Assembly (NCBI GenBank): GCA_965197675.1
Contig: OZ240221.1
Span: 2,268,669 to 2,332,668 of the forward strand
Length of the DNA: 64,000 nt
Reading direction: 5' to 3'
Source of the DNA: Dehalococcoidia bacterium
Lineage (GTDB): Bacteria; Chloroflexota; Dehalococcoidia; Plut-88900
Numbering within the stretch: the stretch's first letter is position 1; each line of letters begins with the position of its first letter. The position numbers were made by a program, and so were the translations under genes. Shown piece by piece: positions 1 to 64,000 of this stretch. Below the pieces are notes generated by a model. It worked only from the letters and a program-made list of their open reading frames with translations, had not been told where the DNA came from and did not search any database.

Positions 1-1343
1 TAGCACCAGGATCCCCTTCTCGCCGGTGGGGCAAGGTTCGCCTTCTGGGCTCATTACTGCCACATCTATGCCCGGCAATGGTATTCCCGCCGAACCGGGT
101 TTTATAGGAAGCATGGATAAGCCGTAAGGGTTACCTATCGCCGGCCCGCCTGTTTCCGTTTGCCACCAGTGATCCATGACAGGTACCCTATCCTTCAATA
201 CCGTCTTTTGGAGCCACTCCCAGGCCGGGGCATTCAATGCCTCTCCGGCACACACCACGCGAGTCAGAAGGGGAAGCTCACCCTTCGGGGTCGCATCTTC
301 TCCGTACCTCATCAGTAGTCGTACTGCTGTTGGGGAAGTGAACAGGCCCGTCACCCCGAACTCCTCCATCAGTTTCCACAGGACATCGGGCGATGGATAG
401 TCCAGCGCACCCTCGTATGCGATGGAGGTGCAACCGATCAACATGGGCGCATACACTATGTAGCTGTGCCCCACCACCCATCCAATGTCTGACGTAGCCC
501 ACCATACGTCGGTGGGTTTAAGGTCATAGCACCAGCGACTCATGCTGTATATGCCGACCTGATAGCCTCCGTGAACGTGGACTACCAGCTTGGGTTTCGC
601 TGTAGTTCCCGAGGTGGCGAGGATGTAAGCGGGCTCGTTGGCCTCCATAGGAACGTAGCTTCCATCATGGCCAACTCCTCGATCCAGAAACTCCTGCCAA
701 TGGAGATCCCGTCCAGGTTTCATGGGAACTTCATCAGCTCCCCTACGAAGCACTACTACGTGGTCTACACAGTCGAGGCCTGTATCCATAGCAGCGTCGA
801 CTATCCCCTTGAGAGGAACGTCTTTACCCCTACGCAGAGTGATGTCAGAGGTAAAGATCAGTCGTGAACCGCTGGCTTGCACCCGGTCGGCTATTGCCCC
901 TGCTCCAAAACCGGCAAAGATCACCGAGTGGATGGCGCCAATGCGAACTGTGGCCAGCATGAGCATAACCGCTTCTGGGCAAACCGGCATGTAGATAGTG
1001 ATGCGATCACCTTTCTTTATACCCATACCACGTAACGCAGCAGCGATGCGGTTCACTCCGTGAAGCATTTGAGAGTAGGTGAATACTCGTCGCTCACCCC
1101 TCTCTGTGGCGTAGATGAGAGCAGCGTGCCCACCCCAACCTCGCTCGACGTGGTAGTCCAGACAGTTGTAGGCCAGGTTGGTCTGCCCGCCACTGAACCA
1201 TCGAAATGTGGGGAAGTCGTGCTCGAAAACCTTGTCCCATTTCCGAAACCAGTGCAACTCCTCCGCTGCACGCCCCCAGAACCCATCCGAGTCCTCAATC
1301 GCTTCCTTACACCACCGTTGAACTATCGGATTTATAGTTTCCA
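1..1343 (-). CDS. prpE: Propionate/acetate--CoA ligase (AMP-forming), partial; 3' end lies beyond the window start
   Basis: Absent from the ORF track because it has no in-window stop. My translation from the ATG at 1343 reads METINPIVQRWCKEAIEDSDGFWGRAAEELHWF...WFSGGQTNLAYNCLDYHV...YILATSGTTAKPK (AMP-binding signature). It is the last gene of the prpD-prpB-prpC string. Confidence 0.8.
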
Positions 1344-1382
1344 TGCGCTATCCCCCTGGAAGGTCTGGTCGGGTGCTATGGC

Positions 1383-2513
1383 TTAGTCGGGAAGAGTGAG
1401 GCCTCGCGTCCCTTCGTAGATGGACCGGGGCCTGAACAGACGATTGTCGTTGTGCTGCTCCACCACGTGAGCTACCAAGCCAGCGGTGCGAGAGCACAGA
1501 AATATGGGTGTGTACAGTGGGATGGGGATATCCAGGAGATAGAACAGGAGACCTATGGGGTAGTCGGTGTTGGCGTGTAGACCTTTCTCCCTGCTAAGGA
1601 CCTTTTCCACCGTATCGTATATGGCAGCCAGGTCCTTTCCATCAGGTGTACGTTCAGCCAGCTTCGAGATGTAGTCTCTGAGAAAGACGGCACGAGGGTC
1701 TGGTCTGCGCGCGTACACCCTATGTCCAAACCCCATGATTCGCGCCTTTTGCTCCAGCTTCTCCATAACGTAAGGCTCTGCTCTCGATGGTCCCCCTTGC
1801 TGGTTGATCTCCAACAACATGTGTGCAGCGGCCTCGTTGGCCCCCCCGTGAAGCGGACCTTTCAGGGAGGCCACAGCACCAACCACCGCCCCATAAATAT
1901 CCGAGAGGGTTGAGGCAATGACCCGGGCGGCGAAAGTTGAGTTGGGCATCTCGTGCTCTATGTAGCAGATAAGAATACGATCGAAGACATCGAGGGATTG
2001 AGCGTCGGGTCTCTCTCCCTTCAACATATAGAGGAAGTTTTCAGAGTATCCAAGACTTGGATCAGGCCTTATCGTGGGAAGGTTGTTCATAGCTCGGTAG
2101 GCATTGATGGTGATGGTGGGCATTGCCGCGACTAGCCTGAGTCCCTTCTGGAGATTCGCTTCCTCAGAGTTATCAGACAGTCTGCTCGGCTCTTCGTAAC
2201 CGGCCAGGAAAGAAACGCCGGTACGCAGGGCATCCATGACGCTCATGGATTGGGGCATCAGATCAAACAAGCGGTACATATCGTCCGGGAGCTCCGACTG
2301 ATCTTTGAGAGTATTGGTGAAGGTTTCGGCGCTAGTTTTGTCAGGCAGATCTCCATAGATCACCAGATAAGCAACATCCACGTAGCTAAGTCTTCGGGCT
2401 AGCTCAATCAGATCGTAGCCACGGACTACGATCTGTTCTATTTCAACATCTAAATGAGATACGCTGGTAGGAGCAGCAACAACCCCTTCCAGTCCCGGAC
2501 TGTAGCTTGACAT
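1383..2513 (-). CDS. prpC: 2-methylcitrate synthase / citrate synthase family
   Basis: 376 aa with citrate synthase motif MGFGHRVY; flanked by prpB and an acyl-CoA ligase. Confidence 0.85.
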   Translation of the reverse strand: MSSYSPGLEGVVAAPTSVSHLDVEIEQIVVRGYDLIELARRLSYVDVAYLVIYGDLPDKTSAETFTNTLKDQSELPDDMYRLFDLMPQSMSVMDALRTGVSFLAGYEEPSRLSDNSEEANLQKGLRLVAAMPTITINAYRAMNNLPTIRPDPSLGYSENFLYMLKGERPDAQSLDVFDRILICYIEHEMPNSTFAARVIASTLSDIYGAVVGAVASLKGPLHGGANEAAAHMLLEINQQGGPSRAEPYVMEKLEQKARIMGFGHRVYARRPDPRAVFLRDYISKLAERTPDGKDLAAIYDTVEKVLSREKGLHANTDYPIGLLFYLLDIPIPLYTPIFLCSRTAGLVAHVVEQHNDNRLFRPRSIYEGTRGLTLPD

Positions 2514-2542
2514 AGTAATTGGAGCTTCCTTCTAACCTTTAC

Positions 2543-3433
2543 CTAGTCTCCCTTGGAGAGCCTCCGGTCTGTTTCCCCATAGCGATGATAATCTATGAGG
2601 TCGTACAGCTCCTCTCTGGTTTGCATCCGCTCCAGCCATTCGGTTTGTGTGCCTTTGTCTCGGATGTCGGTCAGCACGGACTCTACCGCTGTACTCGCTA
2701 CTCTCAATGTTGTCACAGGGAAAATGACGATGTTATAGCCCATCTCCTCGAATCTCTCGGCTGTGAGGTAAGGCGATTTGCCGAACTCGGTCATGTTGGC
2801 TAGAAGAGGGCCATCGACGGCATCGGCGTATATCTTGAACTCCTCTTCCGACTCCATAGCCTCTGGGAAAATGATATCGGCTCCCGCCTCTTTGTAGATT
2901 CGTCCCCGGCGAATGGCCTCCTCCATACCGTGAACAGATCTAGCGTCGGTGCGAGCTATGATTAGCAATTCCCTACGCGCAGCTACTGCAGCCCTAACCT
3001 TTTCAGCAAAAGCCTCGGCGGAAACTACCGACTTGCCATCGAGATGACCGCACCGTTTGGGAAGGACCTGGTCTTCGATCTGAATCGCAGCAGCGCCGGC
3101 GTCCTCCAGATCTTTCACCGTTCTCATGACGTTAAGCGCCTCACCGAAACCCGTATCCGCATCCACGATTAATGGAAGATCGCATGCCCTCACCATCCAA
3201 CGTACTGCATTGACGAGCTGATCGAGAGTAAAAAGTCCTAGATCCGGCAAGCCCAGACTGGCAGAGAACGCACCACCGGAAAAATAGAGGGCCTCGAACC
3301 CCACCTTCTTTGCCACCAACGCGGTCAAGGAGTTGAAAGCTCCCGGCACAGTCAGAGTTTTTCCATCGTCCAGCATTCGGGAAAGCCTGCCGGCATGGCT
3401 ATGGTCTCTATCTTTCTCCAGGAGCCATGTCAT
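2543..3433 (-). CDS. prpB: Methylisocitrate lyase (isocitrate lyase/PEP mutase superfamily)
   Basis: KRCGH signature (LPKRCGHLDGK). I prefer the internal ATG at 3433 (MTWLLEK...), which forms an ATGA overlap with the prpD stop at 3430-3432. The track ORF extends to 3484. Confidence 0.85.
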   Translation of the reverse strand: MTWLLEKDRDHSHAGRLSRMLDDGKTLTVPGAFNSLTALVAKKVGFEALYFSGGAFSASLGLPDLGLFTLDQLVNAVRWMVRACDLPLIVDADTGFGEALNVMRTVKDLEDAGAAAIQIEDQVLPKRCGHLDGKSVVSAEAFAEKVRAAVAARRELLIIARTDARSVHGMEEAIRRGRIYKEAGADIIFPEAMESEEEFKIYADAVDGPLLANMTEFGKSPYLTAERFEEMGYNIVIFPVTTLRVASTAVESVLTDIRDKGTQTEWLERMQTREELYDLIDYHRYGETDRRLSKGD

Positions 3434-4809
3434 ACTTCCAGTGTCTCCATAAGACTTTCCAAGTCTTGCTGCTCTTCCAGACACATTACTAAATCGACCG
3501 CCCGATCTGTCTGCTCCTGTGTCCAGTAGGGGCTAACGTTTACTCTAAACTTCTCTATCACCTCGTTGTCGGTCATCTTGTTCTTTGCATGCCCCCTGGG
3601 AAAGCTCACCTCTTTAGTCATTTGTCCACCATCACCCCTGCTAATAGTGATCCGGTTTGGGATACCTTCTGGATAGCCCAGGGTTAGTTGGGAGTCCTCT
3701 TCCAGGGTTGTCCTATCCAACAGCACTCTGATATCCGCATCTTGAATCTTGGCCTGCGAGAAGGACTCCTTTGTGATTGTCCCATCTTGAAGGGCAGCAC
3801 AAATGATGTAGGGCAAAGAGTGGTCAGCGGTCTCCCTGGTCTTGGGTCGCCACTTCTCCGGGTCTTTTGCTATTATCTCGTAAGCTACTTTGAATGTATC
3901 GATTTTGATTGACTCGATGGAGTCCAGCTTGCCATTTAGGCCATCTCTCAGGTCGATGGCTGCATCCACCGCGCTCTGGGCGTGATACTCCACAGGCCAC
4001 TTCTTAATGTAAGTGTCCCGAATGAGGGTGGGGGGACTGCCTTCTTCAACGGAACGTAGGGCTGCATCATCGAAGGCGCCACCATTGAAGAGTTGGCTGA
4101 AGAACCCCATCTCTCCCTCGAAGGGGCTGTAGGGGCCGGTGAACCCACTTCGAGCGGCCAAGCTGGCGAAAACGGCATTTCGGACGGAGTTGGCCGCCGC
4201 CGCCCCCTTCCACATAGATAGCTCTCCAGCCCTGGTCTGACGCATGGAGGCGTGAGGAACGCTGTAAATGGATATGGCATGTTCGATTTCAGGCGGCGTC
4301 AAGTCTATAAGCCGCGCCGCGCCACATGCCGCCCCCAGGCCAGTGTAGACGACGTGGTCCCATTGATGCTCTCGGAGGCTGGCAGCATCGCATAGGTCTA
4401 CCATCACCTCGTACGCCAACGCAATGCTTGCGACGAGGTCTTTAATAGACCGCTTGCCCCACTGACAAAGGGCCATCAAGCCTGGGATGACATCGCTGGG
4501 GTGAATAGGCTCCAACGATAGGTAGGTATCGTTGAAGTCCAGATATCTCACCATTACGCCGTTGGCAAAGGCGGAGGCTTCAGGTGTAGCCTGGGTGGAC
4601 AGCCCCCAGATGGCAGCTCCATCAGGGACAGAGTAGTCCGATGCGTATTTTCGTGCGGCCATTGGCGCATCGTCGCGGAAGGCAGCAATAGCCACACCTA
4701 TACTATCGAGGATACGGCGCTTAACTTCATGGATGGTCTCAGGAGGCAAGTCTTCCCACTTAACGTTATGAGCATAGCTGGCAAACAACCTGCTGTATTT
4801 ATCAGACAT
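3430..4809 (-). CDS. prpD: 2-methylcitrate dehydratase (MmgE/PrpD family)
   Basis: 459 aa, typical PrpD length and N-terminal region (RYLDFNDTYL); first gene of the methylcitrate string. Confidence 0.85.
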   Translation of the reverse strand: MSDKYSRLFASYAHNVKWEDLPPETIHEVKRRILDSIGVAIAAFRDDAPMAARKYASDYSVPDGAAIWGLSTQATPEASAFANGVMVRYLDFNDTYLSLEPIHPSDVIPGLMALCQWGKRSIKDLVASIALAYEVMVDLCDAASLREHQWDHVVYTGLGAACGAARLIDLTPPEIEHAISIYSVPHASMRQTRAGELSMWKGAAAANSVRNAVFASLAARSGFTGPYSPFEGEMGFFSQLFNGGAFDDAALRSVEEGSPPTLIRDTYIKKWPVEYHAQSAVDAAIDLRDGLNGKLDSIESIKIDTFKVAYEIIAKDPEKWRPKTRETADHSLPYIICAALQDGTITKESFSQAKIQDADIRVLLDRTTLEEDSQLTLGYPEGIPNRITISRGDGGQMTKEVSFPRGHAKNKMTDNEVIEKFRVNVSPYWTQEQTDRAVDLVMCLEEQQDLESLMETLEV

Positions 4810-4887
4810 CGTTAAGTTTCGTACACTGCCAGGGAATCCCCGGGGAACTAAGCCGCCTGCGATTGAGTGTAGACAATCGGGAGAACA

Positions 4888-4915
4888 GTGTCAATTTGGC
4901 GCTGCTGGATATAAT
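4888..4915 (+). promoter_or_regulatory. Candidate sigma70-type promoter for the VOC/hydantoinase genes
   Basis: GTGTCA (4888-4893), a 16-nt spacer, then a perfect TATAAT (4910-4915). GGAGG at 4932-4936 precedes the ATG at 4943. Confidence 0.35.
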
Positions 4916-4942
4916 ATTAAGCAGGTTAGGCGGAGGAACCTC

Positions 4943-5311
4943 ATGATAACCAATGTGAAAACGGCTGCCGTTTATGTCTCCGATCAAGATGCTGCCCTCC
5001 GATTCTATACTGAGAAGCTGGGATTCGAGGTGCGACAGAATCAGTCCATGGGTCGAACCGGTAGCTGGATAGAGGTTGCTCCTCCTAGAGCAGAGACTCG
5101 GATAGTCCTACACCATCGTTCTATGATGGAGGACTGGGAGAAGCGTAAACCCTCTATCGTCTTCGGCTGCCGGGATATAGAAGCCACCACTGCTGAACTG
5201 GTAGAACAGAGCGTGACCTTTACCCAAAAGCCGACCAAGATGAAGTGGGACGCCTTCGCCATATTCTCCGACCTAGACGGCACCGAGTTTGTGCTGGCGG
5301 AGGGAACATGA
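4943..5311 (+). CDS. VOC (glyoxalase/bleomycin-resistance/dioxygenase) family protein
   Basis: 122 aa with N-terminus VYVSDQDAALRFYTEKLGFEV, typical of the VOC fold. Confidence 0.75.
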   Translation: MITNVKTAAVYVSDQDAALRFYTEKLGFEVRQNQSMGRTGSWIEVAPPRAETRIVLHHRSMMEDWEKRKPSIVFGCRDIEATTAELVEQSVTFTQKPTKMKWDAFAIFSDLDGTEFVLAEGT

Positions 5312-5365
5312 CTAAGCCAAAGGCAGATAGCGCCAACAAGAACGACAAATGCAAAGGAGGCGACC

Positions 5366-6757
5366 TTGGATACAGTAGTTAGAGGCGGAACAGTGGTAAC
5401 GGCTTCGAGTGAGTTTGTGGGAGATGTCGGAATCCAGGGTGGAAAGATAGCCCAGATCGGCGGCTCCATTTCCGCTCCCCAGACCATCGACGCAACGGGC
5501 AAGCTGGTCGTTCCCGGCGGAGTGGACGTGCATGTCCACTTTGCTCCCTGGGGAGTGACGGAGGAGGAGGCGCTGAGGGAAGGCGGCACCACGTCAGACG
5601 ACTTCTACTCGGGCACGCAGGCTGCCGTCGCTGGAGGGGTGACCAGTGTCGGAAACATGGTATATCTCATACCTCATAAGGAGCCAAGCTTACTGAAGAC
5701 CCTGGAAATGGCAGCAGCTGACGCCGAGGCCAAAGCCATCTGTGATTTCACCAACCACCCGGTAATCATCGACCCATCACCTGAAGCTATTGCCGAGATC
5801 CCACGCCTTGTAGATGAGGGATACACCTCCATCAAGATATTCCTATCCTTCGGATTCATCGGACGTGAAGAGGATTATCTCAAGGTGATGGAGGCAGCAG
5901 GGAAACACGGAATCCTCTCAATGGTTCACTGCGAAGACGAAGGCATCCTCAATTTCACGAGAGATCGTTTGTTATCTGAGGGAAATACGAACATAAGGTA
6001 CTATCCCGAGAGTCGTCCCGTCTGTGCGGAGACAGCTGCCACTGCCAAGGCTGTAGCCATGGCCGAAGCAACCCATGCACCCATCTACGTAGTTCACCTA
6101 TCATCCACCACTGCCCTGGAGGAGACTCGGAAGGGCCGGACCGGCGGCCAGCAGGTGTACGTGGAGACCCGTCCTATTTACCTTTACCTGACCAGCGAGC
6201 GATACAACCTGCCCGATGGAGCCAAGGACGTGGGTGAGCCCCCTCTTCGTGAACAGTCGGACGTCGAAGCTCTGTGGGAGGGCTTGCGCATAGGAGACAT
6301 ACATACTCTCTGCTCAGACCATGCACCCTGGACGTTGAGTCAGAAGCTGAATCCCGCTTTGAAAATAGGAGGCTTTTATGCAGGAGTCGCCAGTCTAGAA
6401 ACTCAGATGCCCATGCTCTACTCGGAAGGCGTGCTAAAGGGAAAGGTCTCTCTGAATCGGTGGGTTGAGGTGACCGCAACCAACGCAGCCAAGCTTTTCG
6501 GCATGTACCCGCAGAAGGGGACTATATCCGTTGGCTCCGATGCCGATATCGTGGTGTGGGACCCTGATCTCAAGCGCACAATCCGAGGCGAAGAGATGCA
6601 CTCCAAGTCCGGGTTCGACGTTTTCGAGGGCCTAGAGGTGCAAGGTTGGCCGGTCTACACCCTCTCAAGGGGCGAGATCGTTTACGAAAAGGGTGAGATC
6701 AAAGGCTCCCAAGGTCGAGGGAGACGTATTGAGCGGGGTCTCTACAGGCCTCTCTAG
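5366..6757 (+). CDS. Dihydropyrimidinase / D-hydantoinase (cyclic amidohydrolase)
   Basis: TTG start. Metal-binding GGVDVHVHF, carboxylated-Lys region YTSIKIF, and VHCEDEG. Confidence 0.8.
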   Translation: MDTVVRGGTVVTASSEFVGDVGIQGGKIAQIGGSISAPQTIDATGKLVVPGGVDVHVHFAPWGVTEEEALREGGTTSDDFYSGTQAAVAGGVTSVGNMVYLIPHKEPSLLKTLEMAAADAEAKAICDFTNHPVIIDPSPEAIAEIPRLVDEGYTSIKIFLSFGFIGREEDYLKVMEAAGKHGILSMVHCEDEGILNFTRDRLLSEGNTNIRYYPESRPVCAETAATAKAVAMAEATHAPIYVVHLSSTTALEETRKGRTGGQQVYVETRPIYLYLTSERYNLPDGAKDVGEPPLREQSDVEALWEGLRIGDIHTLCSDHAPWTLSQKLNPALKIGGFYAGVASLETQMPMLYSEGVLKGKVSLNRWVEVTATNAAKLFGMYPQKGTISVGSDADIVVWDPDLKRTIRGEEMHSKSGFDVFEGLEVQGWPVYTLSRGEIVYEKGEIKGSQGRGRRIERGLYRPL

Positions 6758-6764
6758 GTGACAG

Positions 6765-7622
6765 CTAAATCCTGCTGTAGCCGCTCCCAGGCTCGTCCGA
6801 ATCTACACCCACACCCCTCCCATCCTCGAGCATGCCGTACTCTTTGAGTATCTGCTGACTATAGGTTACTCGGCCCGCTACTTTCTCCAGCGGTTCCGTC
6901 GCCAGGAGCAAGACCGCTCTGGCCATCAGGGAAGGAGGCTCTCCATCGGGGTCGTCGATTCCGCCAACCAGTCCATGAAAAATCGTTCCAGGAGTCGGAA
7001 CCACCAGGGAAGGGGAGACGCAGGTAACCGAGATGCCGTGTTGATACACCTCTAAGGCGAGCCCTTGCGTAAATCTCTCTATGGCTGCCTTTTGAGGCCC
7101 GTAACAGGCATCTCCAATTTCATCGTTAGGGTAGGTGTAAGGGCCTCTGCCTGGTCCTATAGCCGACTCCGACGAGATGTTGACTATGCTTCCACCGCCC
7201 CTGGGTATCATGTCTTTGAGCACCAACTGACTAAGGATGAAGGGAGCATGTACGTTGATCGCCCAGGTACGCATCCAGCGATTGATCTGGTACTCTTCTA
7301 TGGGAACGAAGTATGCCAAAGCGGCATTATTGACCAGCACATCAACAGGCCCATAAGTATCTTGGGTCTCTTTTACCAGCCTTTCACACTCCTCAGGAAG
7401 GGAGATGTTCACGGCCACCGGCGTCGCATCGCCTCCCGCTTTGCGGATCTCCTCACACGTAGTCTCCAACGAGCCTTCCAGAGGGTGATCACCCTCCTTT
7501 AGCGTACGAGCGGCACACACCACCTTGCCCCCCTCCTCCGCAAACAGCTTGGCGATTTCAGCGCCTATTCCACGGCTGGCGCCAGTCACTAGAGCTACTT
7601 TTCCGTCCAGTTTACCCATCAT
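6765..7622 (-). CDS. SDR family oxidoreductase
   Basis: TGASRGIG cofactor motif and YGPQK (YxxxK) catalytic motif. Confidence 0.85.
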   Translation of the reverse strand: MMGKLDGKVALVTGASRGIGAEIAKLFAEEGGKVVCAARTLKEGDHPLEGSLETTCEEIRKAGGDATPVAVNISLPEECERLVKETQDTYGPVDVLVNNAALAYFVPIEEYQINRWMRTWAINVHAPFILSQLVLKDMIPRGGGSIVNISSESAIGPGRGPYTYPNDEIGDACYGPQKAAIERFTQGLALEVYQHGISVTCVSPSLVVPTPGTIFHGLVGGIDDPDGEPPSLMARAVLLLATEPLEKVAGRVTYSQQILKEYGMLEDGRGVGVDSDEPGSGYSRI

Positions 7623-7636
7623 CTCCCCCTATATCT

Positions 7637-8326
7637 CTAGCCCATCGTCTTTTGGAGCCCATCCCAGAACAGAAGCTCGTTGGCCTGGAGAAATCTGGCC
7701 GCATCGCGGATATGCATGGGAGGGACTCCTTCATCCATTCCCTCCTGAATGATCTCAATGGATGGCTGCTCGGCTTCAGGGCGGGGAGTTGCGAAGAGAA
7801 CCAGGAACTCCACCTGCTCGTCGGTGAAGCCATAGCTTCTTCGAAGGGCCTGGGCCATTCGACCGCAGTTTGCTCCCCACGCCGGAAGGTTAACGAGAAA
7901 CGCCCCTGCTAACTCCGCCGGAGAGCCATGGCTGGCTAGCCATGCTAAGAAGTGAGTGTAGGCTTGAGATTCGGCCGATGAGGTGTAAGACTCCAACCAC
8001 TCCTCGGTTAGGTTCATAGCATTGGCCAGGACATGCAGCGCCTTGAATGCAGCGTCTTCTCCAGCGAGCACGTCCAGAAAGAAGCGCTGGGTCTTTTCCG
8101 TGGTGCATCTCGAGACCAAAAGAGCAACACTCCGTATGTCGCTTTCGATTATTCGATGCTGCTCACCTGCGAAGTGAGACAGCTTTTCCCTTGGAATAAG
8201 GCCCTTCTCTGCCGCTTCAATATAGGGATGGCTGAGAATGGTATCGTCCAGCGGTTTAATGCCTTGACGTATCTCTTCAACCAGCCTTTTTGCCTGCTCC
8301 ATATTCAACCTCCGGCTCTCCTGCAA
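7637..8326 (-). CDS. TenA/PqqC-like (heme-oxygenase-fold) protein
   Basis: 229 aa, all-helical composition, HPYIEAAEKG...L..FAGEQ pattern typical of the TenA/PqqC-like family. Weaker call. Confidence 0.45.
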   Translation of the reverse strand: MQESRRLNMEQAKRLVEEIRQGIKPLDDTILSHPYIEAAEKGLIPREKLSHFAGEQHRIIESDIRSVALLVSRCTTEKTQRFFLDVLAGEDAAFKALHVLANAMNLTEEWLESYTSSAESQAYTHFLAWLASHGSPAELAGAFLVNLPAWGANCGRMAQALRRSYGFTDEQVEFLVLFATPRPEAEQPSIEIIQEGMDEGVPPMHIRDAARFLQANELLFWDGLQKTMG

Positions 8327-8335
8327 TCGATGTAG

Positions 8336-8929
8336 TTAGTGAGATGGAGGATCTCCGCTTGGCTCCCCTACGAAGGTCTTACGGAACCGATACAGAGTCA
8401 TCTCCGGCTCGATGGGTGACACGGGAGGCGGCTCGACCTCTTCTATCTTGGCCACGATGAACCAGGGGCCGTCCTCACCCAGGGCCTGTCTAAACACGGT
8501 TTCTAACTCTTCTAGCTCTTTCACCGTTGCCGTCTTAGGAATGTTACAGGAAGCCGCCACTCGTTCCAGATCAGTCCCAAAGGCGGTGTGGGTGGGTTGG
8601 TGTCCTGTCTGGCCCCACTCCTCGTTGTCCCACACCACAATCACCAGATTCTTGGGATTCTCCCGGCCTATGGTGGCGATGGTACCCATGTTCATAAGCA
8701 GAGAGCCATCTCCGTCCAGGGAAATTACCTTCTCAGAAGTGGAAAGCGCCATTCCCAAGGCGATGGAGCTGCAAAGACCCATAGATCCGTATGTATAGAA
8801 GTTACGCTCTCGATGCTCCACGCTCCAGAGGTCGTCGGTAGTGGGTCCTAGATTAGCAACCACCGGCTGGTCGTTCAGGTTTTGAGCCAGGACTTTCGTA
8901 GCTTCCAGCCTACGCAAGCTTCCCTCCAT
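8336..8929 (-). CDS. comE: Sulfopyruvate (or phosphonopyruvate) decarboxylase, beta subunit (TPP-binding C-terminal domain)
   Basis: GSMG...DGDGSLLMN thiamine-diphosphate binding motif; a small split subunit next to the alpha subunit. Confidence 0.75.
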   Translation of the reverse strand: MEGSLRRLEATKVLAQNLNDQPVVANLGPTTDDLWSVEHRERNFYTYGSMGLCSSIALGMALSTSEKVISLDGDGSLLMNMGTIATIGRENPKNLVIVVWDNEEWGQTGHQPTHTAFGTDLERVAASCNIPKTATVKELEELETVFRQALGEDGPWFIVAKIEEVEPPPVSPIEPEMTLYRFRKTFVGEPSGDPPSH

Positions 8930-9416
8930 GGAGTTGAGGAGTAAGACACAGGGCTACCGGATGTCTAGTGTTGAAGCAGAGCTTCAATGCCCCCGACACA
9001 ACCAAATCCAAGTCCGAATCATCAGTGAGGGTGTAGAAGGGAATCCCCAGCACGTCCAGGATGGGGCGAGTAGCACGTCCCATGGGAACCTGGGCTAGGT
9101 TGAACTCACCGATCTCCCCCCTCAGGTTGATGAACATGGGAATGGGCATCCGGCAGGGAATCACCAGGCTAGCGATGGCATTGATGGTGTTGCCAAACCC
9201 ACTGGATTGCATAAACACAGCTGAGTTGCGGCCAACGGCATAAGCGCCACCAGCTATCCCTATAGCCTCCTCCTCCCTAGTTGCCGCCACAACATGGAAG
9301 TAGGGGTCCGACTCCATCAAACGAGTGACTTTATCGATGCTTATGTCGGGAACAAAAGGTATGAGTGAAACACGATTTTGCTTCAGCGCCTCGATTATAC
9401 GTTCCGCCCAATTCAC
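8910..9416 (-). CDS. comD: Sulfopyruvate (or phosphonopyruvate) decarboxylase, alpha subunit (TPP pyrimidine-binding domain)
   Basis: 168 aa, IPFVPD...EEEAIGIAGGAY...FMQSSGFGN; overlaps the beta subunit by 20 nt. Confidence 0.75.
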   Translation of the reverse strand: MNWAERIIEALKQNRVSLIPFVPDISIDKVTRLMESDPYFHVVAATREEEAIGIAGGAYAVGRNSAVFMQSSGFGNTINAIASLVIPCRMPIPMFINLRGEIGEFNLAQVPMGRATRPILDVLGIPFYTLTDDSDLDLVVSGALKLCFNTRHPVALCLTPQLHGGKLA

Positions 9417-9491
9417 GCGATGAATGCTCCTTCTAATGCCCTAATATTCAGCGTAAGGGATTATTACACATCCTGACCCTTGCGAAAAGGG

Positions 9492-9980
9492 CTAATAGAG
9501 ATTCCGTAATCTGGGGCGGAGTATCTGGTGGAGAACTACCAGGGTTCCTACACTGACAGCCAGGAACAGGACCAGGCCCCAGCTAAACCCATGGGATACC
9601 ACGCCAAGGGCAGTCCCAGCCGCAGGTGCATGTTCCGTATCCGTGATGGCCATTAGCAGAACGGATACGCCGACTGTCAGGGCCCCTGTCAACGCAAAGA
9701 AGAAGGCGCCTTCAGCGTCGAAGGCCGCAGCCACAGACCCGACTATAACGGCAATCGCGTGCCCTCCTATGACGTGTCTGGGACTCGCAGTTGCGCTGTG
9801 AGGCATTACGAACAATACGAAGGCAGTGGAGCCGAGAGCAGCGATGACCACCGTCCTGGAAAGGGCATCCTTCACCGAGAGAACGGCTAGTAGGGCAAGG
9901 GTGGCAAGCATGGTCTGAAGCAGATAGCTGCCTGGACTCCGCTTAACTCTTCGGTCGAAGATACGGAAGGGGATACGCAT
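9492..9980 (-). CDS. HPP family membrane protein
   Basis: 162 aa, four or more hydrophobic segments, SPRHVIGGHAIA motif region. Confidence 0.6.
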   Translation of the reverse strand: MRIPFRIFDRRVKRSPGSYLLQTMLATLALLAVLSVKDALSRTVVIAALGSTAFVLFVMPHSATASPRHVIGGHAIAVIVGSVAAAFDAEGAFFFALTGALTVGVSVLLMAITDTEHAPAAGTALGVVSHGFSWGLVLFLAVSVGTLVVLHQILRPRLRNLY

Positions 9981-10205
9981 TGATAGACTTCCACGTCAAT
10001 CCCAGTCCAGTTCCACACAGCCCGGTAATCTCAAAGCACGTCTAAGCTAGACAGAGGAAATTGTAGTGGTGCTTATCCACAACGTCAAATGTTCGTACAC
10101 GGATGGATTCGGAGTAGTCGGCCGCCTATGACAAATGCACTCGCAATGTGGTATACAATATCGCTCGTATCCCTTTTAAATGAGCGAGCAAATGGAGGTG
10201 TAAAA

Positions 10206-10970
10206 GTGACTCTGGGTCTAACGGGTAAAGTCGCCTTAGTGACGGGCTCTGGATCGGGAATAGGACGAGCTACTGCGCTAACCTTCGCTAGAGAGGGAGC
10301 GAAGGTAGTTGTGGCAGACATCGTCCCGGAGGGTGGCCAAGAGACGGTTCGCATGATCAAAGAATCGGGCGGCGAGGCCACATTTTTAAAGGTTGACGTG
10401 TCTAAGGTGGAAGAAGTTCAGAAAATGGTCAAGGACGTGATAGATACCTACGGCAGCTTGGACTGTGTTCATAACAACGTCGCCGCACGAAAAGGCCCTC
10501 AAGTTCCCGTCCATGAATATCCCGAAGATGAATGGGACAAGATATTAGGCATAGACCTTCGAAGTGTGTTCTTATGCATCAAGTACGAAGTAGTTGAGAT
10601 GCTAAAGCAGGGTAGGGGCGCAATAGTCAATACCGCCTCTATCAATGGCCTGGCTGGAGGCCCCAACGACTCGCCCTACATAGCCGGAAAGCATGGTGTG
10701 GTAGGCCTGACCAAAGCAGCCGCCATCGAGTACGCTAGAGAGGGGATCAGGGTCAATGCGGTATGCCCAGGCTTCATCGACACACCTCGAACCGCAAGGC
10801 TAAAAGAGGTGGACCCGAAGGCCCAGGACGAGCTGTTGGCCCAGCACCCTATTGGGCGGGCAGGAAAACCCGAAGAGATAGCAGCAACCGTCGTATGGCT
10901 CTGCTCCGACGCCGCATCCTTCGTCACCGGACACGCTATAGCCGTGGATGGCGGATACATGGCCCAATAG
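10206..10970 (+). CDS. SDR family oxidoreductase
   Basis: TGSGSGIG and YIAGK (YxxxK). I prefer the GTG at 10206, preceded by GGAGG at about 10194. The track ORF starts at 10089 and adds a non-SDR leader. Confidence 0.85.
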   Translation: MTLGLTGKVALVTGSGSGIGRATALTFAREGAKVVVADIVPEGGQETVRMIKESGGEATFLKVDVSKVEEVQKMVKDVIDTYGSLDCVHNNVAARKGPQVPVHEYPEDEWDKILGIDLRSVFLCIKYEVVEMLKQGRGAIVNTASINGLAGGPNDSPYIAGKHGVVGLTKAAAIEYAREGIRVNAVCPGFIDTPRTARLKEVDPKAQDELLAQHPIGRAGKPEEIAATVVWLCSDAASFVTGHAIAVDGGYMAQ

Positions 10971-11195
10971 GTTGGGGCTGAGAGTTTATGCCCTGGTTTC
11001 AGGGGTCGATAAACGTAACGCGAAGACGCTCGCTGAGCAAGAGTTGGGATGTTTTGTTTCCTCGAGGCATGGAATTCCTTATAGGGATGCCTCTTGGAGT
11101 TCTGTTAATAATACTGAGGTAGTCCGGAAGCATTTTGCACAAGCCGAGGATAGCCCGAATCTAATTAAATTAATTCTATTGCCTGAGATGACTCG

Positions 11196-12422
11196 ATGGC
11201 ATCAGCTATACATAATAATCTGACAAAGAAAGTAGTAAGCTTCCTAGCCAAAAGGTTGACCGCGAAGGCTGGAACTTTCATCAAGAGAGGTAGATTGTCT
11301 GTCGAGTTTCCCGACGGTAGTACCGCTAACCTTGGAAATCCCTCTGATCAACCTTCTGCCGACCTGAAGATCCATGACGAAAAGTTCTACAAACGGTTAC
11401 TCTTCGATGGCGAGATTGGGGTTTCCGAGGCGTATGTCGACGGCCTATGGACATCCGATGATCTGGCAAGTCTCTATGAGTTGGCCATCCTCAACAGGGA
11501 ACACATCAGCCCCAACTACTCCTGGCTTTCAAGACTGTCAAGGCTGCGCAACAGGTACTTCCATCTAGCAAGACGTAACACTCCATCCACCAGCAAGGAT
11601 AACATCCATGCCCACTACGATTTAGGCAACGACTTCTTTCGTTTATTCCTTGACGAGACCATGACCTATTCCTGCGCCGTCTTCTCGTCGGAGGGTGAAG
11701 ATCTGGCTGATGCACAACGCAATAAATACCTTCGGATATGTGAGAGGGCAGGCCTCATCCCGGAAGATCACGTTCTGGAAATCGGCTCGGGGTGGGGTGG
11801 ATTCGCCGTATTTGCGGCGCAGAATTATGGATCTAAGGTCACCACCATCACCATATCGAAGGAGCAGTTTGACCGAACAAAAAAGCTGGTCCAAGAGCTG
11901 GGCCTCTCGTCTCTGATAGACATCCAGCTGTGCGACTATCGAGAGGTAGAGGGCGAGTACGACAAGATCGTGAGTATCGAGATGTTCGAGGCGGTAGGAT
12001 ACGAATATTTCCAGACCTTCTTCCGCAAGTGCGATGCCGTGCTAAGGCATGGCGGACGCATGTGCATGCAGGTGATTACCATCCCCAATAGGTCCTTTGC
12101 TGCTCATCGTGATGGCGTCAACTGGCTTCAGAAGTATATATTCCCGGGAGGACTTCTACCATCTCTTGCCGAGATGGAGCGGTCATTATCTTCGACCTCG
12201 TTGCTGCTAACCCATGCCGAGGAAATCGGCGCCCATTACGTCCCCACCCTAAGGCGATGGAGAGAGCGTTTCCTTGCCAATCACAACGCGGTGCGAGACT
12301 TGGGCTTCGATGACAAGTTTATTCGAATGTGGGAGTGCTATCTAGCTTCATGCGAAGCAGCTTTTAGAGCCCGCTCCATTGGAGATGTCCAAATCGTCTT
12401 CGAAAAGCCCTCTTTTACTTAG
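11196..12422 (+). CDS. cfa: Cyclopropane-fatty-acyl-phospholipid synthase family SAM methyltransferase
   Basis: 408 aa; SAM motif VLEIGSGWGGFA; typical CMAS N- and C-terminal regions. Confidence 0.8.
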   Translation: MASAIHNNLTKKVVSFLAKRLTAKAGTFIKRGRLSVEFPDGSTANLGNPSDQPSADLKIHDEKFYKRLLFDGEIGVSEAYVDGLWTSDDLASLYELAILNREHISPNYSWLSRLSRLRNRYFHLARRNTPSTSKDNIHAHYDLGNDFFRLFLDETMTYSCAVFSSEGEDLADAQRNKYLRICERAGLIPEDHVLEIGSGWGGFAVFAAQNYGSKVTTITISKEQFDRTKKLVQELGLSSLIDIQLCDYREVEGEYDKIVSIEMFEAVGYEYFQTFFRKCDAVLRHGGRMCMQVITIPNRSFAAHRDGVNWLQKYIFPGGLLPSLAEMERSLSSTSLLLTHAEEIGAHYVPTLRRWRERFLANHNAVRDLGFDDKFIRMWECYLASCEAAFRARSIGDVQIVFEKPSFT

Positions 12423-12450
12423 GAATCTTCTATGGCCTCCGTGTTCCTAG

Positions 12451-12675
12451 TTGGACTCAGGGTGTTGCCGTATGGCGGGCTCGTTCGTTTACGAGAAGGA
12501 GTACTACGAGGTGTCGATGGCTATCGGAGAAGGGCGGTTGTTCCCAGCGGTGCGCTCCAATCCAGGGGCGCGTATTGCCATTACGGGATTCTCATGCCAC
12601 CACCAGGTAATGGACGGAACAGGCAGCGAGCCGGAGCACATTGCGGAGATACTGCGGAGCGCGCTGGGTTTGTGA
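12451..12675 (+). pseudogene. Orphan 3' fragment of an Fe-S (CCG-type cysteine-rich) oxidoreductase, GlcF/LutA-like C-terminus
   Basis: The 74-aa ORF reads GCCRMAGSFVYEKEYYEVSMAIGEGRLFPAVRS...ITGFSCHHQVMDGTG..HIAEIL. That is the extreme C-terminus of much longer FAD/Fe-S oxidoreductases, and no upstream part is present. Confidence 0.5.
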
Positions 12676-12756
12676 TGCCTGGTGCAGGCAGATATGAAAA
12701 TACGTGCTTGAAGGGCCACCTCGCTACGGTGCATCGGTGCTTATAAGGAGGACTTT

Positions 12757-13806
12757 GTGCAGAAGATAAGACTATGGGAGATAACCCCTGACCAAAAGCT
12801 CGTCGAAATGATGAGCAACCGGATACCCCTAGAAGAGCGTTTGGAAGAGTGGCTGGCAAGCGACATTTCGGTGCTTGACCCGAATCTTCTGGTAATTGGA
12901 AGGCAGGTAGACACCGATTACGGCGGGACAATAGACCTGTTGTGTCTTGACAGTGCAGGCGACACGGTGGTTGTGGAGTTGAAGAAGGGCAGAACCCCAA
13001 GAGAGGTAACAGCCCAGGCGCTGGATTACGCGTCCTGGGTAAAGGACCTGTCTTATGAGCAGCTGACGGAAATAGCCACCGAATACTTCCGAGATGAAAG
13101 TTCACTGGCTTCAAAGTTTCAGACCAAGTTCAGGGAGGAACTGCCGAGCGAGCTTAACTTGAGCCATCGCTCTCTGGTAGTTGCTGAGGAGATAGACGCC
13201 AGCACAGAGAGGATTGTGCGCTACCTGTCAGACATGAATGTGCCTGTCAACGTAGCCACGGTGCAGCATTTCAGAGACAAAGACGGCCGCGATATACTGG
13301 CACAAGTGTACCTGATACCACCAGAGGAGGCTGAGACAAAGGCGCAGTCCACTTCAAAGAGAACATCCCGCAACACACTGTCCGGGCTTGAGGCCATGGC
13401 CGAAGAGAACGGTGTTGGCGCACTATACAGACGAATCAGAAACGGCGTTAGGGGCATTCTCGCGTCCCGGGTACTCACTCGTACACACGTTGGGTATTAT
13501 GTGCAGCTTGATGGCGGGACGCGCACGGTACTGATTATCAGTGCTGACTCTAGTGAAGGTGATGGGCTACCATTTGTCGTGCACGTTACCCGTTTCAAAA
13601 GCCACTTGGGAGTTGACGCGGAGGAGTTGAGATCATGGCTGCCGGAAAACACAGAGGAACGAGATGTGACTCACTGGGTTGGAAGTTCCCCGGATGAAAG
13701 ACAGAACGCGCTAGGCTTGACGGGTTCCTTTCAAAGCGTAGAGGAGGTGGACAAGTTTCTCAACGGACTCATGATCATCAGGAGCAGAGAGCAGGCCCAA
13801 GAATAG
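12757..13806 (+). CDS. NucS/DUF91-like PD-(D/E)xK nuclease domain protein with an uncharacterised C-terminal half
   Basis: The N-terminal 110 aa read EERLEEWLASDISVLDPNLLVIGRQV.T.YGGTIDLLCLDSAGDTVVVELKKGR...AQALDY, the D...E-x-K nuclease core pattern. Confidence 0.6.
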   Translation: MQKIRLWEITPDQKLVEMMSNRIPLEERLEEWLASDISVLDPNLLVIGRQVDTDYGGTIDLLCLDSAGDTVVVELKKGRTPREVTAQALDYASWVKDLSYEQLTEIATEYFRDESSLASKFQTKFREELPSELNLSHRSLVVAEEIDASTERIVRYLSDMNVPVNVATVQHFRDKDGRDILAQVYLIPPEEAETKAQSTSKRTSRNTLSGLEAMAEENGVGALYRRIRNGVRGILASRVLTRTHVGYYVQLDGGTRTVLIISADSSEGDGLPFVVHVTRFKSHLGVDAEELRSWLPENTEERDVTHWVGSSPDERQNALGLTGSFQSVEEVDKFLNGLMIIRSREQAQE

Positions 13807-13861
13807 CTTAGCTAGTTCACTCCACCAGCGCCAGCATATGCCTGTATCGCGTCAAAAGTAA

Positions 13862-15100
13862 ATGTTGCCGAAGGGCATACCTCTGAGGAAAAAGGCTCAA
13901 CCACCACAAAACAGGCTTAGACACGTGCACGAATCTCAGGACTACAAAGCCCTGGTCTTCCGCTGGGCGCCCATTCACTACCAGAGCGTCGGATCAGCCA
14001 ATCCCCGGGCAGACCTATTAGCCGCCATAGACTACGACAGAAGCTGGAACATGCAGCAGAAGTGGAAAAACCTGAACAAGTATCCCCTGATCCCTCACGT
14101 TTATTACTCCGTGGTGGAAACGACTACACATTGGTACATCCTCTACGCCTTCTACCACGTCAGAGATTGGCACGCCTGGCGGATTCCCTACTTTCAGCAC
14201 GAAAACGACTTAGAAGGGTGCCTAATGATAATCGAAAAGCGAAGTAAGTACCGTCACGGCTATTTTCTAGGTATGATCACCGCCTCCCATGATCAGTTTT
14301 GGCTATACACCTTCGATCGGAGGCTTAAGCGGAAGGAGAGGCATAGGAACGGAAAGCTGGTAAGAGAGTTAGATGGGCAGCTACTTTGCACTAAGCTAGA
14401 GGACGTATTCCATCCCTCCACCTATCAAGACCCTTACGGGCACGGATTGTGGGCATGGGATGGCGGCCCCTTCCGCGGGGAATACCTGGAGTATCACAAC
14501 ACGGTAACCAGGTTTCTCGCCAAACTGTCCTTTGTCTCAGAGGGAAAACAAGGAGTGCGCTATTATCCGGCAGATGAGGGAAGAGAGCCTCCTCCACCGT
14601 ACAGAGCGTCCATTGGTCAGATGGATGTGCCTTACAAGTTGACGTCTATATTCGGCGATGACGGAATCTGGGGGCGGCGCAATGACGGCAGTATCTATGC
14701 TTCAACCGGGGCTTTCCTGGGAAGCCATCCGTTGCTGGCGGAGAAGAATAAAGCCAACCCTCCCTGGCAATGGAGGGATAAATACATGCAGGAGGACTTT
14801 CCTAGCGGCATCCTCGCCGTCAACCCAGCAAAGGCAGCCTACACCCTATTTCAGGGCTTCTCCCAAGAGTTCGACCTTTCCTACGTGAGCAATCAGTATC
14901 TTCTTGAAGAATCTCCCAGCGAGGCTTCCTCCTGTCAAGATACTGAGGAGAGTCAAGCCCTAGACTTCGGGGGGCAGGAAGCTGACCAAGCCTTCCGGGG
15001 TCCTCACAATCCTCCTATCAACCTCGCATCCAGTTATGGGATCGACCCCATGGCCTGGCTTCCTGACGATACTGGTCACCGACCTCAGCATGGTAGCTGA
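13862..15100 (+). CDS. Hypothetical protein, distant Vps62/NPP1-like pattern
   Basis: 412 aa. FRWAPIHYQS ... HVYYSVVETTTHWYILYAFYHVRDW ... QHENDLEGCLMIIEK loosely recalls the YAP..., aromatic-rich strand and H-x-x-D-x-E core of Vps62/DUF946 and NPP1 families. Weak call. Confidence 0.3.
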   Translation: MLPKGIPLRKKAQPPQNRLRHVHESQDYKALVFRWAPIHYQSVGSANPRADLLAAIDYDRSWNMQQKWKNLNKYPLIPHVYYSVVETTTHWYILYAFYHVRDWHAWRIPYFQHENDLEGCLMIIEKRSKYRHGYFLGMITASHDQFWLYTFDRRLKRKERHRNGKLVRELDGQLLCTKLEDVFHPSTYQDPYGHGLWAWDGGPFRGEYLEYHNTVTRFLAKLSFVSEGKQGVRYYPADEGREPPPPYRASIGQMDVPYKLTSIFGDDGIWGRRNDGSIYASTGAFLGSHPLLAEKNKANPPWQWRDKYMQEDFPSGILAVNPAKAAYTLFQGFSQEFDLSYVSNQYLLEESPSEASSCQDTEESQALDFGGQEADQAFRGPHNPPINLASSYGIDPMAWLPDDTGHRPQHGS

Positions 15101-15670
15101 GACCTGCCAGCAGATCCGTCACTCTCTTACGCATGTTCCATTCAGAAACAGACGGTCCAGCGGCGATGCACATAGTTGTCTATGGGGATTACAAAGGAAC
15201 TCCACCCTTTGCCTGGGAGTTTGGGCCTGTCTACCGCCAGGTAGAGGCTGTGCTTCCAAGGACCACTTACCTGGGTGGGTGGGAAATACCGCCCTTGCTT
15301 CAATAGTAACCTCTTCGTGGTGATGAGCAAGTTTTTCCAACAAACACCCCCGCTCATGGTGAGCATTGATACGCCCCGGGAAGGGGCCGTGCGTGGGTTC
15401 AGTAACTGGGACGAGACCGAGCAGTTCCTTGAAAGGTTGGTCTCGCAGACGTTGCTCTTGAAGCCCTCTCCTTCGCACCAGTCGAGAGCTCTCCTTGAGG
15501 TCCACACGGGGATTCTGGACAACGCAGTATCTCGGGGAGCCTTTCAATACCCAGATTTTCTGAAGTCGCGTGGGAATGGACACCTCTGGGTTCCATTTGT
15601 GGATTCCGCCCAGGTCGGCCTGAACATCGATCCCGGACTGAACGCTGAAGACTCCATCGAACCGCTTCCG

Positions 15671-17077
15671 CTATACGGTAGGCTCGATGTTCTGATTCAG
15701 AGAGAACAGGTTGGTGGGGTCATACTTGTTCTTCAACGCAACCAGCCGATCATATTTAGCCTGACCGTAGGCCTCCATGATTCGGTTGGCCCCCTCATCG
15801 GCCTGTCCGCCCATGTAGTTTACATAAACTGTTCCCGTCGAGAAAGGCTGTACTGCATCCCAGGTGTCTCTTACCCATTGGACATTCACGTCCTTATCCT
15901 TTGGATCGGACCACATGCCTAAGACAAGCAGATCGTAGCTGACATTTCGATGGTTGAAGGCGCTATCACTATCGTCTGGCCGGCTAACCGCCCCACCTAC
16001 ATTCTCTATTATCAGCATAGAGTTGGGCGAGGGTACTTTGCCGAATCTATCAACCAAGACGTCGATAGCGTCGTCGCTGAGGTCTTTCAGGAAGTTGGAT
16101 TTCCAGTAGTTCTGCTTCCCAGGTGGAAGGCCTGCTTCCAGCAGCCGCTGATGAGCAGTGTAGGGCATAGGGCCTACATGGTCCGCTACAGGTGGGCCAA
16201 ACTCTTTTAGGGGCTTCAGTTCGCGTTGGCCTTGCTCTAGACCGCCACAGTAACATGGCACCAGAGCAACAGCCGCATCACCCTCAGGCGAAGTTAGGAG
16301 AGCGGAGAATACCGTGAGCTCGTCGGGAGCTTTGCTGGTGAACTCTCTGTAGAACTTGAGAACATCCTTGGCACTACTCAAGGGGTGAATCACCAGCCCT
16401 CCTATCACGTTATCGACAGGGTGAAGCTGATATTCGAAGGATGTGACGACCCCAAAGTTGCCCCCGCCTCCTCTTATACCCCAGAATAGCTCGGCGTTCT
16501 CGGTGCGACTGGCTTTCAGCAGTTGACCATCAGCAGTGACGATATCAACGGAAAGAAGGTTATCAATGCTGAGACCGTACTTGCGCATAAGCCAGCCCAT
16601 ACCGCCACCGAGGGTGAGCCCAGCAATGCCCGTGGAAGGGATCACTCCTCCAGTAACAGCCAAGCCGAAGGCATGGGTCTCGTGGTCAAAGTCGGCCCAC
16701 GTCGCACCGGGCTCTGCCTGGGCCGTACGGTTGTCAGGGTCCACGCGCACGCTAGTCATTGACGCAAGGTCAATCACAATCCCACCATCACACACAGCAT
16801 TACCAGAGACGTTATGCCCCCCGCCTCGCACTGCGACCAGCAAGTTGTTCTCTCGAGCGAAATTGACCGCACTGATTACGTCGGCAACACCTGCGCAACG
16901 AACGATAAGAGCAGGCTTCCTATCGATCATGCCGTTCCAGACCTTGCGGTACTCGTCATATTTATCATCCCCGAGACTAACCAACTCACCTCGTAAACCG
17001 GTTTTCAAGGCGTCGATGGCCTCCTCTTGGAGGTTTACGTTAGAGCCCAACTTGGTGGTAATTTGTAAAGTGGCCAT
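15671..17077 (-). CDS. FAD-binding oxidoreductase (PCMH-type FAD domain plus BBE-like C-terminus)
   Basis: VAVRGGGHN FAD-binding motif; C-terminal KYDPTNLFSLNQNI berberine-bridge-like tail. Confidence 0.85.
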   Translation of the reverse strand: MATLQITTKLGSNVNLQEEAIDALKTGLRGELVSLGDDKYDEYRKVWNGMIDRKPALIVRCAGVADVISAVNFARENNLLVAVRGGGHNVSGNAVCDGGIVIDLASMTSVRVDPDNRTAQAEPGATWADFDHETHAFGLAVTGGVIPSTGIAGLTLGGGMGWLMRKYGLSIDNLLSVDIVTADGQLLKASRTENAELFWGIRGGGGNFGVVTSFEYQLHPVDNVIGGLVIHPLSSAKDVLKFYREFTSKAPDELTVFSALLTSPEGDAAVALVPCYCGGLEQGQRELKPLKEFGPPVADHVGPMPYTAHQRLLEAGLPPGKQNYWKSNFLKDLSDDAIDVLVDRFGKVPSPNSMLIIENVGGAVSRPDDSDSAFNHRNVSYDLLVLGMWSDPKDKDVNVQWVRDTWDAVQPFSTGTVYVNYMGGQADEGANRIMEAYGQAKYDRLVALKNKYDPTNLFSLNQNIEPTV

Positions 17078-17201
17078 TGATCCCCCCTGTAAACTTCTTC
17101 GATGTAATCAAGTGGGAGTATACATCCACCCCAAACCTTCATCAAGGACGTACAATTGCCCAAATCTCCCAGCTAAATGACCCTGTCCCATAATCCTGCA
17201 C

Positions 17202-17229
17202 GGAGGGAGTCCAGAGGCCTGCCTGCAGG
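17202..17229. repeat. Short repeat modules (GGAGGGAGTCCAGAGG + CCTGCCTGCAGG) shared with 26.3 kb and 54.2-54.8 kb loci
   Basis: A 15-nt exact match, GAGGGAGTCCAGAGG, to every unit of the 187-bp tandem repeat. The CCTGCCTGC..CAGG module also occurs at 26323-26341. Confidence 0.6.
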
Positions 17230-17414
17230 TCTCCTCGCCCAGGTAGATGTAGCCCCCAAACACAAGCGCGCCGGCTGGGGCGGGGACTACCTGCTATTGA
17301 CGCTTGCTCAGTAAAATGCGATTGCCCTGTCCGCCGAGCACATTCTGTTGCCAGACCCCCCGCAATTCGCGTCATTGACACTCGCCGATACGAGCAGCAT
17401 ACTTACTCCGTCGG

Positions 17415-20400
17415 GTGAGTCTGATTAGGGACGAGGAGAGGGCGGAGATGTCCAACTATGGACTGATCATAGCGGTCAGTGGGGTAGGCCTGCTTGTAAC
17501 CGCCCTAGTAGTCTTTCTAATCTTCCTGACGATCGACCCCTCTCCCGCCTCTGCCCACGTACTCTGCAGATATGGACCTCACAGCGACACCTGCAACCCT
17601 CACCCTCATACCCACACCCCCACGCCAGAGCCCACATCGCCACCACCGCCTCCGCCACCTCCGCCTCCGCCTGCATCTTCGCCTGAGATAGACATAGCTG
17701 GTCTACTCAGTTCCATACAGGAAGGGAGCAGCGACTCCTTCACAATGAGGGGCTCTAGTCTGAATTCATCCCACAGCTACTCCATACGGGTCGAGGCGAG
17801 CAACAGCGACATAGGCTTCAACAGTTCGTGTTCCGACACTTCTGAAACCGCCGCGGTTCCCTCGAACCGTACGTCGTACAGCACGACCTTCACGCTGTAC
17901 GGGTGCGACACGTCCGGCGGTACGGTGACTGCGACCCTGCGCCGCTCCTCGCGTTTCAGCACCGTGACCGTCGATACTGACTCGCAGTTCGTGAGTGTAA
18001 CCGCACCTCCAGCTGCACCTGCGCCCACCGGGCTCACAGTTACCTCATCTGATCGGTACAGCGTCTCCCTGAGTTGGAGATCGGTCTCTGACGCCTACCG
18101 CTACAAGCTGGAGCGTCGTGAGGGGACATCCGGGTCATGGTCAACGATCAGCTCCGGCATCAGCGGCACCAGCGTGACGGCGGGCGGTCTCGACTGCAAC
18201 ACCACCTACTATTTCAAGGTGAGTGCGCGCGGCGATGGCTCGCCCTACTCCACTACCTTTGGCGGAGCTTCGGGGAGCGTGTCGAGGACGACCTCCGAGT
18301 GTCAAACTGCTCCCGCGCCCACCGGGCTCACGGTTACTTCATCTGATCAGGACAGTGTTGCCCTGAGTTGGAGCTCGGTCTCCGGCGCCTACCGCTACAA
18401 GCTGGAGCGTCGTGAGGGGACATCCGGGTCATGGTCAACGATCAGCTCCAGCATCAGCGGCACCAGTAAGACGGCCACCGGCCTCGACTGCAACACCACC
18501 TACTATTTCAGGGTGAGCGCGCGTGGAGACGGCTCGCCCTACTCCACTACCTTTGGCGGAGCTTCGGGGAGCGTGTCGAGGACGACCTCCGAGTGTCAAA
18601 CTGCTCCAGCGCCCACCGGACTCACGGTTACCTCATCTGATCGGTACAGCGTCTCCCTGAGTTGGGACTCGGTCTCTGACGCCTACCGCTACAAGCTGGA
18701 GCGTCGTGAGGGAACCTCTGGGTCATGGTCAACGGTCAGCTCCAGCATCAGCGGCACCAGCAAGACGGCCACCGGCCTCGACTGCAACACCACCTACTAT
18801 TTCAGGGTGAGCGCGCGTGGAGACGGCTCGCCCTACTCCACTACCTTTGGCACCCCGTCGACAACCGACGTATCGAGTCAAACCGATGCTTGCCTGCCCG
18901 TCTTCCAGTTCTCGCCCAGCCCCCTGGCATTGGGCGGCTCAAGCAACGTCTGGACGGTGCCCGCGGAGGTCACCAGCGTCTACGTGGACGTCAGCTTCTC
19001 CAGCGGATTCGTCAAGGACACCGGTGCGGGCGACATCGAGATCAACCGCGTCGACTCCTCCGACACGGTGCTGAGCACGCTGGAGGTGGACAATGAGAAC
19101 GACAGCGGGACGTTGATGGGCGCTGCGGCGGGGTCGCTCATAAGAATAGACGTTGAAAACGATGCCTTCGACACCAGCTACGCCCTCGTGACCCTGACCT
19201 TCCACTCAGGCAGCGACGACACCGGGCCGGAGCTAGCGAGGGCAACTGTACAGAAGGAGTCGAGACCGTACTCGCCGACTGCACCCAGCACCGGCACGTC
19301 GTGGAGTGTGGACGATGCCGCGGGGAGCGTTACACTATCCTGGGGCCCGGGAGCGGCCCGTCTGGGGTCTAACCCTGACCATTACGAGGTAGTGATACGG
19401 GACGCTTCGAACCCATCGACGCCGCTATACAGCAACCTGAACGTAGATGATTCCGCGAACCCCACTACGCTGACCATATCGGGCGCCAGGACGCTGGGCC
19501 TGGAGGGAACCCACACCGCCGAGGTGCGTCATTGCAACACCGCCGGCGGGTGCTCGCTCCCCTTCAGCATCACCTTTACACTGGCGCCTCTGCCCGACGT
19601 GTCAGCGCCCACCCTCAGCGTCGACTCCTCCACCGACACCGCCATAACCCTGAGCTGGAACTCGGTCACCGGCACGTCCAAATACAGGCTGGAGCGAAGG
19701 ACGTCCGGCAGCCGCCCCATTGCCGACCCTTGGATCGAGGTCGACCCTGAAATCCCCAGCATCAGAACCAGCCACACGGCGGACGGTCTCGCAGGAGGAA
19801 CAGCCTACGATTTCCAGGTGAGTGCATACGGTGACGGGGAGACCCACGCCTCGAAATGGGGCCCCTGGTCGACGACCTTCGAAGCGTCCACTCTGCCGTC
19901 ACCAACGATAAGCATATCAGGGGTTGACACCTCCCTGGGCGACTCTGATACAGAGGACTCCAACGACATCTTCACGGTAACAGCATCCAACCTGATCTCA
20001 TCCTCTACCTACTCCATCACCGTTTCAACCGACAACGACAAAGCGGCCTTCGACTCCGCATGCTCCGAGAGATCGAAGAGCGTGACCTTCACAGCAACCA
20101 GCGCCTCCTACACCACTACCTTCACCCTGTATGCCTGCCGGCCCGGCGACGTAGTGGTTACTGCTTCCCTCGGAGACGCCAGCAGCGCCTCCGCAACGCA
20201 AAATGTGACCATTGCCACGCGGACGATTCCCGCATCAGATGTCTGCGACGACGGCACCGTGGTCTCCGATCACACGTCCAATCCGGGTCTGGTCAGCGAC
20301 TGCGAGAACCTTCTGCTGGCGATAGGCACCCTGAAGGGGACTGCCAACACCGCGCTCAACTGGAGCAGCACCAGAGTCCTCTCGGACTGGGATGGGGTTA

Positions 20401-21746
20401 CCGTCAGCGGCAGCTCCAACCGCGTCACTAAGCTGGAGCTGAGCGGCAGGGGCCTTGCGGGCAGTATACCGGCGGGGTTGCAGAGTCTGGCTAACCTACA
20501 GACCCTCGACCTCTCCAACAACCAACTCCAGAACAACCCCTCACCCTCGGATGTTGCCATTCCGAACATGCGGCTCGAATCTCTAGTCACTCTGGACCTT
20601 TCCAACAACCAGTTAGACGGATCTATACCATCCGATCTGGATTCCTACTTCAGGAATCTGGAAAGCCTGGACCTATCTGACAACGACTTCACAGGGTCTA
20701 TACCCTCGGACCTGAGTGATCTATCGAGTCTCACCACTCTCAACCTTTCCAACAATCAGTTAAGCGGGTCAATACCCTCGGAATTGGGCGACCTCTCCGC
20801 CCAGGTTAGGTTATCCTTGGACGGCAACTCGCTCACCGGCTGCGTACCCGCCAGCGTGTGGCACCTGTCCAACAGCGATTCTCAAACCCTCGGGCTGTCG
20901 GTCTGTTCACCGGAACTGTCCTCTGTTGGAACACGGTGGGACTGCCCCGTAGCTACGAATCTAGATTCTTACAATGATGGTCGCAACATAGCTACTGGTT
21001 GGACCAATGATCGCGCATACCATAAGGCAGAGACAGACATCTACAGGGGTCTCTCTCTGAGTACCATGGCGGCCCTGTTAACCAATCCCGATGCTCCACG
21101 AAGCTACTGTCTATACGCTGTGGTCTCGAATGCATCCACCCGTCCCGTCACAACCACGCTGACCGGTACCGTTTACTCGGATGACCTAAACGACGTTGTT
21201 TCCGACAGCGTTTCCAGGGAGGGCTCAGGCGAGGAGCCCTGCACTAATGAGCCCACATGCATCTGGAAAAGCCACACGATGACCACCCCTCCCCAGGTTT
21301 CCACATTACCTATATCGAGCATACCGGATCTTGCGCTTTGGGCTTACGGCACCCATCAGATAACTTCCGGAGGTCAGACCATCACAGTCCGCACCTCCAG
21401 GGGATACACATATAGGACTCTTCTGTGGGAGCAACCCGTCCCGCCCCATGCCCCAGTAGCGTTCGCTGCGACGACAGTAGGAGCTTCCAGCGTCACCCTA
21501 GACTGGACGGTAGAGAGCGGGGTGGCCAAGTACCGGGTGGAGAGAAGCCCCAACGGCACGGATAGCTGGACTATACTAAGCTCGGAGATTACGACTGTGC
21601 CTTACACGGCGGCGGCTCCGGACTGTGAAACGACCTATGACTTCAGGATAAGAGCATTGGGTGACGGTGCTGCGTACCGTGCATCATGGGGGCCGCTCTC
21701 CGGGCCCATATCGACAACGACTACCGCGTGTCCCCCTAGCGAATAG
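17415..21746 (+). CDS. Giant membrane-anchored surface protein: N-terminal TM, poly-Pro stalk, two copies of an unknown Ser/Thr-rich domain, at least six FN3 domains, plant-type LRR module, unknown domain, C-terminal FN3
   Basis: 1443 aa. TM helix YGLIIAVSGVGLLVTALVVFLIFL, then PPPPPPPPPPP. FN3 signatures L.W..V..A..Y.LERR...W...TTYYF.V.A.GDG. LRR repeats L..LDLSNNQL.GSIPS.L..L. Confidence 0.85.
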   Translation: MSLIRDEERAEMSNYGLIIAVSGVGLLVTALVVFLIFLTIDPSPASAHVLCRYGPHSDTCNPHPHTHTPTPEPTSPPPPPPPPPPPASSPEIDIAGLLSSIQEGSSDSFTMRGSSLNSSHSYSIRVEASNSDIGFNSSCSDTSETAAVPSNRTSYSTTFTLYGCDTSGGTVTATLRRSSRFSTVTVDTDSQFVSVTAPPAAPAPTGLTVTSSDRYSVSLSWRSVSDAYRYKLERREGTSGSWSTISSGISGTSVTAGGLDCNTTYYFKVSARGDGSPYSTTFGGASGSVSRTTSECQTAPAPTGLTVTSSDQDSVALSWSSVSGAYRYKLERREGTSGSWSTISSSISGTSKTATGLDCNTTYYFRVSARGDGSPYSTTFGGASGSVSRTTSECQTAPAPTGLTVTSSDRYSVSLSWDSVSDAYRYKLERREGTSGSWSTVSSSISGTSKTATGLDCNTTYYFRVSARGDGSPYSTTFGTPSTTDVSSQTDACLPVFQFSPSPLALGGSSNVWTVPAEVTSVYVDVSFSSGFVKDTGAGDIEINRVDSSDTVLSTLEVDNENDSGTLMGAAAGSLIRIDVENDAFDTSYALVTLTFHSGSDDTGPELARATVQKESRPYSPTAPSTGTSWSVDDAAGSVTLSWGPGAARLGSNPDHYEVVIRDASNPSTPLYSNLNVDDSANPTTLTISGARTLGLEGTHTAEVRHCNTAGGCSLPFSITFTLAPLPDVSAPTLSVDSSTDTAITLSWNSVTGTSKYRLERRTSGSRPIADPWIEVDPEIPSIRTSHTADGLAGGTAYDFQVSAYGDGETHASKWGPWSTTFEASTLPSPTISISGVDTSLGDSDTEDSNDIFTVTASNLISSSTYSITVSTDNDKAAFDSACSERSKSVTFTATSASYTTTFTLYACRPGDVVVTASLGDASSASATQNVTIATRTIPASDVCDDGTVVSDHTSNPGLVSDCENLLLAIGTLKGTANTALNWSSTRVLSDWDGVTVSGSSNRVTKLELSGRGLAGSIPAGLQSLANLQTLDLSNNQLQNNPSPSDVAIPNMRLESLVTLDLSNNQLDGSIPSDLDSYFRNLESLDLSDNDFTGSIPSDLSDLSSLTTLNLSNNQLSGSIPSELGDLSAQVRLSLDGNSLTGCVPASVWHLSNSDSQTLGLSVCSPELSSVGTRWDCPVATNLDSYNDGRNIATGWTNDRAYHKAETDIYRGLSLSTMAALLTNPDAPRSYCLYAVVSNASTRPVTTTLTGTVYSDDLNDVVSDSVSREGSGEEPCTNEPTCIWKSHTMTTPPQVSTLPISSIPDLALWAYGTHQITSGGQTITVRTSRGYTYRTLLWEQPVPPHAPVAFAATTVGASSVTLDWTVESGVAKYRVERSPNGTDSWTILSSEITTVPYTAAAPDCETTYDFRIRALGDGAAYRASWGPLSGPISTTTTACPPSE
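18010..18891 (+). repeat. Three in-frame tandem 294-bp (98-aa) near-identical FN3-coding repeats inside the giant gene
   Basis: The anchor GCGCCCACCG recurs at 18021, 18315 and 18609 (period 294). Protein units APAPTGLTVTSSD..SWSTISS.ISGTS.TA.GLDCNTTYYF.VSARGDGSPYSTTFG differ at only a few residues. Confidence 0.9.
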
Positions 21747-21772
21747 GAACCTTAAAGAAAGCGAGAACTTGT

Positions 21773-22621
21773 ATGAGCATGCTTAGCGTGAAAACTCACC
21801 CCAAGCTGGCGTTCGGACTGCTGGTTATCGTCGCAGCGGGAATGGCTGGTCTTCTATGGTGGCTGATCCCCACTTCAGGTGGCGGCCGCGTTGACGCCCT
21901 TGCCGTCATCGAGGATGCCTGCTCGTATTCTAGTGAAGTAACATCTTACGACGCCACCGAACGCGGCACCTTCGACGGAGGCGTTGAATATTCATGGGTT
22001 GCTGAAACTCGCGTTAACAACATGGATTCCCACACCATAACCTACGATGAACAAGGTCTGGAAAGGGCTGAAGTAATTTACATAGCCTCCTTCGGCACCT
22101 ACACCCGGTACACCAACGAGCAGGGGGAATGGGGGGAATGGGTGGTGCAGCCATTCCCTGAGATCTTCTTGCAAGCTACTCCCGAATCCAATCCTTCGCC
22201 GGGTTCGGAGTCTAATCCGTCTCCGGGCTCCGAGGAAGACTCTGGGGTGGGACCCGTGGGCCAGGTCGATGAGACGATAACTGGTACTTCAAGGTTTTGC
22301 GGTTGGGAAGACTTGGTCAACGTCAGATACGTGGAAGATACCAGGGTGAACGATACCCCGGTTAAGCATTTTTCCGCTTCCATAGATCCGGAGTTGATCG
22401 GGGGAGGTGGAAACTACGAGAACTACGAGTACTGGGTGGACGAAGACGGAGGGTTAATCCAGTTCAAATGGGACGTCTTCTTCGATTCAAGAGGCGGGAG
22501 GCAGGAGGAGAGAGCGACTAGAACGGTCACCGCCTCCGGTCACGGAGAACCCAACGTCATCACCGCCCCGGTTGCACTCACCCCAACCCCAACCTCAACA
22601 TCAGGGTCCACCGTTCCCTAG
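21773..22621 (+). CDS. Signal-anchored paralogue 1 (LprG/LolA-like C-terminal half), type A
   Basis: 282 aa. N-terminal KTHPKLAFGLLVIVAAGMAGLLWWLIP helix, W(G/E)EW motif, acidic Pro/Gly linker, C-terminal FCG...VKHFSA..DPELIGGG..YE.WEYWVDE.G...GHGEPNVITAP. Confidence 0.8.
   Translation: MSMLSVKTHPKLAFGLLVIVAAGMAGLLWWLIPTSGGGRVDALAVIEDACSYSSEVTSYDATERGTFDGGVEYSWVAETRVNNMDSHTITYDEQGLERAEVIYIASFGTYTRYTNEQGEWGEWVVQPFPEIFLQATPESNPSPGSESNPSPGSEEDSGVGPVGQVDETITGTSRFCGWEDLVNVRYVEDTRVNDTPVKHFSASIDPELIGGGGNYENYEYWVDEDGGLIQFKWDVFFDSRGGRQEERATRTVTASGHGEPNVITAPVALTPTPTSTSGSTVP
22184..22231 (+). repeat. 2 x 24-bp in-frame duplication (ESNPSPGS x2) in the linker of paralogue 1
   Basis: Direct reading; paralogue 5 carries a single copy of the same segment. 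Confidence 0.8.
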
Positions 22622-22855
22622 CCATGGTAAGGGAGAGCCATCCTGAGAGCTCATCTAAAGCTGACGTTCGGACTGCTGGTTATCGTCGCAGCGGGAATAG
22701 CCGGTCTTCTATGGTGGCTCATCCCGTCCTCCGGTGGCGGTACTGTTGATGCCCTTGCCATCATCGAGGACGCCTGCCGACAGGCCGAAGCCGTAGATTC
22801 AGTAGACATAACCGTCCGAGGAACTAACACTCTGGGCGATGCAACACTCAAAGTT

Positions 22856-23482
22856 GTGGAGGAGTACCGCGTCAATGGACGAGACTGGCACAAGGCCATA
22901 TACGATGACCAAGGCAACTTATTGGCTGAGGTCTTCCTTGTGGACTACCATAGCTATGCCCGCGAAATCAACGAGGAGGGCCAATGGGGGGAATGGGAGA
23001 TATCAGCGCCACCTCAGGTGCTCTTGGAAGCGCTGGAGTCCAACTCCGAACCAGGCTCGGACGTAGGACCCACTGGCCAGGTCGATGGTTCGGATGTAGG
23101 GCCTACAGACCTAGTCGATGGTTCGGACGTAGGGCCTACAGGCCAGGTCGATGATCCGCCCGGCGGGGCTGAGACCTTCTGTGGCCTTTGGGATCTGCTG
23201 GACGTGACCTACCTGGGAGAGGGAATGGTGGGCGATACGGACGTCAAGCATTTTGCCGTGGAGGTCAACGAAGACTTGCCCGGAGAGGACGATTCCTACG
23301 AGAAATGGGAATACTGGATCGACTCCAATGGAAGGATCCTCCAAATCAAAGATGAAGTGTTCAAACCGGACGATTACGGGCCGTCCCAAAGGGTGGAGGC
23401 TACTACTACCTACCACGGGTTTGGAGAACCGAACGTCATCACCGCCCCGGACGTTCCCATCCCCGACGACTCCACCCCTTGA
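22856..23482 (+). CDS. Paralogue 2 (type B); the first canonical start is internal, and the open frame with the family signal-anchor extends upstream to 22631
   Basis: The frame is open from 22631 and encodes ..RAHLKLTFGLLVIVAAGIAGLLWWLIPSSGGG.., homologous to the N-termini of the other copies. It has no ATG/GTG/TTG before 22856. Confidence 0.6.
   Translation: MEEYRVNGRDWHKAIYDDQGNLLAEVFLVDYHSYAREINEEGQWGEWEISAPPQVLLEALESNSEPGSDVGPTGQVDGSDVGPTDLVDGSDVGPTGQVDDPPGGAETFCGLWDLLDVTYLGEGMVGDTDVKHFAVEVNEDLPGEDDSYEKWEYWIDSNGRILQIKDEVFKPDDYGPSQRVEATTTYHGFGEPNVITAPDVPIPDDSTP
23057..23155 (+). repeat. 3 x 33-bp in-frame tandem repeat (SDVGPTGQVDG-type) in the linker of paralogue 2
   Basis: Units start at 23057, 23090 and 23123. 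Confidence 0.85.
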
Positions 23483-23509
23483 TTATGTCCCGCTGAAGGA
23501 GCGCGGTGT

Positions 23510-24316
23510 GTGAGTATAGCTAAAGTGAAAACTCACCCCAAGCTGGCGTTCGGACTGCTGGTTATCGCTGCAGCGGGAATAGCCGGGCTCCTGTGGTGGC
23601 TCATCCCCACCTCCGGCGGCAGCCTCGTCGATGCTTCTGCCATAGTAAGAGACGCTTGCCAACAGGCCCAAGTCGAGGAAGCAGTGGACGTCACCATCCA
23701 GGGTTCAAGGACCAGCAGAGACTCGGCAATCAAGACGGTAACAGAGCTTCGAGCTAGCGGCCAAGACTTTCACCAGATCACCTATGATTCCAATGGCGTT
23801 GCCAGGGGTGAATGGATCATTCTCGACAACTGGGACTACTCTAGGGAAGCCAACGAGAACGGAGTATGGGGGGAGTGGGTGGTACAGAAGTTGCATGGAA
23901 CTGAGCCGGACCCCTTAGCACAGGAGGAGCCAGACCCTACTGGAACCGAGGCGGACCTCTTATTACAGGGGGAGCCAGGTCCCACTGGAACCGTTGATGA
24001 TGCGCCTTCAACAGGTGGGCCAGCGACGTTCTGTGGTATGGGTGGTCTGCTCGACGTCACTCACTTGGGAAATGCCAGGGTGGATAATACCCCAGTCAAG
24101 CACTTCTCCGCTCACGTAGACCCGGAGCTGATTGGGGGAGGGGACAACTACGATAGATACGAATTCTGGGTGGACGAAGGCGGTACGCTGCTGCAAGCCA
24201 AAGCGGATATCTACAGAGATTCGCGAGGAGGACTGCCAGAACACAGAGTGGAGTATACCGCTACTTACTCCGGTCATGGAGAACCCAACGTCATCACCGC
24301 CCCTGAGATTCCCTGA
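23510..24316 (+). CDS. Signal-anchored paralogue 3 (type C)
   Basis: 268 aa, same architecture as the other copies; nearly identical to paralogue 4 after residue 40. Confidence 0.8.
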   Translation: MSIAKVKTHPKLAFGLLVIAAAGIAGLLWWLIPTSGGSLVDASAIVRDACQQAQVEEAVDVTIQGSRTSRDSAIKTVTELRASGQDFHQITYDSNGVARGEWIILDNWDYSREANENGVWGEWVVQKLHGTEPDPLAQEEPDPTGTEADLLLQGEPGPTGTVDDAPSTGGPATFCGMGGLLDVTHLGNARVDNTPVKHFSAHVDPELIGGGDNYDRYEFWVDEGGTLLQAKADIYRDSRGGLPEHRVEYTATYSGHGEPNVITAPEIP

Positions 24317-24375
24317 ACAGTGAAGCGGGAAAATGACGCTGCACAGCCATACCCTGACCTTGAGAGAGGCACTAT

Positions 24376-25182
24376 GTGAACATGGTTAGCGTCAGAGCTC
24401 ATCCCAAGCTGGCGTTCACATTGGTGGTCGCCGTAGTAGTCGCAATGACCGGGATCCTGTGGTGGCTCATCCCTAACTCAGGTGGTGATGCCGTCGATGC
24501 TTCTGCCATAGTAAGAGACGCTTGCCAACAGGCCCAAGTCGAGGAATCAGTGGACGTCACCATCCAGGGTTCAAGGACCAGCAGAGACTCGGCAATCAAG
24601 ACGGTAACAGAGCTTCGAGCTAGCGGCCAAGACTTTCACCAGATCACCTATGATTCCAATGGCGTTGCCAGGGGTGAATGGATCATTCTCGACAACTGGG
24701 ACTACTCTAGAGAAGCCAACGAGAACGGAGTATGGGAGGAGTGGGTGGTACAGAAGTTGCATGGAACTGAGCCGGACCCCTTAGCACAGGAGGAGCCAGA
24801 CCCTACTGGAACCGAGGCGGACCTCTTATTACAGGGGGAGCCAGGTCCCACTGGAACCGTTGATGATGCGCCTTCAACAGGTGGGCCAGCGACGTTCTGT
24901 GGTATGGGTGGTCTGCTCGACGTCACTCACTTGGGAAATGCCAGGGTGGATGATACCCCTGTCAAGCACTTCTCCGCTCACGTAGACCCGGAGCTGATTG
25001 GGGGAGGGGACAACTACGATAGATACGAATTCTGGGTGGACGAAGGCGGTACGCTGCTGCAAGCCAAAGCGGATATCTACAGAGATTCGCGAGGAGGACT
25101 GCCAGAACACAGAGTGGAGTATACCGCTACTTACTCCGGTCATGGAGAACCCAATGTCATCACCGCCCCTGAGATTCCCTGA
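24376..25182 (+). CDS. Signal-anchored paralogue 4 (type C')
   Basis: 268 aa. Differs from paralogue 3 mainly in the TM-anchor region, plus A/S, G/E and N/D changes. The start could be the ATG at 24382. Confidence 0.8.
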   Translation: MNMVSVRAHPKLAFTLVVAVVVAMTGILWWLIPNSGGDAVDASAIVRDACQQAQVEESVDVTIQGSRTSRDSAIKTVTELRASGQDFHQITYDSNGVARGEWIILDNWDYSREANENGVWEEWVVQKLHGTEPDPLAQEEPDPTGTEADLLLQGEPGPTGTVDDAPSTGGPATFCGMGGLLDVTHLGNARVDDTPVKHFSAHVDPELIGGGDNYDRYEFWVDEGGTLLQAKADIYRDSRGGLPEHRVEYTATYSGHGEPNVITAPEIP

Positions 25183-25241
25183 ACAGTGAGGCGGGAAAAT
25201 GACGCTGCACAGCCATCCCCTGACCTTGAGAGAGGCGCTAT

Positions 25242-26093
25242 GTGAAAATGGTTAACATGAAGATTCATCGCAGGCTGGCGTTTGGGTTAGCGGTTATCGT
25301 CGCAGTGGGAATAGCCGGTCTTCTATGGTGGCTGATCCCCACCTCCGGCGGCAGCCTCGTCGATGCTCAGGCCATCATCGAGGACGCCTGCTCGTATCCT
25401 TCAGATGTATCGTATGCTTCAGATGTAATCTCATACGATATCACCGAACGAGGCACAAAAACTGCCTTAGACGGCGACGGTGAGTATTCATGGGTTTCGG
25501 AAATCCGTGTTAACGGCTTGGATTCCCATACCCTAACTTACTCCGAACAAACGGGCGGAAGAGCTGAAACCATTTACATAGCCTCCTTCGGCACCTACAT
25601 CCGTGAGACCAACGAGCACGGTGAATGGGGGGAATGGCAGGTGTATGCCTTCCCTGAGATCTTTATGCAGCCGACTCCCGAATCCAATCCTTCGCCGGGC
25701 TCCGAGGAAGACTCTGGAGTGGGACCCGTGGGCCAGGTCGATGAGACGATAACTGGTACTTCAAGGTTTTGCGGTGCAGATAATCTGGTCAACGTCAGAC
25801 AACTGGAAGATACCAGGGTAAACGACACTCCGGTTAAGCACTTCTCCGCCTCTGTAGACCCGGAACTGATCGGGAGAGGGGACAACTTTGAGAACTGGGA
25901 GTACTGGGTGGATGAAGACGGTAGAGCCATTCAGGTGAAATGGGACGTCTTCTTCGATTCAAGAGGAGGAAGGCGGGAGGAGAGAGTAACCAGAACGATT
26001 ACCGTCTCCGGATACGGAGAACTCAACGTCATAACTGCCCCGGTTGCACCCACCCCAACCCCAACCCCAACCTCAGGGTCCACCGTTCCCTAG
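25242..26093 (+). CDS. Signal-anchored paralogue 5 (type A')
   Basis: 283 aa, closest to paralogue 1. The linker and FCG region are near-identical at the DNA level. Confidence 0.8.
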   Translation: MKMVNMKIHRRLAFGLAVIVAVGIAGLLWWLIPTSGGSLVDAQAIIEDACSYPSDVSYASDVISYDITERGTKTALDGDGEYSWVSEIRVNGLDSHTLTYSEQTGGRAETIYIASFGTYIRETNEHGEWGEWQVYAFPEIFMQPTPESNPSPGSEEDSGVGPVGQVDETITGTSRFCGADNLVNVRQLEDTRVNDTPVKHFSASVDPELIGRGDNFENWEYWVDEDGRAIQVKWDVFFDSRGGRREERVTRTITVSGYGELNVITAPVAPTPTPTPTSGSTVP

Positions 26094-26155
26094 CCAGAGC
26101 GGGAGGTTTTGCATTAGCCTCGCTGGTCTCGAAGTAGGCAAGGGTCTACACGACA

Positions 26156-26245
26156 ATGGTTAACATGAAGCTTCATCCCAGGCTGGCGTTTGGATTGGTG
26201 GTTATCGTCGTGGCTGGAACTGGAGCTATAGACCCAAGGCCCTAG
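26156..26245 (+). pseudogene. Truncated sixth copy of the paralogue family (N-terminal anchor only)
   Basis: MVNMKLHPRLAFGLVVIVVAGTGAIDPRP*. The first ~20 codons match the N-terminus of paralogue 5 (MVNMKIHRRLAFGLAVIVAVG). Similarity then stops and a stop codon follows. Confidence 0.7.
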
Positions 26246-26322
26246 GCAGCGTTAGAGTCCTTCAGAGAAGCCACGGCCGCTTGGTACTATCTACTTAGTC
26301 CCAGCCCCCTTCTCCCCACCCG

Positions 26323-26453
26323 CCTGCCTGCTGCAGGCAGGTCATTCCCGTGCTTGACACGGGAATCCACCTCCCTCTGGTTGGGGGGTGGGGGCCTGTC
26401 CTGAGTCCCTCGAAGGGACGTGCCTCCATATACAAAAACTTACCAGGGGGCGG
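26323..26453. repeat. REP-like cluster of perfect hairpins plus a segment homologous to the 3' part of the 187-bp tandem repeat unit
   Basis: Hairpins: CCTGCCTGC-T-GCAGGCAGG (26323-26341), ATTCCCGTG-CTTGA-CACGGGAAT (26344-26366), GTCCC-TCGAA-GGGAC (26405-26419). TCCCTCTGG..GGGGGG..TGGGGG..CC-ATATACAAAAACTTACCAGGGGGCGG parallels TCCCTCTGGCGGGGGGCTTGGGGGGCGTCCCCCCATATCCAAAACCTACCGAGGGCGG at 54.5 kb. Confidence 0.7.
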
Positions 26454-26502
26454 TTGGGGAACAGGGCGTTTGCCTTTCCGGAGACAGGCTCCTTAGTCCA
26501 AT

Positions 26503-28467
26503 CTAACGGAAGATGGTGACTGCTATGGGAAAGTGGTCCGAGGCCTGGCTCTGGGGTATGGAGAAATCAGAGACTTGTAGGTCGGGAGACACCCAGATAT
26601 AGTCTATCCGCTGGTGGGGACTGTCAGACGCGGAGGTGAATCCCTTCCCCTCTGCTCCCGACGCTATGAAAGCATCCTTAAGCCCGGCATCTTCTAGCAA
26701 CGTTATCTCGGGGTCCCACGGACGGCCATTGAAGTCACCCAACATGATAGTATTGGATACACCATTCCAGAAATCCACGAGAGCCTTAGACTGAGGGATT
26801 CGGTGCTCGCCTTCATCCTCGCCCGCATGAAGATGAGTCGCTATTATCCTGAGCGGCAGGTCATCGCCCACGTCAACCTCGGCCAAAATGAACCCCCTGT
26901 CTATGGTGATATCCGAGTTGTTGGGCATATCGTGGGTCTCGCTGCCAACTATAGGATAGCGACTAAGTAGAGCATTCCCCCATAGGGAGTCGGCAGTAGG
27001 CCCTGAAACGTATTTCATGTCGAGACGCTGGGACAACCAGTCCAGCATGTCCACAGCATCATTGATGAGCCATCCTCTCGAAACCTCCTGGAGTGCGATT
27101 ATGTCGGGATCTTCCGCCTCTATCACCTTGGCTAAGTCCTCCATCACCAACCTTCCTTCGACGTCAAAGCCGGCATGCAGGTTGTAGGCCATCACCCTAA
27201 CCGGTAGGCCGTTTCCTTGGGTAACCGAGGCGTCATTCCACCCAACAAAATAGACCGGGGGCAGTACCAAAAGGGCTAGAGGTACAAGAACCGCCCACCT
27301 TATGCGCGGCCATTCCGATTTGATCCACGATTTTCCACGACTCCAAATGCCGGCAAGGGCCAGTACACCTGCCGCTACAGGAGGAATGACTTCTCTTGGA
27401 AAGGGCAAGCCGATGTCAAACGCCACATAAAAGAGAAAGACCAGAGTGACAAAGAGGATCAAACCCAACCCGACTCCTAAATCCAATCTTGAATCGTAGC
27501 TTGACCCCGCTCTCTTCTCCGCAGAGGTCACGATAGGTACTAGCAGCAGGGCCAAGGCTAGCTGACCGAATAAGACCACCAGGGCGGCCTGGATTCCAGA
27601 TCGCTCCCCAACAACGGCCAGGACCAGCAGCACACCGAGAAATAGCTTAATAAGGGATGGTACGGGCCTATCCAGCCTAGTCAACACCAGAATGCCAACC
27701 ACACCAAACAGATTGGCCGCTACTATCCACGTATAAACCGCCGGCTGAGGCCAATCAATGAGCACCGTCTGCTGACCTATGTTCTGAAACAGCAAAAGGT
27801 CAAGAAGAAGAATGGAGCCTATGGATATCAGGGGTAAAAAAGAGGAGCCGGGAGTCAGAGTTGGCTGCGGGTCAGTCTCAGGAGAGGCAGACATTGTGAA
27901 GCTACCTCTGACCAGAGGCGTGATGAGGAGTAGCTGGCCGGCAAAGAGAATTATCGTGACCAGGTCGGCAGAGAATCCGGCATACCAGGTGACGTCCAGA
28001 GTACCAAAGACACCCTTCGCGGCAGTGTCCACCGATATCCCCAAGAATAGGGCTAAAACCCACGAGACTCCCCCTTCAGGCCCTCTCGATCGAAAATGAT
28101 GTAGGGAGATCGGAAAGAACCACAAAAACAAAACAGTGCCGATGATTGCCAGGCATAGATCGGCGGGAGATGAGTAGATGAACTGCTCGACTAGTCGCAC
28201 GAGCCCCAGTGTGAAAGCCGTCAGGGCAAAGGAGGATTTAATGCCTATGCACCGCCGAATGATGGGGGCAAGAAACACCGTAAAGAAGACCGCAAAGGCG
28301 ATCCCTCCCAAAAATAACGTCGACAAATCTTTGACTTCTCGCAGATAGTAGACCAGCTCTACAATCAGAAGTCGAAGCATCTGCAGGCCAAAGGTAAAGG
28401 TCAGTATAGAAAGGAGGATGGGATTACTGGGGGACCAAGCTTGGGGGTTTCTAAGCAGGCCAATCAT
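26503..28467 (-). CDS. Polytopic membrane protein fused to a C-terminal endonuclease/exonuclease/phosphatase (EEP) domain
   Basis: 654 aa. About 400 aa of repeated hydrophobic helices, then an EEP domain (VMAYNLH...IIALQEV...SDHFPI). Confidence 0.75.
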   Translation of the reverse strand: MIGLLRNPQAWSPSNPILLSILTFTFGLQMLRLLIVELVYYLREVKDLSTLFLGGIAFAVFFTVFLAPIIRRCIGIKSSFALTAFTLGLVRLVEQFIYSSPADLCLAIIGTVLFLWFFPISLHHFRSRGPEGGVSWVLALFLGISVDTAAKGVFGTLDVTWYAGFSADLVTIILFAGQLLLITPLVRGSFTMSASPETDPQPTLTPGSSFLPLISIGSILLLDLLLFQNIGQQTVLIDWPQPAVYTWIVAANLFGVVGILVLTRLDRPVPSLIKLFLGVLLVLAVVGERSGIQAALVVLFGQLALALLLVPIVTSAEKRAGSSYDSRLDLGVGLGLILFVTLVFLFYVAFDIGLPFPREVIPPVAAGVLALAGIWSRGKSWIKSEWPRIRWAVLVPLALLVLPPVYFVGWNDASVTQGNGLPVRVMAYNLHAGFDVEGRLVMEDLAKVIEAEDPDIIALQEVSRGWLINDAVDMLDWLSQRLDMKYVSGPTADSLWGNALLSRYPIVGSETHDMPNNSDITIDRGFILAEVDVGDDLPLRIIATHLHAGEDEGEHRIPQSKALVDFWNGVSNTIMLGDFNGRPWDPEITLLEDAGLKDAFIASGAEGKGFTSASDSPHQRIDYIWVSPDLQVSDFSIPQSQASDHFPIAVTIFR

Positions 28468-28499
28468 TTTCTGGATGATGAAAGTGGACCACCGAGGGG

Positions 28500-28901
28500 C
28501 TAGGAACTGTTTCCCCGCGGCTTCATGTTTTCTAGATCCCTAAGGCGTTCATCGCTGATTCCAAAATGGTGAGCAATCTCGTGATAAAGCACGTCACGTA
28601 TCTCGCGCTCCATCTCTTCATCGGAGTGACAGATGCCTTCTATGGGCCTTTGGAAGATGCTGATTTTATCCGGCAGAACGCCGCCGTAGTGAGAACCGCG
28701 CTCTACCAAGGGTACGCCCTCATATAGTCCCAGTAGATGCCTTCGACTCCGCAGGCCAACCTCAGCCAGTTGTCCCCGGGTGGGCCAGTCCTCGACTACT
28801 ATGTCGACGTTTTCTATTCGTTCTTTGAATTCCTTGGGCAAAGAAATCAGAGCTCTCTCCAGAATATCCTCGAACCTGTTCCTATCCATAGCTTGATACA
28901 C
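28500..28901 (-). CDS. Small zincin-like metallopeptidase family protein
   Basis: 133 aa with a HEIAHHFG zinc-binding motif. Confidence 0.7.
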   Translation of the reverse strand: MYQAMDRNRFEDILERALISLPKEFKERIENVDIVVEDWPTRGQLAEVGLRSRRHLLGLYEGVPLVERGSHYGGVLPDKISIFQRPIEGICHSDEEMEREIRDVLYHEIAHHFGISDERLRDLENMKPRGNSS

Positions 28902-28972
28902 TCAACAACAATAACTCGCTTACAAAGTGATAGATTCAAGTCCATATCCGAGAATCGCCTGAGTCTCGAAAA

Positions 28973-29113
28973 CTACGCTATACCGATGCGCGACGTTTTG
29001 GCTACACGGGTATAGCATAGGTCTCGAGCAGGTGGCCGGCCGTTTTTCGTGGTGATGTGGGTAAGGTTCTTCACCTCATGGGATATTCGACATTTGACGC
29101 AGTGAGCCTGCAT
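28973..29113 (-). CDS. 46-aa DUF5679-like mini zinc-ribbon protein (below the ORF-track size cut-off)
   Basis: GGAGGAG lies 4 nt upstream of the ATG at 29113. Translation: MQAHCVKCRISHEVKNLTHITTKNGRPPARDLCYTRVAKTSRIGIA. The pattern CVKC...KNGRP...C..(C)...RIG matches my memory of the DUF5679 family. Confidence 0.5.
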   Translation of the reverse strand: MQAHCVKCRISHEVKNLTHITTKNGRPPARDLCYTRVAKTSRIGIA

Positions 29114-29188
29114 ATACTCCTCCGATGTCCGGGCTGCACCTGTTCTACGATAACAAAGTCATCCGAAGTAACCTATCAGAGTAAAATC

Positions 29189-30058
29189 TCATGAGGAATT
29201 AATGCCGTAGGAAATGTCGTTTTCTTTTGCATCATCCGGCTTCAGGGGAGGATCGAGTCTGACCAGGTGTTCCTTAGAAAGCAAACCGTTGCGCAATGCA
29301 TCGGGCCACCAGGAGAAGGGGTCTCCACCCACTAACTGGGTACGATGACACATAATCGCATCCCGCTTCTTTTCTGAGTAGTTGCTCACCTCTAGAAAGG
29401 TTGTGATCTCCTCGTCTGGCACCCCTAATCCCTCGGCATCTACATCTGACAAGGCGGAGTGGATGCCGGCGTCCTTCATAGCCTGGCGGAACAACCTGGC
29501 CATGCTCCTGGGAAAGGCGAAATAGTACAACCTGTTAGCTTGGTGAGGCTGCAATCCGCCAGCTAGTTGCTCGGAATACTTGAGCGGATCAGAAGAGGTA
29601 AAGTACGCTTCCTTTGCCGCCTTGTGCATCGATATATGGTCGGGGTGCCCGTAACCGCCCTTGGGATCGAAGGTGACGATAACCTGTGGCCTCACTTGAC
29701 GAACGATTTGCACTATCTTGCCCACAACCTCCGTCCAGTCGGCCTGGCTAAGAGACGACGGGTGATAGTTGTCATCGACACCTGCCATGCCAGAGTCCCA
29801 ATAACCCAACAGATGGATCCATTTGACGCCCAGGACCTCACAGGCTGCCCGAAGCTCCTGCTCTCTCACTTCGGCGAGGTTTTCAGGAGTAGCCAGATTG
29901 GAATCGTTTATCTCACCAACCTCGCCCCGAGTGGCGCAGATAAGAGTGACTTCTACCCCCTCGGCGGAGGACTTGGCCAACAAGCCTCCACAGCCAAAGG
30001 TTTCGTCATCGGGATGAGCAGTAACGACTAGCAGGCGTCTTTGAGGTTGTTCACCCAT
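29189..30058 (-). CDS. PIG-L/LmbE family deacetylase
   Basis: AHPDDE and HPDH motifs. I prefer the ATG at 30058 (MGEQPQRRLLVVTAHPDDE). The track ORF runs to 30103. Confidence 0.8.
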   Translation of the reverse strand: MGEQPQRRLLVVTAHPDDETFGCGGLLAKSSAEGVEVTLICATRGEVGEINDSNLATPENLAEVREQELRAACEVLGVKWIHLLGYWDSGMAGVDDNYHPSSLSQADWTEVVGKIVQIVRQVRPQVIVTFDPKGGYGHPDHISMHKAAKEAYFTSSDPLKYSEQLAGGLQPHQANRLYYFAFPRSMARLFRQAMKDAGIHSALSDVDAEGLGVPDEEITTFLEVSNYSEKKRDAIMCHRTQLVGGDPFSWWPDALRNGLLSKEHLVRLDPPLKPDDAKENDISYGINSS

Positions 30059-30187
30059 GGAAATCTCAGTCCGGATGATAGCGCAGCCTGAGCTAACCGT
30101 CAAAGCCAGGGGCGAGCACAGTGGCTTGTGATGAGTTTCTCCCTATAGTAGAATAGCAACACACCCGATGTATTTTCGGAGGAGACT

Positions 30188-31858
30188 ATGAAAGAATACG
30201 ATCTGGTCATCCGCGGCGGCACGATAGTAGATGGTACAGGCGTCCCAAAATATAAAGCCGACTTAGCTGTGAAAGACGGTCGAGTGGCCCTGATCAGCGG
30301 AGTGATCAAGGCAGGGGCAGCCAAGGAGCTGGATGCCTCTGGCTGCATCGTGGCGCCAGGCGCCATCGACCTCCATACCCACTACGATGCCCAGCTCAAC
30401 TGGGACCCTTACTGCTCCCTATCCGGATGGTTTGGCGTCACATCTCTCACCATTGGCCAGTGCGGCTTCGGGTTTGCTCCCACCAAGCCAGAAGACCGAG
30501 AGCTCAACATGCGAATGATGAACAGGGTCGAGGCCATCCCTCTGGAGTCCATGCGAAAAGGAATGCGCTGGGACTGGGTGACCTTTCCTGAGTACCTGGA
30601 TAGCCTGGATAGTCAGGGCTTGGGTGTGAATGTGGGCGCCTTGTTCCCATTCTCACCCCTACGCGGCTACGTATTGGGAATGATAGAGGCCAGGGAGCGA
30701 ACCTCGGTCACCGACGAAGAGCTGGAGCAGATGAAGCAGATCTTCCGAGAAGCGATGGAGGCTGGAGCCTTCGGCATCTCCGCTGACAAAAACATGGAAG
30801 ATCGCCCGGAAGAAGGTGGATATCTACCAAGCCACGTCGCCTCAAAGGAGGAGTTTTTAGCACTAGCAGAGGTTCTTGGTGAGTTTGGCGTGGGGCACAT
30901 TGGATGGACCAACTACATGTCGGAAACGCCAAGAGAGAACAGAGAGTTGCTGCTGGAGATGATGAAGATTAGCGGTCGCCCTCTACACATGGGCATGGAC
31001 CTAGAACCCGACGCCTACGACTGGGTGGAATCTTCACGCGCCCAAGGACTCCCTGTACTGACCCAGGAGAACGTACTGGATATAGACTCCCACTTCACAC
31101 TGGCCGAGTACAACATGTTCGACTATTTGCCAAACTGGGTGGAACCGCTGGTAGGCTCACCTGAAGAGCGGGCCGCAAAGCTGCGAGATCCCAACCTTCG
31201 GGAAGCTATGAAGAAGGATGTCGAAGAGCATCCATATATCAGGACCGACTGGCCAAAAGTAAAGGTGTTAGAGGTAGTCAATGAGAGGAACTACAAATAC
31301 GAGGGTAGGTTCGTCTCAGAACTAGCCACCATGGAGAAGAAGCACCCCCTAGATGCCTTGATAGATCTGTCCCTAGACGAAGACCTGCAGACCACTTTCA
31401 GCCATCCATTGCTAGATCCCATTCAGGGCGAGAGGGTAAAAAGTCCTTATGCACACGTCTCTGTGTCAGACGGTGGCGCTCACGTGAGATACCATATAAC
31501 CAGTGCGTGGCCTGTCGACTTTCTGACTCGATGGATCCGAGACGAGAATCTGATGAGCCTAGAAGAGGCCCACTACAAGATAAGCTCTCTTCCCGCCTGG
31601 TTCGCCAACTTCAAAGATCGGGGCATACTACGAATCGGAAACTGGGCCGATATCATGGTGTACAACCAGGATGAACTGGGCTACTACTACGATAAGCCTA
31701 CCTACGCCAACGATTTCCCAGGCGGTGAGCGGAGAATGATCCAGAAGGCCAAAGGCCTCCGCTATACTATCGTCAATGGCGCCGTTACCTTTGAAGGGAC
31801 TGAGTGCACCGGAGCTACACCCGGAAAGCTGCTTCGAAGCTACGATATGGTAGATTAA
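30188..31858 (+). CDS. N-acyl-D-amino-acid deacylase (D-aminoacylase) family amidohydrolase
   Basis: YDLVIRGGTIVDGTG...KDGRVALI...APGAIDLHTHYD N-terminal pattern; 556 aa. Confidence 0.8.
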   Translation: MKEYDLVIRGGTIVDGTGVPKYKADLAVKDGRVALISGVIKAGAAKELDASGCIVAPGAIDLHTHYDAQLNWDPYCSLSGWFGVTSLTIGQCGFGFAPTKPEDRELNMRMMNRVEAIPLESMRKGMRWDWVTFPEYLDSLDSQGLGVNVGALFPFSPLRGYVLGMIEARERTSVTDEELEQMKQIFREAMEAGAFGISADKNMEDRPEEGGYLPSHVASKEEFLALAEVLGEFGVGHIGWTNYMSETPRENRELLLEMMKISGRPLHMGMDLEPDAYDWVESSRAQGLPVLTQENVLDIDSHFTLAEYNMFDYLPNWVEPLVGSPEERAAKLRDPNLREAMKKDVEEHPYIRTDWPKVKVLEVVNERNYKYEGRFVSELATMEKKHPLDALIDLSLDEDLQTTFSHPLLDPIQGERVKSPYAHVSVSDGGAHVRYHITSAWPVDFLTRWIRDENLMSLEEAHYKISSLPAWFANFKDRGILRIGNWADIMVYNQDELGYYYDKPTYANDFPGGERRMIQKAKGLRYTIVNGAVTFEGTECTGATPGKLLRSYDMVD

Positions 31859-31881
31859 GTAGACATAACTCCACTGCATCT

Positions 31882-31916
31882 AGTCGGCCTCCTGATCTTA
31901 GGAGGCCGACTTCATT
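31882..31916 (+). terminator. Intrinsic-terminator-like hairpin after the D-aminoacylase gene
   Basis: Perfect 11-bp stem AGTCGGCCTCC / GGAGGCCGACT (31882-31892 and 31901-31911), an 8-nt loop, then TTCATT. The U-tract is weak. Confidence 0.5.
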
Positions 31917-31951
31917 GTAAGCCTTATCGGATTCTTGCCAGGAGGCACTAG

Positions 31952-33004
31952 ATGGCTGAAGCATGTCCGCGAGCCACTGACCTGGGGGTGGAGATAGGTA
32001 TCCTGCCACGTGGGCCCCACAACTCCATCACTGACGTTCCAGAGGTATCTGTGGGACACGTCACATTGGTAGAAGGAGAAGGCGCTCTGAAGGTGGGCAA
32101 AGGACCTGTGCGAACGGGCGTCACCGTCGTCCTCCCACATCAGGAGAATACCTTCATTAGAAAAGTACGGGCCTCGGTGCACGTGGTAAATGGTTTTGGA
32201 AAGGCGATAGGGTTTCTTCAGGTGTCAGAGTTGGGGGTCATCGAGAGTCCCATCGCTCTTACCAGTACACTCAGCATCTGGCGGGCTGCGGACGCCTTAA
32301 TCGACTATCTGTCAGCGATGAATCCCGGCGTCTTCTCCTTCAATCCAGTGGTAGGGGAGTGCAACGACGGTTTTCTGAACGATATAGTCGGTCGGCACAT
32401 ACGAACCGAACATGTTCAACAAGCCATCGCCAGCGCGACCACCCCAAACATCGCAGAGGGTAATGTGGGAGCAGGCACAGGCATGACCGGTTTCAACTGG
32501 AAGGGAGGCATAGGAACTTCTTCACGCCTTTGTGAGTGCTCCGAGGGACGCTACACCATTGGAGCCACGGTGCTCAATAACACCGGAGACCCTCGGGAGT
32601 TCCGGATAGATGGCACCAGGATCGGGCGCTGCTTGTTGCCTCCTGAAACAGACTTCGATCCCAGTCGACCCGGCGGGTCTATCATAATGCTCGTTGCCAC
32701 CGATGCTCCCGTAAGTTCCCGCCAGATGGGGCGAATCACCCGAAGAGCGGGGATGGGCCTTGCTAGAGCAGGGGGTATAGCAGATCATGGAAGTGGCGAC
32801 TTCATAATCGGGTTCACCAACTCTACCCATCAACCCTCCATTGACGAGAACAACCTGAACCCTCTGTTACGGGGCGCCATAGAGGCCACCGAGGAGGCCA
32901 TTGTCAACTCGGTTCTCCGGGCCGAGACCATGACGGGACAGAGCGGCAACACACGCCACGGAATCTCAATAGACGAGCTGCGGAAAATCCTGCCTGCTAC
33001 CTAG
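31952..33004 (+). CDS. P1/S58 family peptidase (DmpA-type L-aminopeptidase/D-esterase)
   Basis: N-terminus RATDLGVEIGILPRGPHNSITDVPEVSVGHVTL is typical of the DmpA family; 350 aa. Confidence 0.75.
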   Translation: MAEACPRATDLGVEIGILPRGPHNSITDVPEVSVGHVTLVEGEGALKVGKGPVRTGVTVVLPHQENTFIRKVRASVHVVNGFGKAIGFLQVSELGVIESPIALTSTLSIWRAADALIDYLSAMNPGVFSFNPVVGECNDGFLNDIVGRHIRTEHVQQAIASATTPNIAEGNVGAGTGMTGFNWKGGIGTSSRLCECSEGRYTIGATVLNNTGDPREFRIDGTRIGRCLLPPETDFDPSRPGGSIIMLVATDAPVSSRQMGRITRRAGMGLARAGGIADHGSGDFIIGFTNSTHQPSIDENNLNPLLRGAIEATEEAIVNSVLRAETMTGQSGNTRHGISIDELRKILPAT

Positions 33005-33023
33005 AAGTAGCCTTTAGGGTGCT

Positions 33024-34196
33024 CTAGGTTAAGTTATAAATCTCGATAGCATTTTCGCCCAGTATTTTCCTCTGGGCACTCTCCGATAGCCCACCTATCT
33101 GCTCCTTCAGCTCCTCCACAGGCCCATACTCAGCATCTATGTGCGGAAAATCAGACGCCCACACGAAGTGGTCTTCTCCCAACAGCTCCACCATCGCAGG
33201 GGTCGTCTTCTCATCGGGATCCACCGATATGTAGCACTGACGGTCGAAGTAGAAGCCGGGCTCCTCCTTCATCGGCGAGAATGCCTTCCCAACTTTGTAC
33301 TTGCTCTCCAGCCTCTCCAGCCAGTGGGCAATCCATCCTCCTCCACTCTCCAGTATCACGTACTTCAGTCGAGGGAACCTCTCGAATACGCCCGTAGTCA
33401 TCATAGCGGTGAAGGCGGCCTGGACATCCAGCATGAGATAGGTGAAGTTGAAGACCTGGTTTGCTTGTGAGAACGTTGAACCTTCGTCAGGCCATAGCGA
33501 GCTGGTCCACTGAGCCATAGGGTTACCAGCTCGGACCACCACGTGGGGCGCTATGGGAAGGTCCATCTCCTGAGCCTCAGCCCAGATGACGTCATGGTCT
33601 GGGTGAGCAATCGTCCGTCCATTGAACATGTCAGGCCTGACAAAGAAACCCCGCGCTCCCAGATTAGCCGTACGCTTCATCTCGTCCAGTGCATTCTCCA
33701 CATCTAGTAAAGGAATATGGGCCACGGGAAACAGTCGGTTCGGACAGGTATTGCAGAAGTCTGAAAGCCAGTTATTGTAGGCACGAGCCAAGGCAAGGAC
33801 AAAATCCGGGTCGCTTACGTCCTCTTCCCAAAAGATTCCTATGGTGGGATAGATCAGAGCTGCATCTATACCCTCCTCGTCCAGAACCTGGACTCGCTCG
33901 TGGGGGTCCATGGAGCCAGGAGGAGCGCCATCGAGATAGGTGTAAACACCAGGGGTGAGAAGCTTGGTGCGGTCGCCGTTCTTGTCAGGATATCCGCCGA
34001 TGCCGCCTAGAGAACCGCTAATGCCAACCTCGTCACCCATCGAGGGCTTGCCGTCCACCTCCCAGTACTCCAGGCCTTCGTCACTGATCCTCCAGCGAAT
34101 GGCGCGATCCTTGTATTTGTCCTCCAGGTAGCTCTCCCACATGTCCATCGGCTCCAGTACGTGACCATCTGCATCCACCACTCTTAAATCCACCAT
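33024..34196 (-). CDS. Amidohydrolase-2 (ACMSD-like metal-dependent hydrolase) family protein
   Basis: VVDADGHVLEP...W..YL start and a C-terminal FPH.D region. Confidence 0.75.
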   Translation of the reverse strand: MVDLRVVDADGHVLEPMDMWESYLEDKYKDRAIRWRISDEGLEYWEVDGKPSMGDEVGISGSLGGIGGYPDKNGDRTKLLTPGVYTYLDGAPPGSMDPHERVQVLDEEGIDAALIYPTIGIFWEEDVSDPDFVLALARAYNNWLSDFCNTCPNRLFPVAHIPLLDVENALDEMKRTANLGARGFFVRPDMFNGRTIAHPDHDVIWAEAQEMDLPIAPHVVVRAGNPMAQWTSSLWPDEGSTFSQANQVFNFTYLMLDVQAAFTAMMTTGVFERFPRLKYVILESGGGWIAHWLERLESKYKVGKAFSPMKEEPGFYFDRQCYISVDPDEKTTPAMVELLGEDHFVWASDFPHIDAEYGPVEELKEQIGGLSESAQRKILGENAIEIYNLT

Positions 34197-34263
34197 GCTT
34201 CACTCCTTCACCAGTGACGTTTCATCAGGTTACACTCCATTGTAGAATCGACTACCATCGCGG

Positions 34264-35769
34264 TCAACGCTTCGTTTTCCCAGCTTCTTCCTCCGTAAAA
34301 GCGAGACCCTGTTCGATAGATGCCTCCACTTGTTCCTCTCCCTTCATCAGTAGGGCGGGGATCAGCCCTGCCAAACACACCACCATCCCTGCCAGGAAAA
34401 ATCCCTGGAAGACTTCAAAGCCTACTCCGGTAAGCTCCTCAGCGTATTCTGGGTCGGCGAAGGAAATGGCGATTTGGGTTACCAGTATATCGAAGCGATC
34501 TGTTCCCCAGGATGTCAAGGCAGCAAGTCCCACCGTCATGCCCATCATGCGCATCACCGTCAGCATGGCTGCCGCAGTGCCCCTATAACCGGCCGTTACC
34601 GAGTTGATAGCGGCCGCTGCTATAGGTGCGATCACCAGTCCAAATCCCAATCCGCCTACAACGAGATGGATCGTCATGGACGGATCATCGATATTCAAGT
34701 CCCACCCGCTCATGAAGTAGAAGGACGAAGCGCTTAGCAGGAGACCCGCAATGGTGGGCAGCCTGTATCCGAGCTTCGACGAGACGAACCCACCCAGTAA
34801 TGCGCCTACGGGAATGGCAGCAGTCAATCTCACGAGTCTAAAGCCACCCTCCAACGGCTTCTGGCCCAAAACTGTATCCGTCATCAGAGGAATGGTTATC
34901 ATGGCTATTATCAGGGCCACCCCCACCAGAAAATGGGTGGAGTTGGCCCCTGAGAAGGTGGTCCTGCGGAAAAGGGAAAGCGGGGTTAGGGGAGTCGAGC
35001 TAGCCCCCTGGCTCCAAATGTAGACCACAAGAACGACTGCACCTCCCACCAAACCGGTAACCGCTAGCAGAGTGTACTCCCCCCACTGGGATAGGGAGAG
35101 AGTCACGGTAGTTAACGCCAGGGCCAGAAGTAAACCGCCTCTGTAGTCCACCACGTAGGAGTGTCGTGGGGTGGAGGGAGTAAAAAGCAGAAGAAGCACT
35201 ATCACCAGAGCTACCAGGGGAACGTTCATCCAAAACACCCATCTCCAGTCGAGGTAGTGGTCCAGCAGTGCTCCCCAAAGAGGGCCTATCACACCCCCGG
35301 CTTCTGCAGCAGCACCCACGATGCCCAGAGCTACAGCGCGCCGCCGCGCAGGCAACAAGTCGCCTGTTAGAGCTATGGTAACCGGCACTACTGCGCCACC
35401 ACCCACAGCTTGGAACACCCTGAATCCCACCAGCGAGGGCAGATCCTGAGCTACCGCCACCAGAACAGAGCCAACTGCGAAGACAGCCATGGCCAGGATG
35501 TAGACACGACGATGTCCATGAACGTCGGACACCCTACCCATGAGAGGCATGATCGCCGTGTAACCCAGAAGATAACCCGTGATGGTCCAGGAGACCTGAT
35601 CAAGATCGTCGATTCCCAGCCGGAAATCCTCCATGATGCTGGGCAGAATCGTTACCACCACAGTCTGGTCATCGGCGGCGATGAACACGCCCAGACAGGC
35701 AGCGAGTATTGCCGGATAGACGGATCGTCCTGCTAGCACGGAAGCATTATACCGTTTGAGTCCCGGCAC
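34264..35769 (-). CDS. MFS transporter, DHA2 (14-TMS) type
   Basis: 501 aa; motif A LMGRVSDVHGHRRVY; many TM segments. Confidence 0.85.
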   Translation of the reverse strand: MPGLKRYNASVLAGRSVYPAILAACLGVFIAADDQTVVVTILPSIMEDFRLGIDDLDQVSWTITGYLLGYTAIMPLMGRVSDVHGHRRVYILAMAVFAVGSVLVAVAQDLPSLVGFRVFQAVGGGAVVPVTIALTGDLLPARRRAVALGIVGAAAEAGGVIGPLWGALLDHYLDWRWVFWMNVPLVALVIVLLLLFTPSTPRHSYVVDYRGGLLLALALTTVTLSLSQWGEYTLLAVTGLVGGAVVLVVYIWSQGASSTPLTPLSLFRRTTFSGANSTHFLVGVALIIAMITIPLMTDTVLGQKPLEGGFRLVRLTAAIPVGALLGGFVSSKLGYRLPTIAGLLLSASSFYFMSGWDLNIDDPSMTIHLVVGGLGFGLVIAPIAAAAINSVTAGYRGTAAAMLTVMRMMGMTVGLAALTSWGTDRFDILVTQIAISFADPEYAEELTGVGFEVFQGFFLAGMVVCLAGLIPALLMKGEEQVEASIEQGLAFTEEEAGKTKR

Positions 35770-35795
35770 CTTGTGAGGGAAGAGGGTATCATCGT

Positions 35796-36545
35796 TTAAT
35801 GACCTCCATCTATCCGGGGTCGCTCAATAGTAACGGCCTCATCGAATCTCGAGAGGATGATAGTCCTTACAATGCCCTCCTCTTCCTCCTCGGTGATCCT
35901 CCCGTCCAGAGTGAGTTTTCGCACCAGGAAATCTTCTTGTCCAATCCATAGCTCGACCTCAAGAACGTTACCCTCTGTGGCCGAAGGCGAGATGGACTGC
36001 AGGTCTTCCGAGCGAACCATACCTCCCAAACGATAAACGGGAACCCCGCTCAAGGCCTCGATACTCAGTACAAAAGGGTTTGTAGCCGTGGTGATTATCG
36101 AGCCAACTCCATCCGCCGCATCGAAGAACCCTCCAACGGTGGTCGTGTCTGAAAGGTTCTCGAACTTCTGGGTGAAGGGGTTTGTCATGTAGATATCATC
36201 TCCCATGGTTATCGCCTCCACCTCAAAGAACAGTCCACTAGCCTTGGCCTCTATGGTGACGGCCATCCTGTCGGGAGCGACCACGTCACCCTCCACAGTC
36301 TCCATCTCAAGACCTAAGGCGATGGGCGTGGCACCCCCATCGTGAGTCATCTTGAAGTGAAAGGACTGCAGGATCTCGAACCTATCCGCAGCCCTGCTTA
36401 AAATCTCCTCGACTGACAGGCCTGTCTGTGTTGGAGTAGGAGTTGAATCCAAGCTGCAGGCATACGCTGAAAACAGAGACAGCGTCAGGACGACGGCGAC
36501 CGCACAGGTCAACATAATGTTAACGCGAAACGTCATCTCACTCAT
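35796..36545 (-). CDS. LppX/LprAFG (LprG-like) lipoprotein family protein
   Basis: Signal peptide ending ..SAYAC. Body pattern FHFKMTHDGG...GDDIYMTNPFT..F...VYRLGG.V....L......V.VELWIGQEDFLVRK. Lies directly upstream of the MFS gene. Confidence 0.6.
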   Translation of the reverse strand: MSEMTFRVNIMLTCAVAVVLTLSLFSAYACSLDSTPTPTQTGLSVEEILSRAADRFEILQSFHFKMTHDGGATPIALGLEMETVEGDVVAPDRMAVTIEAKASGLFFEVEAITMGDDIYMTNPFTQKFENLSDTTTVGGFFDAADGVGSIITTATNPFVLSIEALSGVPVYRLGGMVRSEDLQSISPSATEGNVLEVELWIGQEDFLVRKLTLDGRITEEEEEGIVRTIILSRFDEAVTIERPRIDGGH

Positions 36546-36645
36546 GTTAGCATCGCAAGGTCACGCCAACAACAATCACTCCTGTGCTAAAATAGGATCA
36601 ACCACCCTAAATACCATCGGAACCCTACCCAACGGTAAACAGCCA

Positions 36646-37302
36646 ATGTCAGACCCCAGCGTGCAGGCGCTCATACTAGTCGCTCTTGGCGGATATCTTA
36701 TCGGCTCCTTTCCTACCGCTCTCCTTGTGGTAAGGTGGCTAACCGGCAAAGATGTCAGGAGTCATGGCTCTGGAAACATAGGAACCCTCAACACTCTTCG
36801 CACCACCAACTCCAAGCCGCTCACCTTGCTGGTGCTGGTCGGAGATATAAGCAAGGGTGTTCTCTCCCTTATTCTTGGATATTTAGTAGCCGAGGCGTTC
36901 GACTACAAGTCCGAGCTGATAATGGAGTTCGGGGGCATAGCCGCTATAGTAGGTCACAACTACTCGGCTTTCTTGAAGCTGGGGGGAGGAAAAGGGCTGG
37001 CCACGGCGCTCCCAGTCCTCCTGTATCTTGAACCAACCCTGGTCGGCGTATGGCTGGGGACATTCTTCATTACGGTCGCCATAACTCGACTGCTGGTATT
37101 GGGACAGATCCTGGGAACCGTCGCTGTTCCCCTAGTGGCGTTGGCGGCATTCGATGACCGGATGATAGCAGTCGGACTCCTGGCTTTTCCCATATTCGTA
37201 AGACACGCTCCGCGCATTAAGAACATCATCAACGGTACTGAACCTAAGATGTTCTACAAAGTCAAAGGTGCAGACCAGGTCCAGTCAGGGGCTGGGGAAT
37301 AG
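36646..37302 (+). CDS. plsY: Glycerol-3-phosphate acyltransferase PlsY
   Basis: GSFPTALLV...HGSGNIGTLN motif. The ATG at 36646 is preferred over the track start at 36517, which would overlap the divergent gene. Confidence 0.85.
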   Translation: MSDPSVQALILVALGGYLIGSFPTALLVVRWLTGKDVRSHGSGNIGTLNTLRTTNSKPLTLLVLVGDISKGVLSLILGYLVAEAFDYKSELIMEFGGIAAIVGHNYSAFLKLGGGKGLATALPVLLYLEPTLVGVWLGTFFITVAITRLLVLGQILGTVAVPLVALAAFDDRMIAVGLLAFPIFVRHAPRIKNIINGTEPKMFYKVKGADQVQSGAGE

Positions 37303-37314
37303 ATAATTGACATA

Positions 37315-38652
37315 ATGAAAGTATTACTCATCATACCCGATGGTCTTGGAGACAGGCCTGCCGAAGAGTTGGAAGGTAAGACCCCCTTGGAGGCAGCCAA
37401 CACCCCCAACTTAGATATGCTGGCTGACGCCGGCATGAGTGGACAATACACGGTTTTCGCCCCTGGCATACCCGTAGGCAGTCCGATAGCCCTGCACGTC
37501 ATGATGGGCTACCCTGTCGATGAGTTCCCGGACAGAGGCGTACTCATATCAGTGGCCCGAGGACTGGAGACGAGCTACGAAGACGTGGTACTGGCCGCCC
37601 GATTCGCCAGCGTAGCTCATGGAGAGGGTCAGCTTCGCCTTCTATCTCGCTTCATCCGAGACGAAGAAGAGGCCTGCAAAGCTTTGGCAGCCTCCATAGA
37701 CCACTTCCAGACCGACGGCCTAACGTTCCGCTACCAGTATCACAGCAAAGGCGACGGCATACTGTTCATATCCGGAGATGCTAGCTCGGACGTGACCGAC
37801 TCGGATCCCCTGGGGTTGGATCTGCCGGTCATAAAGGTCCAACCCATGGAGAAGTCCCGAGACCCCATAGGAGCCCGCCGTACAGCCGTTGCCTTAAACC
37901 AATTCCTCTCCTGGGCTTACCGTGAGATGTGTAATCATTCCATATCTTCACAGAGGGAGAAGTTGGGAAAGACGCCTATTAATTTCCTAATTACCAAGTG
38001 GTCGGGCCAGCGAAGAATCTTTGAATCCTTCTCTGAAAGAACAGCTTTCAGGGCCGCCAGCATGCCCGACGAAGAGGTGGTCAAAGGGCTGGTCATGGAG
38101 ATGGGCATGAAACTGGTGGACATCCCCAGAGCCATAGGGCCAGAGGAAAATATTCGGCAGCGACTGCTCAAGGCCGAGGAGCTGTTTTCGCAGGGGTACG
38201 ACTTCATTCACCTCCATACCAAAGAGCCGGACTATATCTCTCACTGGTGCAACCCCCTGAAAACCAAGGAAGCGCTGGAGTCCTGGGACCGAGGGTTCGC
38301 TCGTTATTGGGAGGCCCTGGGGAAGGATGAGGACCTGCTGACCGTCTTCACCTCGGACCATTCCACGCCCAGTCAATGGGATGGCATGAAGCCCGGCGAC
38401 TTCAATGATCAGCATAGCGGCGAGCCCTGTCCGTTAATCATCAAAGGACGTCACGTGAGGCGAGATAGCATAGACAAGGTTGGCGAGAGATCTGCCGCCA
38501 AGGGGGGGTTGGGGTTGGTGAGAGGGAGCGAGCTTATGAACATTATGCTCAGCTTGACCGACCGGACTAACCTGTATGGAATGAGACCAACCCCAAAGGT
38601 TCACAGATATCGTCCCCGAGAAGTCGAACCCTTCAATATTCTACCAGAGTAG
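37315..38652 (+). CDS. Cofactor-independent phosphoglycerate mutase, archaeal ApgM-like (alkaline-phosphatase superfamily), divergent paralogue
   Basis: MKVLLIIPDGLGDRP...KTPLEAANTPNLDMLA...SDHSTP pattern; 445 aa. Confidence 0.65.
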   Translation: MKVLLIIPDGLGDRPAEELEGKTPLEAANTPNLDMLADAGMSGQYTVFAPGIPVGSPIALHVMMGYPVDEFPDRGVLISVARGLETSYEDVVLAARFASVAHGEGQLRLLSRFIRDEEEACKALAASIDHFQTDGLTFRYQYHSKGDGILFISGDASSDVTDSDPLGLDLPVIKVQPMEKSRDPIGARRTAVALNQFLSWAYREMCNHSISSQREKLGKTPINFLITKWSGQRRIFESFSERTAFRAASMPDEEVVKGLVMEMGMKLVDIPRAIGPEENIRQRLLKAEELFSQGYDFIHLHTKEPDYISHWCNPLKTKEALESWDRGFARYWEALGKDEDLLTVFTSDHSTPSQWDGMKPGDFNDQHSGEPCPLIIKGRHVRRDSIDKVGERSAAKGGLGLVRGSELMNIMLSLTDRTNLYGMRPTPKVHRYRPREVEPFNILPE

Positions 38653-39106
38653 TCTGCGGCCAGAACTCTAAATGCTAAAGAAGATATCATCTCAAATAGA
38701 AAGTGCTTTGCCAGCTAAAGAGTTACATGGAACACTTCAATACATTATGTAAAACCACTTCTATTCTGTGTGTATAACAGGACATAACATATATAGTGCG
38801 AACCACTTTCGAAAAGTATTTTTAGGCTATCCAAGTCGATCCAAAATAGTGTTCGCAAGCCCGCTAGTCAGAGAACTCGTAGCTAAAACATCACTTTTTA
38901 AGAGGACTCTGAGCCACTGTGGCTGCCGGCAGTGGTAAGCCGACAAGCCGTGATCCAAACAATCACCCGATGAGGCTGTTCTCCTACCTCTCCCTGCCCC
39001 TCCCCCGCTCTATTTTTCGAATTCATGTTCTGATTTTAGGGTATTTTCGAGGCGAATGTGGTGAACAACAGGCGAGAAGTGTCAACCAGACGTCATTGAG
39101 CAACAG

Positions 39107-39979
39107 CTATACTCGGCCAGCCATCCGGCGCAGTCGACGCACCCTCTCGGCGATAGGAGGATGGGTGCTGAACAAGCGGGCAACAGAGCTACCAGCCAAT
39201 GGATTAGCTATAAATAGATGAGACACGCCCTCGCTGACTTTCATTGGTCTCGCGTGAGAGCCTGCCTCCAGCTTCTCCAAGGCACTGGCTAAAGCCAAAG
39301 GATTGCCGCCCAGCCTGCTTCCGGAGGCGTCGGCCTGATACTCTCGAGTCCGGGATATGGCCAGCTTGATTATCATAGCAGCGATGGGAATGAGAATGGC
39401 CATCAACAGCATGACAGCCATCCCCGCCATCCCACCACCCCTGTCCCTGCCGAAACTTCCGAAGAAGGCGGAGAATCTGAGCCAGAAGGCGATCATCGTC
39501 ATTATCCCGGCCATGGTGGCCACGATGGACATGATCAGAACATCCCGGTTTCTGATGTGGGAGAACTCGTGGGCCATCACACCCTCCAGCTCCTCCTCGG
39601 TCAGCAGACGCATGATACCTGTCGTCGCCGCCACTGCTGCGTGATTGGGACTGCGCCCCGTCGCAAAGGCATTGGGAGAATCGCTCTGTACCACGTGCAC
39701 CTTCGGTTTGGGCATCTGCATCCTGGCGGCCATCCGATCCACGATACGATGCAGTGTGGGCTCTTCTCCCTCGGTTACTGGTTTGGCTCCCGCCATCTTC
39801 AAGGCCAGCTTATCACTCCACCAATAGGAACCGAAATTCAGGGCCACCGCAATGGCTAAAAATATGACCATTCCACCAAGACGGTCATCGCGACCATCAA
39901 CATGCCTGTTTTCAAAGTGTTCACTACAATTTCCCTTTATTTCAGGAATTAGCCCGCTAGATAGATTATAACTCGCCAT
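39107..39979 (-). CDS. htpX: Zinc metalloprotease HtpX (M48)
   Basis: HEFSHIRNRD motif, NFGSYWWSDK N-terminal region, C-terminal STHPPI.ERV. The N-terminus and start are uncertain. Confidence 0.85.
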   Translation of the reverse strand: MASYNLSSGLIPEIKGNCSEHFENRHVDGRDDRLGGMVIFLAIAVALNFGSYWWSDKLALKMAGAKPVTEGEEPTLHRIVDRMAARMQMPKPKVHVVQSDSPNAFATGRSPNHAAVAATTGIMRLLTEEELEGVMAHEFSHIRNRDVLIMSIVATMAGIMTMIAFWLRFSAFFGSFGRDRGGGMAGMAVMLLMAILIPIAAMIIKLAISRTREYQADASGSRLGGNPLALASALEKLEAGSHARPMKVSEGVSHLFIANPLAGSSVARLFSTHPPIAERVRRLRRMAGRV

Positions 39980-40018
39980 GAATAACGAAGCTTCCGTAGT
40001 TTAGGTATTGCTCATGGA

Positions 40019-40939
40019 CTAGTTCCCAGGGGCAGGCTGTTTGCTGGCCCATATAAAAGCGAAGGAGAGGAACTCCTGTTGCAGCCTGCTGATGAGGTGA
40101 TTCTCAAGGTAGATCACGTAGAGGTCACGCTTTAGAGGGACCCCATCGATTCGGAGGGCCCTGATGCGCCCGCACTCAATGCTTTTCTGGGCTGCGAAGA
40201 CGGAGACAAAAGCCACACCAAGACCCGCCTCCACCGCTGAGACGATGGCCTGAGTGCTGCCGAAGGTCATGGCCCGCTGCCACTGCCCGCCATCGAGACC
40301 GGCCTGTTGCAGGATTTGTCGAGCGCTCCTCATAGTCCCAGAGCCGGCTTCTCGGGCTATCAGCTTCTCTCCCTCCAGATCTGACACGGAAACCCCGGGG
40401 TAATTCGTAAGAGGGTGACCCATCGGCACTATCAGGACCAGTTCGTCGCTCAGAAGCTCGGCTCGTTTCAAACCTCTGCCTTCCACTATAGCCCCTATGA
40501 AACCCACGTCACACTCTCCTGACATCACCATCTCGGCCACCGCATCTGTGTCACCAATCAAAACGGAGGCCTCTACTCCCGGGTGAAGCTCGATGAAATC
40601 TCCTAGCAACCGAGGCAGGATATATTCACCGGGTACCGTGCTGGCTCCGAGGACCAGCTTGCCACTTACGGTGCCTGTTAGGCCCTGAAGCCTTTCGGTG
40701 AGCTTAATTTCCTCCGACAGCACCTTCAAAGCGAAACCGTGAAACTCCTCTCCCGCAGTGGTCATGGCAGCTCCACTCTCCTTACGGTCCAGCAGGTAGA
40801 CCCCCATATCTCGCTCCAACTTCTGAATCTGATGACTTACGGCCGGTTGGGTTATACCAAGGTGTTTTGCCGCCTCAGAGAAGCTTTCCCGTTTCACCAC
40901 CTCCACATAGGTACGAAGATGTTCCAGGTTCATAACCAT
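40019..40939 (-). CDS. LysR family transcriptional regulator
   Basis: N-terminal HTH FSEAAKHLGITQPAVSHQIQKLE; 306 aa; divergent from the ABC transporter operon. Confidence 0.9.
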   Translation of the reverse strand: MVMNLEHLRTYVEVVKRESFSEAAKHLGITQPAVSHQIQKLERDMGVYLLDRKESGAAMTTAGEEFHGFALKVLSEEIKLTERLQGLTGTVSGKLVLGASTVPGEYILPRLLGDFIELHPGVEASVLIGDTDAVAEMVMSGECDVGFIGAIVEGRGLKRAELLSDELVLIVPMGHPLTNYPGVSVSDLEGEKLIAREAGSGTMRSARQILQQAGLDGGQWQRAMTFGSTQAIVSAVEAGLGVAFVSVFAAQKSIECGRIRALRIDGVPLKRDLYVIYLENHLISRLQQEFLSFAFIWASKQPAPGN

Positions 40940-41053
40940 ACTATATTAATAAAATTTTTTGATGTTGACAATTAATAATCCTTATGATAACGTCCGTTGT
41001 CCAAAAGATTAAACAAGTTGACCTGATAGTTTCGATGAGGAGTCGCGAAGAGT

Positions 41054-41917
41054 ATGAATAAACTGGCGGGCCTGTTCGTACTCGTGAACCTGACCCTCTT
41101 TGTGGCCTGTGGTGACTCAGATTCAAAGGAGACCTTTTACTTCAGCGGCATTCCGGACCAGGATGCCGCCAGACTATCTCGGCGATATGATGAATTCTCC
41201 GATTACCTGAGCGGACAATTGGGTGTGACCGTGAAGTACAAGCCAGCGGTGGATTACGCCGCCGTGGTCACGGCTTTTGACAACGGAGACATTCAGATGG
41301 GCTGGTTCGGTGGATTGACTGGAGTTCAGGCCCGTCTTACCGTGCCCGATTCCCAAGCCATCGCTCAGCGACCTCGAGACGCCGAGTTCCACTCCAGGTT
41401 CATCGTTCAGTCGAGGCTGGAGGTGGATAGTTTGGAGGACCTGAAGGGTCTCAGCTTTACCTTCGGCGACGAGAACTCTACGTCGGGACACCTCATGCCT
41501 CGCCACTTTTTGCTGCAGGCTGGTGTAGATCCCGAGGGGGACTTTCCTGGAGGCCCCAACTTCTCCGGCTCCCATGACCTTACCTGGAAGCTGGTGGAGA
41601 GTGGAGCATTTCAGGCGGGAGCCTTAAACGAGACTGTATGGCAGAGCGCAGTAGATGAAGGGAAGGTAGACCTGACCAAGGTGAGGGAGTTTCACACAAC
41701 ACCTGGCTATTACGACTACAACTGGACCATCAGAGGAGATGCCGATGAGACCTTCGGTGAGGGTTTCACAGACAAAGTTAAGAAGATCCTAATCTCTATC
41801 GGGGCCGACAGACAGGACATACTGGACCTGTTCGATACTGAAAGTTTCATCGAATCGGACAACGAAAACTATCACGCTATAAGGGAGGTGGCCGAACAGG
41901 TAGGCATCATCAAATGA
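41054..41917 (+). CDS. phnD: PhnD-family ABC transporter substrate-binding protein (phosphonate/phosphite-type; ligand unknown)
   Basis: Signal/lipobox-like LFVAC, then FSGIPDQD......Y..F..YL...LG..V...P..DYAAVV.AF..G.....WFGG. Confidence 0.7.
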   Translation: MNKLAGLFVLVNLTLFVACGDSDSKETFYFSGIPDQDAARLSRRYDEFSDYLSGQLGVTVKYKPAVDYAAVVTAFDNGDIQMGWFGGLTGVQARLTVPDSQAIAQRPRDAEFHSRFIVQSRLEVDSLEDLKGLSFTFGDENSTSGHLMPRHFLLQAGVDPEGDFPGGPNFSGSHDLTWKLVESGAFQAGALNETVWQSAVDEGKVDLTKVREFHTTPGYYDYNWTIRGDADETFGEGFTDKVKKILISIGADRQDILDLFDTESFIESDNENYHAIREVAEQVGIIK

Positions 41918-42705
41918 GCTTCAATCTCGATGGTAGAAGGGCCATGTTCGTCCTCGAAGACGTAAGCAAAAGCTATCCAAGTGTGGTAGCTCTTCACCAC
42001 CTATCCCTGACCATACCAAGAGGGGAAAGAGTGGCTATCGTTGGTCCCAGCGGGAGTGGAAAGACTACTCTGCTCCACCTTTTGGGCGGAGTTATTCAAC
42101 CTGACGAGGGTCGAGTCCACGTAGATAATCGTCTGATGACAAACTTATCCGCTGGGCGCGAACTGGCAACCCTGATAGGACTGATTCACCAGCAGTTTGA
42201 TCTCGTGCCCAGGCTGAGCGTGGCCCATAACGTTATGGCCGGACGACTGGGCTACTGGAGCTTTTGGAGATCCTTGCTATCCCTAGTGAGACTACAAGAA
42301 AAACACCTCGCCCTGGCTGCATTGCAAAGAACGGGAATAGAGCACAAGCTGAGCGAAAGAGTATCTCGACTTTCAGGCGGCGAGCAGCAGCGAGTAGCTA
42401 TCGCTCGTCTGTTGGTGCAAGACCCCCAGGTTATCATCGCTGACGAGCCAGTAGCATCCCTGGACCCAAGCCGCTCGGAGGACATCATGAAGCTCCTGGG
42501 AGATATCGTACAGGAATCGGGAAAAACCTTAGTAGCCAGCCTCCACTCGATGGATTTGGTTAGAGCTCATTTCTCTCGGGTAATCGGGCTACGATCAGGA
42601 CGCCTCTCCTTCTATGTACCGGTTTCTAAGCTTACAACAGAGATGCTGAAAACACTCTACGACCTAGAAGAGCCGAGGGGTGACGTTCTTGCTTCGGTCT
42701 CTTGA
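41914..42705 (+). CDS. phnC: Phosphonate-type ABC transporter ATP-binding protein
   Basis: Walker A GPSGSGKTT, signature LSGGEQQR, Walker B IIADEP. ATGA overlap with the preceding gene. Confidence 0.8.
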   Translation: MSFNLDGRRAMFVLEDVSKSYPSVVALHHLSLTIPRGERVAIVGPSGSGKTTLLHLLGGVIQPDEGRVHVDNRLMTNLSAGRELATLIGLIHQQFDLVPRLSVAHNVMAGRLGYWSFWRSLLSLVRLQEKHLALAALQRTGIEHKLSERVSRLSGGEQQRVAIARLLVQDPQVIIADEPVASLDPSRSEDIMKLLGDIVQESGKTLVASLHSMDLVRAHFSRVIGLRSGRLSFYVPVSKLTTEMLKTLYDLEEPRGDVLASVS

Positions 42706-43474
42706 GAACCGAGGCTTCCTGACCCTTCTTCTGCTGGGAGCCATCGGGTGGAGCCTCTACAACGTCGGCTGGACCGATCGTATCGTTAACACCGGGGGAG
42801 GATCAGCACTCCTGGATCTGCTTCGAACTCTCTTCAACCCAGAGCTTTCTCCTTCATTCCTCGAGATCGCCTTAGAGGCCACCTGGATAACCCTCGCATA
42901 CTCGGTAGCCGGCACCACTCTTGCTATAGCGATTGGCCTTCCGCTGGGGGTATTGGCCTCAGGGGCCTTGGTAAAAGCAGCCTCCAACAAACGGAACATG
43001 ATGGTGGGTACCAGGGTGTTTCTCGCAGTCATCCGCTCCATCCACGAACTGATCTGGGCCTGGTTCTTCGTAGTCGCTATAGGTCTGTCTCCCATGGCGG
43101 GAATTATGGGTCTGGCCATCCCTTACGGTGGCATTCTCGGCCGTATCTACGCCGACATCCTCAACGATGTTCGGGAAGAGCCTTTGAGGGCGCTTAGAAC
43201 CTCTGGCGCCTCCGAGTGGAAAGTGCTCGTGTACGGTCGGCTACCAATTGCTTTACCTGATATGCTCAGCTACACTCTCTATCGCTTCGAGTGCGCAATC
43301 AGGGCTGCCGCCATCCTGGGTTTTGTCGGGATAAAAGGTCTGGGATTTCAGATACAGCTCTCTCTGGATGACCTGCTGTTCGACGAAGTCTGGACTCTCC
43401 TCTTCTTCCTCATCGGGCTCGTTGTCCTAGTCGATCTGTGGAGCAGTCTGCTGCGCAGGAGGCTGGTGACGTGA
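42680..43474 (+). CDS. phnE: Phosphonate-type ABC transporter permease
   Basis: 264 aa, six hydrophobic segments, PhnE-like EAA loop region (LRTSGAS.W..LVYGRLP). Confidence 0.75.
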   Translation: MTFLLRSLENRGFLTLLLLGAIGWSLYNVGWTDRIVNTGGGSALLDLLRTLFNPELSPSFLEIALEATWITLAYSVAGTTLAIAIGLPLGVLASGALVKAASNKRNMMVGTRVFLAVIRSIHELIWAWFFVVAIGLSPMAGIMGLAIPYGGILGRIYADILNDVREEPLRALRTSGASEWKVLVYGRLPIALPDMLSYTLYRFECAIRAAAILGFVGIKGLGFQIQLSLDDLLFDEVWTLLFFLIGLVVLVDLWSSLLRRRLVT

Positions 43475-44349
43475 ACCGCATCCTGGAAGCCCCATCACGA
43501 CCGCGATTTCTCAGGTTGCCGCGCGTTGGTGTCATCAAAGGCTCTCTGATGGGGGTAGCGATTCTTGTCCTCGTCTCCTGGTCATACATCCTGGTTCAGG
43601 ACGAGAGTGGGGTGGGCGCTCTACTTGACCCTGAAGCGTGGCTAGACGGCTTTGGATTCGTGGGTGACCTGCTGGGCATTGGAGAAGATGGAACTCCTGC
43701 CTTCTTCCAATGGGACTCCTGGGTGGAGGCAGGGAGGTTGGCCTACAAGACCCTGGCCATGAGCATACTGGCGGCGGTATTTGCCGGAATGGCGGTACTG
43801 CTAACATTCTTGCCAGGGGCCAGAAACGTAGCCTTTGGAGAGCTGAGCTCTGCCCATCCTCTACTCAGGTACACCCTATTTTTCCTAGTCAGAGGTCTCT
43901 TCATCTTCTCACGAGCAGTGCCGGAGCTGATATGGGCCATGATAATCATCTTCGTCCTATCACCGGGTATTCTCCCAGGCGCAGTGGCGCTGGCCATTCA
44001 CAACTACGGTATTCTGGGTAAGCTCTGCGCAGAGGTGGTGGAGGATCTGGACCATCGCCCCGCCAGAGCTTTACGCTCGACTGGGGCAGGCAATTTCCAG
44101 ATGCTGTTCTATGGCGTCCTTCCTCAGGTAATGCCCCAGTTCACCACTTACCTGCTCTACAGGTGGGAAGTGATCATCCGCACGACGATTATCGTTGGGC
44201 TTGTTAGCGCTGGTGGTCTGGGCAGGGAATTCCGACTGAGCATGAGCTTCTTCCACTATACTGATGTCGCTCTACTGCTCTTCTGGTATGTACTGCTGGT
44301 GCTGACGGTGGACTTGATCAGCGCTTGGTTGCGGCGCCTGGCGAAGTAG
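43471..44349 (+). CDS. phnE: Phosphonate-type ABC transporter permease (second copy)
   Basis: ALRSTGAGNFQMLFYGVLPQV loop. I prefer the GTG at 43471, which overlaps the upstream TGA (GTGA). The track start is 43438. Confidence 0.7.
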   Translation: MNRILEAPSRPRFLRLPRVGVIKGSLMGVAILVLVSWSYILVQDESGVGALLDPEAWLDGFGFVGDLLGIGEDGTPAFFQWDSWVEAGRLAYKTLAMSILAAVFAGMAVLLTFLPGARNVAFGELSSAHPLLRYTLFFLVRGLFIFSRAVPELIWAMIIIFVLSPGILPGAVALAIHNYGILGKLCAEVVEDLDHRPARALRSTGAGNFQMLFYGVLPQVMPQFTTYLLYRWEVIIRTTIIVGLVSAGGLGREFRLSMSFFHYTDVALLLFWYVLLVLTVDLISAWLRRLAK

Positions 44350-44360
44350 AAGCAGGCCCC

Positions 44361-45464
44361 CTAGACTCGCTCCACAACAGCGCCCACCTCGGCTAGTTTC
44401 TCCACCATCTTGGAACAGAGAGTATCCAGACCCCATCCGTGCAACGCCGAGATACCCACCACGTCGCCCCTTAGCCGAATCTCCTCTAGGGCGTCCAGGG
44501 TTGGCGGCCGACCATCTCCCGACTTGAACCCGTCCTGTGGTAACAGGTCCGTCTTGTTAAATACAATCACAATAGGCTTGGTAGATACCTCTAAGCTCTC
44601 CAGAATCTTCTCCACTTCGCGCACTTGTTCCGAGGCGTTGGGATGGGTAGCATCCACCATGTGGAGCAGAAGGTCGGCGTCAGATAGCTCTTCCAAAGTG
44701 GCGCGGAAGGCCGCTATCAATATGGGAGGCAGTTTCTGAATAAATCCCACCGTATCGGTCAAAAGCACCTCGGTACCCAGTCCCAGAGACAACCGTCGGG
44801 TGACGGGGTCCAGGGTTGCAAAGGGTTTGTTTTCGGCTAGGACGTTGGCGTTGGTGAGGTGATTCAACAGAGTGCTTTTACCTGAGTTTGTGTAACCTAC
44901 CAAGGCTACGACTATGCTGCCTCTCCGTTTTCGGTCCGTCCTGTAAAGGCTCCGGTGTTTCCTGATAGCTTCAATCTGTTGCTTGAGACGGTGGATTTTG
45001 TTTCTTATCAGCCGTCGGTCTGTCTCCAACTGAGATTCCCCGGGGCCTCTTGTGCCGATGCCGCCACCCAACCTCTCCAGGTGGCTCCATTGGCCAGCCA
45101 ATCGGGGAAGTAGGTATTCGTGCTGGGCCAGCTCTACCTGCAACCTGCCCTCCCGGGTTCGCGCCCTACGACCGAATACATCCAATATAAGCGCCGTACG
45201 GTCGATTATCTTGACCTTGAGTGCGCTCTCCAAAGTCCTCTGCTGAGAAGGTGAAAGCTCGTCATCGGCTATGACGACATCGTAGGGAACGGCACTCTTC
45301 AGCTGTTTTAGCTCTTCCAGCTTCCCCTTGCCAAGATAGGAGGGGCTAGGTCGGTCCAAGTGTTGGGTTAGAGTTCCAACTACCTCGGCACCCACGCTTC
45401 GGGCTAGCTGTCCCAACTCTTCTAGGGAGTCTTCCAGGGCCCAAAACCTGTTAGACCTTCTCAC
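44361..45464 (-). CDS. hflX: GTPase HflX (true start probably upstream of the first canonical start)
   Basis: G1 GYTNSGKST, G3 DTVGF, G4 NKTD. The conserved N-terminal ERALLTGV motif lies in frame upstream of 45464. Confidence 0.85.
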   Translation of the reverse strand: MRRSNRFWALEDSLEELGQLARSVGAEVVGTLTQHLDRPSPSYLGKGKLEELKQLKSAVPYDVVIADDELSPSQQRTLESALKVKIIDRTALILDVFGRRARTREGRLQVELAQHEYLLPRLAGQWSHLERLGGGIGTRGPGESQLETDRRLIRNKIHRLKQQIEAIRKHRSLYRTDRKRRGSIVVALVGYTNSGKSTLLNHLTNANVLAENKPFATLDPVTRRLSLGLGTEVLLTDTVGFIQKLPPILIAAFRATLEELSDADLLLHMVDATHPNASEQVREVEKILESLEVSTKPIVIVFNKTDLLPQDGFKSGDGRPPTLDALEEIRLRGDVVGISALHGWGLDTLCSKMVEKLAEVGAVVERV

Positions 45465-45553
45465 GGAAACCCCTGTGAGGAGAGCTCTTTCCGGTGGAGG
45501 ATATGTAGAGGAAGTATACCGAGTGATAGATGCCTCCTGATCTCGCGCGTCTA

Positions 45554-46714
45554 TTAAGAGGACAGGGATGCGATACGGTCAATGGCTTCGTCTATCCTGT
45601 TGTCGGGCGCGGTCAAGGAGAGGCGTATGTAGCCCTCGCCCTGCTCTCCGTAGCCTACTCCCGGGGTGACCACCACAGACACCTGGTCCAGCAGCTTGGT
45701 CGCGTACTCGACGGAGGTGTAGCCTTCGGGTACTCTAGCCCACAGATAGAAGCTGGCCTTGGGCGGCTGCACTCTAAGGCCCAGCCTGGCCAAGCCCTGC
45801 ACCAACCGGTCTCGCCTCTGCTGATAGATGGCCGCGTTTTCCTGCACGCAGTCCTGAGGGCCTTCCAGCGCCTCGATGGCCGCGTACTGAATAGCCTGGG
45901 GTATGCCAGAATCAAGGTTAGACTTGACCGTGTTAAGAGCGTTTATCAGCTCCGCGTTGCCTACGGCCATCCCTATTCTCCACCCAGTCATGTTGTAGGT
46001 CTTGGAGAGAGAATGGAACTCTATACCCACTTCTCTAGCTCCCTCGGCCTCCAAGAAGCTGGCTGGCCTGTATCCATCGAAAGTGATCTCACTGTACGGT
46101 GCATCGTTGCACACCGCCAGATCGTGTTTTCTAGCGAACTCGACCACCCTGTTATAGAAGTCCAACTCCGCCACGGCGCCCGTGGGATTGTTGGGGTAGT
46201 TGATCCAGAGGACTTTGGCTCTATCGAGGACGTGGCCAGGTATGTCTTCCAGCTCGGGAAGGAAGCCGTTCTCTTCCAACAGAGGCACAGAGTAGTTCTC
46301 TCCCCCGGCAAAGAGGGTACCCATAGCATAAACGGGGTATGCTGGGTCGGGGACCAGCGCCACGTCATCCGCATCTATCAAGGCAAGGGCAACGTGACCT
46401 ATGCCCTCCTTGGAGCCTATCAGAGATACGACCTCCTTAGCCGGGTCAAGCTCAACACCAAACCGTCTCTTGTACCATCGGGCCACAGCCTGTCGAAACT
46501 CAGCAAGACCGTTGGTCTCCGGATAGCGATGGTTGGCCGAAACCTGGGCCTCTCTCACAAGCCGGTCTAGGATATGGGGCGGGGTGGGAAGGTCGGGATC
46601 GCCGACGGCGAAGCTAATGACATCCTCACCTTTCCCTCTCTTCTCCGCGATCTTCTTATTGATCTCTACGAACAGGTAGGGAGGCACCGCCTCCAGACGT
46701 TTGGCAGTTCTCAA
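45554..46714 (-). CDS. dapL: LL-diaminopimelate aminotransferase
   Basis: N-terminus RLEAVPPYLFVEINKKIAEKRGKGEDVISFAVGDPDLPTP, PLP-lysine SLSKTYNMTGWR; abuts dapF. Confidence 0.8.
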   Translation of the reverse strand: MRTAKRLEAVPPYLFVEINKKIAEKRGKGEDVISFAVGDPDLPTPPHILDRLVREAQVSANHRYPETNGLAEFRQAVARWYKRRFGVELDPAKEVVSLIGSKEGIGHVALALIDADDVALVPDPAYPVYAMGTLFAGGENYSVPLLEENGFLPELEDIPGHVLDRAKVLWINYPNNPTGAVAELDFYNRVVEFARKHDLAVCNDAPYSEITFDGYRPASFLEAEGAREVGIEFHSLSKTYNMTGWRIGMAVGNAELINALNTVKSNLDSGIPQAIQYAAIEALEGPQDCVQENAAIYQQRRDRLVQGLARLGLRVQPPKASFYLWARVPEGYTSVEYATKLLDQVSVVVTPGVGYGEQGEGYIRLSLTAPDNRIDEAIDRIASLSS

Positions 46715-47560
46715 CTAGTTCTCCTCCCACTCGCCAGTGAACACGTATTCGGCAGGCCCAGAGAGGTATACTTCACTCTTCCCATCCCATTCGATGGTCA
46801 AGGTGCCTCCCACCAGGTCTACCTGCAACGGACTGTCGGATATGTCATGAAGACGACCTGCGACTGTAACTGCACAGGCGCCAGTACCGCATGCGAGGGT
46901 CTCGCCTGCTCCCCGCTCCCACACCCTGACCTTGGCATGAGAGCGGTCAATGATGTTAGCTATCTCGAAATTGACTCGTTGAGGGAAAAGGGGGTGGTGC
47001 TCGACTCTGGGTCCCACCTCAAAAAGAGGGAACTGGTCGACGGGATCGTCGATAAAGCAGACGGCATGGGGATTGCCCATGGATACACAGCTTACCTTGA
47101 GCGACATGCCGTCAACGGAAATGGGGTATCCCTTCACCACGTCGACCCCGTCAGGAAGGACGATAGGTATCTCGTCGGGTTTAAGACGGGGCGGACCCAT
47201 CGACGCTCGAATTGACTTTACGGAACCGTTGTCACTGGATGTCGTGACCGTCCCCACCCCACCCAGCGTCTCTATCTCGACCTGGGTGGAATCAGGAGCC
47301 ACCAAATCCTTCTCGACCAAGTACTTGGCAAACATCCGTATGCCGTTTCCACAGGCCTCGGCCTCTGAGCCGTCGGGATTGAAAATCCTCATGCGATAAT
47401 CGGCTGTACTGGAGGGGCAAATCAACAGGATGCCATCAGAACCGACGCCAAAGTGACGATCGCACATGGCCACTGCCACTTTGGGCCAGTCTCGCTCCAT
47501 CCCTCGAGCATCTATGAGGATGTAATCGTTACCTATGCCCTGCATCTTTGTAAACTTCAT
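46715..47560 (-). CDS. dapF: Diaminopimelate epimerase
   Basis: Two catalytic Cys motifs, FNPDGSEAEACGNG and ETLACGTGA. Confidence 0.9.
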   Translation of the reverse strand: MKFTKMQGIGNDYILIDARGMERDWPKVAVAMCDRHFGVGSDGILLICPSSTADYRMRIFNPDGSEAEACGNGIRMFAKYLVEKDLVAPDSTQVEIETLGGVGTVTTSSDNGSVKSIRASMGPPRLKPDEIPIVLPDGVDVVKGYPISVDGMSLKVSCVSMGNPHAVCFIDDPVDQFPLFEVGPRVEHHPLFPQRVNFEIANIIDRSHAKVRVWERGAGETLACGTGACAVTVAGRLHDISDSPLQVDLVGGTLTIEWDGKSEVYLSGPAEYVFTGEWEEN

Positions 47561-47566
47561 TTACCT

Positions 47567-48520
47567 TTATCCATAGCCCTGAGTAGTTGTCACTTCCCAT
47601 CGACTGTCGTCACAGAACACTCTGACTTGACTCAACACGGGTTCGAGAGCGTCTTCGGTAATATTGTGCCAGGAAATGCGTCGGTCACTGGACTTGAACC
47701 AGGTGCCCTGATGCCTGGCCAGACGATGGGTCTCGTGCTTGGTCTGTCGTATGGCCTCCTCCAAGGATAGCTGTCCTTTCAAGTACATGCCTATCTGTTT
47801 ATAACCCACACTGGACATGGATGGCAAGTCGAACGTATATCCCCTGTTCAGCAAGTCTCGCACTTCATTGACCAGACCGCCCGATATCATATCGTCGACC
47901 CTGCTATCGATCCTGGAGTACAGCGCTTCTCTGGGCGCCGTGAGGCCGACGATGAGGGAGGAACGGCTCACTCCATTCTTGCTCACCAACTGGGAGAAGG
48001 GAGTCCCTGATTTGATGAACACCTCCAGAGCCCTGATGACACGCCGTATATTGTTCGGATCGATGGAATCGGCAGCTGCTGAGTCCACTTCTCTCAGACG
48101 ATCATGTAGAGAGTGAGAGCCTCTGAGTCTCGCTTCCATCTCCAGCTCATTCCTCAGCTTATCATCTGGAGGGACGTGGGGAATTTTCAGGCCTTCTATC
48201 AGGCCCCAGACATAGAGTCCGCTGCCTCCTACCAGGTATGGTACTTTTCCTCTACCGTGGATATCATCGATGATTTCTGTTGCTTTCTCCAGATAGAGGG
48301 CGAGATTGAAAGACTCGTCCGGATCTAAAATGTCGATGAGATGGTGAGGTACACGTTCCATCTCTCCAGGAGAGGGTTTGGCGGTGCCGATGTCCATGTA
48401 ACGGTAGACTTGACGGCTGTCGGCGTTGACCACCTCGCCATCTGTAGCTCGCGCCAACTCCACGGCGAGCCGGCTCTTGCCGGTAGCGGTAGCGCCCACA
48501 ATCGCGATGATTCCATTCAT
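47567..48520 (-). CDS. miaA: tRNA dimethylallyltransferase
   Basis: P-loop GATATGKS and DSRQVYRYMDIGTAKP. Confidence 0.9.
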   Translation of the reverse strand: MNGIIAIVGATATGKSRLAVELARATDGEVVNADSRQVYRYMDIGTAKPSPGEMERVPHHLIDILDPDESFNLALYLEKATEIIDDIHGRGKVPYLVGGSGLYVWGLIEGLKIPHVPPDDKLRNELEMEARLRGSHSLHDRLREVDSAAADSIDPNNIRRVIRALEVFIKSGTPFSQLVSKNGVSRSSLIVGLTAPREALYSRIDSRVDDMISGGLVNEVRDLLNRGYTFDLPSMSSVGYKQIGMYLKGQLSLEEAIRQTKHETHRLARHQGTWFKSSDRRISWHNITEDALEPVLSQVRVFCDDSRWEVTTTQGYG

Positions 48521-48522
48521 GT

Positions 48523-49284
48523 TCAGCTCTTCTTGATCTGAGCGGAGCTTCTGACTATCTCAGTAAAATCATCAAGCTTGAGGCTTGCTCCACCCACCAG
48601 GGCGCCGTCGATCTCCGGCTCGCTCATGAACTCACGGATATTCTCTGAAGTGACGCTCCCACCATACAAGATGCAGGTATCCATGGCTGCCTGAACTCCC
48701 AGCACACCCCCCAGGGTCTCCCGCAGCATTCCAATGGTCTGATTGGCGTCTTTGCCCGTGGCCGGTCGTCCGGTGCCAATGGCCCAAACGGGCTCGTAGG
48801 CTACTGCCAGGCCCGGCGTATCTTCCACGCCGTCCAGCCCAAGAGTTACCTGTCGAACCAGTACCTCCCTCGTCTTCCCCCCTTCCAACTCCTTGAGGGT
48901 CTCTCCCACACAGAGGATCGGTTTCAGGCCGCTGTTTTTCGCCGCCTTCACCTTCTGGTTGACTAGCTGATCGTCTTCACCCAGTATGTGCCGGCGCTCC
49001 GAGTGACCCAGGATCACGTATTCGCACAAATCTCGAAGCATGAGCGGAGACACCTCCCCTGTGAAGGCTCCCTTTTCCCTAAAGTACATGTTTTGTGCGC
49101 CAAGCTTGAGAGACGATCCCTTGATAGCCTCTTTCACCGTAGCTAATGATATAAAAGGAGGGCACAGTACTTTTTCTATCCCATCTATGGCGTTGATGCC
49201 CCGGAGCAGAGCAAATGCCAACTGACGCGCCTCGGCTATAGTAGTATTCATCTTCCAGTTGCCGGCTACCAGGGGTGTACGCAT
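48523..49284 (-). CDS. tpiA: Triose-phosphate isomerase
   Basis: AGNWKMN and AYEPVWAIGTG signatures. Confidence 0.95.
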   Translation of the reverse strand: MRTPLVAGNWKMNTTIAEARQLAFALLRGINAIDGIEKVLCPPFISLATVKEAIKGSSLKLGAQNMYFREKGAFTGEVSPLMLRDLCEYVILGHSERRHILGEDDQLVNQKVKAAKNSGLKPILCVGETLKELEGGKTREVLVRQVTLGLDGVEDTPGLAVAYEPVWAIGTGRPATGKDANQTIGMLRETLGGVLGVQAAMDTCILYGGSVTSENIREFMSEPEIDGALVGGASLKLDDFTEIVRSSAQIKKS

Positions 49285-49293
49285 GTGGTAGTT

Positions 49294-50499
49294 CTAAGCT
49301 CCAAATTTGTTCAGTCGCAGGGAGTTGGCAAGAACGAGAGGCATTATGTCAACAGATGGAAATCTCCCCAAGACACCTTCAGCACATTCTTTTTCGTTGA
49401 ACCGTTCAACACGGTCGGTCCGTCCCCATCGAGATCTGAGCAAGAACGGTACCGGATGCCAGCTATGGCTCACCAGGACAGCAGGGGTCGAGTGGTCGCC
49501 AGCCACTACGAACACATCCGGATTCAGATCGATGAGCCGAGAGATGGGGGCATCCACTTCTTCCAACGCGCGAACCTTCGCTTCGAAGTTGCCATCCTCT
49601 CCTGCCGTATCTGCGTCTTTGAAGTGGATGAAGAAGAAGTCGAAATCGTTATAGCGCTTGATCAGGGTATCCACCTCTTCCTCGAAAGTGACCCCCGTCT
49701 CCAGGCAAACCATACCCAGCAGACGAGCAATCCCCTTATACATGGGATAGGTGGCTATGGCGGCGGGGCTCAGATCATAGATATCACCCATTGAAGGCAG
49801 ACTGGGGAGCTTGGAGAAGCCCCGAAGCATAATCATATTCGCCTTGTCCCTATCACCTAAAACTCGTCGGGATTTCTCTATGAACTCGTTTGCAATGTCA
49901 GCAGTAGGTTGGGCCTCTGGAATCAGGGGCTTAACAGGAGGCACTGGCATGCCTGCACCTTGCGCGTCCGTATCTGTGAGTTCTTCATTCAAACCATTGC
50001 CGTGGAAGACGATGGCAAACCGATGGTCTTTCACCGGATGGACCTCCGCCTCCGCGCCCGATACTCGAATTTCGTTCAATTGCCGGCATAGTACGCTGCT
50101 CTCCTCGGTGGGTATCCTCCCTGCTCGCCTATCTGTGACACGGCCCTGATCATCCACGGTGCAGAAGTTTCCCCGGACCGCCAGATCATCTGTCCCAAGC
50201 TCCAGCCCTATCCCAGTGGCTTCCAGCACACCCCGTTTTATGAGGTTCTTCACCGGATCATATCCGAACAGACCTAAATGGCCGGGCCCACTGCCGGGGG
50301 TTATCCCAGCGCCGACAGGAACAGTCAGCCCGCACATAGACTCAGAGGCCAGCCTGTCCAGATTGGGAGTGTGAGCCGTCTCCAACTCCGACTCTCCCGT
50401 ATCTGGATGGGGAAGGCCGCCCAGGCCATCGATTACCAGGAATATTATCTTGGAGGGGCTGGAGTGGGATAGCTCCTCGATCAGCGCTTGTTGACTCAT
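49294..50499 (-). CDS. apgM: 2,3-bisphosphoglycerate-independent phosphoglycerate mutase, archaeal type
   Basis: IIFLVIDGLGG...ETAHTPNLDRLA...GDHSTP; located between pgk and tpiA. Confidence 0.8.
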   Translation of the reverse strand: MSQQALIEELSHSSPSKIIFLVIDGLGGLPHPDTGESELETAHTPNLDRLASESMCGLTVPVGAGITPGSGPGHLGLFGYDPVKNLIKRGVLEATGIGLELGTDDLAVRGNFCTVDDQGRVTDRRAGRIPTEESSVLCRQLNEIRVSGAEAEVHPVKDHRFAIVFHGNGLNEELTDTDAQGAGMPVPPVKPLIPEAQPTADIANEFIEKSRRVLGDRDKANMIMLRGFSKLPSLPSMGDIYDLSPAAIATYPMYKGIARLLGMVCLETGVTFEEEVDTLIKRYNDFDFFFIHFKDADTAGEDGNFEAKVRALEEVDAPISRLIDLNPDVFVVAGDHSTPAVLVSHSWHPVPFLLRSRWGRTDRVERFNEKECAEGVLGRFPSVDIMPLVLANSLRLNKFGA

Positions 50500-50511
50500 C
50501 GATCCATTATC

Positions 50512-51699
50512 TCATTTGTCCAGGAGGGCCGCCACGCCGGGTAGAGTCTTACCCTCTAAAAACTCCAGGGAGGCGCCCCCTCCAGTAGAAACGTGATCCA
50601 TCATCTCAGTCATGCCGAGGGAATGCGCCACTTCAGCAGTGGACCCGCCCCCTACGACTGTCGTCGCATCCAGCCGACTTAAGACTTCGGCCATGCGCCG
50701 TGTGCCCTCTGCAAACGCGGGGAACTCCCACACGCCCATGGGTCCGTTCCAAAAAACCGTCTTGCAGTTTCTAAGATGCTCCTCGAATAGCTGGGTAGTT
50801 CCTGGGCCGATGTCCATGATGTGCCCATCCGGAGGTATCTGGTCTATTGATACTGTCGTTGGTATGGCATCTACATCGAACTTGTCCCCGACAATCACAT
50901 CCCTTGGTAAGACCAGAGAGACCCTCTTCTTTGACGCCTCACTCATGAGACCAGAGACGAAATCCAGGCTCTCCTCTTCCAGTAGAGACTGGCCCACCTC
51001 ATAACCCTTGGATTTAAGGAAAGTCGCTGCCATGCCTCCACCTATAAGCAGCACGTCTACCCTGCTCAGCAGGTTTTCCAGAACGGCCATCTTGTCGGCG
51101 ATCTTGGCGCCTCCCAGCAACGCGCCGAAAGGTCTCGTTGGATTGGTGATCGTCAGGCTGAGGAACTCCAACTCCTTCTCCATGAGAAAGCCGGCCACGC
51201 CAGGCAGATATCGAGCAACCCCTACGGTGGAAGCGTGAGCACGATGCGCGGTTCCAAAAGCGTCGTTCACGTACACCTCGCCAAGCGAAGCTATATCCTT
51301 AGCAAAGTCGGGATCGTTGCCCTCCTCCTCTGGGTGGAATCTCAAGTTCTCCAGCAATAGGACTTCGCCTGATTTCAACTCCTTCGCTGCCTCTTCCACT
51401 TCCGGGCCGACACAGTCTGAGGCGATTTTCACGTTTATGTCAAATAGATCGGCTAGTCTCTCACCGACCTGAGCCATGTTGAGGCCTTCAACTACCCTAC
51501 CCTTGGGTCGACCCAGATGCGAGCAAAGAATGAGTCGTGCCTCCCTGTCGAGGAGATAACGAATAGTTGGTAAGGTGGCCCTGATTCGACTATCGTCGGT
51601 CATGAAACCGGTCCGAGGGTCTAAAGGAACGTTGAAATCCACTCGTGCCAGGACTCGCTTGCATTGAACATCTATGTCTTCCACTGTCTTCTTATTCAT
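50512..51699 (-). CDS. pgk: Phosphoglycerate kinase
   Basis: RVDFNVPLD, typical length of 395 aa, C-terminal [14 protein letters not shown]. Confidence 0.95.
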
Positions 51700-51702
51700 A
51701 TA

Positions 51703-52332
51703 CTACTGAGCGAGCATTATGGGCAACCCACAGGTTTGCTCGATTTCCTCTCGGGAAACTACTCCTTCTCTGAGTAGTACAGGTCTTTCTCTGGTCACGT
51801 CTACCACTGTGGATGGCATGTCGCCTGGACACGGCCCCCCATCTATAACTATGTCTATCGTATCTCCTATCTGCGCCCGCACTATTTCCGGGGTGGTAGG
51901 ATTGGCTCCTCCGCTTCCGTTGGCGCTGGTTCCAGTTATAGGCGCCCCCAGCTTTCGGACCAGCTCACGTGGGACTGGATGATTGGGCACGCGGACGGCT
52001 ATCGTACCCGTTCCGGCAGTAATCAAGTCCGAAACACCTGGACGGCTTTCCAGCACCATGGTAAGAGCCCCAGGCCAGAAGCTTAGGGCAAGCAGCCGTG
52101 CAACGTCTGACGCGTGTTGGGCAACTCTGGTAAGGTCTCCAAACGAAGAAAGGAGAACAGGCATGGGTTTGTTGAGAGGGCGGCCTTTGGCTTCGTAGAC
52201 CTTTTCTACCGCATCTTCTGAAAGGGCATTGGCGCCAAGCCCGTAGAGAGTATCTGTGGGATAGGCTACTAACCCACCACGTCTCAGTATCTTGACAGCT
52301 TTATCCAGGTCCGAGTTCACAAACTGGGGCAT
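51703..52332 (-). CDS. tsaC: L-threonylcarbamoyladenylate synthase (YrdC/TsaC family)
   Basis: GGLVAYPTDTLYGLGANA motif. The ATG at 52332 is preferred; the track ORF runs to 52467. Confidence 0.85.
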   Translation of the reverse strand: MPQFVNSDLDKAVKILRRGGLVAYPTDTLYGLGANALSEDAVEKVYEAKGRPLNKPMPVLLSSFGDLTRVAQHASDVARLLALSFWPGALTMVLESRPGVSDLITAGTGTIAVRVPNHPVPRELVRKLGAPITGTSANGSGGANPTTPEIVRAQIGDTIDIVIDGGPCPGDMPSTVVDVTRERPVLLREGVVSREEIEQTCGLPIMLAQ

Positions 52333-52420
52333 GTAAAGGCAATTCACAAAGGGAAGAACTAGCCTCGTATAACCTTGACTCAGTATATCATGGGTGATAA
52401 TCTGAGGTCGAGGAGGGCCC

Positions 52421-54103
52421 TTGGTAAAAGGCGGAGCCAGGGCAGAAAGCCGCCGTATAGCTACCACCGACGATCTGGAGGTTTCTGCTTACCTCGGGAT
52501 CGCTGGGAGCAAGGTTGGGCCTCAAACTGCATCGAGAGACGGGTCGGAGTCACCCCCCAAAGAGAAGCCTGAATCGGTTGCTATCCTGGACTTCGGGTCC
52601 CAGTACAGCAAGCTCATCGCCAGGCGAGTTCGTGAGTGCCGAGTCTACTGTGAAATCCTACCCTATGATGCGCCATGGGAGCAGGTCTCTCAGATCAACC
52701 CCAAGGGCATCATCCTTTCTGGAAGCCCCTCCAGCGTATACGATGAAATGTCCCCGTTGGCTCCCTCCTACGTGTTCGAACACAATCTGCCGATATTGGG
52801 CATCTGTTACGGAATGCAGACCCTGACGCATCAGCTGGGTGGTAAAGTTGCCCCTGATGCAAAGAGAGAGTACGGTCATGCCATCCTGCATCAAAACGTA
52901 ACCGGCCACCCCATGTTCGAGAGTCTCCCTAGAGACCTATCCGTCTGGATGAGCCATGGCGACAGGATCACCGAGATGCCTGTCGGCTTCTCCCGACTCG
53001 CCTACACCGACAACTCGCCAATCGCTGTCATGGGAAACGACGAGGGTGTCATCGGCCTTCAGTTCCACCCGGAAGTGATCCACACCCCAGACGGCAAAGC
53101 CATTATAAGGAACTTCCTCTACAATATATGCGGCTGTGAAGGTGCCTGGACTCCCCGAAACTTTATAGCCGAGGCCATCTATAGGATCAAGGAAGACGTA
53201 GGATCGGGAAAGGTGATATGCGCCCTCTCCGGAGGAGTGGACTCGGCGGTCACGGCTGCCCTGGCCCACCGAGCAATAGGAGACCAGTTGACCTGTATCT
53301 TCGTGGATAATGGCCTGCTGCGTAAAGAAGAGCCCGAGCGAATTCGTTCAGTCTTCGAACGAAACCTCAAGATGAACCTGGTATACGTGGACGCAGCCGA
53401 GTCCTTTCTCAATCGTCTGGCAGCAGTCACAGACCCAGAGCAGAAGCGCCGAATCGTCGGAGAGGAGTTCATACGGGTATTCGAGGAGCAGGCGGTTATG
53501 CTGGGAGAGGTGGACTTCCTGGCTCAGGGTACCCTATACCCAGACGTAATAGAAAGCATTTCGCCGCAAAAGGCGCCTTCAGCCAAGATAAAGACCCATC
53601 ACAACGTTGGCGGTCTTCCGGCCACCATGAAGCTCTCTCTAGTAGAGCCGCTTCGCCAGCTATTTAAGGATGAAGTGCGGGAAGTGGGTCTTGCTTTGGG
53701 TTTGCCAGAAGAGATGGTGTATCGTCAACCCTTCCCCGGTCCAGGTCTGGCCATACGCATAATCGGCGAAATCACCAGGGAAAAGCTGGAGATGCTCCGG
53801 GCCGCCGACTGGATAGTCATGGATGAAATCAAGGCAGCCAACCTCTATGGCGAGCTGTGGCAAAGCTTCGCCGTACTAACGTCGATGCACACCGTCGGGG
53901 TCATGGGCGACTATCGCACCTATGGAAATACCGTAGCTGTCAGGGCAGTAACCAGCGAGGACGCCATGACCGCGGACTGGGCGCGTCTGCCCTACGAGGT
54001 GTTGACCCAAATATCCAACAGAATCGTCAACGAGGTAGCAGGAGTCAATCGAGTAGTCTATGACATCTCCAGCAAACCGCCGTCCACTATAGAGTGGGAG
54101 TAG
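52421..54103 (+). CDS. guaA: GMP synthase (glutamine-hydrolysing)
   Basis: GATase [15 protein letters not shown]; PP-loop SGGVDSAV; C-terminal IEWE. The start is uncertain: TTG at 52421 is the only canonical in-frame start before the conserved region. Confidence 0.9.
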
Positions 54104-54209
54104 CGTCAGTACAGCTTTAGGAACAGATAATTGGCCTACTCAACCAAGACAAAGAATGGCTCGACGTGCGCCTGCTTCCTAGACCAGGGGTTACCAGTCG
54201 GGAGATGTT

Positions 54210-54793
54210 CGGGGACGTATGCTACCTCCACCTACGATAAGATGTTCGTCATCATCGCCGGCGACTCCGTTGTCACCAAGCCCCCAGAGACCGAGAAGCA
54301 AGATGCTCTTAAAAATCACGGCGCCACCGAGTTCATTATCGAGGGAGTCCAGAGGGAAGCATCCCTCTGGCGGGAGGCTTGAGGGGCGTCCCCCCATATC
54401 CAAAACCTACCGAGGGCGGCACGACGATAAGATGTTCGCCATCATCACCGGAGACTCCGTTGTCACCAAGCTCCCGGAGGCCGAGAAGCAAGATGCTCTT
54501 CAAAATCACGCCGCCGAGATCATCCCCGAGGGAGTCCAGAGGGAAGCATCCCTCTGGCGGGGGGCTTGGGGGGCGTCCCCCCATATCCAAAACCTACCGA
54601 GGGCGGCACGACGATAAGATGTTCGTCATCATCGCCGGGGACTCCGTTGTCACCAAGCTCCTGGAGGCCTAGAGCCAAGATGCTCTTCAAAATCACGCCG
54701 CCGAGATCATCCCCGAGGGAGTCCAGAGGGAAGCATCCCTTTGGCGGGGGGCTTGGGGGGCGTCCCCCCATATACAAAACCTACCGAGGGCGG
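54210..54793. repeat. Tandem repeat, about 3.1 units of 187-190 bp, each containing strong hairpins
   Basis: The anchor ACGATAAGATGTTCG recurs at 54234, 54424 and 54611. Each unit carries CCAGAGGGA-AGCA-TCCCTCTGG (a perfect 9-bp stem) and GGGGGG-CGT-CCCCCC. Lies between guaA and purD. Confidence 0.9.
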
Positions 54794-54960
54794 GTGGATG
54801 GGACAAAGGCGCATGAATTTGTTCAGAGCCTTCCTAGACTCGTCTCGATTGGAGCCAGTCATGTTCTGGATCGAGAATGGCATGGATTATGTAAAGTCTA
54901 CACTGCCCTATCTGAGATCCAAAAAGGGGATCAAGGCCAGGTGACGGGAGCCTTCCACAG

Positions 54961-56262
54961 TTGAACGTCCTCGTAGTTGGCGGCGGCGGCAGAGAGCATG
55001 CCCTCGCTTGGAAGCTGCGACAGAACCCGAAAGTCGAGGAGCTATACGTGGCTCCAGGCAACGTCGGCACCTTTTTGCTGGCCCAAAACCTGGATATCAT
55101 CTCCACCGACGTCGTAGGGCTCGCCAGAGCGGCTAAAGAATACCAAGTTGAGCTCACGGTAGTTGGGCCGGAGGCGCCGCTGGACGCAGGTATCGTAGAC
55201 CATTTCAACAGTGAGGGCTTGCCTATCTTCGGGCCTACCAAGGCGGCCACTCGGCTGGAATCATCCAAGATTTTCGCCAAGGAGTTGATGACTAAATATC
55301 GTATCCCATGCGCCTACGGTCAGGCATTCTCCGACACAGAAGAGGCTCGCCAGTATCTCGCCATCTGTCAGTTTCCTGTAGTGGTCAAAGCCGACGGCCT
55401 GGCTGCGGGCAAAGGCGTCACTGTAGCTCCATCTCGTAATGAGGCGTTGAAAGCTGTAGATGAAGCAATGGACGCAAAGGCGTTTGGACGGGCAGGAGAA
55501 ACGATAGTCATAGAGGAGTGCTTGGTCGGCAGAGAGGTAAGCGTCTTCGCCTTCACCGACGGACGCTCAGTCTCCTCGATAGTGACTGCATGTGATTACA
55601 AGAGACTGTTGGAGAGAGACCAGGGTCCCAACACTGGAGGCATGGGCAGCTATAGCCCGTGCGAGTTCCTGGATGAGGCCCTTGTCGCTGAAGTCAACAG
55701 CCTTATATTGTCGCCAATAATCGAGGCCATGACTCTGGAAGGCGCTCCCTACAGGGGTGTCCTATACGGCGGTCTCATGATCACCGACGAAGGGCCCAAG
55801 GTGCTCGAGTTCAACGCTCGGCTGGGAGACCCGGAAACACAGGTGATATTACCTCGACTAGAGACCGACCTGGTGGATATAATGTTAGCCGTGATCAACG
55901 GCACTCTCAGCGACCTGGACGTTCGCTGGAACGACGATTCCTGCGTAGCCGTAGTAATGGCCTCGGAGGGTTACCCCGGTAGCTACTCCAAGGGTCACCA
56001 GATAACCGGTCTGGATTCCCTGGATGAAGGAGTCATGGTATTCCATGCCGGGACCTCCCACCGGGCTCGTAGTGATGGCAGTGAATCCGTCGTAGCTACG
56101 GCAGGTGGACGGGTGTTGAGCGTCGTGGCGCAAGGACCGTCTCTAGCAGAGGCCAAGAGCAGAGCATACCAAAACGTATCCCGTATTCAGTTCCAAGGGT
56201 GCCACTATCGCACCGACATAGCAGCGGTTCCGGCGGTAGCAGAGCACGGAGTTACAAGATAA
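54961..56262 (+). CDS. purD: Phosphoribosylamine--glycine ligase
   Basis: MNVLVVGGGGREHALAWKL, VVKADGLAAGKGV. Confidence 0.95.
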   Translation: MNVLVVGGGGREHALAWKLRQNPKVEELYVAPGNVGTFLLAQNLDIISTDVVGLARAAKEYQVELTVVGPEAPLDAGIVDHFNSEGLPIFGPTKAATRLESSKIFAKELMTKYRIPCAYGQAFSDTEEARQYLAICQFPVVVKADGLAAGKGVTVAPSRNEALKAVDEAMDAKAFGRAGETIVIEECLVGREVSVFAFTDGRSVSSIVTACDYKRLLERDQGPNTGGMGSYSPCEFLDEALVAEVNSLILSPIIEAMTLEGAPYRGVLYGGLMITDEGPKVLEFNARLGDPETQVILPRLETDLVDIMLAVINGTLSDLDVRWNDDSCVAVVMASEGYPGSYSKGHQITGLDSLDEGVMVFHAGTSHRARSDGSESVVATAGGRVLSVVAQGPSLAEAKSRAYQNVSRIQFQGCHYRTDIAAVPAVAEHGVTR

Positions 56263-56276
56263 GCGAAAGGACTCGA

Positions 56277-56732
56277 ATGACACTTATCGGAATAGTAATG
56301 GGCAGCAAGTCCGATGAACCCTATGTAAATGAAACCACCAAGGTCCTGGATAGCCTAGATATAGAATACGAGGTCTCCGTTATCTCGGCTCATCGCACTC
56401 CCGAGAAGGCCAGGGAGTACGGTATGACCGCCAAAGAACGAGGGTTGGAGGTATTGATTGCGGCTGCGGGCGGGGCTGCTCACTTGCCTGGGGTGCTAGC
56501 CAGCTGGACAACATTGCCCGTCATTGGCGTGCCTCTTCCCACCACCGACTTGAAAGGCGTGGATGCCCTTCACGCCATCGTACAGATGCCCGGAGGGGTG
56601 CCTGTGGCCACGGTAGCAGTAGGTAATGCCGGCGCACGAAACGCCGCCTACTTCGCCGCCGAGATACTGGCGCTAAAACATCCCCAGATCGCCGAAGCTT
56701 ACGAAGAATATCGTAGAAGGTTGAATAAATGA
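56277..56732 (+). CDS. purE: 5-(carboxyamino)imidazole ribonucleotide mutase
   Basis: IGIVMGSKSD and AGGAAHLPGV. The ATG at 56277 is preferred over the track start at 56199. Confidence 0.9.
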   Translation: MTLIGIVMGSKSDEPYVNETTKVLDSLDIEYEVSVISAHRTPEKAREYGMTAKERGLEVLIAAAGGAAHLPGVLASWTTLPVIGVPLPTTDLKGVDALHAIVQMPGGVPVATVAVGNAGARNAAYFAAEILALKHPQIAEAYEEYRRRLNK

Positions 56733-58036
56733 TCCCGCGATACTCTCGCCCGGAGATGAGCCGAGTCTGGAGCGAGGAAAGCAAGTTCGATAAGTGGCTG
56801 CAGGTGGAGATAGCAGTTTGTGAAGCCTGGGCCGAAGAAGGAGTGGTCCCTCGCGATGCCCTCGAAAAGATACGCGAGGCGCGCTATGACCTTGGCATAT
56901 TCGAGGAGGCGATGCGGGAAACCCAGCACGATATGACCGCCTTCCTCAAGTCCATATATCCCAGCCTGGGCGAGGAGTCTCGATATATCCATCTGGGCCT
57001 GACCACCTCAGATGTCTGGGATACAGCCCTAAGTCTTCAGATGCTGGAGGCGGCCGACATCCTTAGCAAAGACATCGAAGAGGTCCTCCATCTGCTGGAG
57101 AGCCAGGCGATGGAGCATAAAGAGACGGTCATGGTCGGTCGGACTCACGGGGTCCACGCCGAGCCCATCACCCTCGGCCTGAAGCTGGCTCTATGGGTGG
57201 ATGAGATGCGCCGTAACTCTCAACGTCTAAAGGAGGCCAGGAAAGCGGCGGCGGTGGGAAAAATTTCTGGAGCCGTAGGGACATATGCACTGGTATCGCC
57301 TCGAATCGAAGAACAGGTCTGCTCCAGGCTTGGTCTGGAGGCAGCTAAAGTATCCAATCAGATCATACAGCGGGACATCCACGCCCAGTTTGTGCTGACC
57401 TTGGCTCTCATAGCCGCCTCCTTGGAGAAGTTCGCCACCGAGATCAGGGGGCTTCAAAGGACCGAGATACTGGAGATGGAGGAGCCCTTCGGAGAGGGGC
57501 AAACCGGGTCATCTGCAATGCCCCACAAACGAAATCCCGTCATGTGTGAACGAGTATGCGGCCTGGCGCGAGTCATTCGGGGCAACGCTGTGGCCGCCCT
57601 GGAAAACGTGACTCTGTGGAACGAGCGGGACATCAGCCACTCCTCCACCGAGCGAATCATCCTGCCAGACTCGTGCCTGGCCTTGGACTACGCCCTGGAC
57701 ATCTTCGCTCAGATCATAAGGGGACTGACCATCTACCCGCAAAACATGAAGCGCAACCTTGAGCTAACTCGAGGCCTGGTCTTCTCTCAGAGGGTCTTGA
57801 CTCGCCTCATAGAAAAGGGCCTGGCGCGCAACGAAGCCTACGGGATAGTCCAGAGCAACGCCTTGACCGCGTGGCGGGAAGGCAGCGACTTCCGAGCGCT
57901 TCTCGAAGCTGACCCGGAGGTCGGTAAACATATTTCTCGGCAGGAGCTGCAAGAGCTTTTCGATTACCAATTCTATATCCGACACGTAGATGAAGTCTTC
58001 GAGCGGCTAGAACTAAATGGAAGGAAGGATACATGA
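56729..58036 (+). CDS. purB: Adenylosuccinate lyase
   Basis: SSAMPHKRNP signature; ATGA overlaps with both neighbours. Confidence 0.95.
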   Translation: MIPRYSRPEMSRVWSEESKFDKWLQVEIAVCEAWAEEGVVPRDALEKIREARYDLGIFEEAMRETQHDMTAFLKSIYPSLGEESRYIHLGLTTSDVWDTALSLQMLEAADILSKDIEEVLHLLESQAMEHKETVMVGRTHGVHAEPITLGLKLALWVDEMRRNSQRLKEARKAAAVGKISGAVGTYALVSPRIEEQVCSRLGLEAAKVSNQIIQRDIHAQFVLTLALIAASLEKFATEIRGLQRTEILEMEEPFGEGQTGSSAMPHKRNPVMCERVCGLARVIRGNAVAALENVTLWNERDISHSSTERIILPDSCLALDYALDIFAQIIRGLTIYPQNMKRNLELTRGLVFSQRVLTRLIEKGLARNEAYGIVQSNALTAWREGSDFRALLEADPEVGKHISRQELQELFDYQFYIRHVDEVFERLELNGRKDT

Positions 58037-58932
58037 CCACTATTCTCGATACTCATCTTCCCAACATGCTATACCGAGGCAAGGTGCGGGACACCTATGA
58101 CCTGGGCGACAAGCTGCTGATGATAGCCACTGACCGTATATCGGCCTTCGATGTGGTACTGCCCAACGGTATTCCTGATAAGGGCAAGATTCTCTCTCTT
58201 CTTTCGACCTTTTGGTTCGATAAGACGGCCCACCTGGTGCCCAACCACTTCATTGCCATGGCCAATGACGTCCAGGCCCTGAGGGCTATCGGAGATGGCC
58301 CGTCCATACCGGAGCTAACCAACGATGTAGCTGAACGCGCCATGATAGTCAGAAAGGCGGAGCGAATAGACGTAGAGTGCATCGTCAGAGGTTACATAAC
58401 CGGTTCCGCTTGGTCTGAATACTCCAAGCGCGGTACCGTCGGTAGCATGCCAATGACCCAGGGATTAAAGGAGAGTCAGGAATTCCCAGATCCCCTCTTT
58501 ACCCCTACCACCAAGGCTGATACGGGCCACGATGAAAACATGCCCTTCGATCAGATGGAGAACCTGGTCGGCTCGGACTTAGCTCAGACTGTAAAGGAGA
58601 AGAGTATCCAGATCTATAACTTTGCTCGTGAGTATGCTTTGACCTGCGGGATCATTATCGCAGATACCAAAATGGAGTTTGGATTGATCGACGGTCAGCT
58701 GACCCTCATCGATGAAGTATTGACGCCCGACTCCAGTCGCTTCTGGGATGCTGAGCAATACGAGGCCGGCAGGTCCCAACCCAATTTCGACAAACAGTTC
58801 GTTAGGGACTGGCTCACAGGGTCTGGATGGAACAAGGAGCCCCCCGCTCCCGAGCTTCCTCCCGAGGTGGTGGAGAAGACTGCACAGCGCTATGAAGAGG
58901 CTTATCGAAGGTTGACAGGCCAAAACCTCTAG
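58033..58932 (+). CDS. purC: Phosphoribosylaminoimidazole-succinocarboxamide (SAICAR) synthase
   Basis: YRGKVRDTYD, IIADTKMEFG. Confidence 0.9.
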   Translation: MTTILDTHLPNMLYRGKVRDTYDLGDKLLMIATDRISAFDVVLPNGIPDKGKILSLLSTFWFDKTAHLVPNHFIAMANDVQALRAIGDGPSIPELTNDVAERAMIVRKAERIDVECIVRGYITGSAWSEYSKRGTVGSMPMTQGLKESQEFPDPLFTPTTKADTGHDENMPFDQMENLVGSDLAQTVKEKSIQIYNFAREYALTCGIIIADTKMEFGLIDGQLTLIDEVLTPDSSRFWDAEQYEAGRSQPNFDKQFVRDWLTGSGWNKEPPAPELPPEVVEKTAQRYEEAYRRLTGQNL

Positions 58933-58981
58933 TGGGATACTGATTGAAATACCCTGTCTGAAAAGGAATGGTGAAGCAAAC

Positions 58982-59656
58982 TTGGCATCTAGAAGAAGAC
59001 GAAACCTGAACGAGCCTACCCCCCCTAAAACCCTCTGGCAACGCTACCAATGGTACATCATCATGGGGGTGGCCCTTTTCTTCATAGTCACCGTAATAGT
59101 ACCTGCTATTGCCCCAGGTGGAGAGCAGCCAGTCAGCGACGATAACGACACTCCAACAGATGGCACGCCCAGCTCTACGGTTCCGGGTGAGCAATTCTTC
59201 CCCAGCACTGGTTTTGAACACGTTCCCGCAGGGCAGTTGGTCACCTATCGGAACGAACCACCTACATCCGGGCAGCATTGGAACGGGCCAGTGCCCACTT
59301 CCGTCGGTTTCGCGCCGGTTACCTCTGCTCCCGCTCCATGGGATATCTACGATCAGCCAATAAGAGATGAAATCCTGGTGCACAACATGGAGCATGGTGG
59401 TATCGTGATCCTCTACCGGACCACCACAGCGCCTAGTGTAGTTGACGAGTTGAAGGAGTTCGTTCAGCAGCAACCCAACTTCCCGGCGGGTTACATTTTG
59501 GCGCCTAGGAACATTCTTCCCACCACCATAAGTTTAAGCGCATGGGAATGGCGGCTCGACATCAACCAATTCAATGAGCAACTCATGAGCAGCTTCATAA
59601 GCGCCCACTACGATGAGGGGCGCGAAACCATCGACGGTACGCCGAAACCACAGTAA
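58982..59656 (+). CDS. DUF3105 domain membrane-anchored protein
   Basis: N-terminal TM (WYIIMGVALFFIVTVIVPAIA) and the HNMEHGGIVILY core typical of DUF3105. Confidence 0.65.
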   Translation: MASRRRRNLNEPTPPKTLWQRYQWYIIMGVALFFIVTVIVPAIAPGGEQPVSDDNDTPTDGTPSSTVPGEQFFPSTGFEHVPAGQLVTYRNEPPTSGQHWNGPVPTSVGFAPVTSAPAPWDIYDQPIRDEILVHNMEHGGIVILYRTTTAPSVVDELKEFVQQQPNFPAGYILAPRNILPTTISLSAWEWRLDINQFNEQLMSSFISAHYDEGRETIDGTPKPQ

Positions 59657-59672
59657 TTCTCTAGTCCCCAAT

Positions 59673-59930
59673 ATGTTCCTTGCTAAGGTCTTCGTTACAC
59701 TGAAACCTACGGTGAACGACCCCCAGGGTTTGACCATTCTGGGGGCTCTTCATACCCTGGGGTTTTCCAACGCCAAAAGCGTACGCGCCGGTAAATACAT
59801 CGAAATCCAGATCGATGAAGAGAGCAAAGCCCATGCAGAAGAACAGGTGCAGGAGATGGGGCGCAAGCTGCTGGCCAATCCCGTGATCGAGAATTTCCGG
59901 TTTGACCTGGAGAAGCTAAGCCTCTCCTAG
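59673..59930 (+). CDS. purS: Phosphoribosylformylglycinamidine synthase subunit PurS
   Basis: MFLAKVFVTLKPTVNDPQG...; about 85 aa from the ATG at 59673. The track ORF begins at 59613. Confidence 0.85.
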   Translation: MFLAKVFVTLKPTVNDPQGLTILGALHTLGFSNAKSVRAGKYIEIQIDEESKAHAEEQVQEMGRKLLANPVIENFRFDLEKLSLS

Positions 59931-60526
59931 CTCTCTATCACTCCCTTGGTACTGGGGACCTGTCCTGAGATGCGAGAATCTAGCCGGGTGGCGGCATCCA
60001 GTGCCCTGGCGAGGGCCTTGAAGAGGGCTTCTATCTTGTGATGATCGTTCAATCCAGCGAGGAATTTGGCGTGAATATTGATCCGCCCCTCAGAAGCGAT
60101 GGTTTCAAGAAAATGACGGGCCAGGTCTGGCAGCAAGTCCCCCACCATCTCCACTCCGAAGGGAGTGTCTATAACTGAATACCCCCTGCCCCCAACATCC
60201 ACCGCTACCAGGGCCAGGGCTTCGTCCAGAGGCACCACCATGTGGGACATGCGGACTATTCCCTTACGGTCCCCCAACGCTTGCCCAAAAGCCCTACCCA
60301 ACACTATGGCAATATCCTCGACCACGTGATGCCCATCAGGGTCGTTCCTACTCTCCGCCGAAACTTTGAGATCGAAGGCTCCGTGTCGAGCAAGCTGAGA
60401 AAGCATGTGGTCCAGCATGGATAGACCCGTGCTGACTTGGTGCTGACCCGTGCCGTCCAGGTTCAACTCCACCATGATCTTGCTCTCGCTCGTCTCCCTC
60501 TCCAGGAGTGCTTTTCTCTCACTCAT
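59927..60526 (-). CDS. hisB: Imidazoleglycerol-phosphate dehydratase
   Basis: RETSESKI.VELNLDG, DGHHVVEDIAI. The ATG at 60526 is preferred; the track start is 60556. Confidence 0.9.
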   Translation of the reverse strand: MSERKALLERETSESKIMVELNLDGTGQHQVSTGLSMLDHMLSQLARHGAFDLKVSAESRNDPDGHHVVEDIAIVLGRAFGQALGDRKGIVRMSHMVVPLDEALALVAVDVGGRGYSVIDTPFGVEMVGDLLPDLARHFLETIASEGRINIHAKFLAGLNDHHKIEALFKALARALDAATRLDSRISGQVPSTKGVIES

Positions 60527-62990
60527 CCAACTGGTCTCCAATATCTCTAAGGACACTCATCAACGATTCCGTGTGCTCCGGCCTCCCTACGGAAATCCGT
60601 ATGAAATTTCGCAGCCTCGGCGTGTCAAAATATCTGACGAAGATTCTACGCTCTTTAAGTTCCTCGTGGACGTCCCTGGCGTCTCCCTTCGTCACTTCGC
60701 ATAAGATGAAATTGCCGAGAGACGGAAATGGTTGCAGGTAATCCAGCCTGGCAAGCTCATTGAAGAGCCGCTCCCTCTCCTCGATTATAGCCTCTACCCT
60801 AGACATTAGGTGCTTTCGATCCTTGAGGGATTCCAGGGCAGCCTCCTGAGCAAATATGCTCACATTGTAGGGAGGTTTGATCTGGGATATATACGAGGCC
60901 ATCTCAGGGGAAAAGATACCATACCCGACCCTCACCCCCGCCAGCCCCGCCCATTTACTAAAGGTGCGGACCACCATCAGGTTATCATACTCTGCAACCA
61001 GGGGTGCCGCCGTCTGTTGGCAGAACTCGAAGTAGGCTTCGTCTATGACCAATGCCAGCCCAGTTTCTGCCAATCGAATAACGTCCTCCTCGGAGACATA
61101 GTTGCCGGTGGGGTTATTGGGAGAGGCCACGAATATTACCTTGGTTTTAGCATCGATAGCATCCTCTATTGCCTCGACGTCTAGGTCATAGCTCTCGTTG
61201 CGGGAGATCTGCACCTCTATCCCGCCACAGACTTCGGCCTCGAACTTATACATACCGAAGGTGGGAACACAATTGATGATCTTTTCTCCTGGCTCCAGCA
61301 CCAACCTAACTATCAGGTCCAGGAGCTCATCGGAGCCATTGCCTACGACGATGTGCTCCGTACCCAAACCGACGTACTCAGCCAAAGCTAGCCTGAGACG
61401 TCTCTGCTCAGGATCTGGATAAACGTGATACAGATCTTTCTGAGACAGGGCCTCGTATACATTGGGAGAGGGGCCGTAAGGATTCTCGTTAGCGTCCAGC
61501 TTGAGGACTTCCTGTGGCGAGTCGGGGGCCTGGAGCTCTTTTAAGAGCGCTTCTACAGGCTGCACAGGAGTATAGCCCACCATCTCCCTTAGATGACTGC
61601 GTACCAGTCCTCTTGCCTTTGACTCGGTCTTGGACTCTCCATCTCCCGCCTTTACTTTCGTTCCAGGCTTGGATGACGCCCTCAGGTCCAGTGCACGAGC
61701 GTGAGCTTCGAAACCCTCAGAGCGAGCAATAACAGCCCCGCGTGCCGCCATATGCTTCACCTCTTCTGCGTTCAAGGACACCATCGAGGTAATCTTAAGA
61801 AAATCACCGACTCCCAAAGTAGAGCTGTATCGAGCTGCTCCGCCGGTGGGCAAGGCATGGCTGGGCCCGGCCACGTAATCACCGAGAACATGGGGGGAGT
61901 GTTCACCAATGAATATGGCGCCTGTGTTTTTGATCATCGATACAAAGGAATCGGCATCTCGGACCATGAGACACAGATGCTCCGGCGCATACAGATTGGA
62001 CAACTCGATGGCCTCTTCCACTTTGTCGACGACAACTATGGCGCCATTCTGTTCCAATGAGTCTCGAGAGATACTTTCTCTGGGAGAGCCGCTAAGTTGT
62101 CGCTCCAACTCCTGTTCCACCACCTCCGCCAGATAGGCGGAGGTGGTAATCAGAATAGAAGAGGCCTGCGAGTCGTGTTCGGCCTGAGCTATGACATCGG
62201 CCGCGCACCATTCTGGGTCTACGCTCTCATCAACTATAACCACGGCCTCTGTAGGCCCTTGAATGGTATCGACTCCAACCTGCCCGTACACCATACGCTT
62301 GGCGGTCTGGACGAAGATATTCCCTGGCCCGAAGATCTTGTCCACCCTCGGCACCGCCTCAGTTCCATATGCCATGGCAGCGATGGCCTGGGCGCCTCCC
62401 ATAGCGAACACCCTATCCACTCCGGCCATGTTGGCTGCCGCCAAGACTATGGGAGCTATTTCCCCATCGCTTTTCGGAGGCGTGGCCAAGGTCACCTCCT
62501 CTACGCCGGCGGCCTTTGCTGGCCCCGCAGTCATCAACACCGTAGATGGATATAGCGCGGTGCCTCCTGGAACATAGATTCCAGCCCTGCCTATAGGAGT
62601 AACCCTCTGGCCCAGGGCCGCCTGAAAAAAGTCTCTCGCGGCATGCTCTTTAGACTTTAGGTGGTAGTCTCTCACCCTCTCAGCGGCATATTCCAGCGAA
62701 GCCCTCTCCTCGGATGATATCTGTAGTTCGGCAGCCTTTATTTCAGCCTCGGTAACCTTAAGAGTCTTTAGCTCCACCCCATCGATGAGTCGAGCATAAT
62801 CTAGTACGGCCTCGTCTCCTCGCTTAATCACGTCCTCGATGATGCGAGCAACCACCCCTTCGACACCCAGTTCCTCTCCGAATACGTCGACTATCCTCTG
62901 AGAGGCCTCGGGGGAAAGGGTGCCGGGCTTCGGCGCCCGGGCGCTTTCTATGAATTCTCGCGCAGCAGATACGCCTTGAATAATCCTCAA
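60519..62990 (-). CDS. hisDC: Fusion protein: histidinol dehydrogenase (N-terminal ~440 aa) + histidinol-phosphate aminotransferase (C-terminal ~360 aa)
   Basis: One uninterrupted 823-aa ORF with a TTG start. HisD motif IAQAEHD, a Lys/Ser/Gly-rich linker SSKPGTKVKAGDGESKTESKARG, then HisC motifs LDANENPYGPSP and RTFSKWAGLAGVRVGY. Confidence 0.85.
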   Translation of the reverse strand: MRIIQGVSAAREFIESARAPKPGTLSPEASQRIVDVFGEELGVEGVVARIIEDVIKRGDEAVLDYARLIDGVELKTLKVTEAEIKAAELQISSEERASLEYAAERVRDYHLKSKEHAARDFFQAALGQRVTPIGRAGIYVPGGTALYPSTVLMTAGPAKAAGVEEVTLATPPKSDGEIAPIVLAAANMAGVDRVFAMGGAQAIAAMAYGTEAVPRVDKIFGPGNIFVQTAKRMVYGQVGVDTIQGPTEAVVIVDESVDPEWCAADVIAQAEHDSQASSILITTSAYLAEVVEQELERQLSGSPRESISRDSLEQNGAIVVVDKVEEAIELSNLYAPEHLCLMVRDADSFVSMIKNTGAIFIGEHSPHVLGDYVAGPSHALPTGGAARYSSTLGVGDFLKITSMVSLNAEEVKHMAARGAVIARSEGFEAHARALDLRASSKPGTKVKAGDGESKTESKARGLVRSHLREMVGYTPVQPVEALLKELQAPDSPQEVLKLDANENPYGPSPNVYEALSQKDLYHVYPDPEQRRLRLALAEYVGLGTEHIVVGNGSDELLDLIVRLVLEPGEKIINCVPTFGMYKFEAEVCGGIEVQISRNESYDLDVEAIEDAIDAKTKVIFVASPNNPTGNYVSEEDVIRLAETGLALVIDEAYFEFCQQTAAPLVAEYDNLMVVRTFSKWAGLAGVRVGYGIFSPEMASYISQIKPPYNVSIFAQEAALESLKDRKHLMSRVEAIIEERERLFNELARLDYLQPFPSLGNFILCEVTKGDARDVHEELKERRIFVRYFDTPRLRNFIRISVGRPEHTESLMSVLRDIGDQLDE

Positions 62991-63739
62991 TCCAGATATT
63001 CTCCGGCCAGCTTTACAAACTGGTCTATGGACTTCTGCTTGAACTCGACAAGGATTCGGTCGGGTACGTGAGCTTGTGCTCTGGACAAGAGTTCGGCCCC
63101 CGAATCCACCAAGGAGTCCACGTGGTCTGGATCTTTTTTCAGGTGATCCGGCAGCGCCTTTTTAGCATACCTACGGAAGTGCTTCCACGGCAGTTCATCG
63201 GATGTCCTGTCGAATATGACCTGTTTCCAGCGTCCCAAAAGCTCAGGGCTGATGAACCCAACTGCCACACTCTTGTCACTGTCTTTAAGCAGATAGAGGA
63301 CCTCGTCTATGGAGCCAAGTCGGGACCGCTCTTCACGGTCCATGTGAAATTGCAAGGCCCTGTCCATCACATTCCTCATGGGGTCTTTGGCTATGGTAGA
63401 CGACTTGCCAAAGTACCTGCGATAGACGTCCACGATCCAGGTCTCATCCGTCACCAGATGAGATATGTACCCCACCACGAATGTCTTAGTCTCCTCGTTT
63501 AGATTGGTCGTTTCCCCCAGCTCCGGATAATGACGAAAGAAGCGCTCGATACCTTTGCCCAGAGGATCGGTGTTCAGGTGAAAGAAGTGGGTATCGTACC
63601 TCTCCCAACCCGCAACATTGCGCACGTCCGGAGAGGTGGAGCCTAGAAGGTAGCTTCCCAGGTGCTTATTGATGCTGGGGTGATCCAGGGCCTTGGCGGC
63701 ATCTTTAGCAAAGGATATATGTAGTGAGCTGTTTGGCAT
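62987..63739 (-). CDS. Zinc-dependent phospholipase C-like family protein (metal-dependent hydrolase), function unknown
   Basis: N-terminal H.SFA......L......LGSYLLGSTSPDV......THFFH pattern. TTGA start/stop overlap with hisDC. Confidence 0.4.
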   Translation of the reverse strand: MPNSSLHISFAKDAAKALDHPSINKHLGSYLLGSTSPDVRNVAGWERYDTHFFHLNTDPLGKGIERFFRHYPELGETTNLNEETKTFVVGYISHLVTDETWIVDVYRRYFGKSSTIAKDPMRNVMDRALQFHMDREERSRLGSIDEVLYLLKDSDKSVAVGFISPELLGRWKQVIFDRTSDELPWKHFRRYAKKALPDHLKKDPDHVDSLVDSGAELLSRAQAHVPDRILVEFKQKSIDQFVKLAGEYLD

Positions 63740-63759
63740 AGAGCAGTAGACTTAACTCC

Positions 63760-63999
63760 CTAGTTCGACTTGTTCAGGGCCTCAAGTAACCGGTCATAGG
63801 CCTGGCTGCTACCCTCGAAAACGTAGGAAGTAGGCGACACCGTGATGCCGTTGCCCCCTATCTGCCTGAGATGCTCCACGGTGGACATCACCTTGTGTCT
63901 TTCTACAAGCAGAGTGATGGCGTACCATTGACCATCTTCGTTTCTGCTGTAGACAGGGGCGATGGTGGGGCCTTGAATCCCAGCGATTTCCGGCCGGGC
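63760..63999 (-). CDS. hisG: ATP phosphoribosyltransferase, C-terminal regulatory domain (partial; 5' end beyond the window)
   Basis: My translation ..PTIAPVYSRNEDGQWYAITLLVERHKVMSTVEHLRQIGGNGITVSPTSYVFEG..* matches the HisG long-form C-terminus. Stop codon at 63760-63762. Confidence 0.7.
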   Translation of the reverse strand, partial: ARPEIAGIQGPTIAPVYSRNEDGQWYAITLLVERHKVMSTVEHLRQIGGNGITVSPTSYVFEGSSQAYDRLLEALNKSN

Positions 64000-64000
64000 C

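Follow-up and report, generated by a model that had tools for sequence, protein, structure and literature searches.

A strain-variable operon of an uncultured Dehalococcoidia bacterium combines a giant FN3/LRR surface protein with five tandem relatives of LprG

Proteins of the LprG/LppX/LolA fold are lipid and lipoprotein carriers of mycobacteria and diderm bacteria. In the lprG-rv1410c type, lprG shares an operon with the gene of an MFS transporter. LolA and LolB are soluble periplasmic or outer-membrane carriers that work with LolCDE in diderms, and RseB/MucB has two domains, and its gene lies next to those for sigma-E and the anti-sigma factor. In polymorphic toxin arrays, a variable C-terminal toxin domain is followed by cognate and orphan immunity genes.

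The lpl cluster of S. aureus, located on island nuSa-alpha, consists of tandem lipoprotein-like paralogues whose copy number varies between strains (Tsuru and Kobayashi 2008, PMC2568036). Genes encoding FN3 and LRR domains are enriched in sponge symbionts, and FN3 is especially abundant in Chloroflexota (Robbins et al. 2021, PMC8163846). An LprG-like gene array beside the repeat proteins of sponge symbionts is not described in the papers searched.

We analysed a 64,000-nucleotide stretch of DNA (the window) from an uncultured, probably host-associated bacterium of the Dehalococcoidia (Chloroflexota). It carries a strain-variable operon composed of the gene for a giant FN3/LRR surface protein and five tandem genes for relatives of LprG. 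The giant gene (17415..21746, + strand; 1443 aa) starts with GTG at 17415 or alternatively with ATG at 17448, and directly 5′ of it lies a sigma-70-like promoter match (TTGACA-17-CATACT, 17375..17403, + strand), which is a consensus match only. On the same strand follow paralogue A (21773..22621; 282 aa), B (22624..23482, with the body ORF at 22631-23482), C (23510..24316; 268 aa), C′ (24376..25182; 268 aa) and A′ (25242..26093; 283 aa). A remnant of 29 codons (26156..26245, + strand), 81% identical to the 5′ end of A′, is all that is left of a further copy and encodes no more than its N-terminal hydrophobic segment. The order A-B-C-C′-A′-remnant given in an earlier note on this DNA is correct, and the seven frames that it described as co-oriented all lie on the + strand with short spacers (26, 27, 59, 59 and 62 nt), but the start of copy B is not intact. 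No terminator-like site was found on the + strand in 16900-26700, which is consistent with a single transcription unit. Rfam and tRNA scans of the window gave no match, and no notable inverted repeats were found at the cassette borders. The ‘related short repeat modules’ said to bracket the cassette turned out to have only a short palindromic motif in common, which is not enriched over shuffled sequence (9 matches against an expected 4.9; at least 9 in 5 of 100 shuffles).

In copy B the body ORF is intact and covers both the TM segment and the complete domain. No in-frame canonical start was found 5′ of this TM segment: a 10-nt insertion has put the ancestral ATG at 22624 out of frame, contrary to the intact start assumed before, and the longest ORF with a canonical start begins at GTG 22856. 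Copy B is either a recent pseudogene or a user of a non-canonical start.

Gene 1 is predicted to encode a membrane-anchored, proline-stalked, adhesin-like protein of the ‘eukaryotic-like’ kind. An N-terminal TM anchor is followed by a poly-Pro stalk (residues about 60-90), a beta-sandwich domain that we call domain X (copy 1, 88-205), three FN3 domains (206-493), an unclassified region (494-625), an FN3-like domain recognised by eye only (about 626-733), a further FN3 (734-826), the second copy of domain X (836-955), a plant-type LRR module with N-cap (964-1165), another unclassified region (1166-1352) and a final FN3 (1353-1439). Pfam matched fn3 (E 6e-40) and LRR_1 (E 1e-17) as well as LRR_4/8, and the FN3 copies were placed with a self-built HMM. 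The best PDB sequence matches of the LRR region are the plant LRR receptor kinases GSO1, FLS2, PEPR1 and ERL1. The TM segment, stalk, FN3 domains and plant-type LRR recognised earlier therefore stand, but of the six or more FN3 domains then counted five are certain and the sixth is the one seen by eye. Nor are there three separate unclassified domains, as two of them are the copies of domain X. These are 42% identical to each other, and the AF2 model of the domain is a seven-stranded beta-sandwich with only generic Ig/MG-like matches. Residues 1166-1352 had no match among PDB sequences. By its combination of FN3, LRR and an N-terminal TM segment the giant classes as an exported repeat protein. 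It is like the eukaryotic-like repeat and adhesion proteins (LRR, FN3, cadherin) of sponge symbionts, with FN3 and LRR in a member of the Dehalococcoidia; whereas that literature treats such proteins singly (PMC8163846), here the giant heads an array of LprG-like genes.

The five paralogues form one family (45-92% aa identity; family HMM E 3e-94 for A and 9e-94 for B). They have in common an N-terminal hydrophobic segment, WGEW, an acidic insert, FCG and a C-terminal GEPNVITAP, so that the family outlined in the earlier note (anchor segment, W(G/E)EW, acidic linker, FCG) is confirmed for all five copies. The Pro/Gly/Ser-rich insert comprises 43-60 aa with 0-1 basic residues. Cys50 and Cys175, the latter directly after the insert, are invariant in the family. 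The linker is not uniformly ‘hypervariable’: each allele type has its own conserved version, with differences confined to comparisons between types, and copy A is 96% identical in this segment to its counterparts on contigs L002 and L001.

Among 159 relatives, an N-terminal hydrophobic segment is present in 135; of these, 24 (about 18%) carry a lipobox, for example LISC in P0002. The lipobox Cys after the hydrophobic segment is absent from the copies in the window. The earlier description of the paralogues as ‘signal-anchored’ is not established. The paralogues carry export signals and most likely remain bound to the membrane through a signal anchor that is not cleaved; alternatively, cleavage by signal peptidase I would yield a secreted form.

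An AF2 model of paralogue C (pLDDT 80-90 in the folded parts) has a helix at residues 42-55 and 11 beta-strands that together make a LolA-like half-barrel, a single domain of about 230 aa in which residues 131-174 are disordered. In a Foldseek search of the PDB with this model, LprG (3mh8, E 6.4e-9), LprF (4qa8) and LppX (2byo, TM 0.62) ranked on top, followed by LolA, RseB and LolB (E 1e-6 to 1e-4). Alignment of a 44-sequence family profile with 20 PF07161 proteins by hhalign gave a probability of 97.0% (E 8.7e-11) over 186 columns, that is, over the whole domain from the N-terminal helix to the C-terminal ‘...G/D-E-P/A-V-x-I-x-A-P’ end. The proposed likeness to LprG/LppX/LolA is borne out by these two results, and we conclude that the array proteins, as judged from profiles and a predicted structure, belong to an unnamed, divergent and Dehalococcoidia-restricted branch of the LprG/LolA superfamily. 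The homology is remote. Pfam matched no family in the five paralogues, with PF07161 absent even at E <= 1; only 1 of 44 relatives reaches E 0.0022 with the PF07161 model, all five paralogues have weak C-terminal matches to NCBIfam lipo_SCO4651, and a search of PDB sequences with the family profile found nothing. The LprG-like gene at 35796-36545 of the window does match PF07161 (E 5.7e-17). The position-for-position C-terminal register between its product and the paralogues, claimed in the earlier note, was not found by pairwise BLASTP, which gave no alignment, and was recovered only by profile methods; the family profile matches this single sequence at E 0.041.

The array proteins are therefore closest to LppX, LprG, LprA and LprF (PF07161), with which they share the fold, whole-domain profile homology and an extracytoplasmic location, and some of their relatives are true lipoproteins. 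They differ from these proteins in failing the Pfam model and, in the window copies, in lacking a lipobox. In the hhalign alignment, the segment that forms the helical cavity mouth of LprG falls on the acidic disordered insert, which together with the invariant Cys pair sets the array proteins apart, and this replacement means that the pocket may be lost or repurposed. A further difference is genomic, as the array genes stand in tandem beside large repeat proteins and lack an MFS neighbour. No transporter gene was found within 17415-26245, and a canonical LprG-MFS pair (35796-36545 with 34264-35769) is present elsewhere in the window, which means that the classical LprG role can be filled without the array.

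LolA/LolB and RseB/MucB have the half-barrel superfold in common with the array proteins, and by analogy the shielding of acyl chains outside the membrane would apply to these as well. However, LolA and RseB are soluble in the periplasm, whereas the array proteins have an N-terminal hydrophobic segment as a putative anchor, and the LolA clan is more distant from them than LprG. The second domain of RseB is missing from the array proteins, and neither LolCDE-type ABC genes nor sigma/anti-sigma genes were found among the neighbours adjoining the array.

A family HMM scan of 1.84 billion proteins yielded 311 cluster representatives at E <= 1e-3. The extent of the family is visible only by such a full scan, as a word-indexed protein search with one paralogue returned only 6 clusters. 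Genome matches are nearly all Dehalococcoidia MAGs, and relatives are present on metagenome contigs of the sponge Petrosia ficiformis. Genome loci were found through the back-translated GEPNVITAP motif, and the invariance of GEPNVITAP in those loci is therefore circular; a locus search with the close family alignment found no loci. In a metagenome scan the same motif gave 7 loci, 4 of which hold family members. Some single proteins contain several family domains fused in tandem (P0155, 674 aa; P0050, 716 aa), and no known extra Pfam domain was found in the fused or extended members (372-716 aa).

The pairing of an FN3/LRR giant with an LprG-like array recurs in related genomes. Two close relatives, L002 and L003, retain it, and analogous pairs occur in distant Dehalococcoidia, where the partner carries FN3 (L010/L040), FN3/PKD (L012), LRR, RCC1 and FN3/PPC (L019/L039), collagen-RCC1 (L014/L021) or CARDB (L015/L041) domains. 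Immediate co-oriented partners have a TM segment or lipobox and a Pro-rich stalk. Tandem family arrays are found in L004, L005, L007, L008, L018 and L019. A stalked surface repeat protein is the immediate neighbour of family genes in roughly one third of independent loci. About two thirds have no large repeat protein next door, and any partnership is thus not obligatory; the earlier claim of a pairing holds, but as a facultative one. Many family members occur alone, in transposase islands or beside prophage remnants. In an adjacency test covering 18 GTDB loci, FN3/LRR was present in 3 of 35 non-family ORFs adjacent to family genes versus 0 of 95 non-adjacent ones, so that all three counted ORFs were adjacent (Fisher p = 0.018, a modest value). 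Because the pairing recurs, we take the locus to be a genuine surface module that has not been described before, with an inferred function.

One rival explanation, the reading of the earlier note, is a dedicated two-part apparatus in which giant and carriers physically cooperate: the giant would dock on a host or particle surface while the carriers extract or deliver lipids or other hydrophobic substrates, or the carriers would chaperone or anchor the giant. We regard this as possible though unlikely. The operonic layout with its 26-nt spacing and no internal terminator argues for it, as do the start/stop codon overlaps of the repeat-protein gene with the family gene in L010, L012 and L041, the return of the same theme with four different ectodomain types, and the tandem fusions P0155 and P0050, which suggest multi-unit function. 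Between conspecific strains, moreover, giant and array co-diverge as one block. Against this stand the prevalence of family loci without the pairing, the modest adjacency statistic and the variety of partners: their domain type is not conserved, and no docking module common to them was found beyond the anchor and the Pro-rich stalk.

Comparison with the conspecific contig L002 revealed how variable the cassette is. In the flanks the window and L002 are 98.5% identical at the nucleotide level (dS 0.015-0.07), while dS is 0.42 in the giant and 0.5-2.2 in the paralogues, and it changes 5- to 10-fold within single genes of the cassette. Near-identity (98.5%) resumes at 26169, within the remnant, which places the right edge of the variable island there. 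Array copies number 5 in the window, 3 in L002 and at least 2 in L003. The cassette is thus kept as deeply divergent alleles within one species. Throughout the giant and the array, dN/dS between the window and L002 is 0.2-0.4, with no segment above 0.63, showing that the genes are under purifying selection.

Within the array, C and C′ are 93% identical at the nucleotide level overall but only 60-76% at their 5′ ends. The similarity is concentrated in a recent duplication or gene-conversion tract on the + strand (copy 1, 23638..24385; copy 2, 24504-25251) with about 10 differences in 748 nt (about 98.7% identity). Beginning 3′ of the TM-coding part, it extends past the stop codon and across the 59-nt spacer and stops within the first codons of the gene that follows; the duplication unit is offset from the ORF boundaries. 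A and A′ are more divergent (74% nt identity, 78% aa identity, dN/dS 0.28). The duplication and conversion that had been suspected are thus supported by the recent tract, by the copy-number differences between strains and by the mosaic dS. The same mode of change is described for the lpl cluster, where recombination takes place between conserved segments and the evolving unit reaches from the 3′ part of an ORF across the spacer into the 5′ part of the following one (PMC2568036). That cluster nevertheless belongs to an unrelated family in a different phylum, and a giant adhesin gene heading the lpl operon is not described; as the paralogues lack a match to DUF576 or any other Pfam family, there is no sequence relationship to lpl and the likeness is one of analogy.

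Near-identity of C and C′ over about 750 nt, a copy without an in-frame start and a truncated remnant at the end of the array might also point to a repeat assembly artefact, a pseudogene set or a polymorphic toxin with an immunity array. We give these readings almost no credence. Because the 5′ ends of C and C′ differ, both junctions are unique, and independent assemblies of other samples contain the same cassette, one with 3 copies and one with at least 2. Together with purifying selection this led us to reject both the artefact and the pseudogene array. The toxin reading was rejected as well, since the giant ends in FN3 (1353-1439) and not in a toxin domain and the downstream genes are one exported, LprG-homologous family.

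The same variability could reflect a surface coat, in which the LprG fold serves as a stable scaffold for diversifying surface proteins of host or phage recognition or evasion, the giant being co-located by the island and no lipid being carried. Very high conspecific divergence confined to the cassette, copy-number change and mosaic recombination are consistent with this explanation, as are the parallel with the tandem lpl lipoprotein genes of S. aureus (PMC2568036), the members located in transposase-rich islands and beside terminase and portal genes, and the replacement of the cavity mouth by a type-specific disordered acidic insert. The low dN/dS values, however, carry no signature of positive diversifying selection. 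Moreover, the core fold and residues D60, W220, N260, I262 and P265 are invariant across 44 distant family members, which speaks for a biochemical function that has been conserved and against a role as scaffold only. We consider a pure coat function improbable.

In two loci (L011/L035 and L013/L036), a lipobox-bearing family member is convergent to and lies right after terminase-large and SPP1-type portal genes. Combined with the hypervariability of the locus between strains, this could suggest a phage-related role of the superinfection-exclusion kind: the giant repeat proteins would serve as surface receptors, and the exported LprG-like proteins would mask or modify them. Yet housekeeping genes (UvrD, M16 peptidase) flank these loci, where no other phage genes could be recognised, so that they are at most prophage remnants. 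The exact GEPNVITAP-coding DNA motif, which stands for that motif only and not for the whole family, had no match in IMG/VR viral contigs, and a BFVD fold search was uninformative, with weak matches to uncharacterised proteins only. We know of no exclusion protein with an LprG-like fold, and a phage-related role seems very improbable.

Taken together, the explanation that we favour, and which on balance is probable, is a strain-variable surface operon that joins an adhesin-like giant to tethered LprG-fold modules binding hydrophobic ligands. The giant carries FN3 domains, Ig-like beta-sandwiches and a plant-type LRR on its stalk, and genes 2-6 encode exported remote homologues of the LppX/LprG (LolA-fold) lipid-binding lipoproteins, for which some relatives use a lipobox. 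In these the LprG half-barrel is predicted to be kept, with the helical cavity-mouth segment swapped for the acidic disordered insert and one of the two invariant Cys residues following it. The paralogues may act as extracytoplasmic modules for a lipid, lipoglycan or acyl chain, deployed with the stalked surface proteins to handle lipids of the envelope or the host, or lipid anchors on neighbouring surface proteins. The version in which they handle a neighbour's acyl chains is weakened here by the giant having a TM and not a lipid anchor. The array would grow, shrink and reshuffle by unequal recombination and gene conversion between copies, and giant and array would be exchanged between strains as one cassette with divergent alleles, as expected under host or phage selection.

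A more specific version for sponge-associated Dehalococcoidia is that the LprG-like expansion is a dedicated partner of stalked adhesins with FN3, LRR, RCC1 or CARDB domains, in which LolA-fold modules would bind host or envelope lipids or adhesin anchors and form a recombination-diversified apparatus of symbiont-host contact. We regard this version as doubtful.

The findings add to the LprG/LppX/LolA superfamily a large unnamed branch in Dehalococcoidia, absent from Pfam, with about 300 cluster representatives. Its peculiarities are a remodelled cavity mouth, tandem arrays and repeated coupling to ‘eukaryotic-like’ adhesins that are thought to mediate the association of sponges with their symbionts. 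With dS of 0.4-2.2 between low-dS flanks, the locus would be useful as a marker for strain tracking and for studies of selection in host-associated Chloroflexota. If the coupling is functional, it would offer a concrete account of how these uncultured symbionts build or use their surface proteins.

The block reads on the + strand of the window and opens with the gene of the giant, an FN3/LRR surface protein of 1443 aa (17415-21746; alternative ATG at 17448), with a sequence match to a sigma-70-like promoter 5' of it (17375-17403). Five ORFs of 268-283 aa follow in the same orientation, paralogues A (21773-22621), B (body, 22631-23482), C (23510-24316), C' (24376-25182) and A' (25242-26093), and then a remnant copy, a stump of 29 codons (26156-26245). 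Measurement confirmed the short spacers (26-62 nt) between these co-oriented genes, and no terminator-like sites were found on the + strand of the block. The repeats that the earlier note had placed on both sides of the cassette did not hold up, as they have only a short palindromic motif in common, without enrichment compared with shuffled sequence.

The giant starts with a TM segment and a poly-Pro stalk. Pfam detected five FN3 stretches and LRR_1/4/8, and an HMM built from the protein's own repeats located the FN3 domains at residues 206-303, 304-401, 402-493, 734-826 and 1353-1439. The best PDB sequence matches of the LRR block (~964-1165, plus an N-terminal cap) were the plant LRR receptor kinases GSO1, FLS2, PEPR1 and ERL1, so the label 'plant-type' was correct. 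Two of the supposedly unclassified domains (88-205 and 836-955) turned out to be a single domain present twice (42% identity), a 7-strand beta-sandwich in the AF2 model with generic Ig/macroglobulin-like matches only, whereas residues 1166-1352 indeed have no assignment. Judged from its sequence, the giant looks like a stalked adhesin anchored in the membrane.

Pfam matched none of the five paralogues, and the NCBIfam model lipo_SCO4651 matched weakly but consistently at their C-terminal part. The AF2 model of C (pLDDT 80-90 in folded parts) consists of a single N-terminal helix plus 11 strands, and residues 131-174 are disordered. Searched against the PDB by Foldseek, it retrieved first M. 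tuberculosis LprG (3mh8; E 6.4e-9), then LprF, LppX (TM 0.62), LolA, RseB and LolB. The hhalign comparison agreed: a 44-sequence family alignment, set against 20 genuine PF07161 proteins of which one is encoded by the LprG-like gene in the window (35796-36545), yielded a probability of 97.0% (E 8.7e-11) across 186 columns, which cover the whole domain. The C-terminal register claimed between the paralogues and this LprG-like protein was recovered by hhalign but is invisible to plain BLASTP, which gave no alignment. Profiles and model together identify the paralogues as remote LprG/LppX homologues, which may still bind hydrophobic ligands.

The family comprises 311 cluster representatives at E <= 1e-3 in an exhaustive HMM scan. 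Among the longer relatives (P0155, 674 aa; P0008, 501 aa; P0016, 521 aa; P0050, 716 aa; P0102, P0117, P0156 and P0157, 372-404 aa), some carry two or more family domains in one chain and others bear an extension of ~120 aa without Pfam match. The forms of 382-383 aa are encoded in islands rich in transposases, with Cadherin-like genes, FN3 genes and an AbiE toxin-antitoxin pair close by. Cys175 is invariant in both the 8-sequence close-family and the 44-sequence alignment; Cys50 is invariant in the former and present in >= 90% of sequences in the latter. Such a pair would suit an extracytoplasmic, disulfide-stapled protein. A hydrophobic N-terminal segment occurs in 135 of 159 relatives, 24 of these 135 with a lipobox; in the window paralogues no lipobox was found. 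Their description as signal-anchored is therefore plausible, but a cleaved signal is possible too; we infer that they stay membrane-tethered.

In paralogue B, an insertion of 10 nt just 3' of the ancestral ATG at 22624 (region 22624-22650) throws the start out of frame, so that no canonical in-frame start precedes the GTG at 22856. The 283 codons beyond the insertion are intact and still encode the TM segment. B would thus be either a very recent pseudogene or the user of an unusual start. It was missing among the protein-database matches, which suggests that a full-length gene had not been called at this place.

Between the window and L002, a contig of a conspecific strain, five flanking genes are 98-100% identical at protein level (dS 0.015-0.07), compared with 81% for the giant (dS 0.42) and 45-73% for the paralogues (dS 0.5-2.2). 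High identity returns at 26169, within the remnant, where the variable island thus has its right border. Throughout, dN/dS is 0.2-0.4, indicating functional genes under purifying selection. The excess divergence extends to synonymous sites, which points to recombination having swapped in divergent alleles rather than to fast positive selection in situ. A purely antigenic or variable coat is a rival reading. The insert, described earlier as a hypervariable linker, differs between allele types but is nearly identical within a type (96% for A against its counterparts in L002 and L001, a related contig). Duplication or gene conversion in the array was corroborated by copy number (the window has five, L002 has three and L003, a second close relative, has two or more), by 5- to 10-fold differences in dS among segments of single genes, which imply a mosaic history, and by a tract of ~748 nt with ~10 differences common to C and C'. 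This tract starts past the TM-coding part, crosses the stop codon and spacer and ends within the next gene; the evolving unit of the S. aureus lpl tandem lipoprotein cluster is likewise out of step with ORF boundaries (PMC2568036). C and C' differ at their 5' ends, which makes an assembly artefact unlikely; the array as artefact or as toxin-immunity system is effectively excluded.

The back-translated motif GEPNVITAP led to 19 loci in genomes, almost all of them Dehalococcoidia MAGs; there the family HMM showed that tandem arrays of 2-4 copies are frequent and that a genome holds several loci. Family members also sit on two metagenome contigs from the sponge Petrosia ficiformis. The pairing of giant and array is kept in L002 and L003 and has analogues in distant genomes, but it is facultative. 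In the distant genomes, large exported repeat proteins directly adjoin the family gene in the same direction: an FN3 partner overlapping its start (L010/L040), an FN3/PKD partner with a 4-nt overlap (L012), a CARDB partner with a 2-nt overlap (L015/L041), collagen-RCC1 lipoproteins (L014/L021), and, at L019/L039, an LRR protein on the upstream side and both an RCC1 lipoprotein and an FN3/PPC protein of 1813 aa on the downstream side. All that the partners have in common is anchoring at the N-terminus, by a TM segment or a lipobox; several also have a Pro-rich stalk. Across 18 GTDB loci (L004-L022 without L020), FN3/LRR similarity to the giant was found in 3 of 35 adjacent and 0 of 95 non-adjacent non-family ORFs (Fisher p = 0.018). 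The L039 locus (1-18985, on OZ244716, the chromosome of another member of the Dehalococcoidia) is a large surface-protein island with, in order, an LRR protein (636 aa), a poly-Pro-stalked LRR protein (818 aa), two family paralogues, the RCC1-repeat lipoprotein (666 aa) and the FN3/PPC protein. Small FN3 ORFs lie within or directly after family arrays (L004 5885-7275 / L042 7267-9203; L021 151-432); in L004 a single in-frame stop codon separates the FN3 ORF from the family ORF, which may reflect a fusion, readthrough or gene decay.

Unpaired members stand alone among metabolic genes (L001), lie in transposase-rich islands or sit beside terminase and portal genes. The last are lipobox-bearing (L011 3271-4011 / L035 10001-10741; L013 5474-6274 / L036 9950-10750), convergent to and directly after terminase-large and SPP1-type portal genes, a setting to which a rival reading, a phage-related role, would appeal. 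Housekeeping genes (UvrD helicase, M16 peptidase) make up the wider flanks, so these loci resemble a prophage remnant bordered by the family gene.

Immediately past the downstream end of the array, three - strand genes (26503-30103) encode a 654-aa protein (~10 TM segments, C-terminal EEP / PGAP2IP-like domain), a Zincin_1 protein and a PIG-L family deacetylase, two of them with names tied to GPI-anchor metabolism in eukaryotes. The trio is 98-99% identical between strains and thus outside the variable island, and was not seen beside the family in other genomes. Amidohydrolases, short-chain dehydrogenases, a peptidase S58, a CMAS-type cyclopropane-fatty-acid synthase (11196-12422) and a BBE-type FAD oxidase (15671-17077) dominate the window's gene content. 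Neither a tRNA nor an Rfam family was found in the 64 kb. Contig L001 has genes for hydantoinase, luciferase-like monooxygenase and amidohydrolase; such a metabolic profile is typical of SAR202-like Dehalococcoidia.

The gene at 35796-36545 (- strand) encodes a genuine LppX_LprAFG lipoprotein (Pfam E 5.7e-17) with a lipobox-like 'AYAC'. An MFS transporter gene (34264-35769, - strand; MFS_1 E 2e-46) lies directly downstream, so that a genome of the Dehalococcoidia has a pair of the classical lprG-rv1410c type, whose divergent neighbour is a gene for a PlsY-type glycerol-3-phosphate acyltransferase (36517-37302). Two observations weigh against simple equivalence of the paralogues with LprG: their cavity-mouth region is replaced, the acidic insert taking, in the hhalign alignment, the place of the LprG stretch that lies between the halves of the sheet, and the canonical pair is separately present 10 kb from the array, which makes the array an additional, specialised expansion.

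Enrichment of FN3 and LRR genes in sponge symbionts is well known (PMC8163846). In the literature searched, neither LprG-like proteins in Chloroflexi nor such arrays beside eukaryotic-like proteins were described; new here is an unnamed LprG/LolA-superfamily subfamily with a new architecture and genomic context. The organisms are uncultured and function is what we infer, but the anatomy and the comparative signal are real and were unforeseen in that literature. A strain-variable operon combines a stalked FN3/LRR surface protein with an array of exported, divergent LprG-superfamily proteins, and in Dehalococcoidia this family is recurrently but facultatively associated with large anchored repeat proteins; the paralogues may act together with the neighbouring surface protein.
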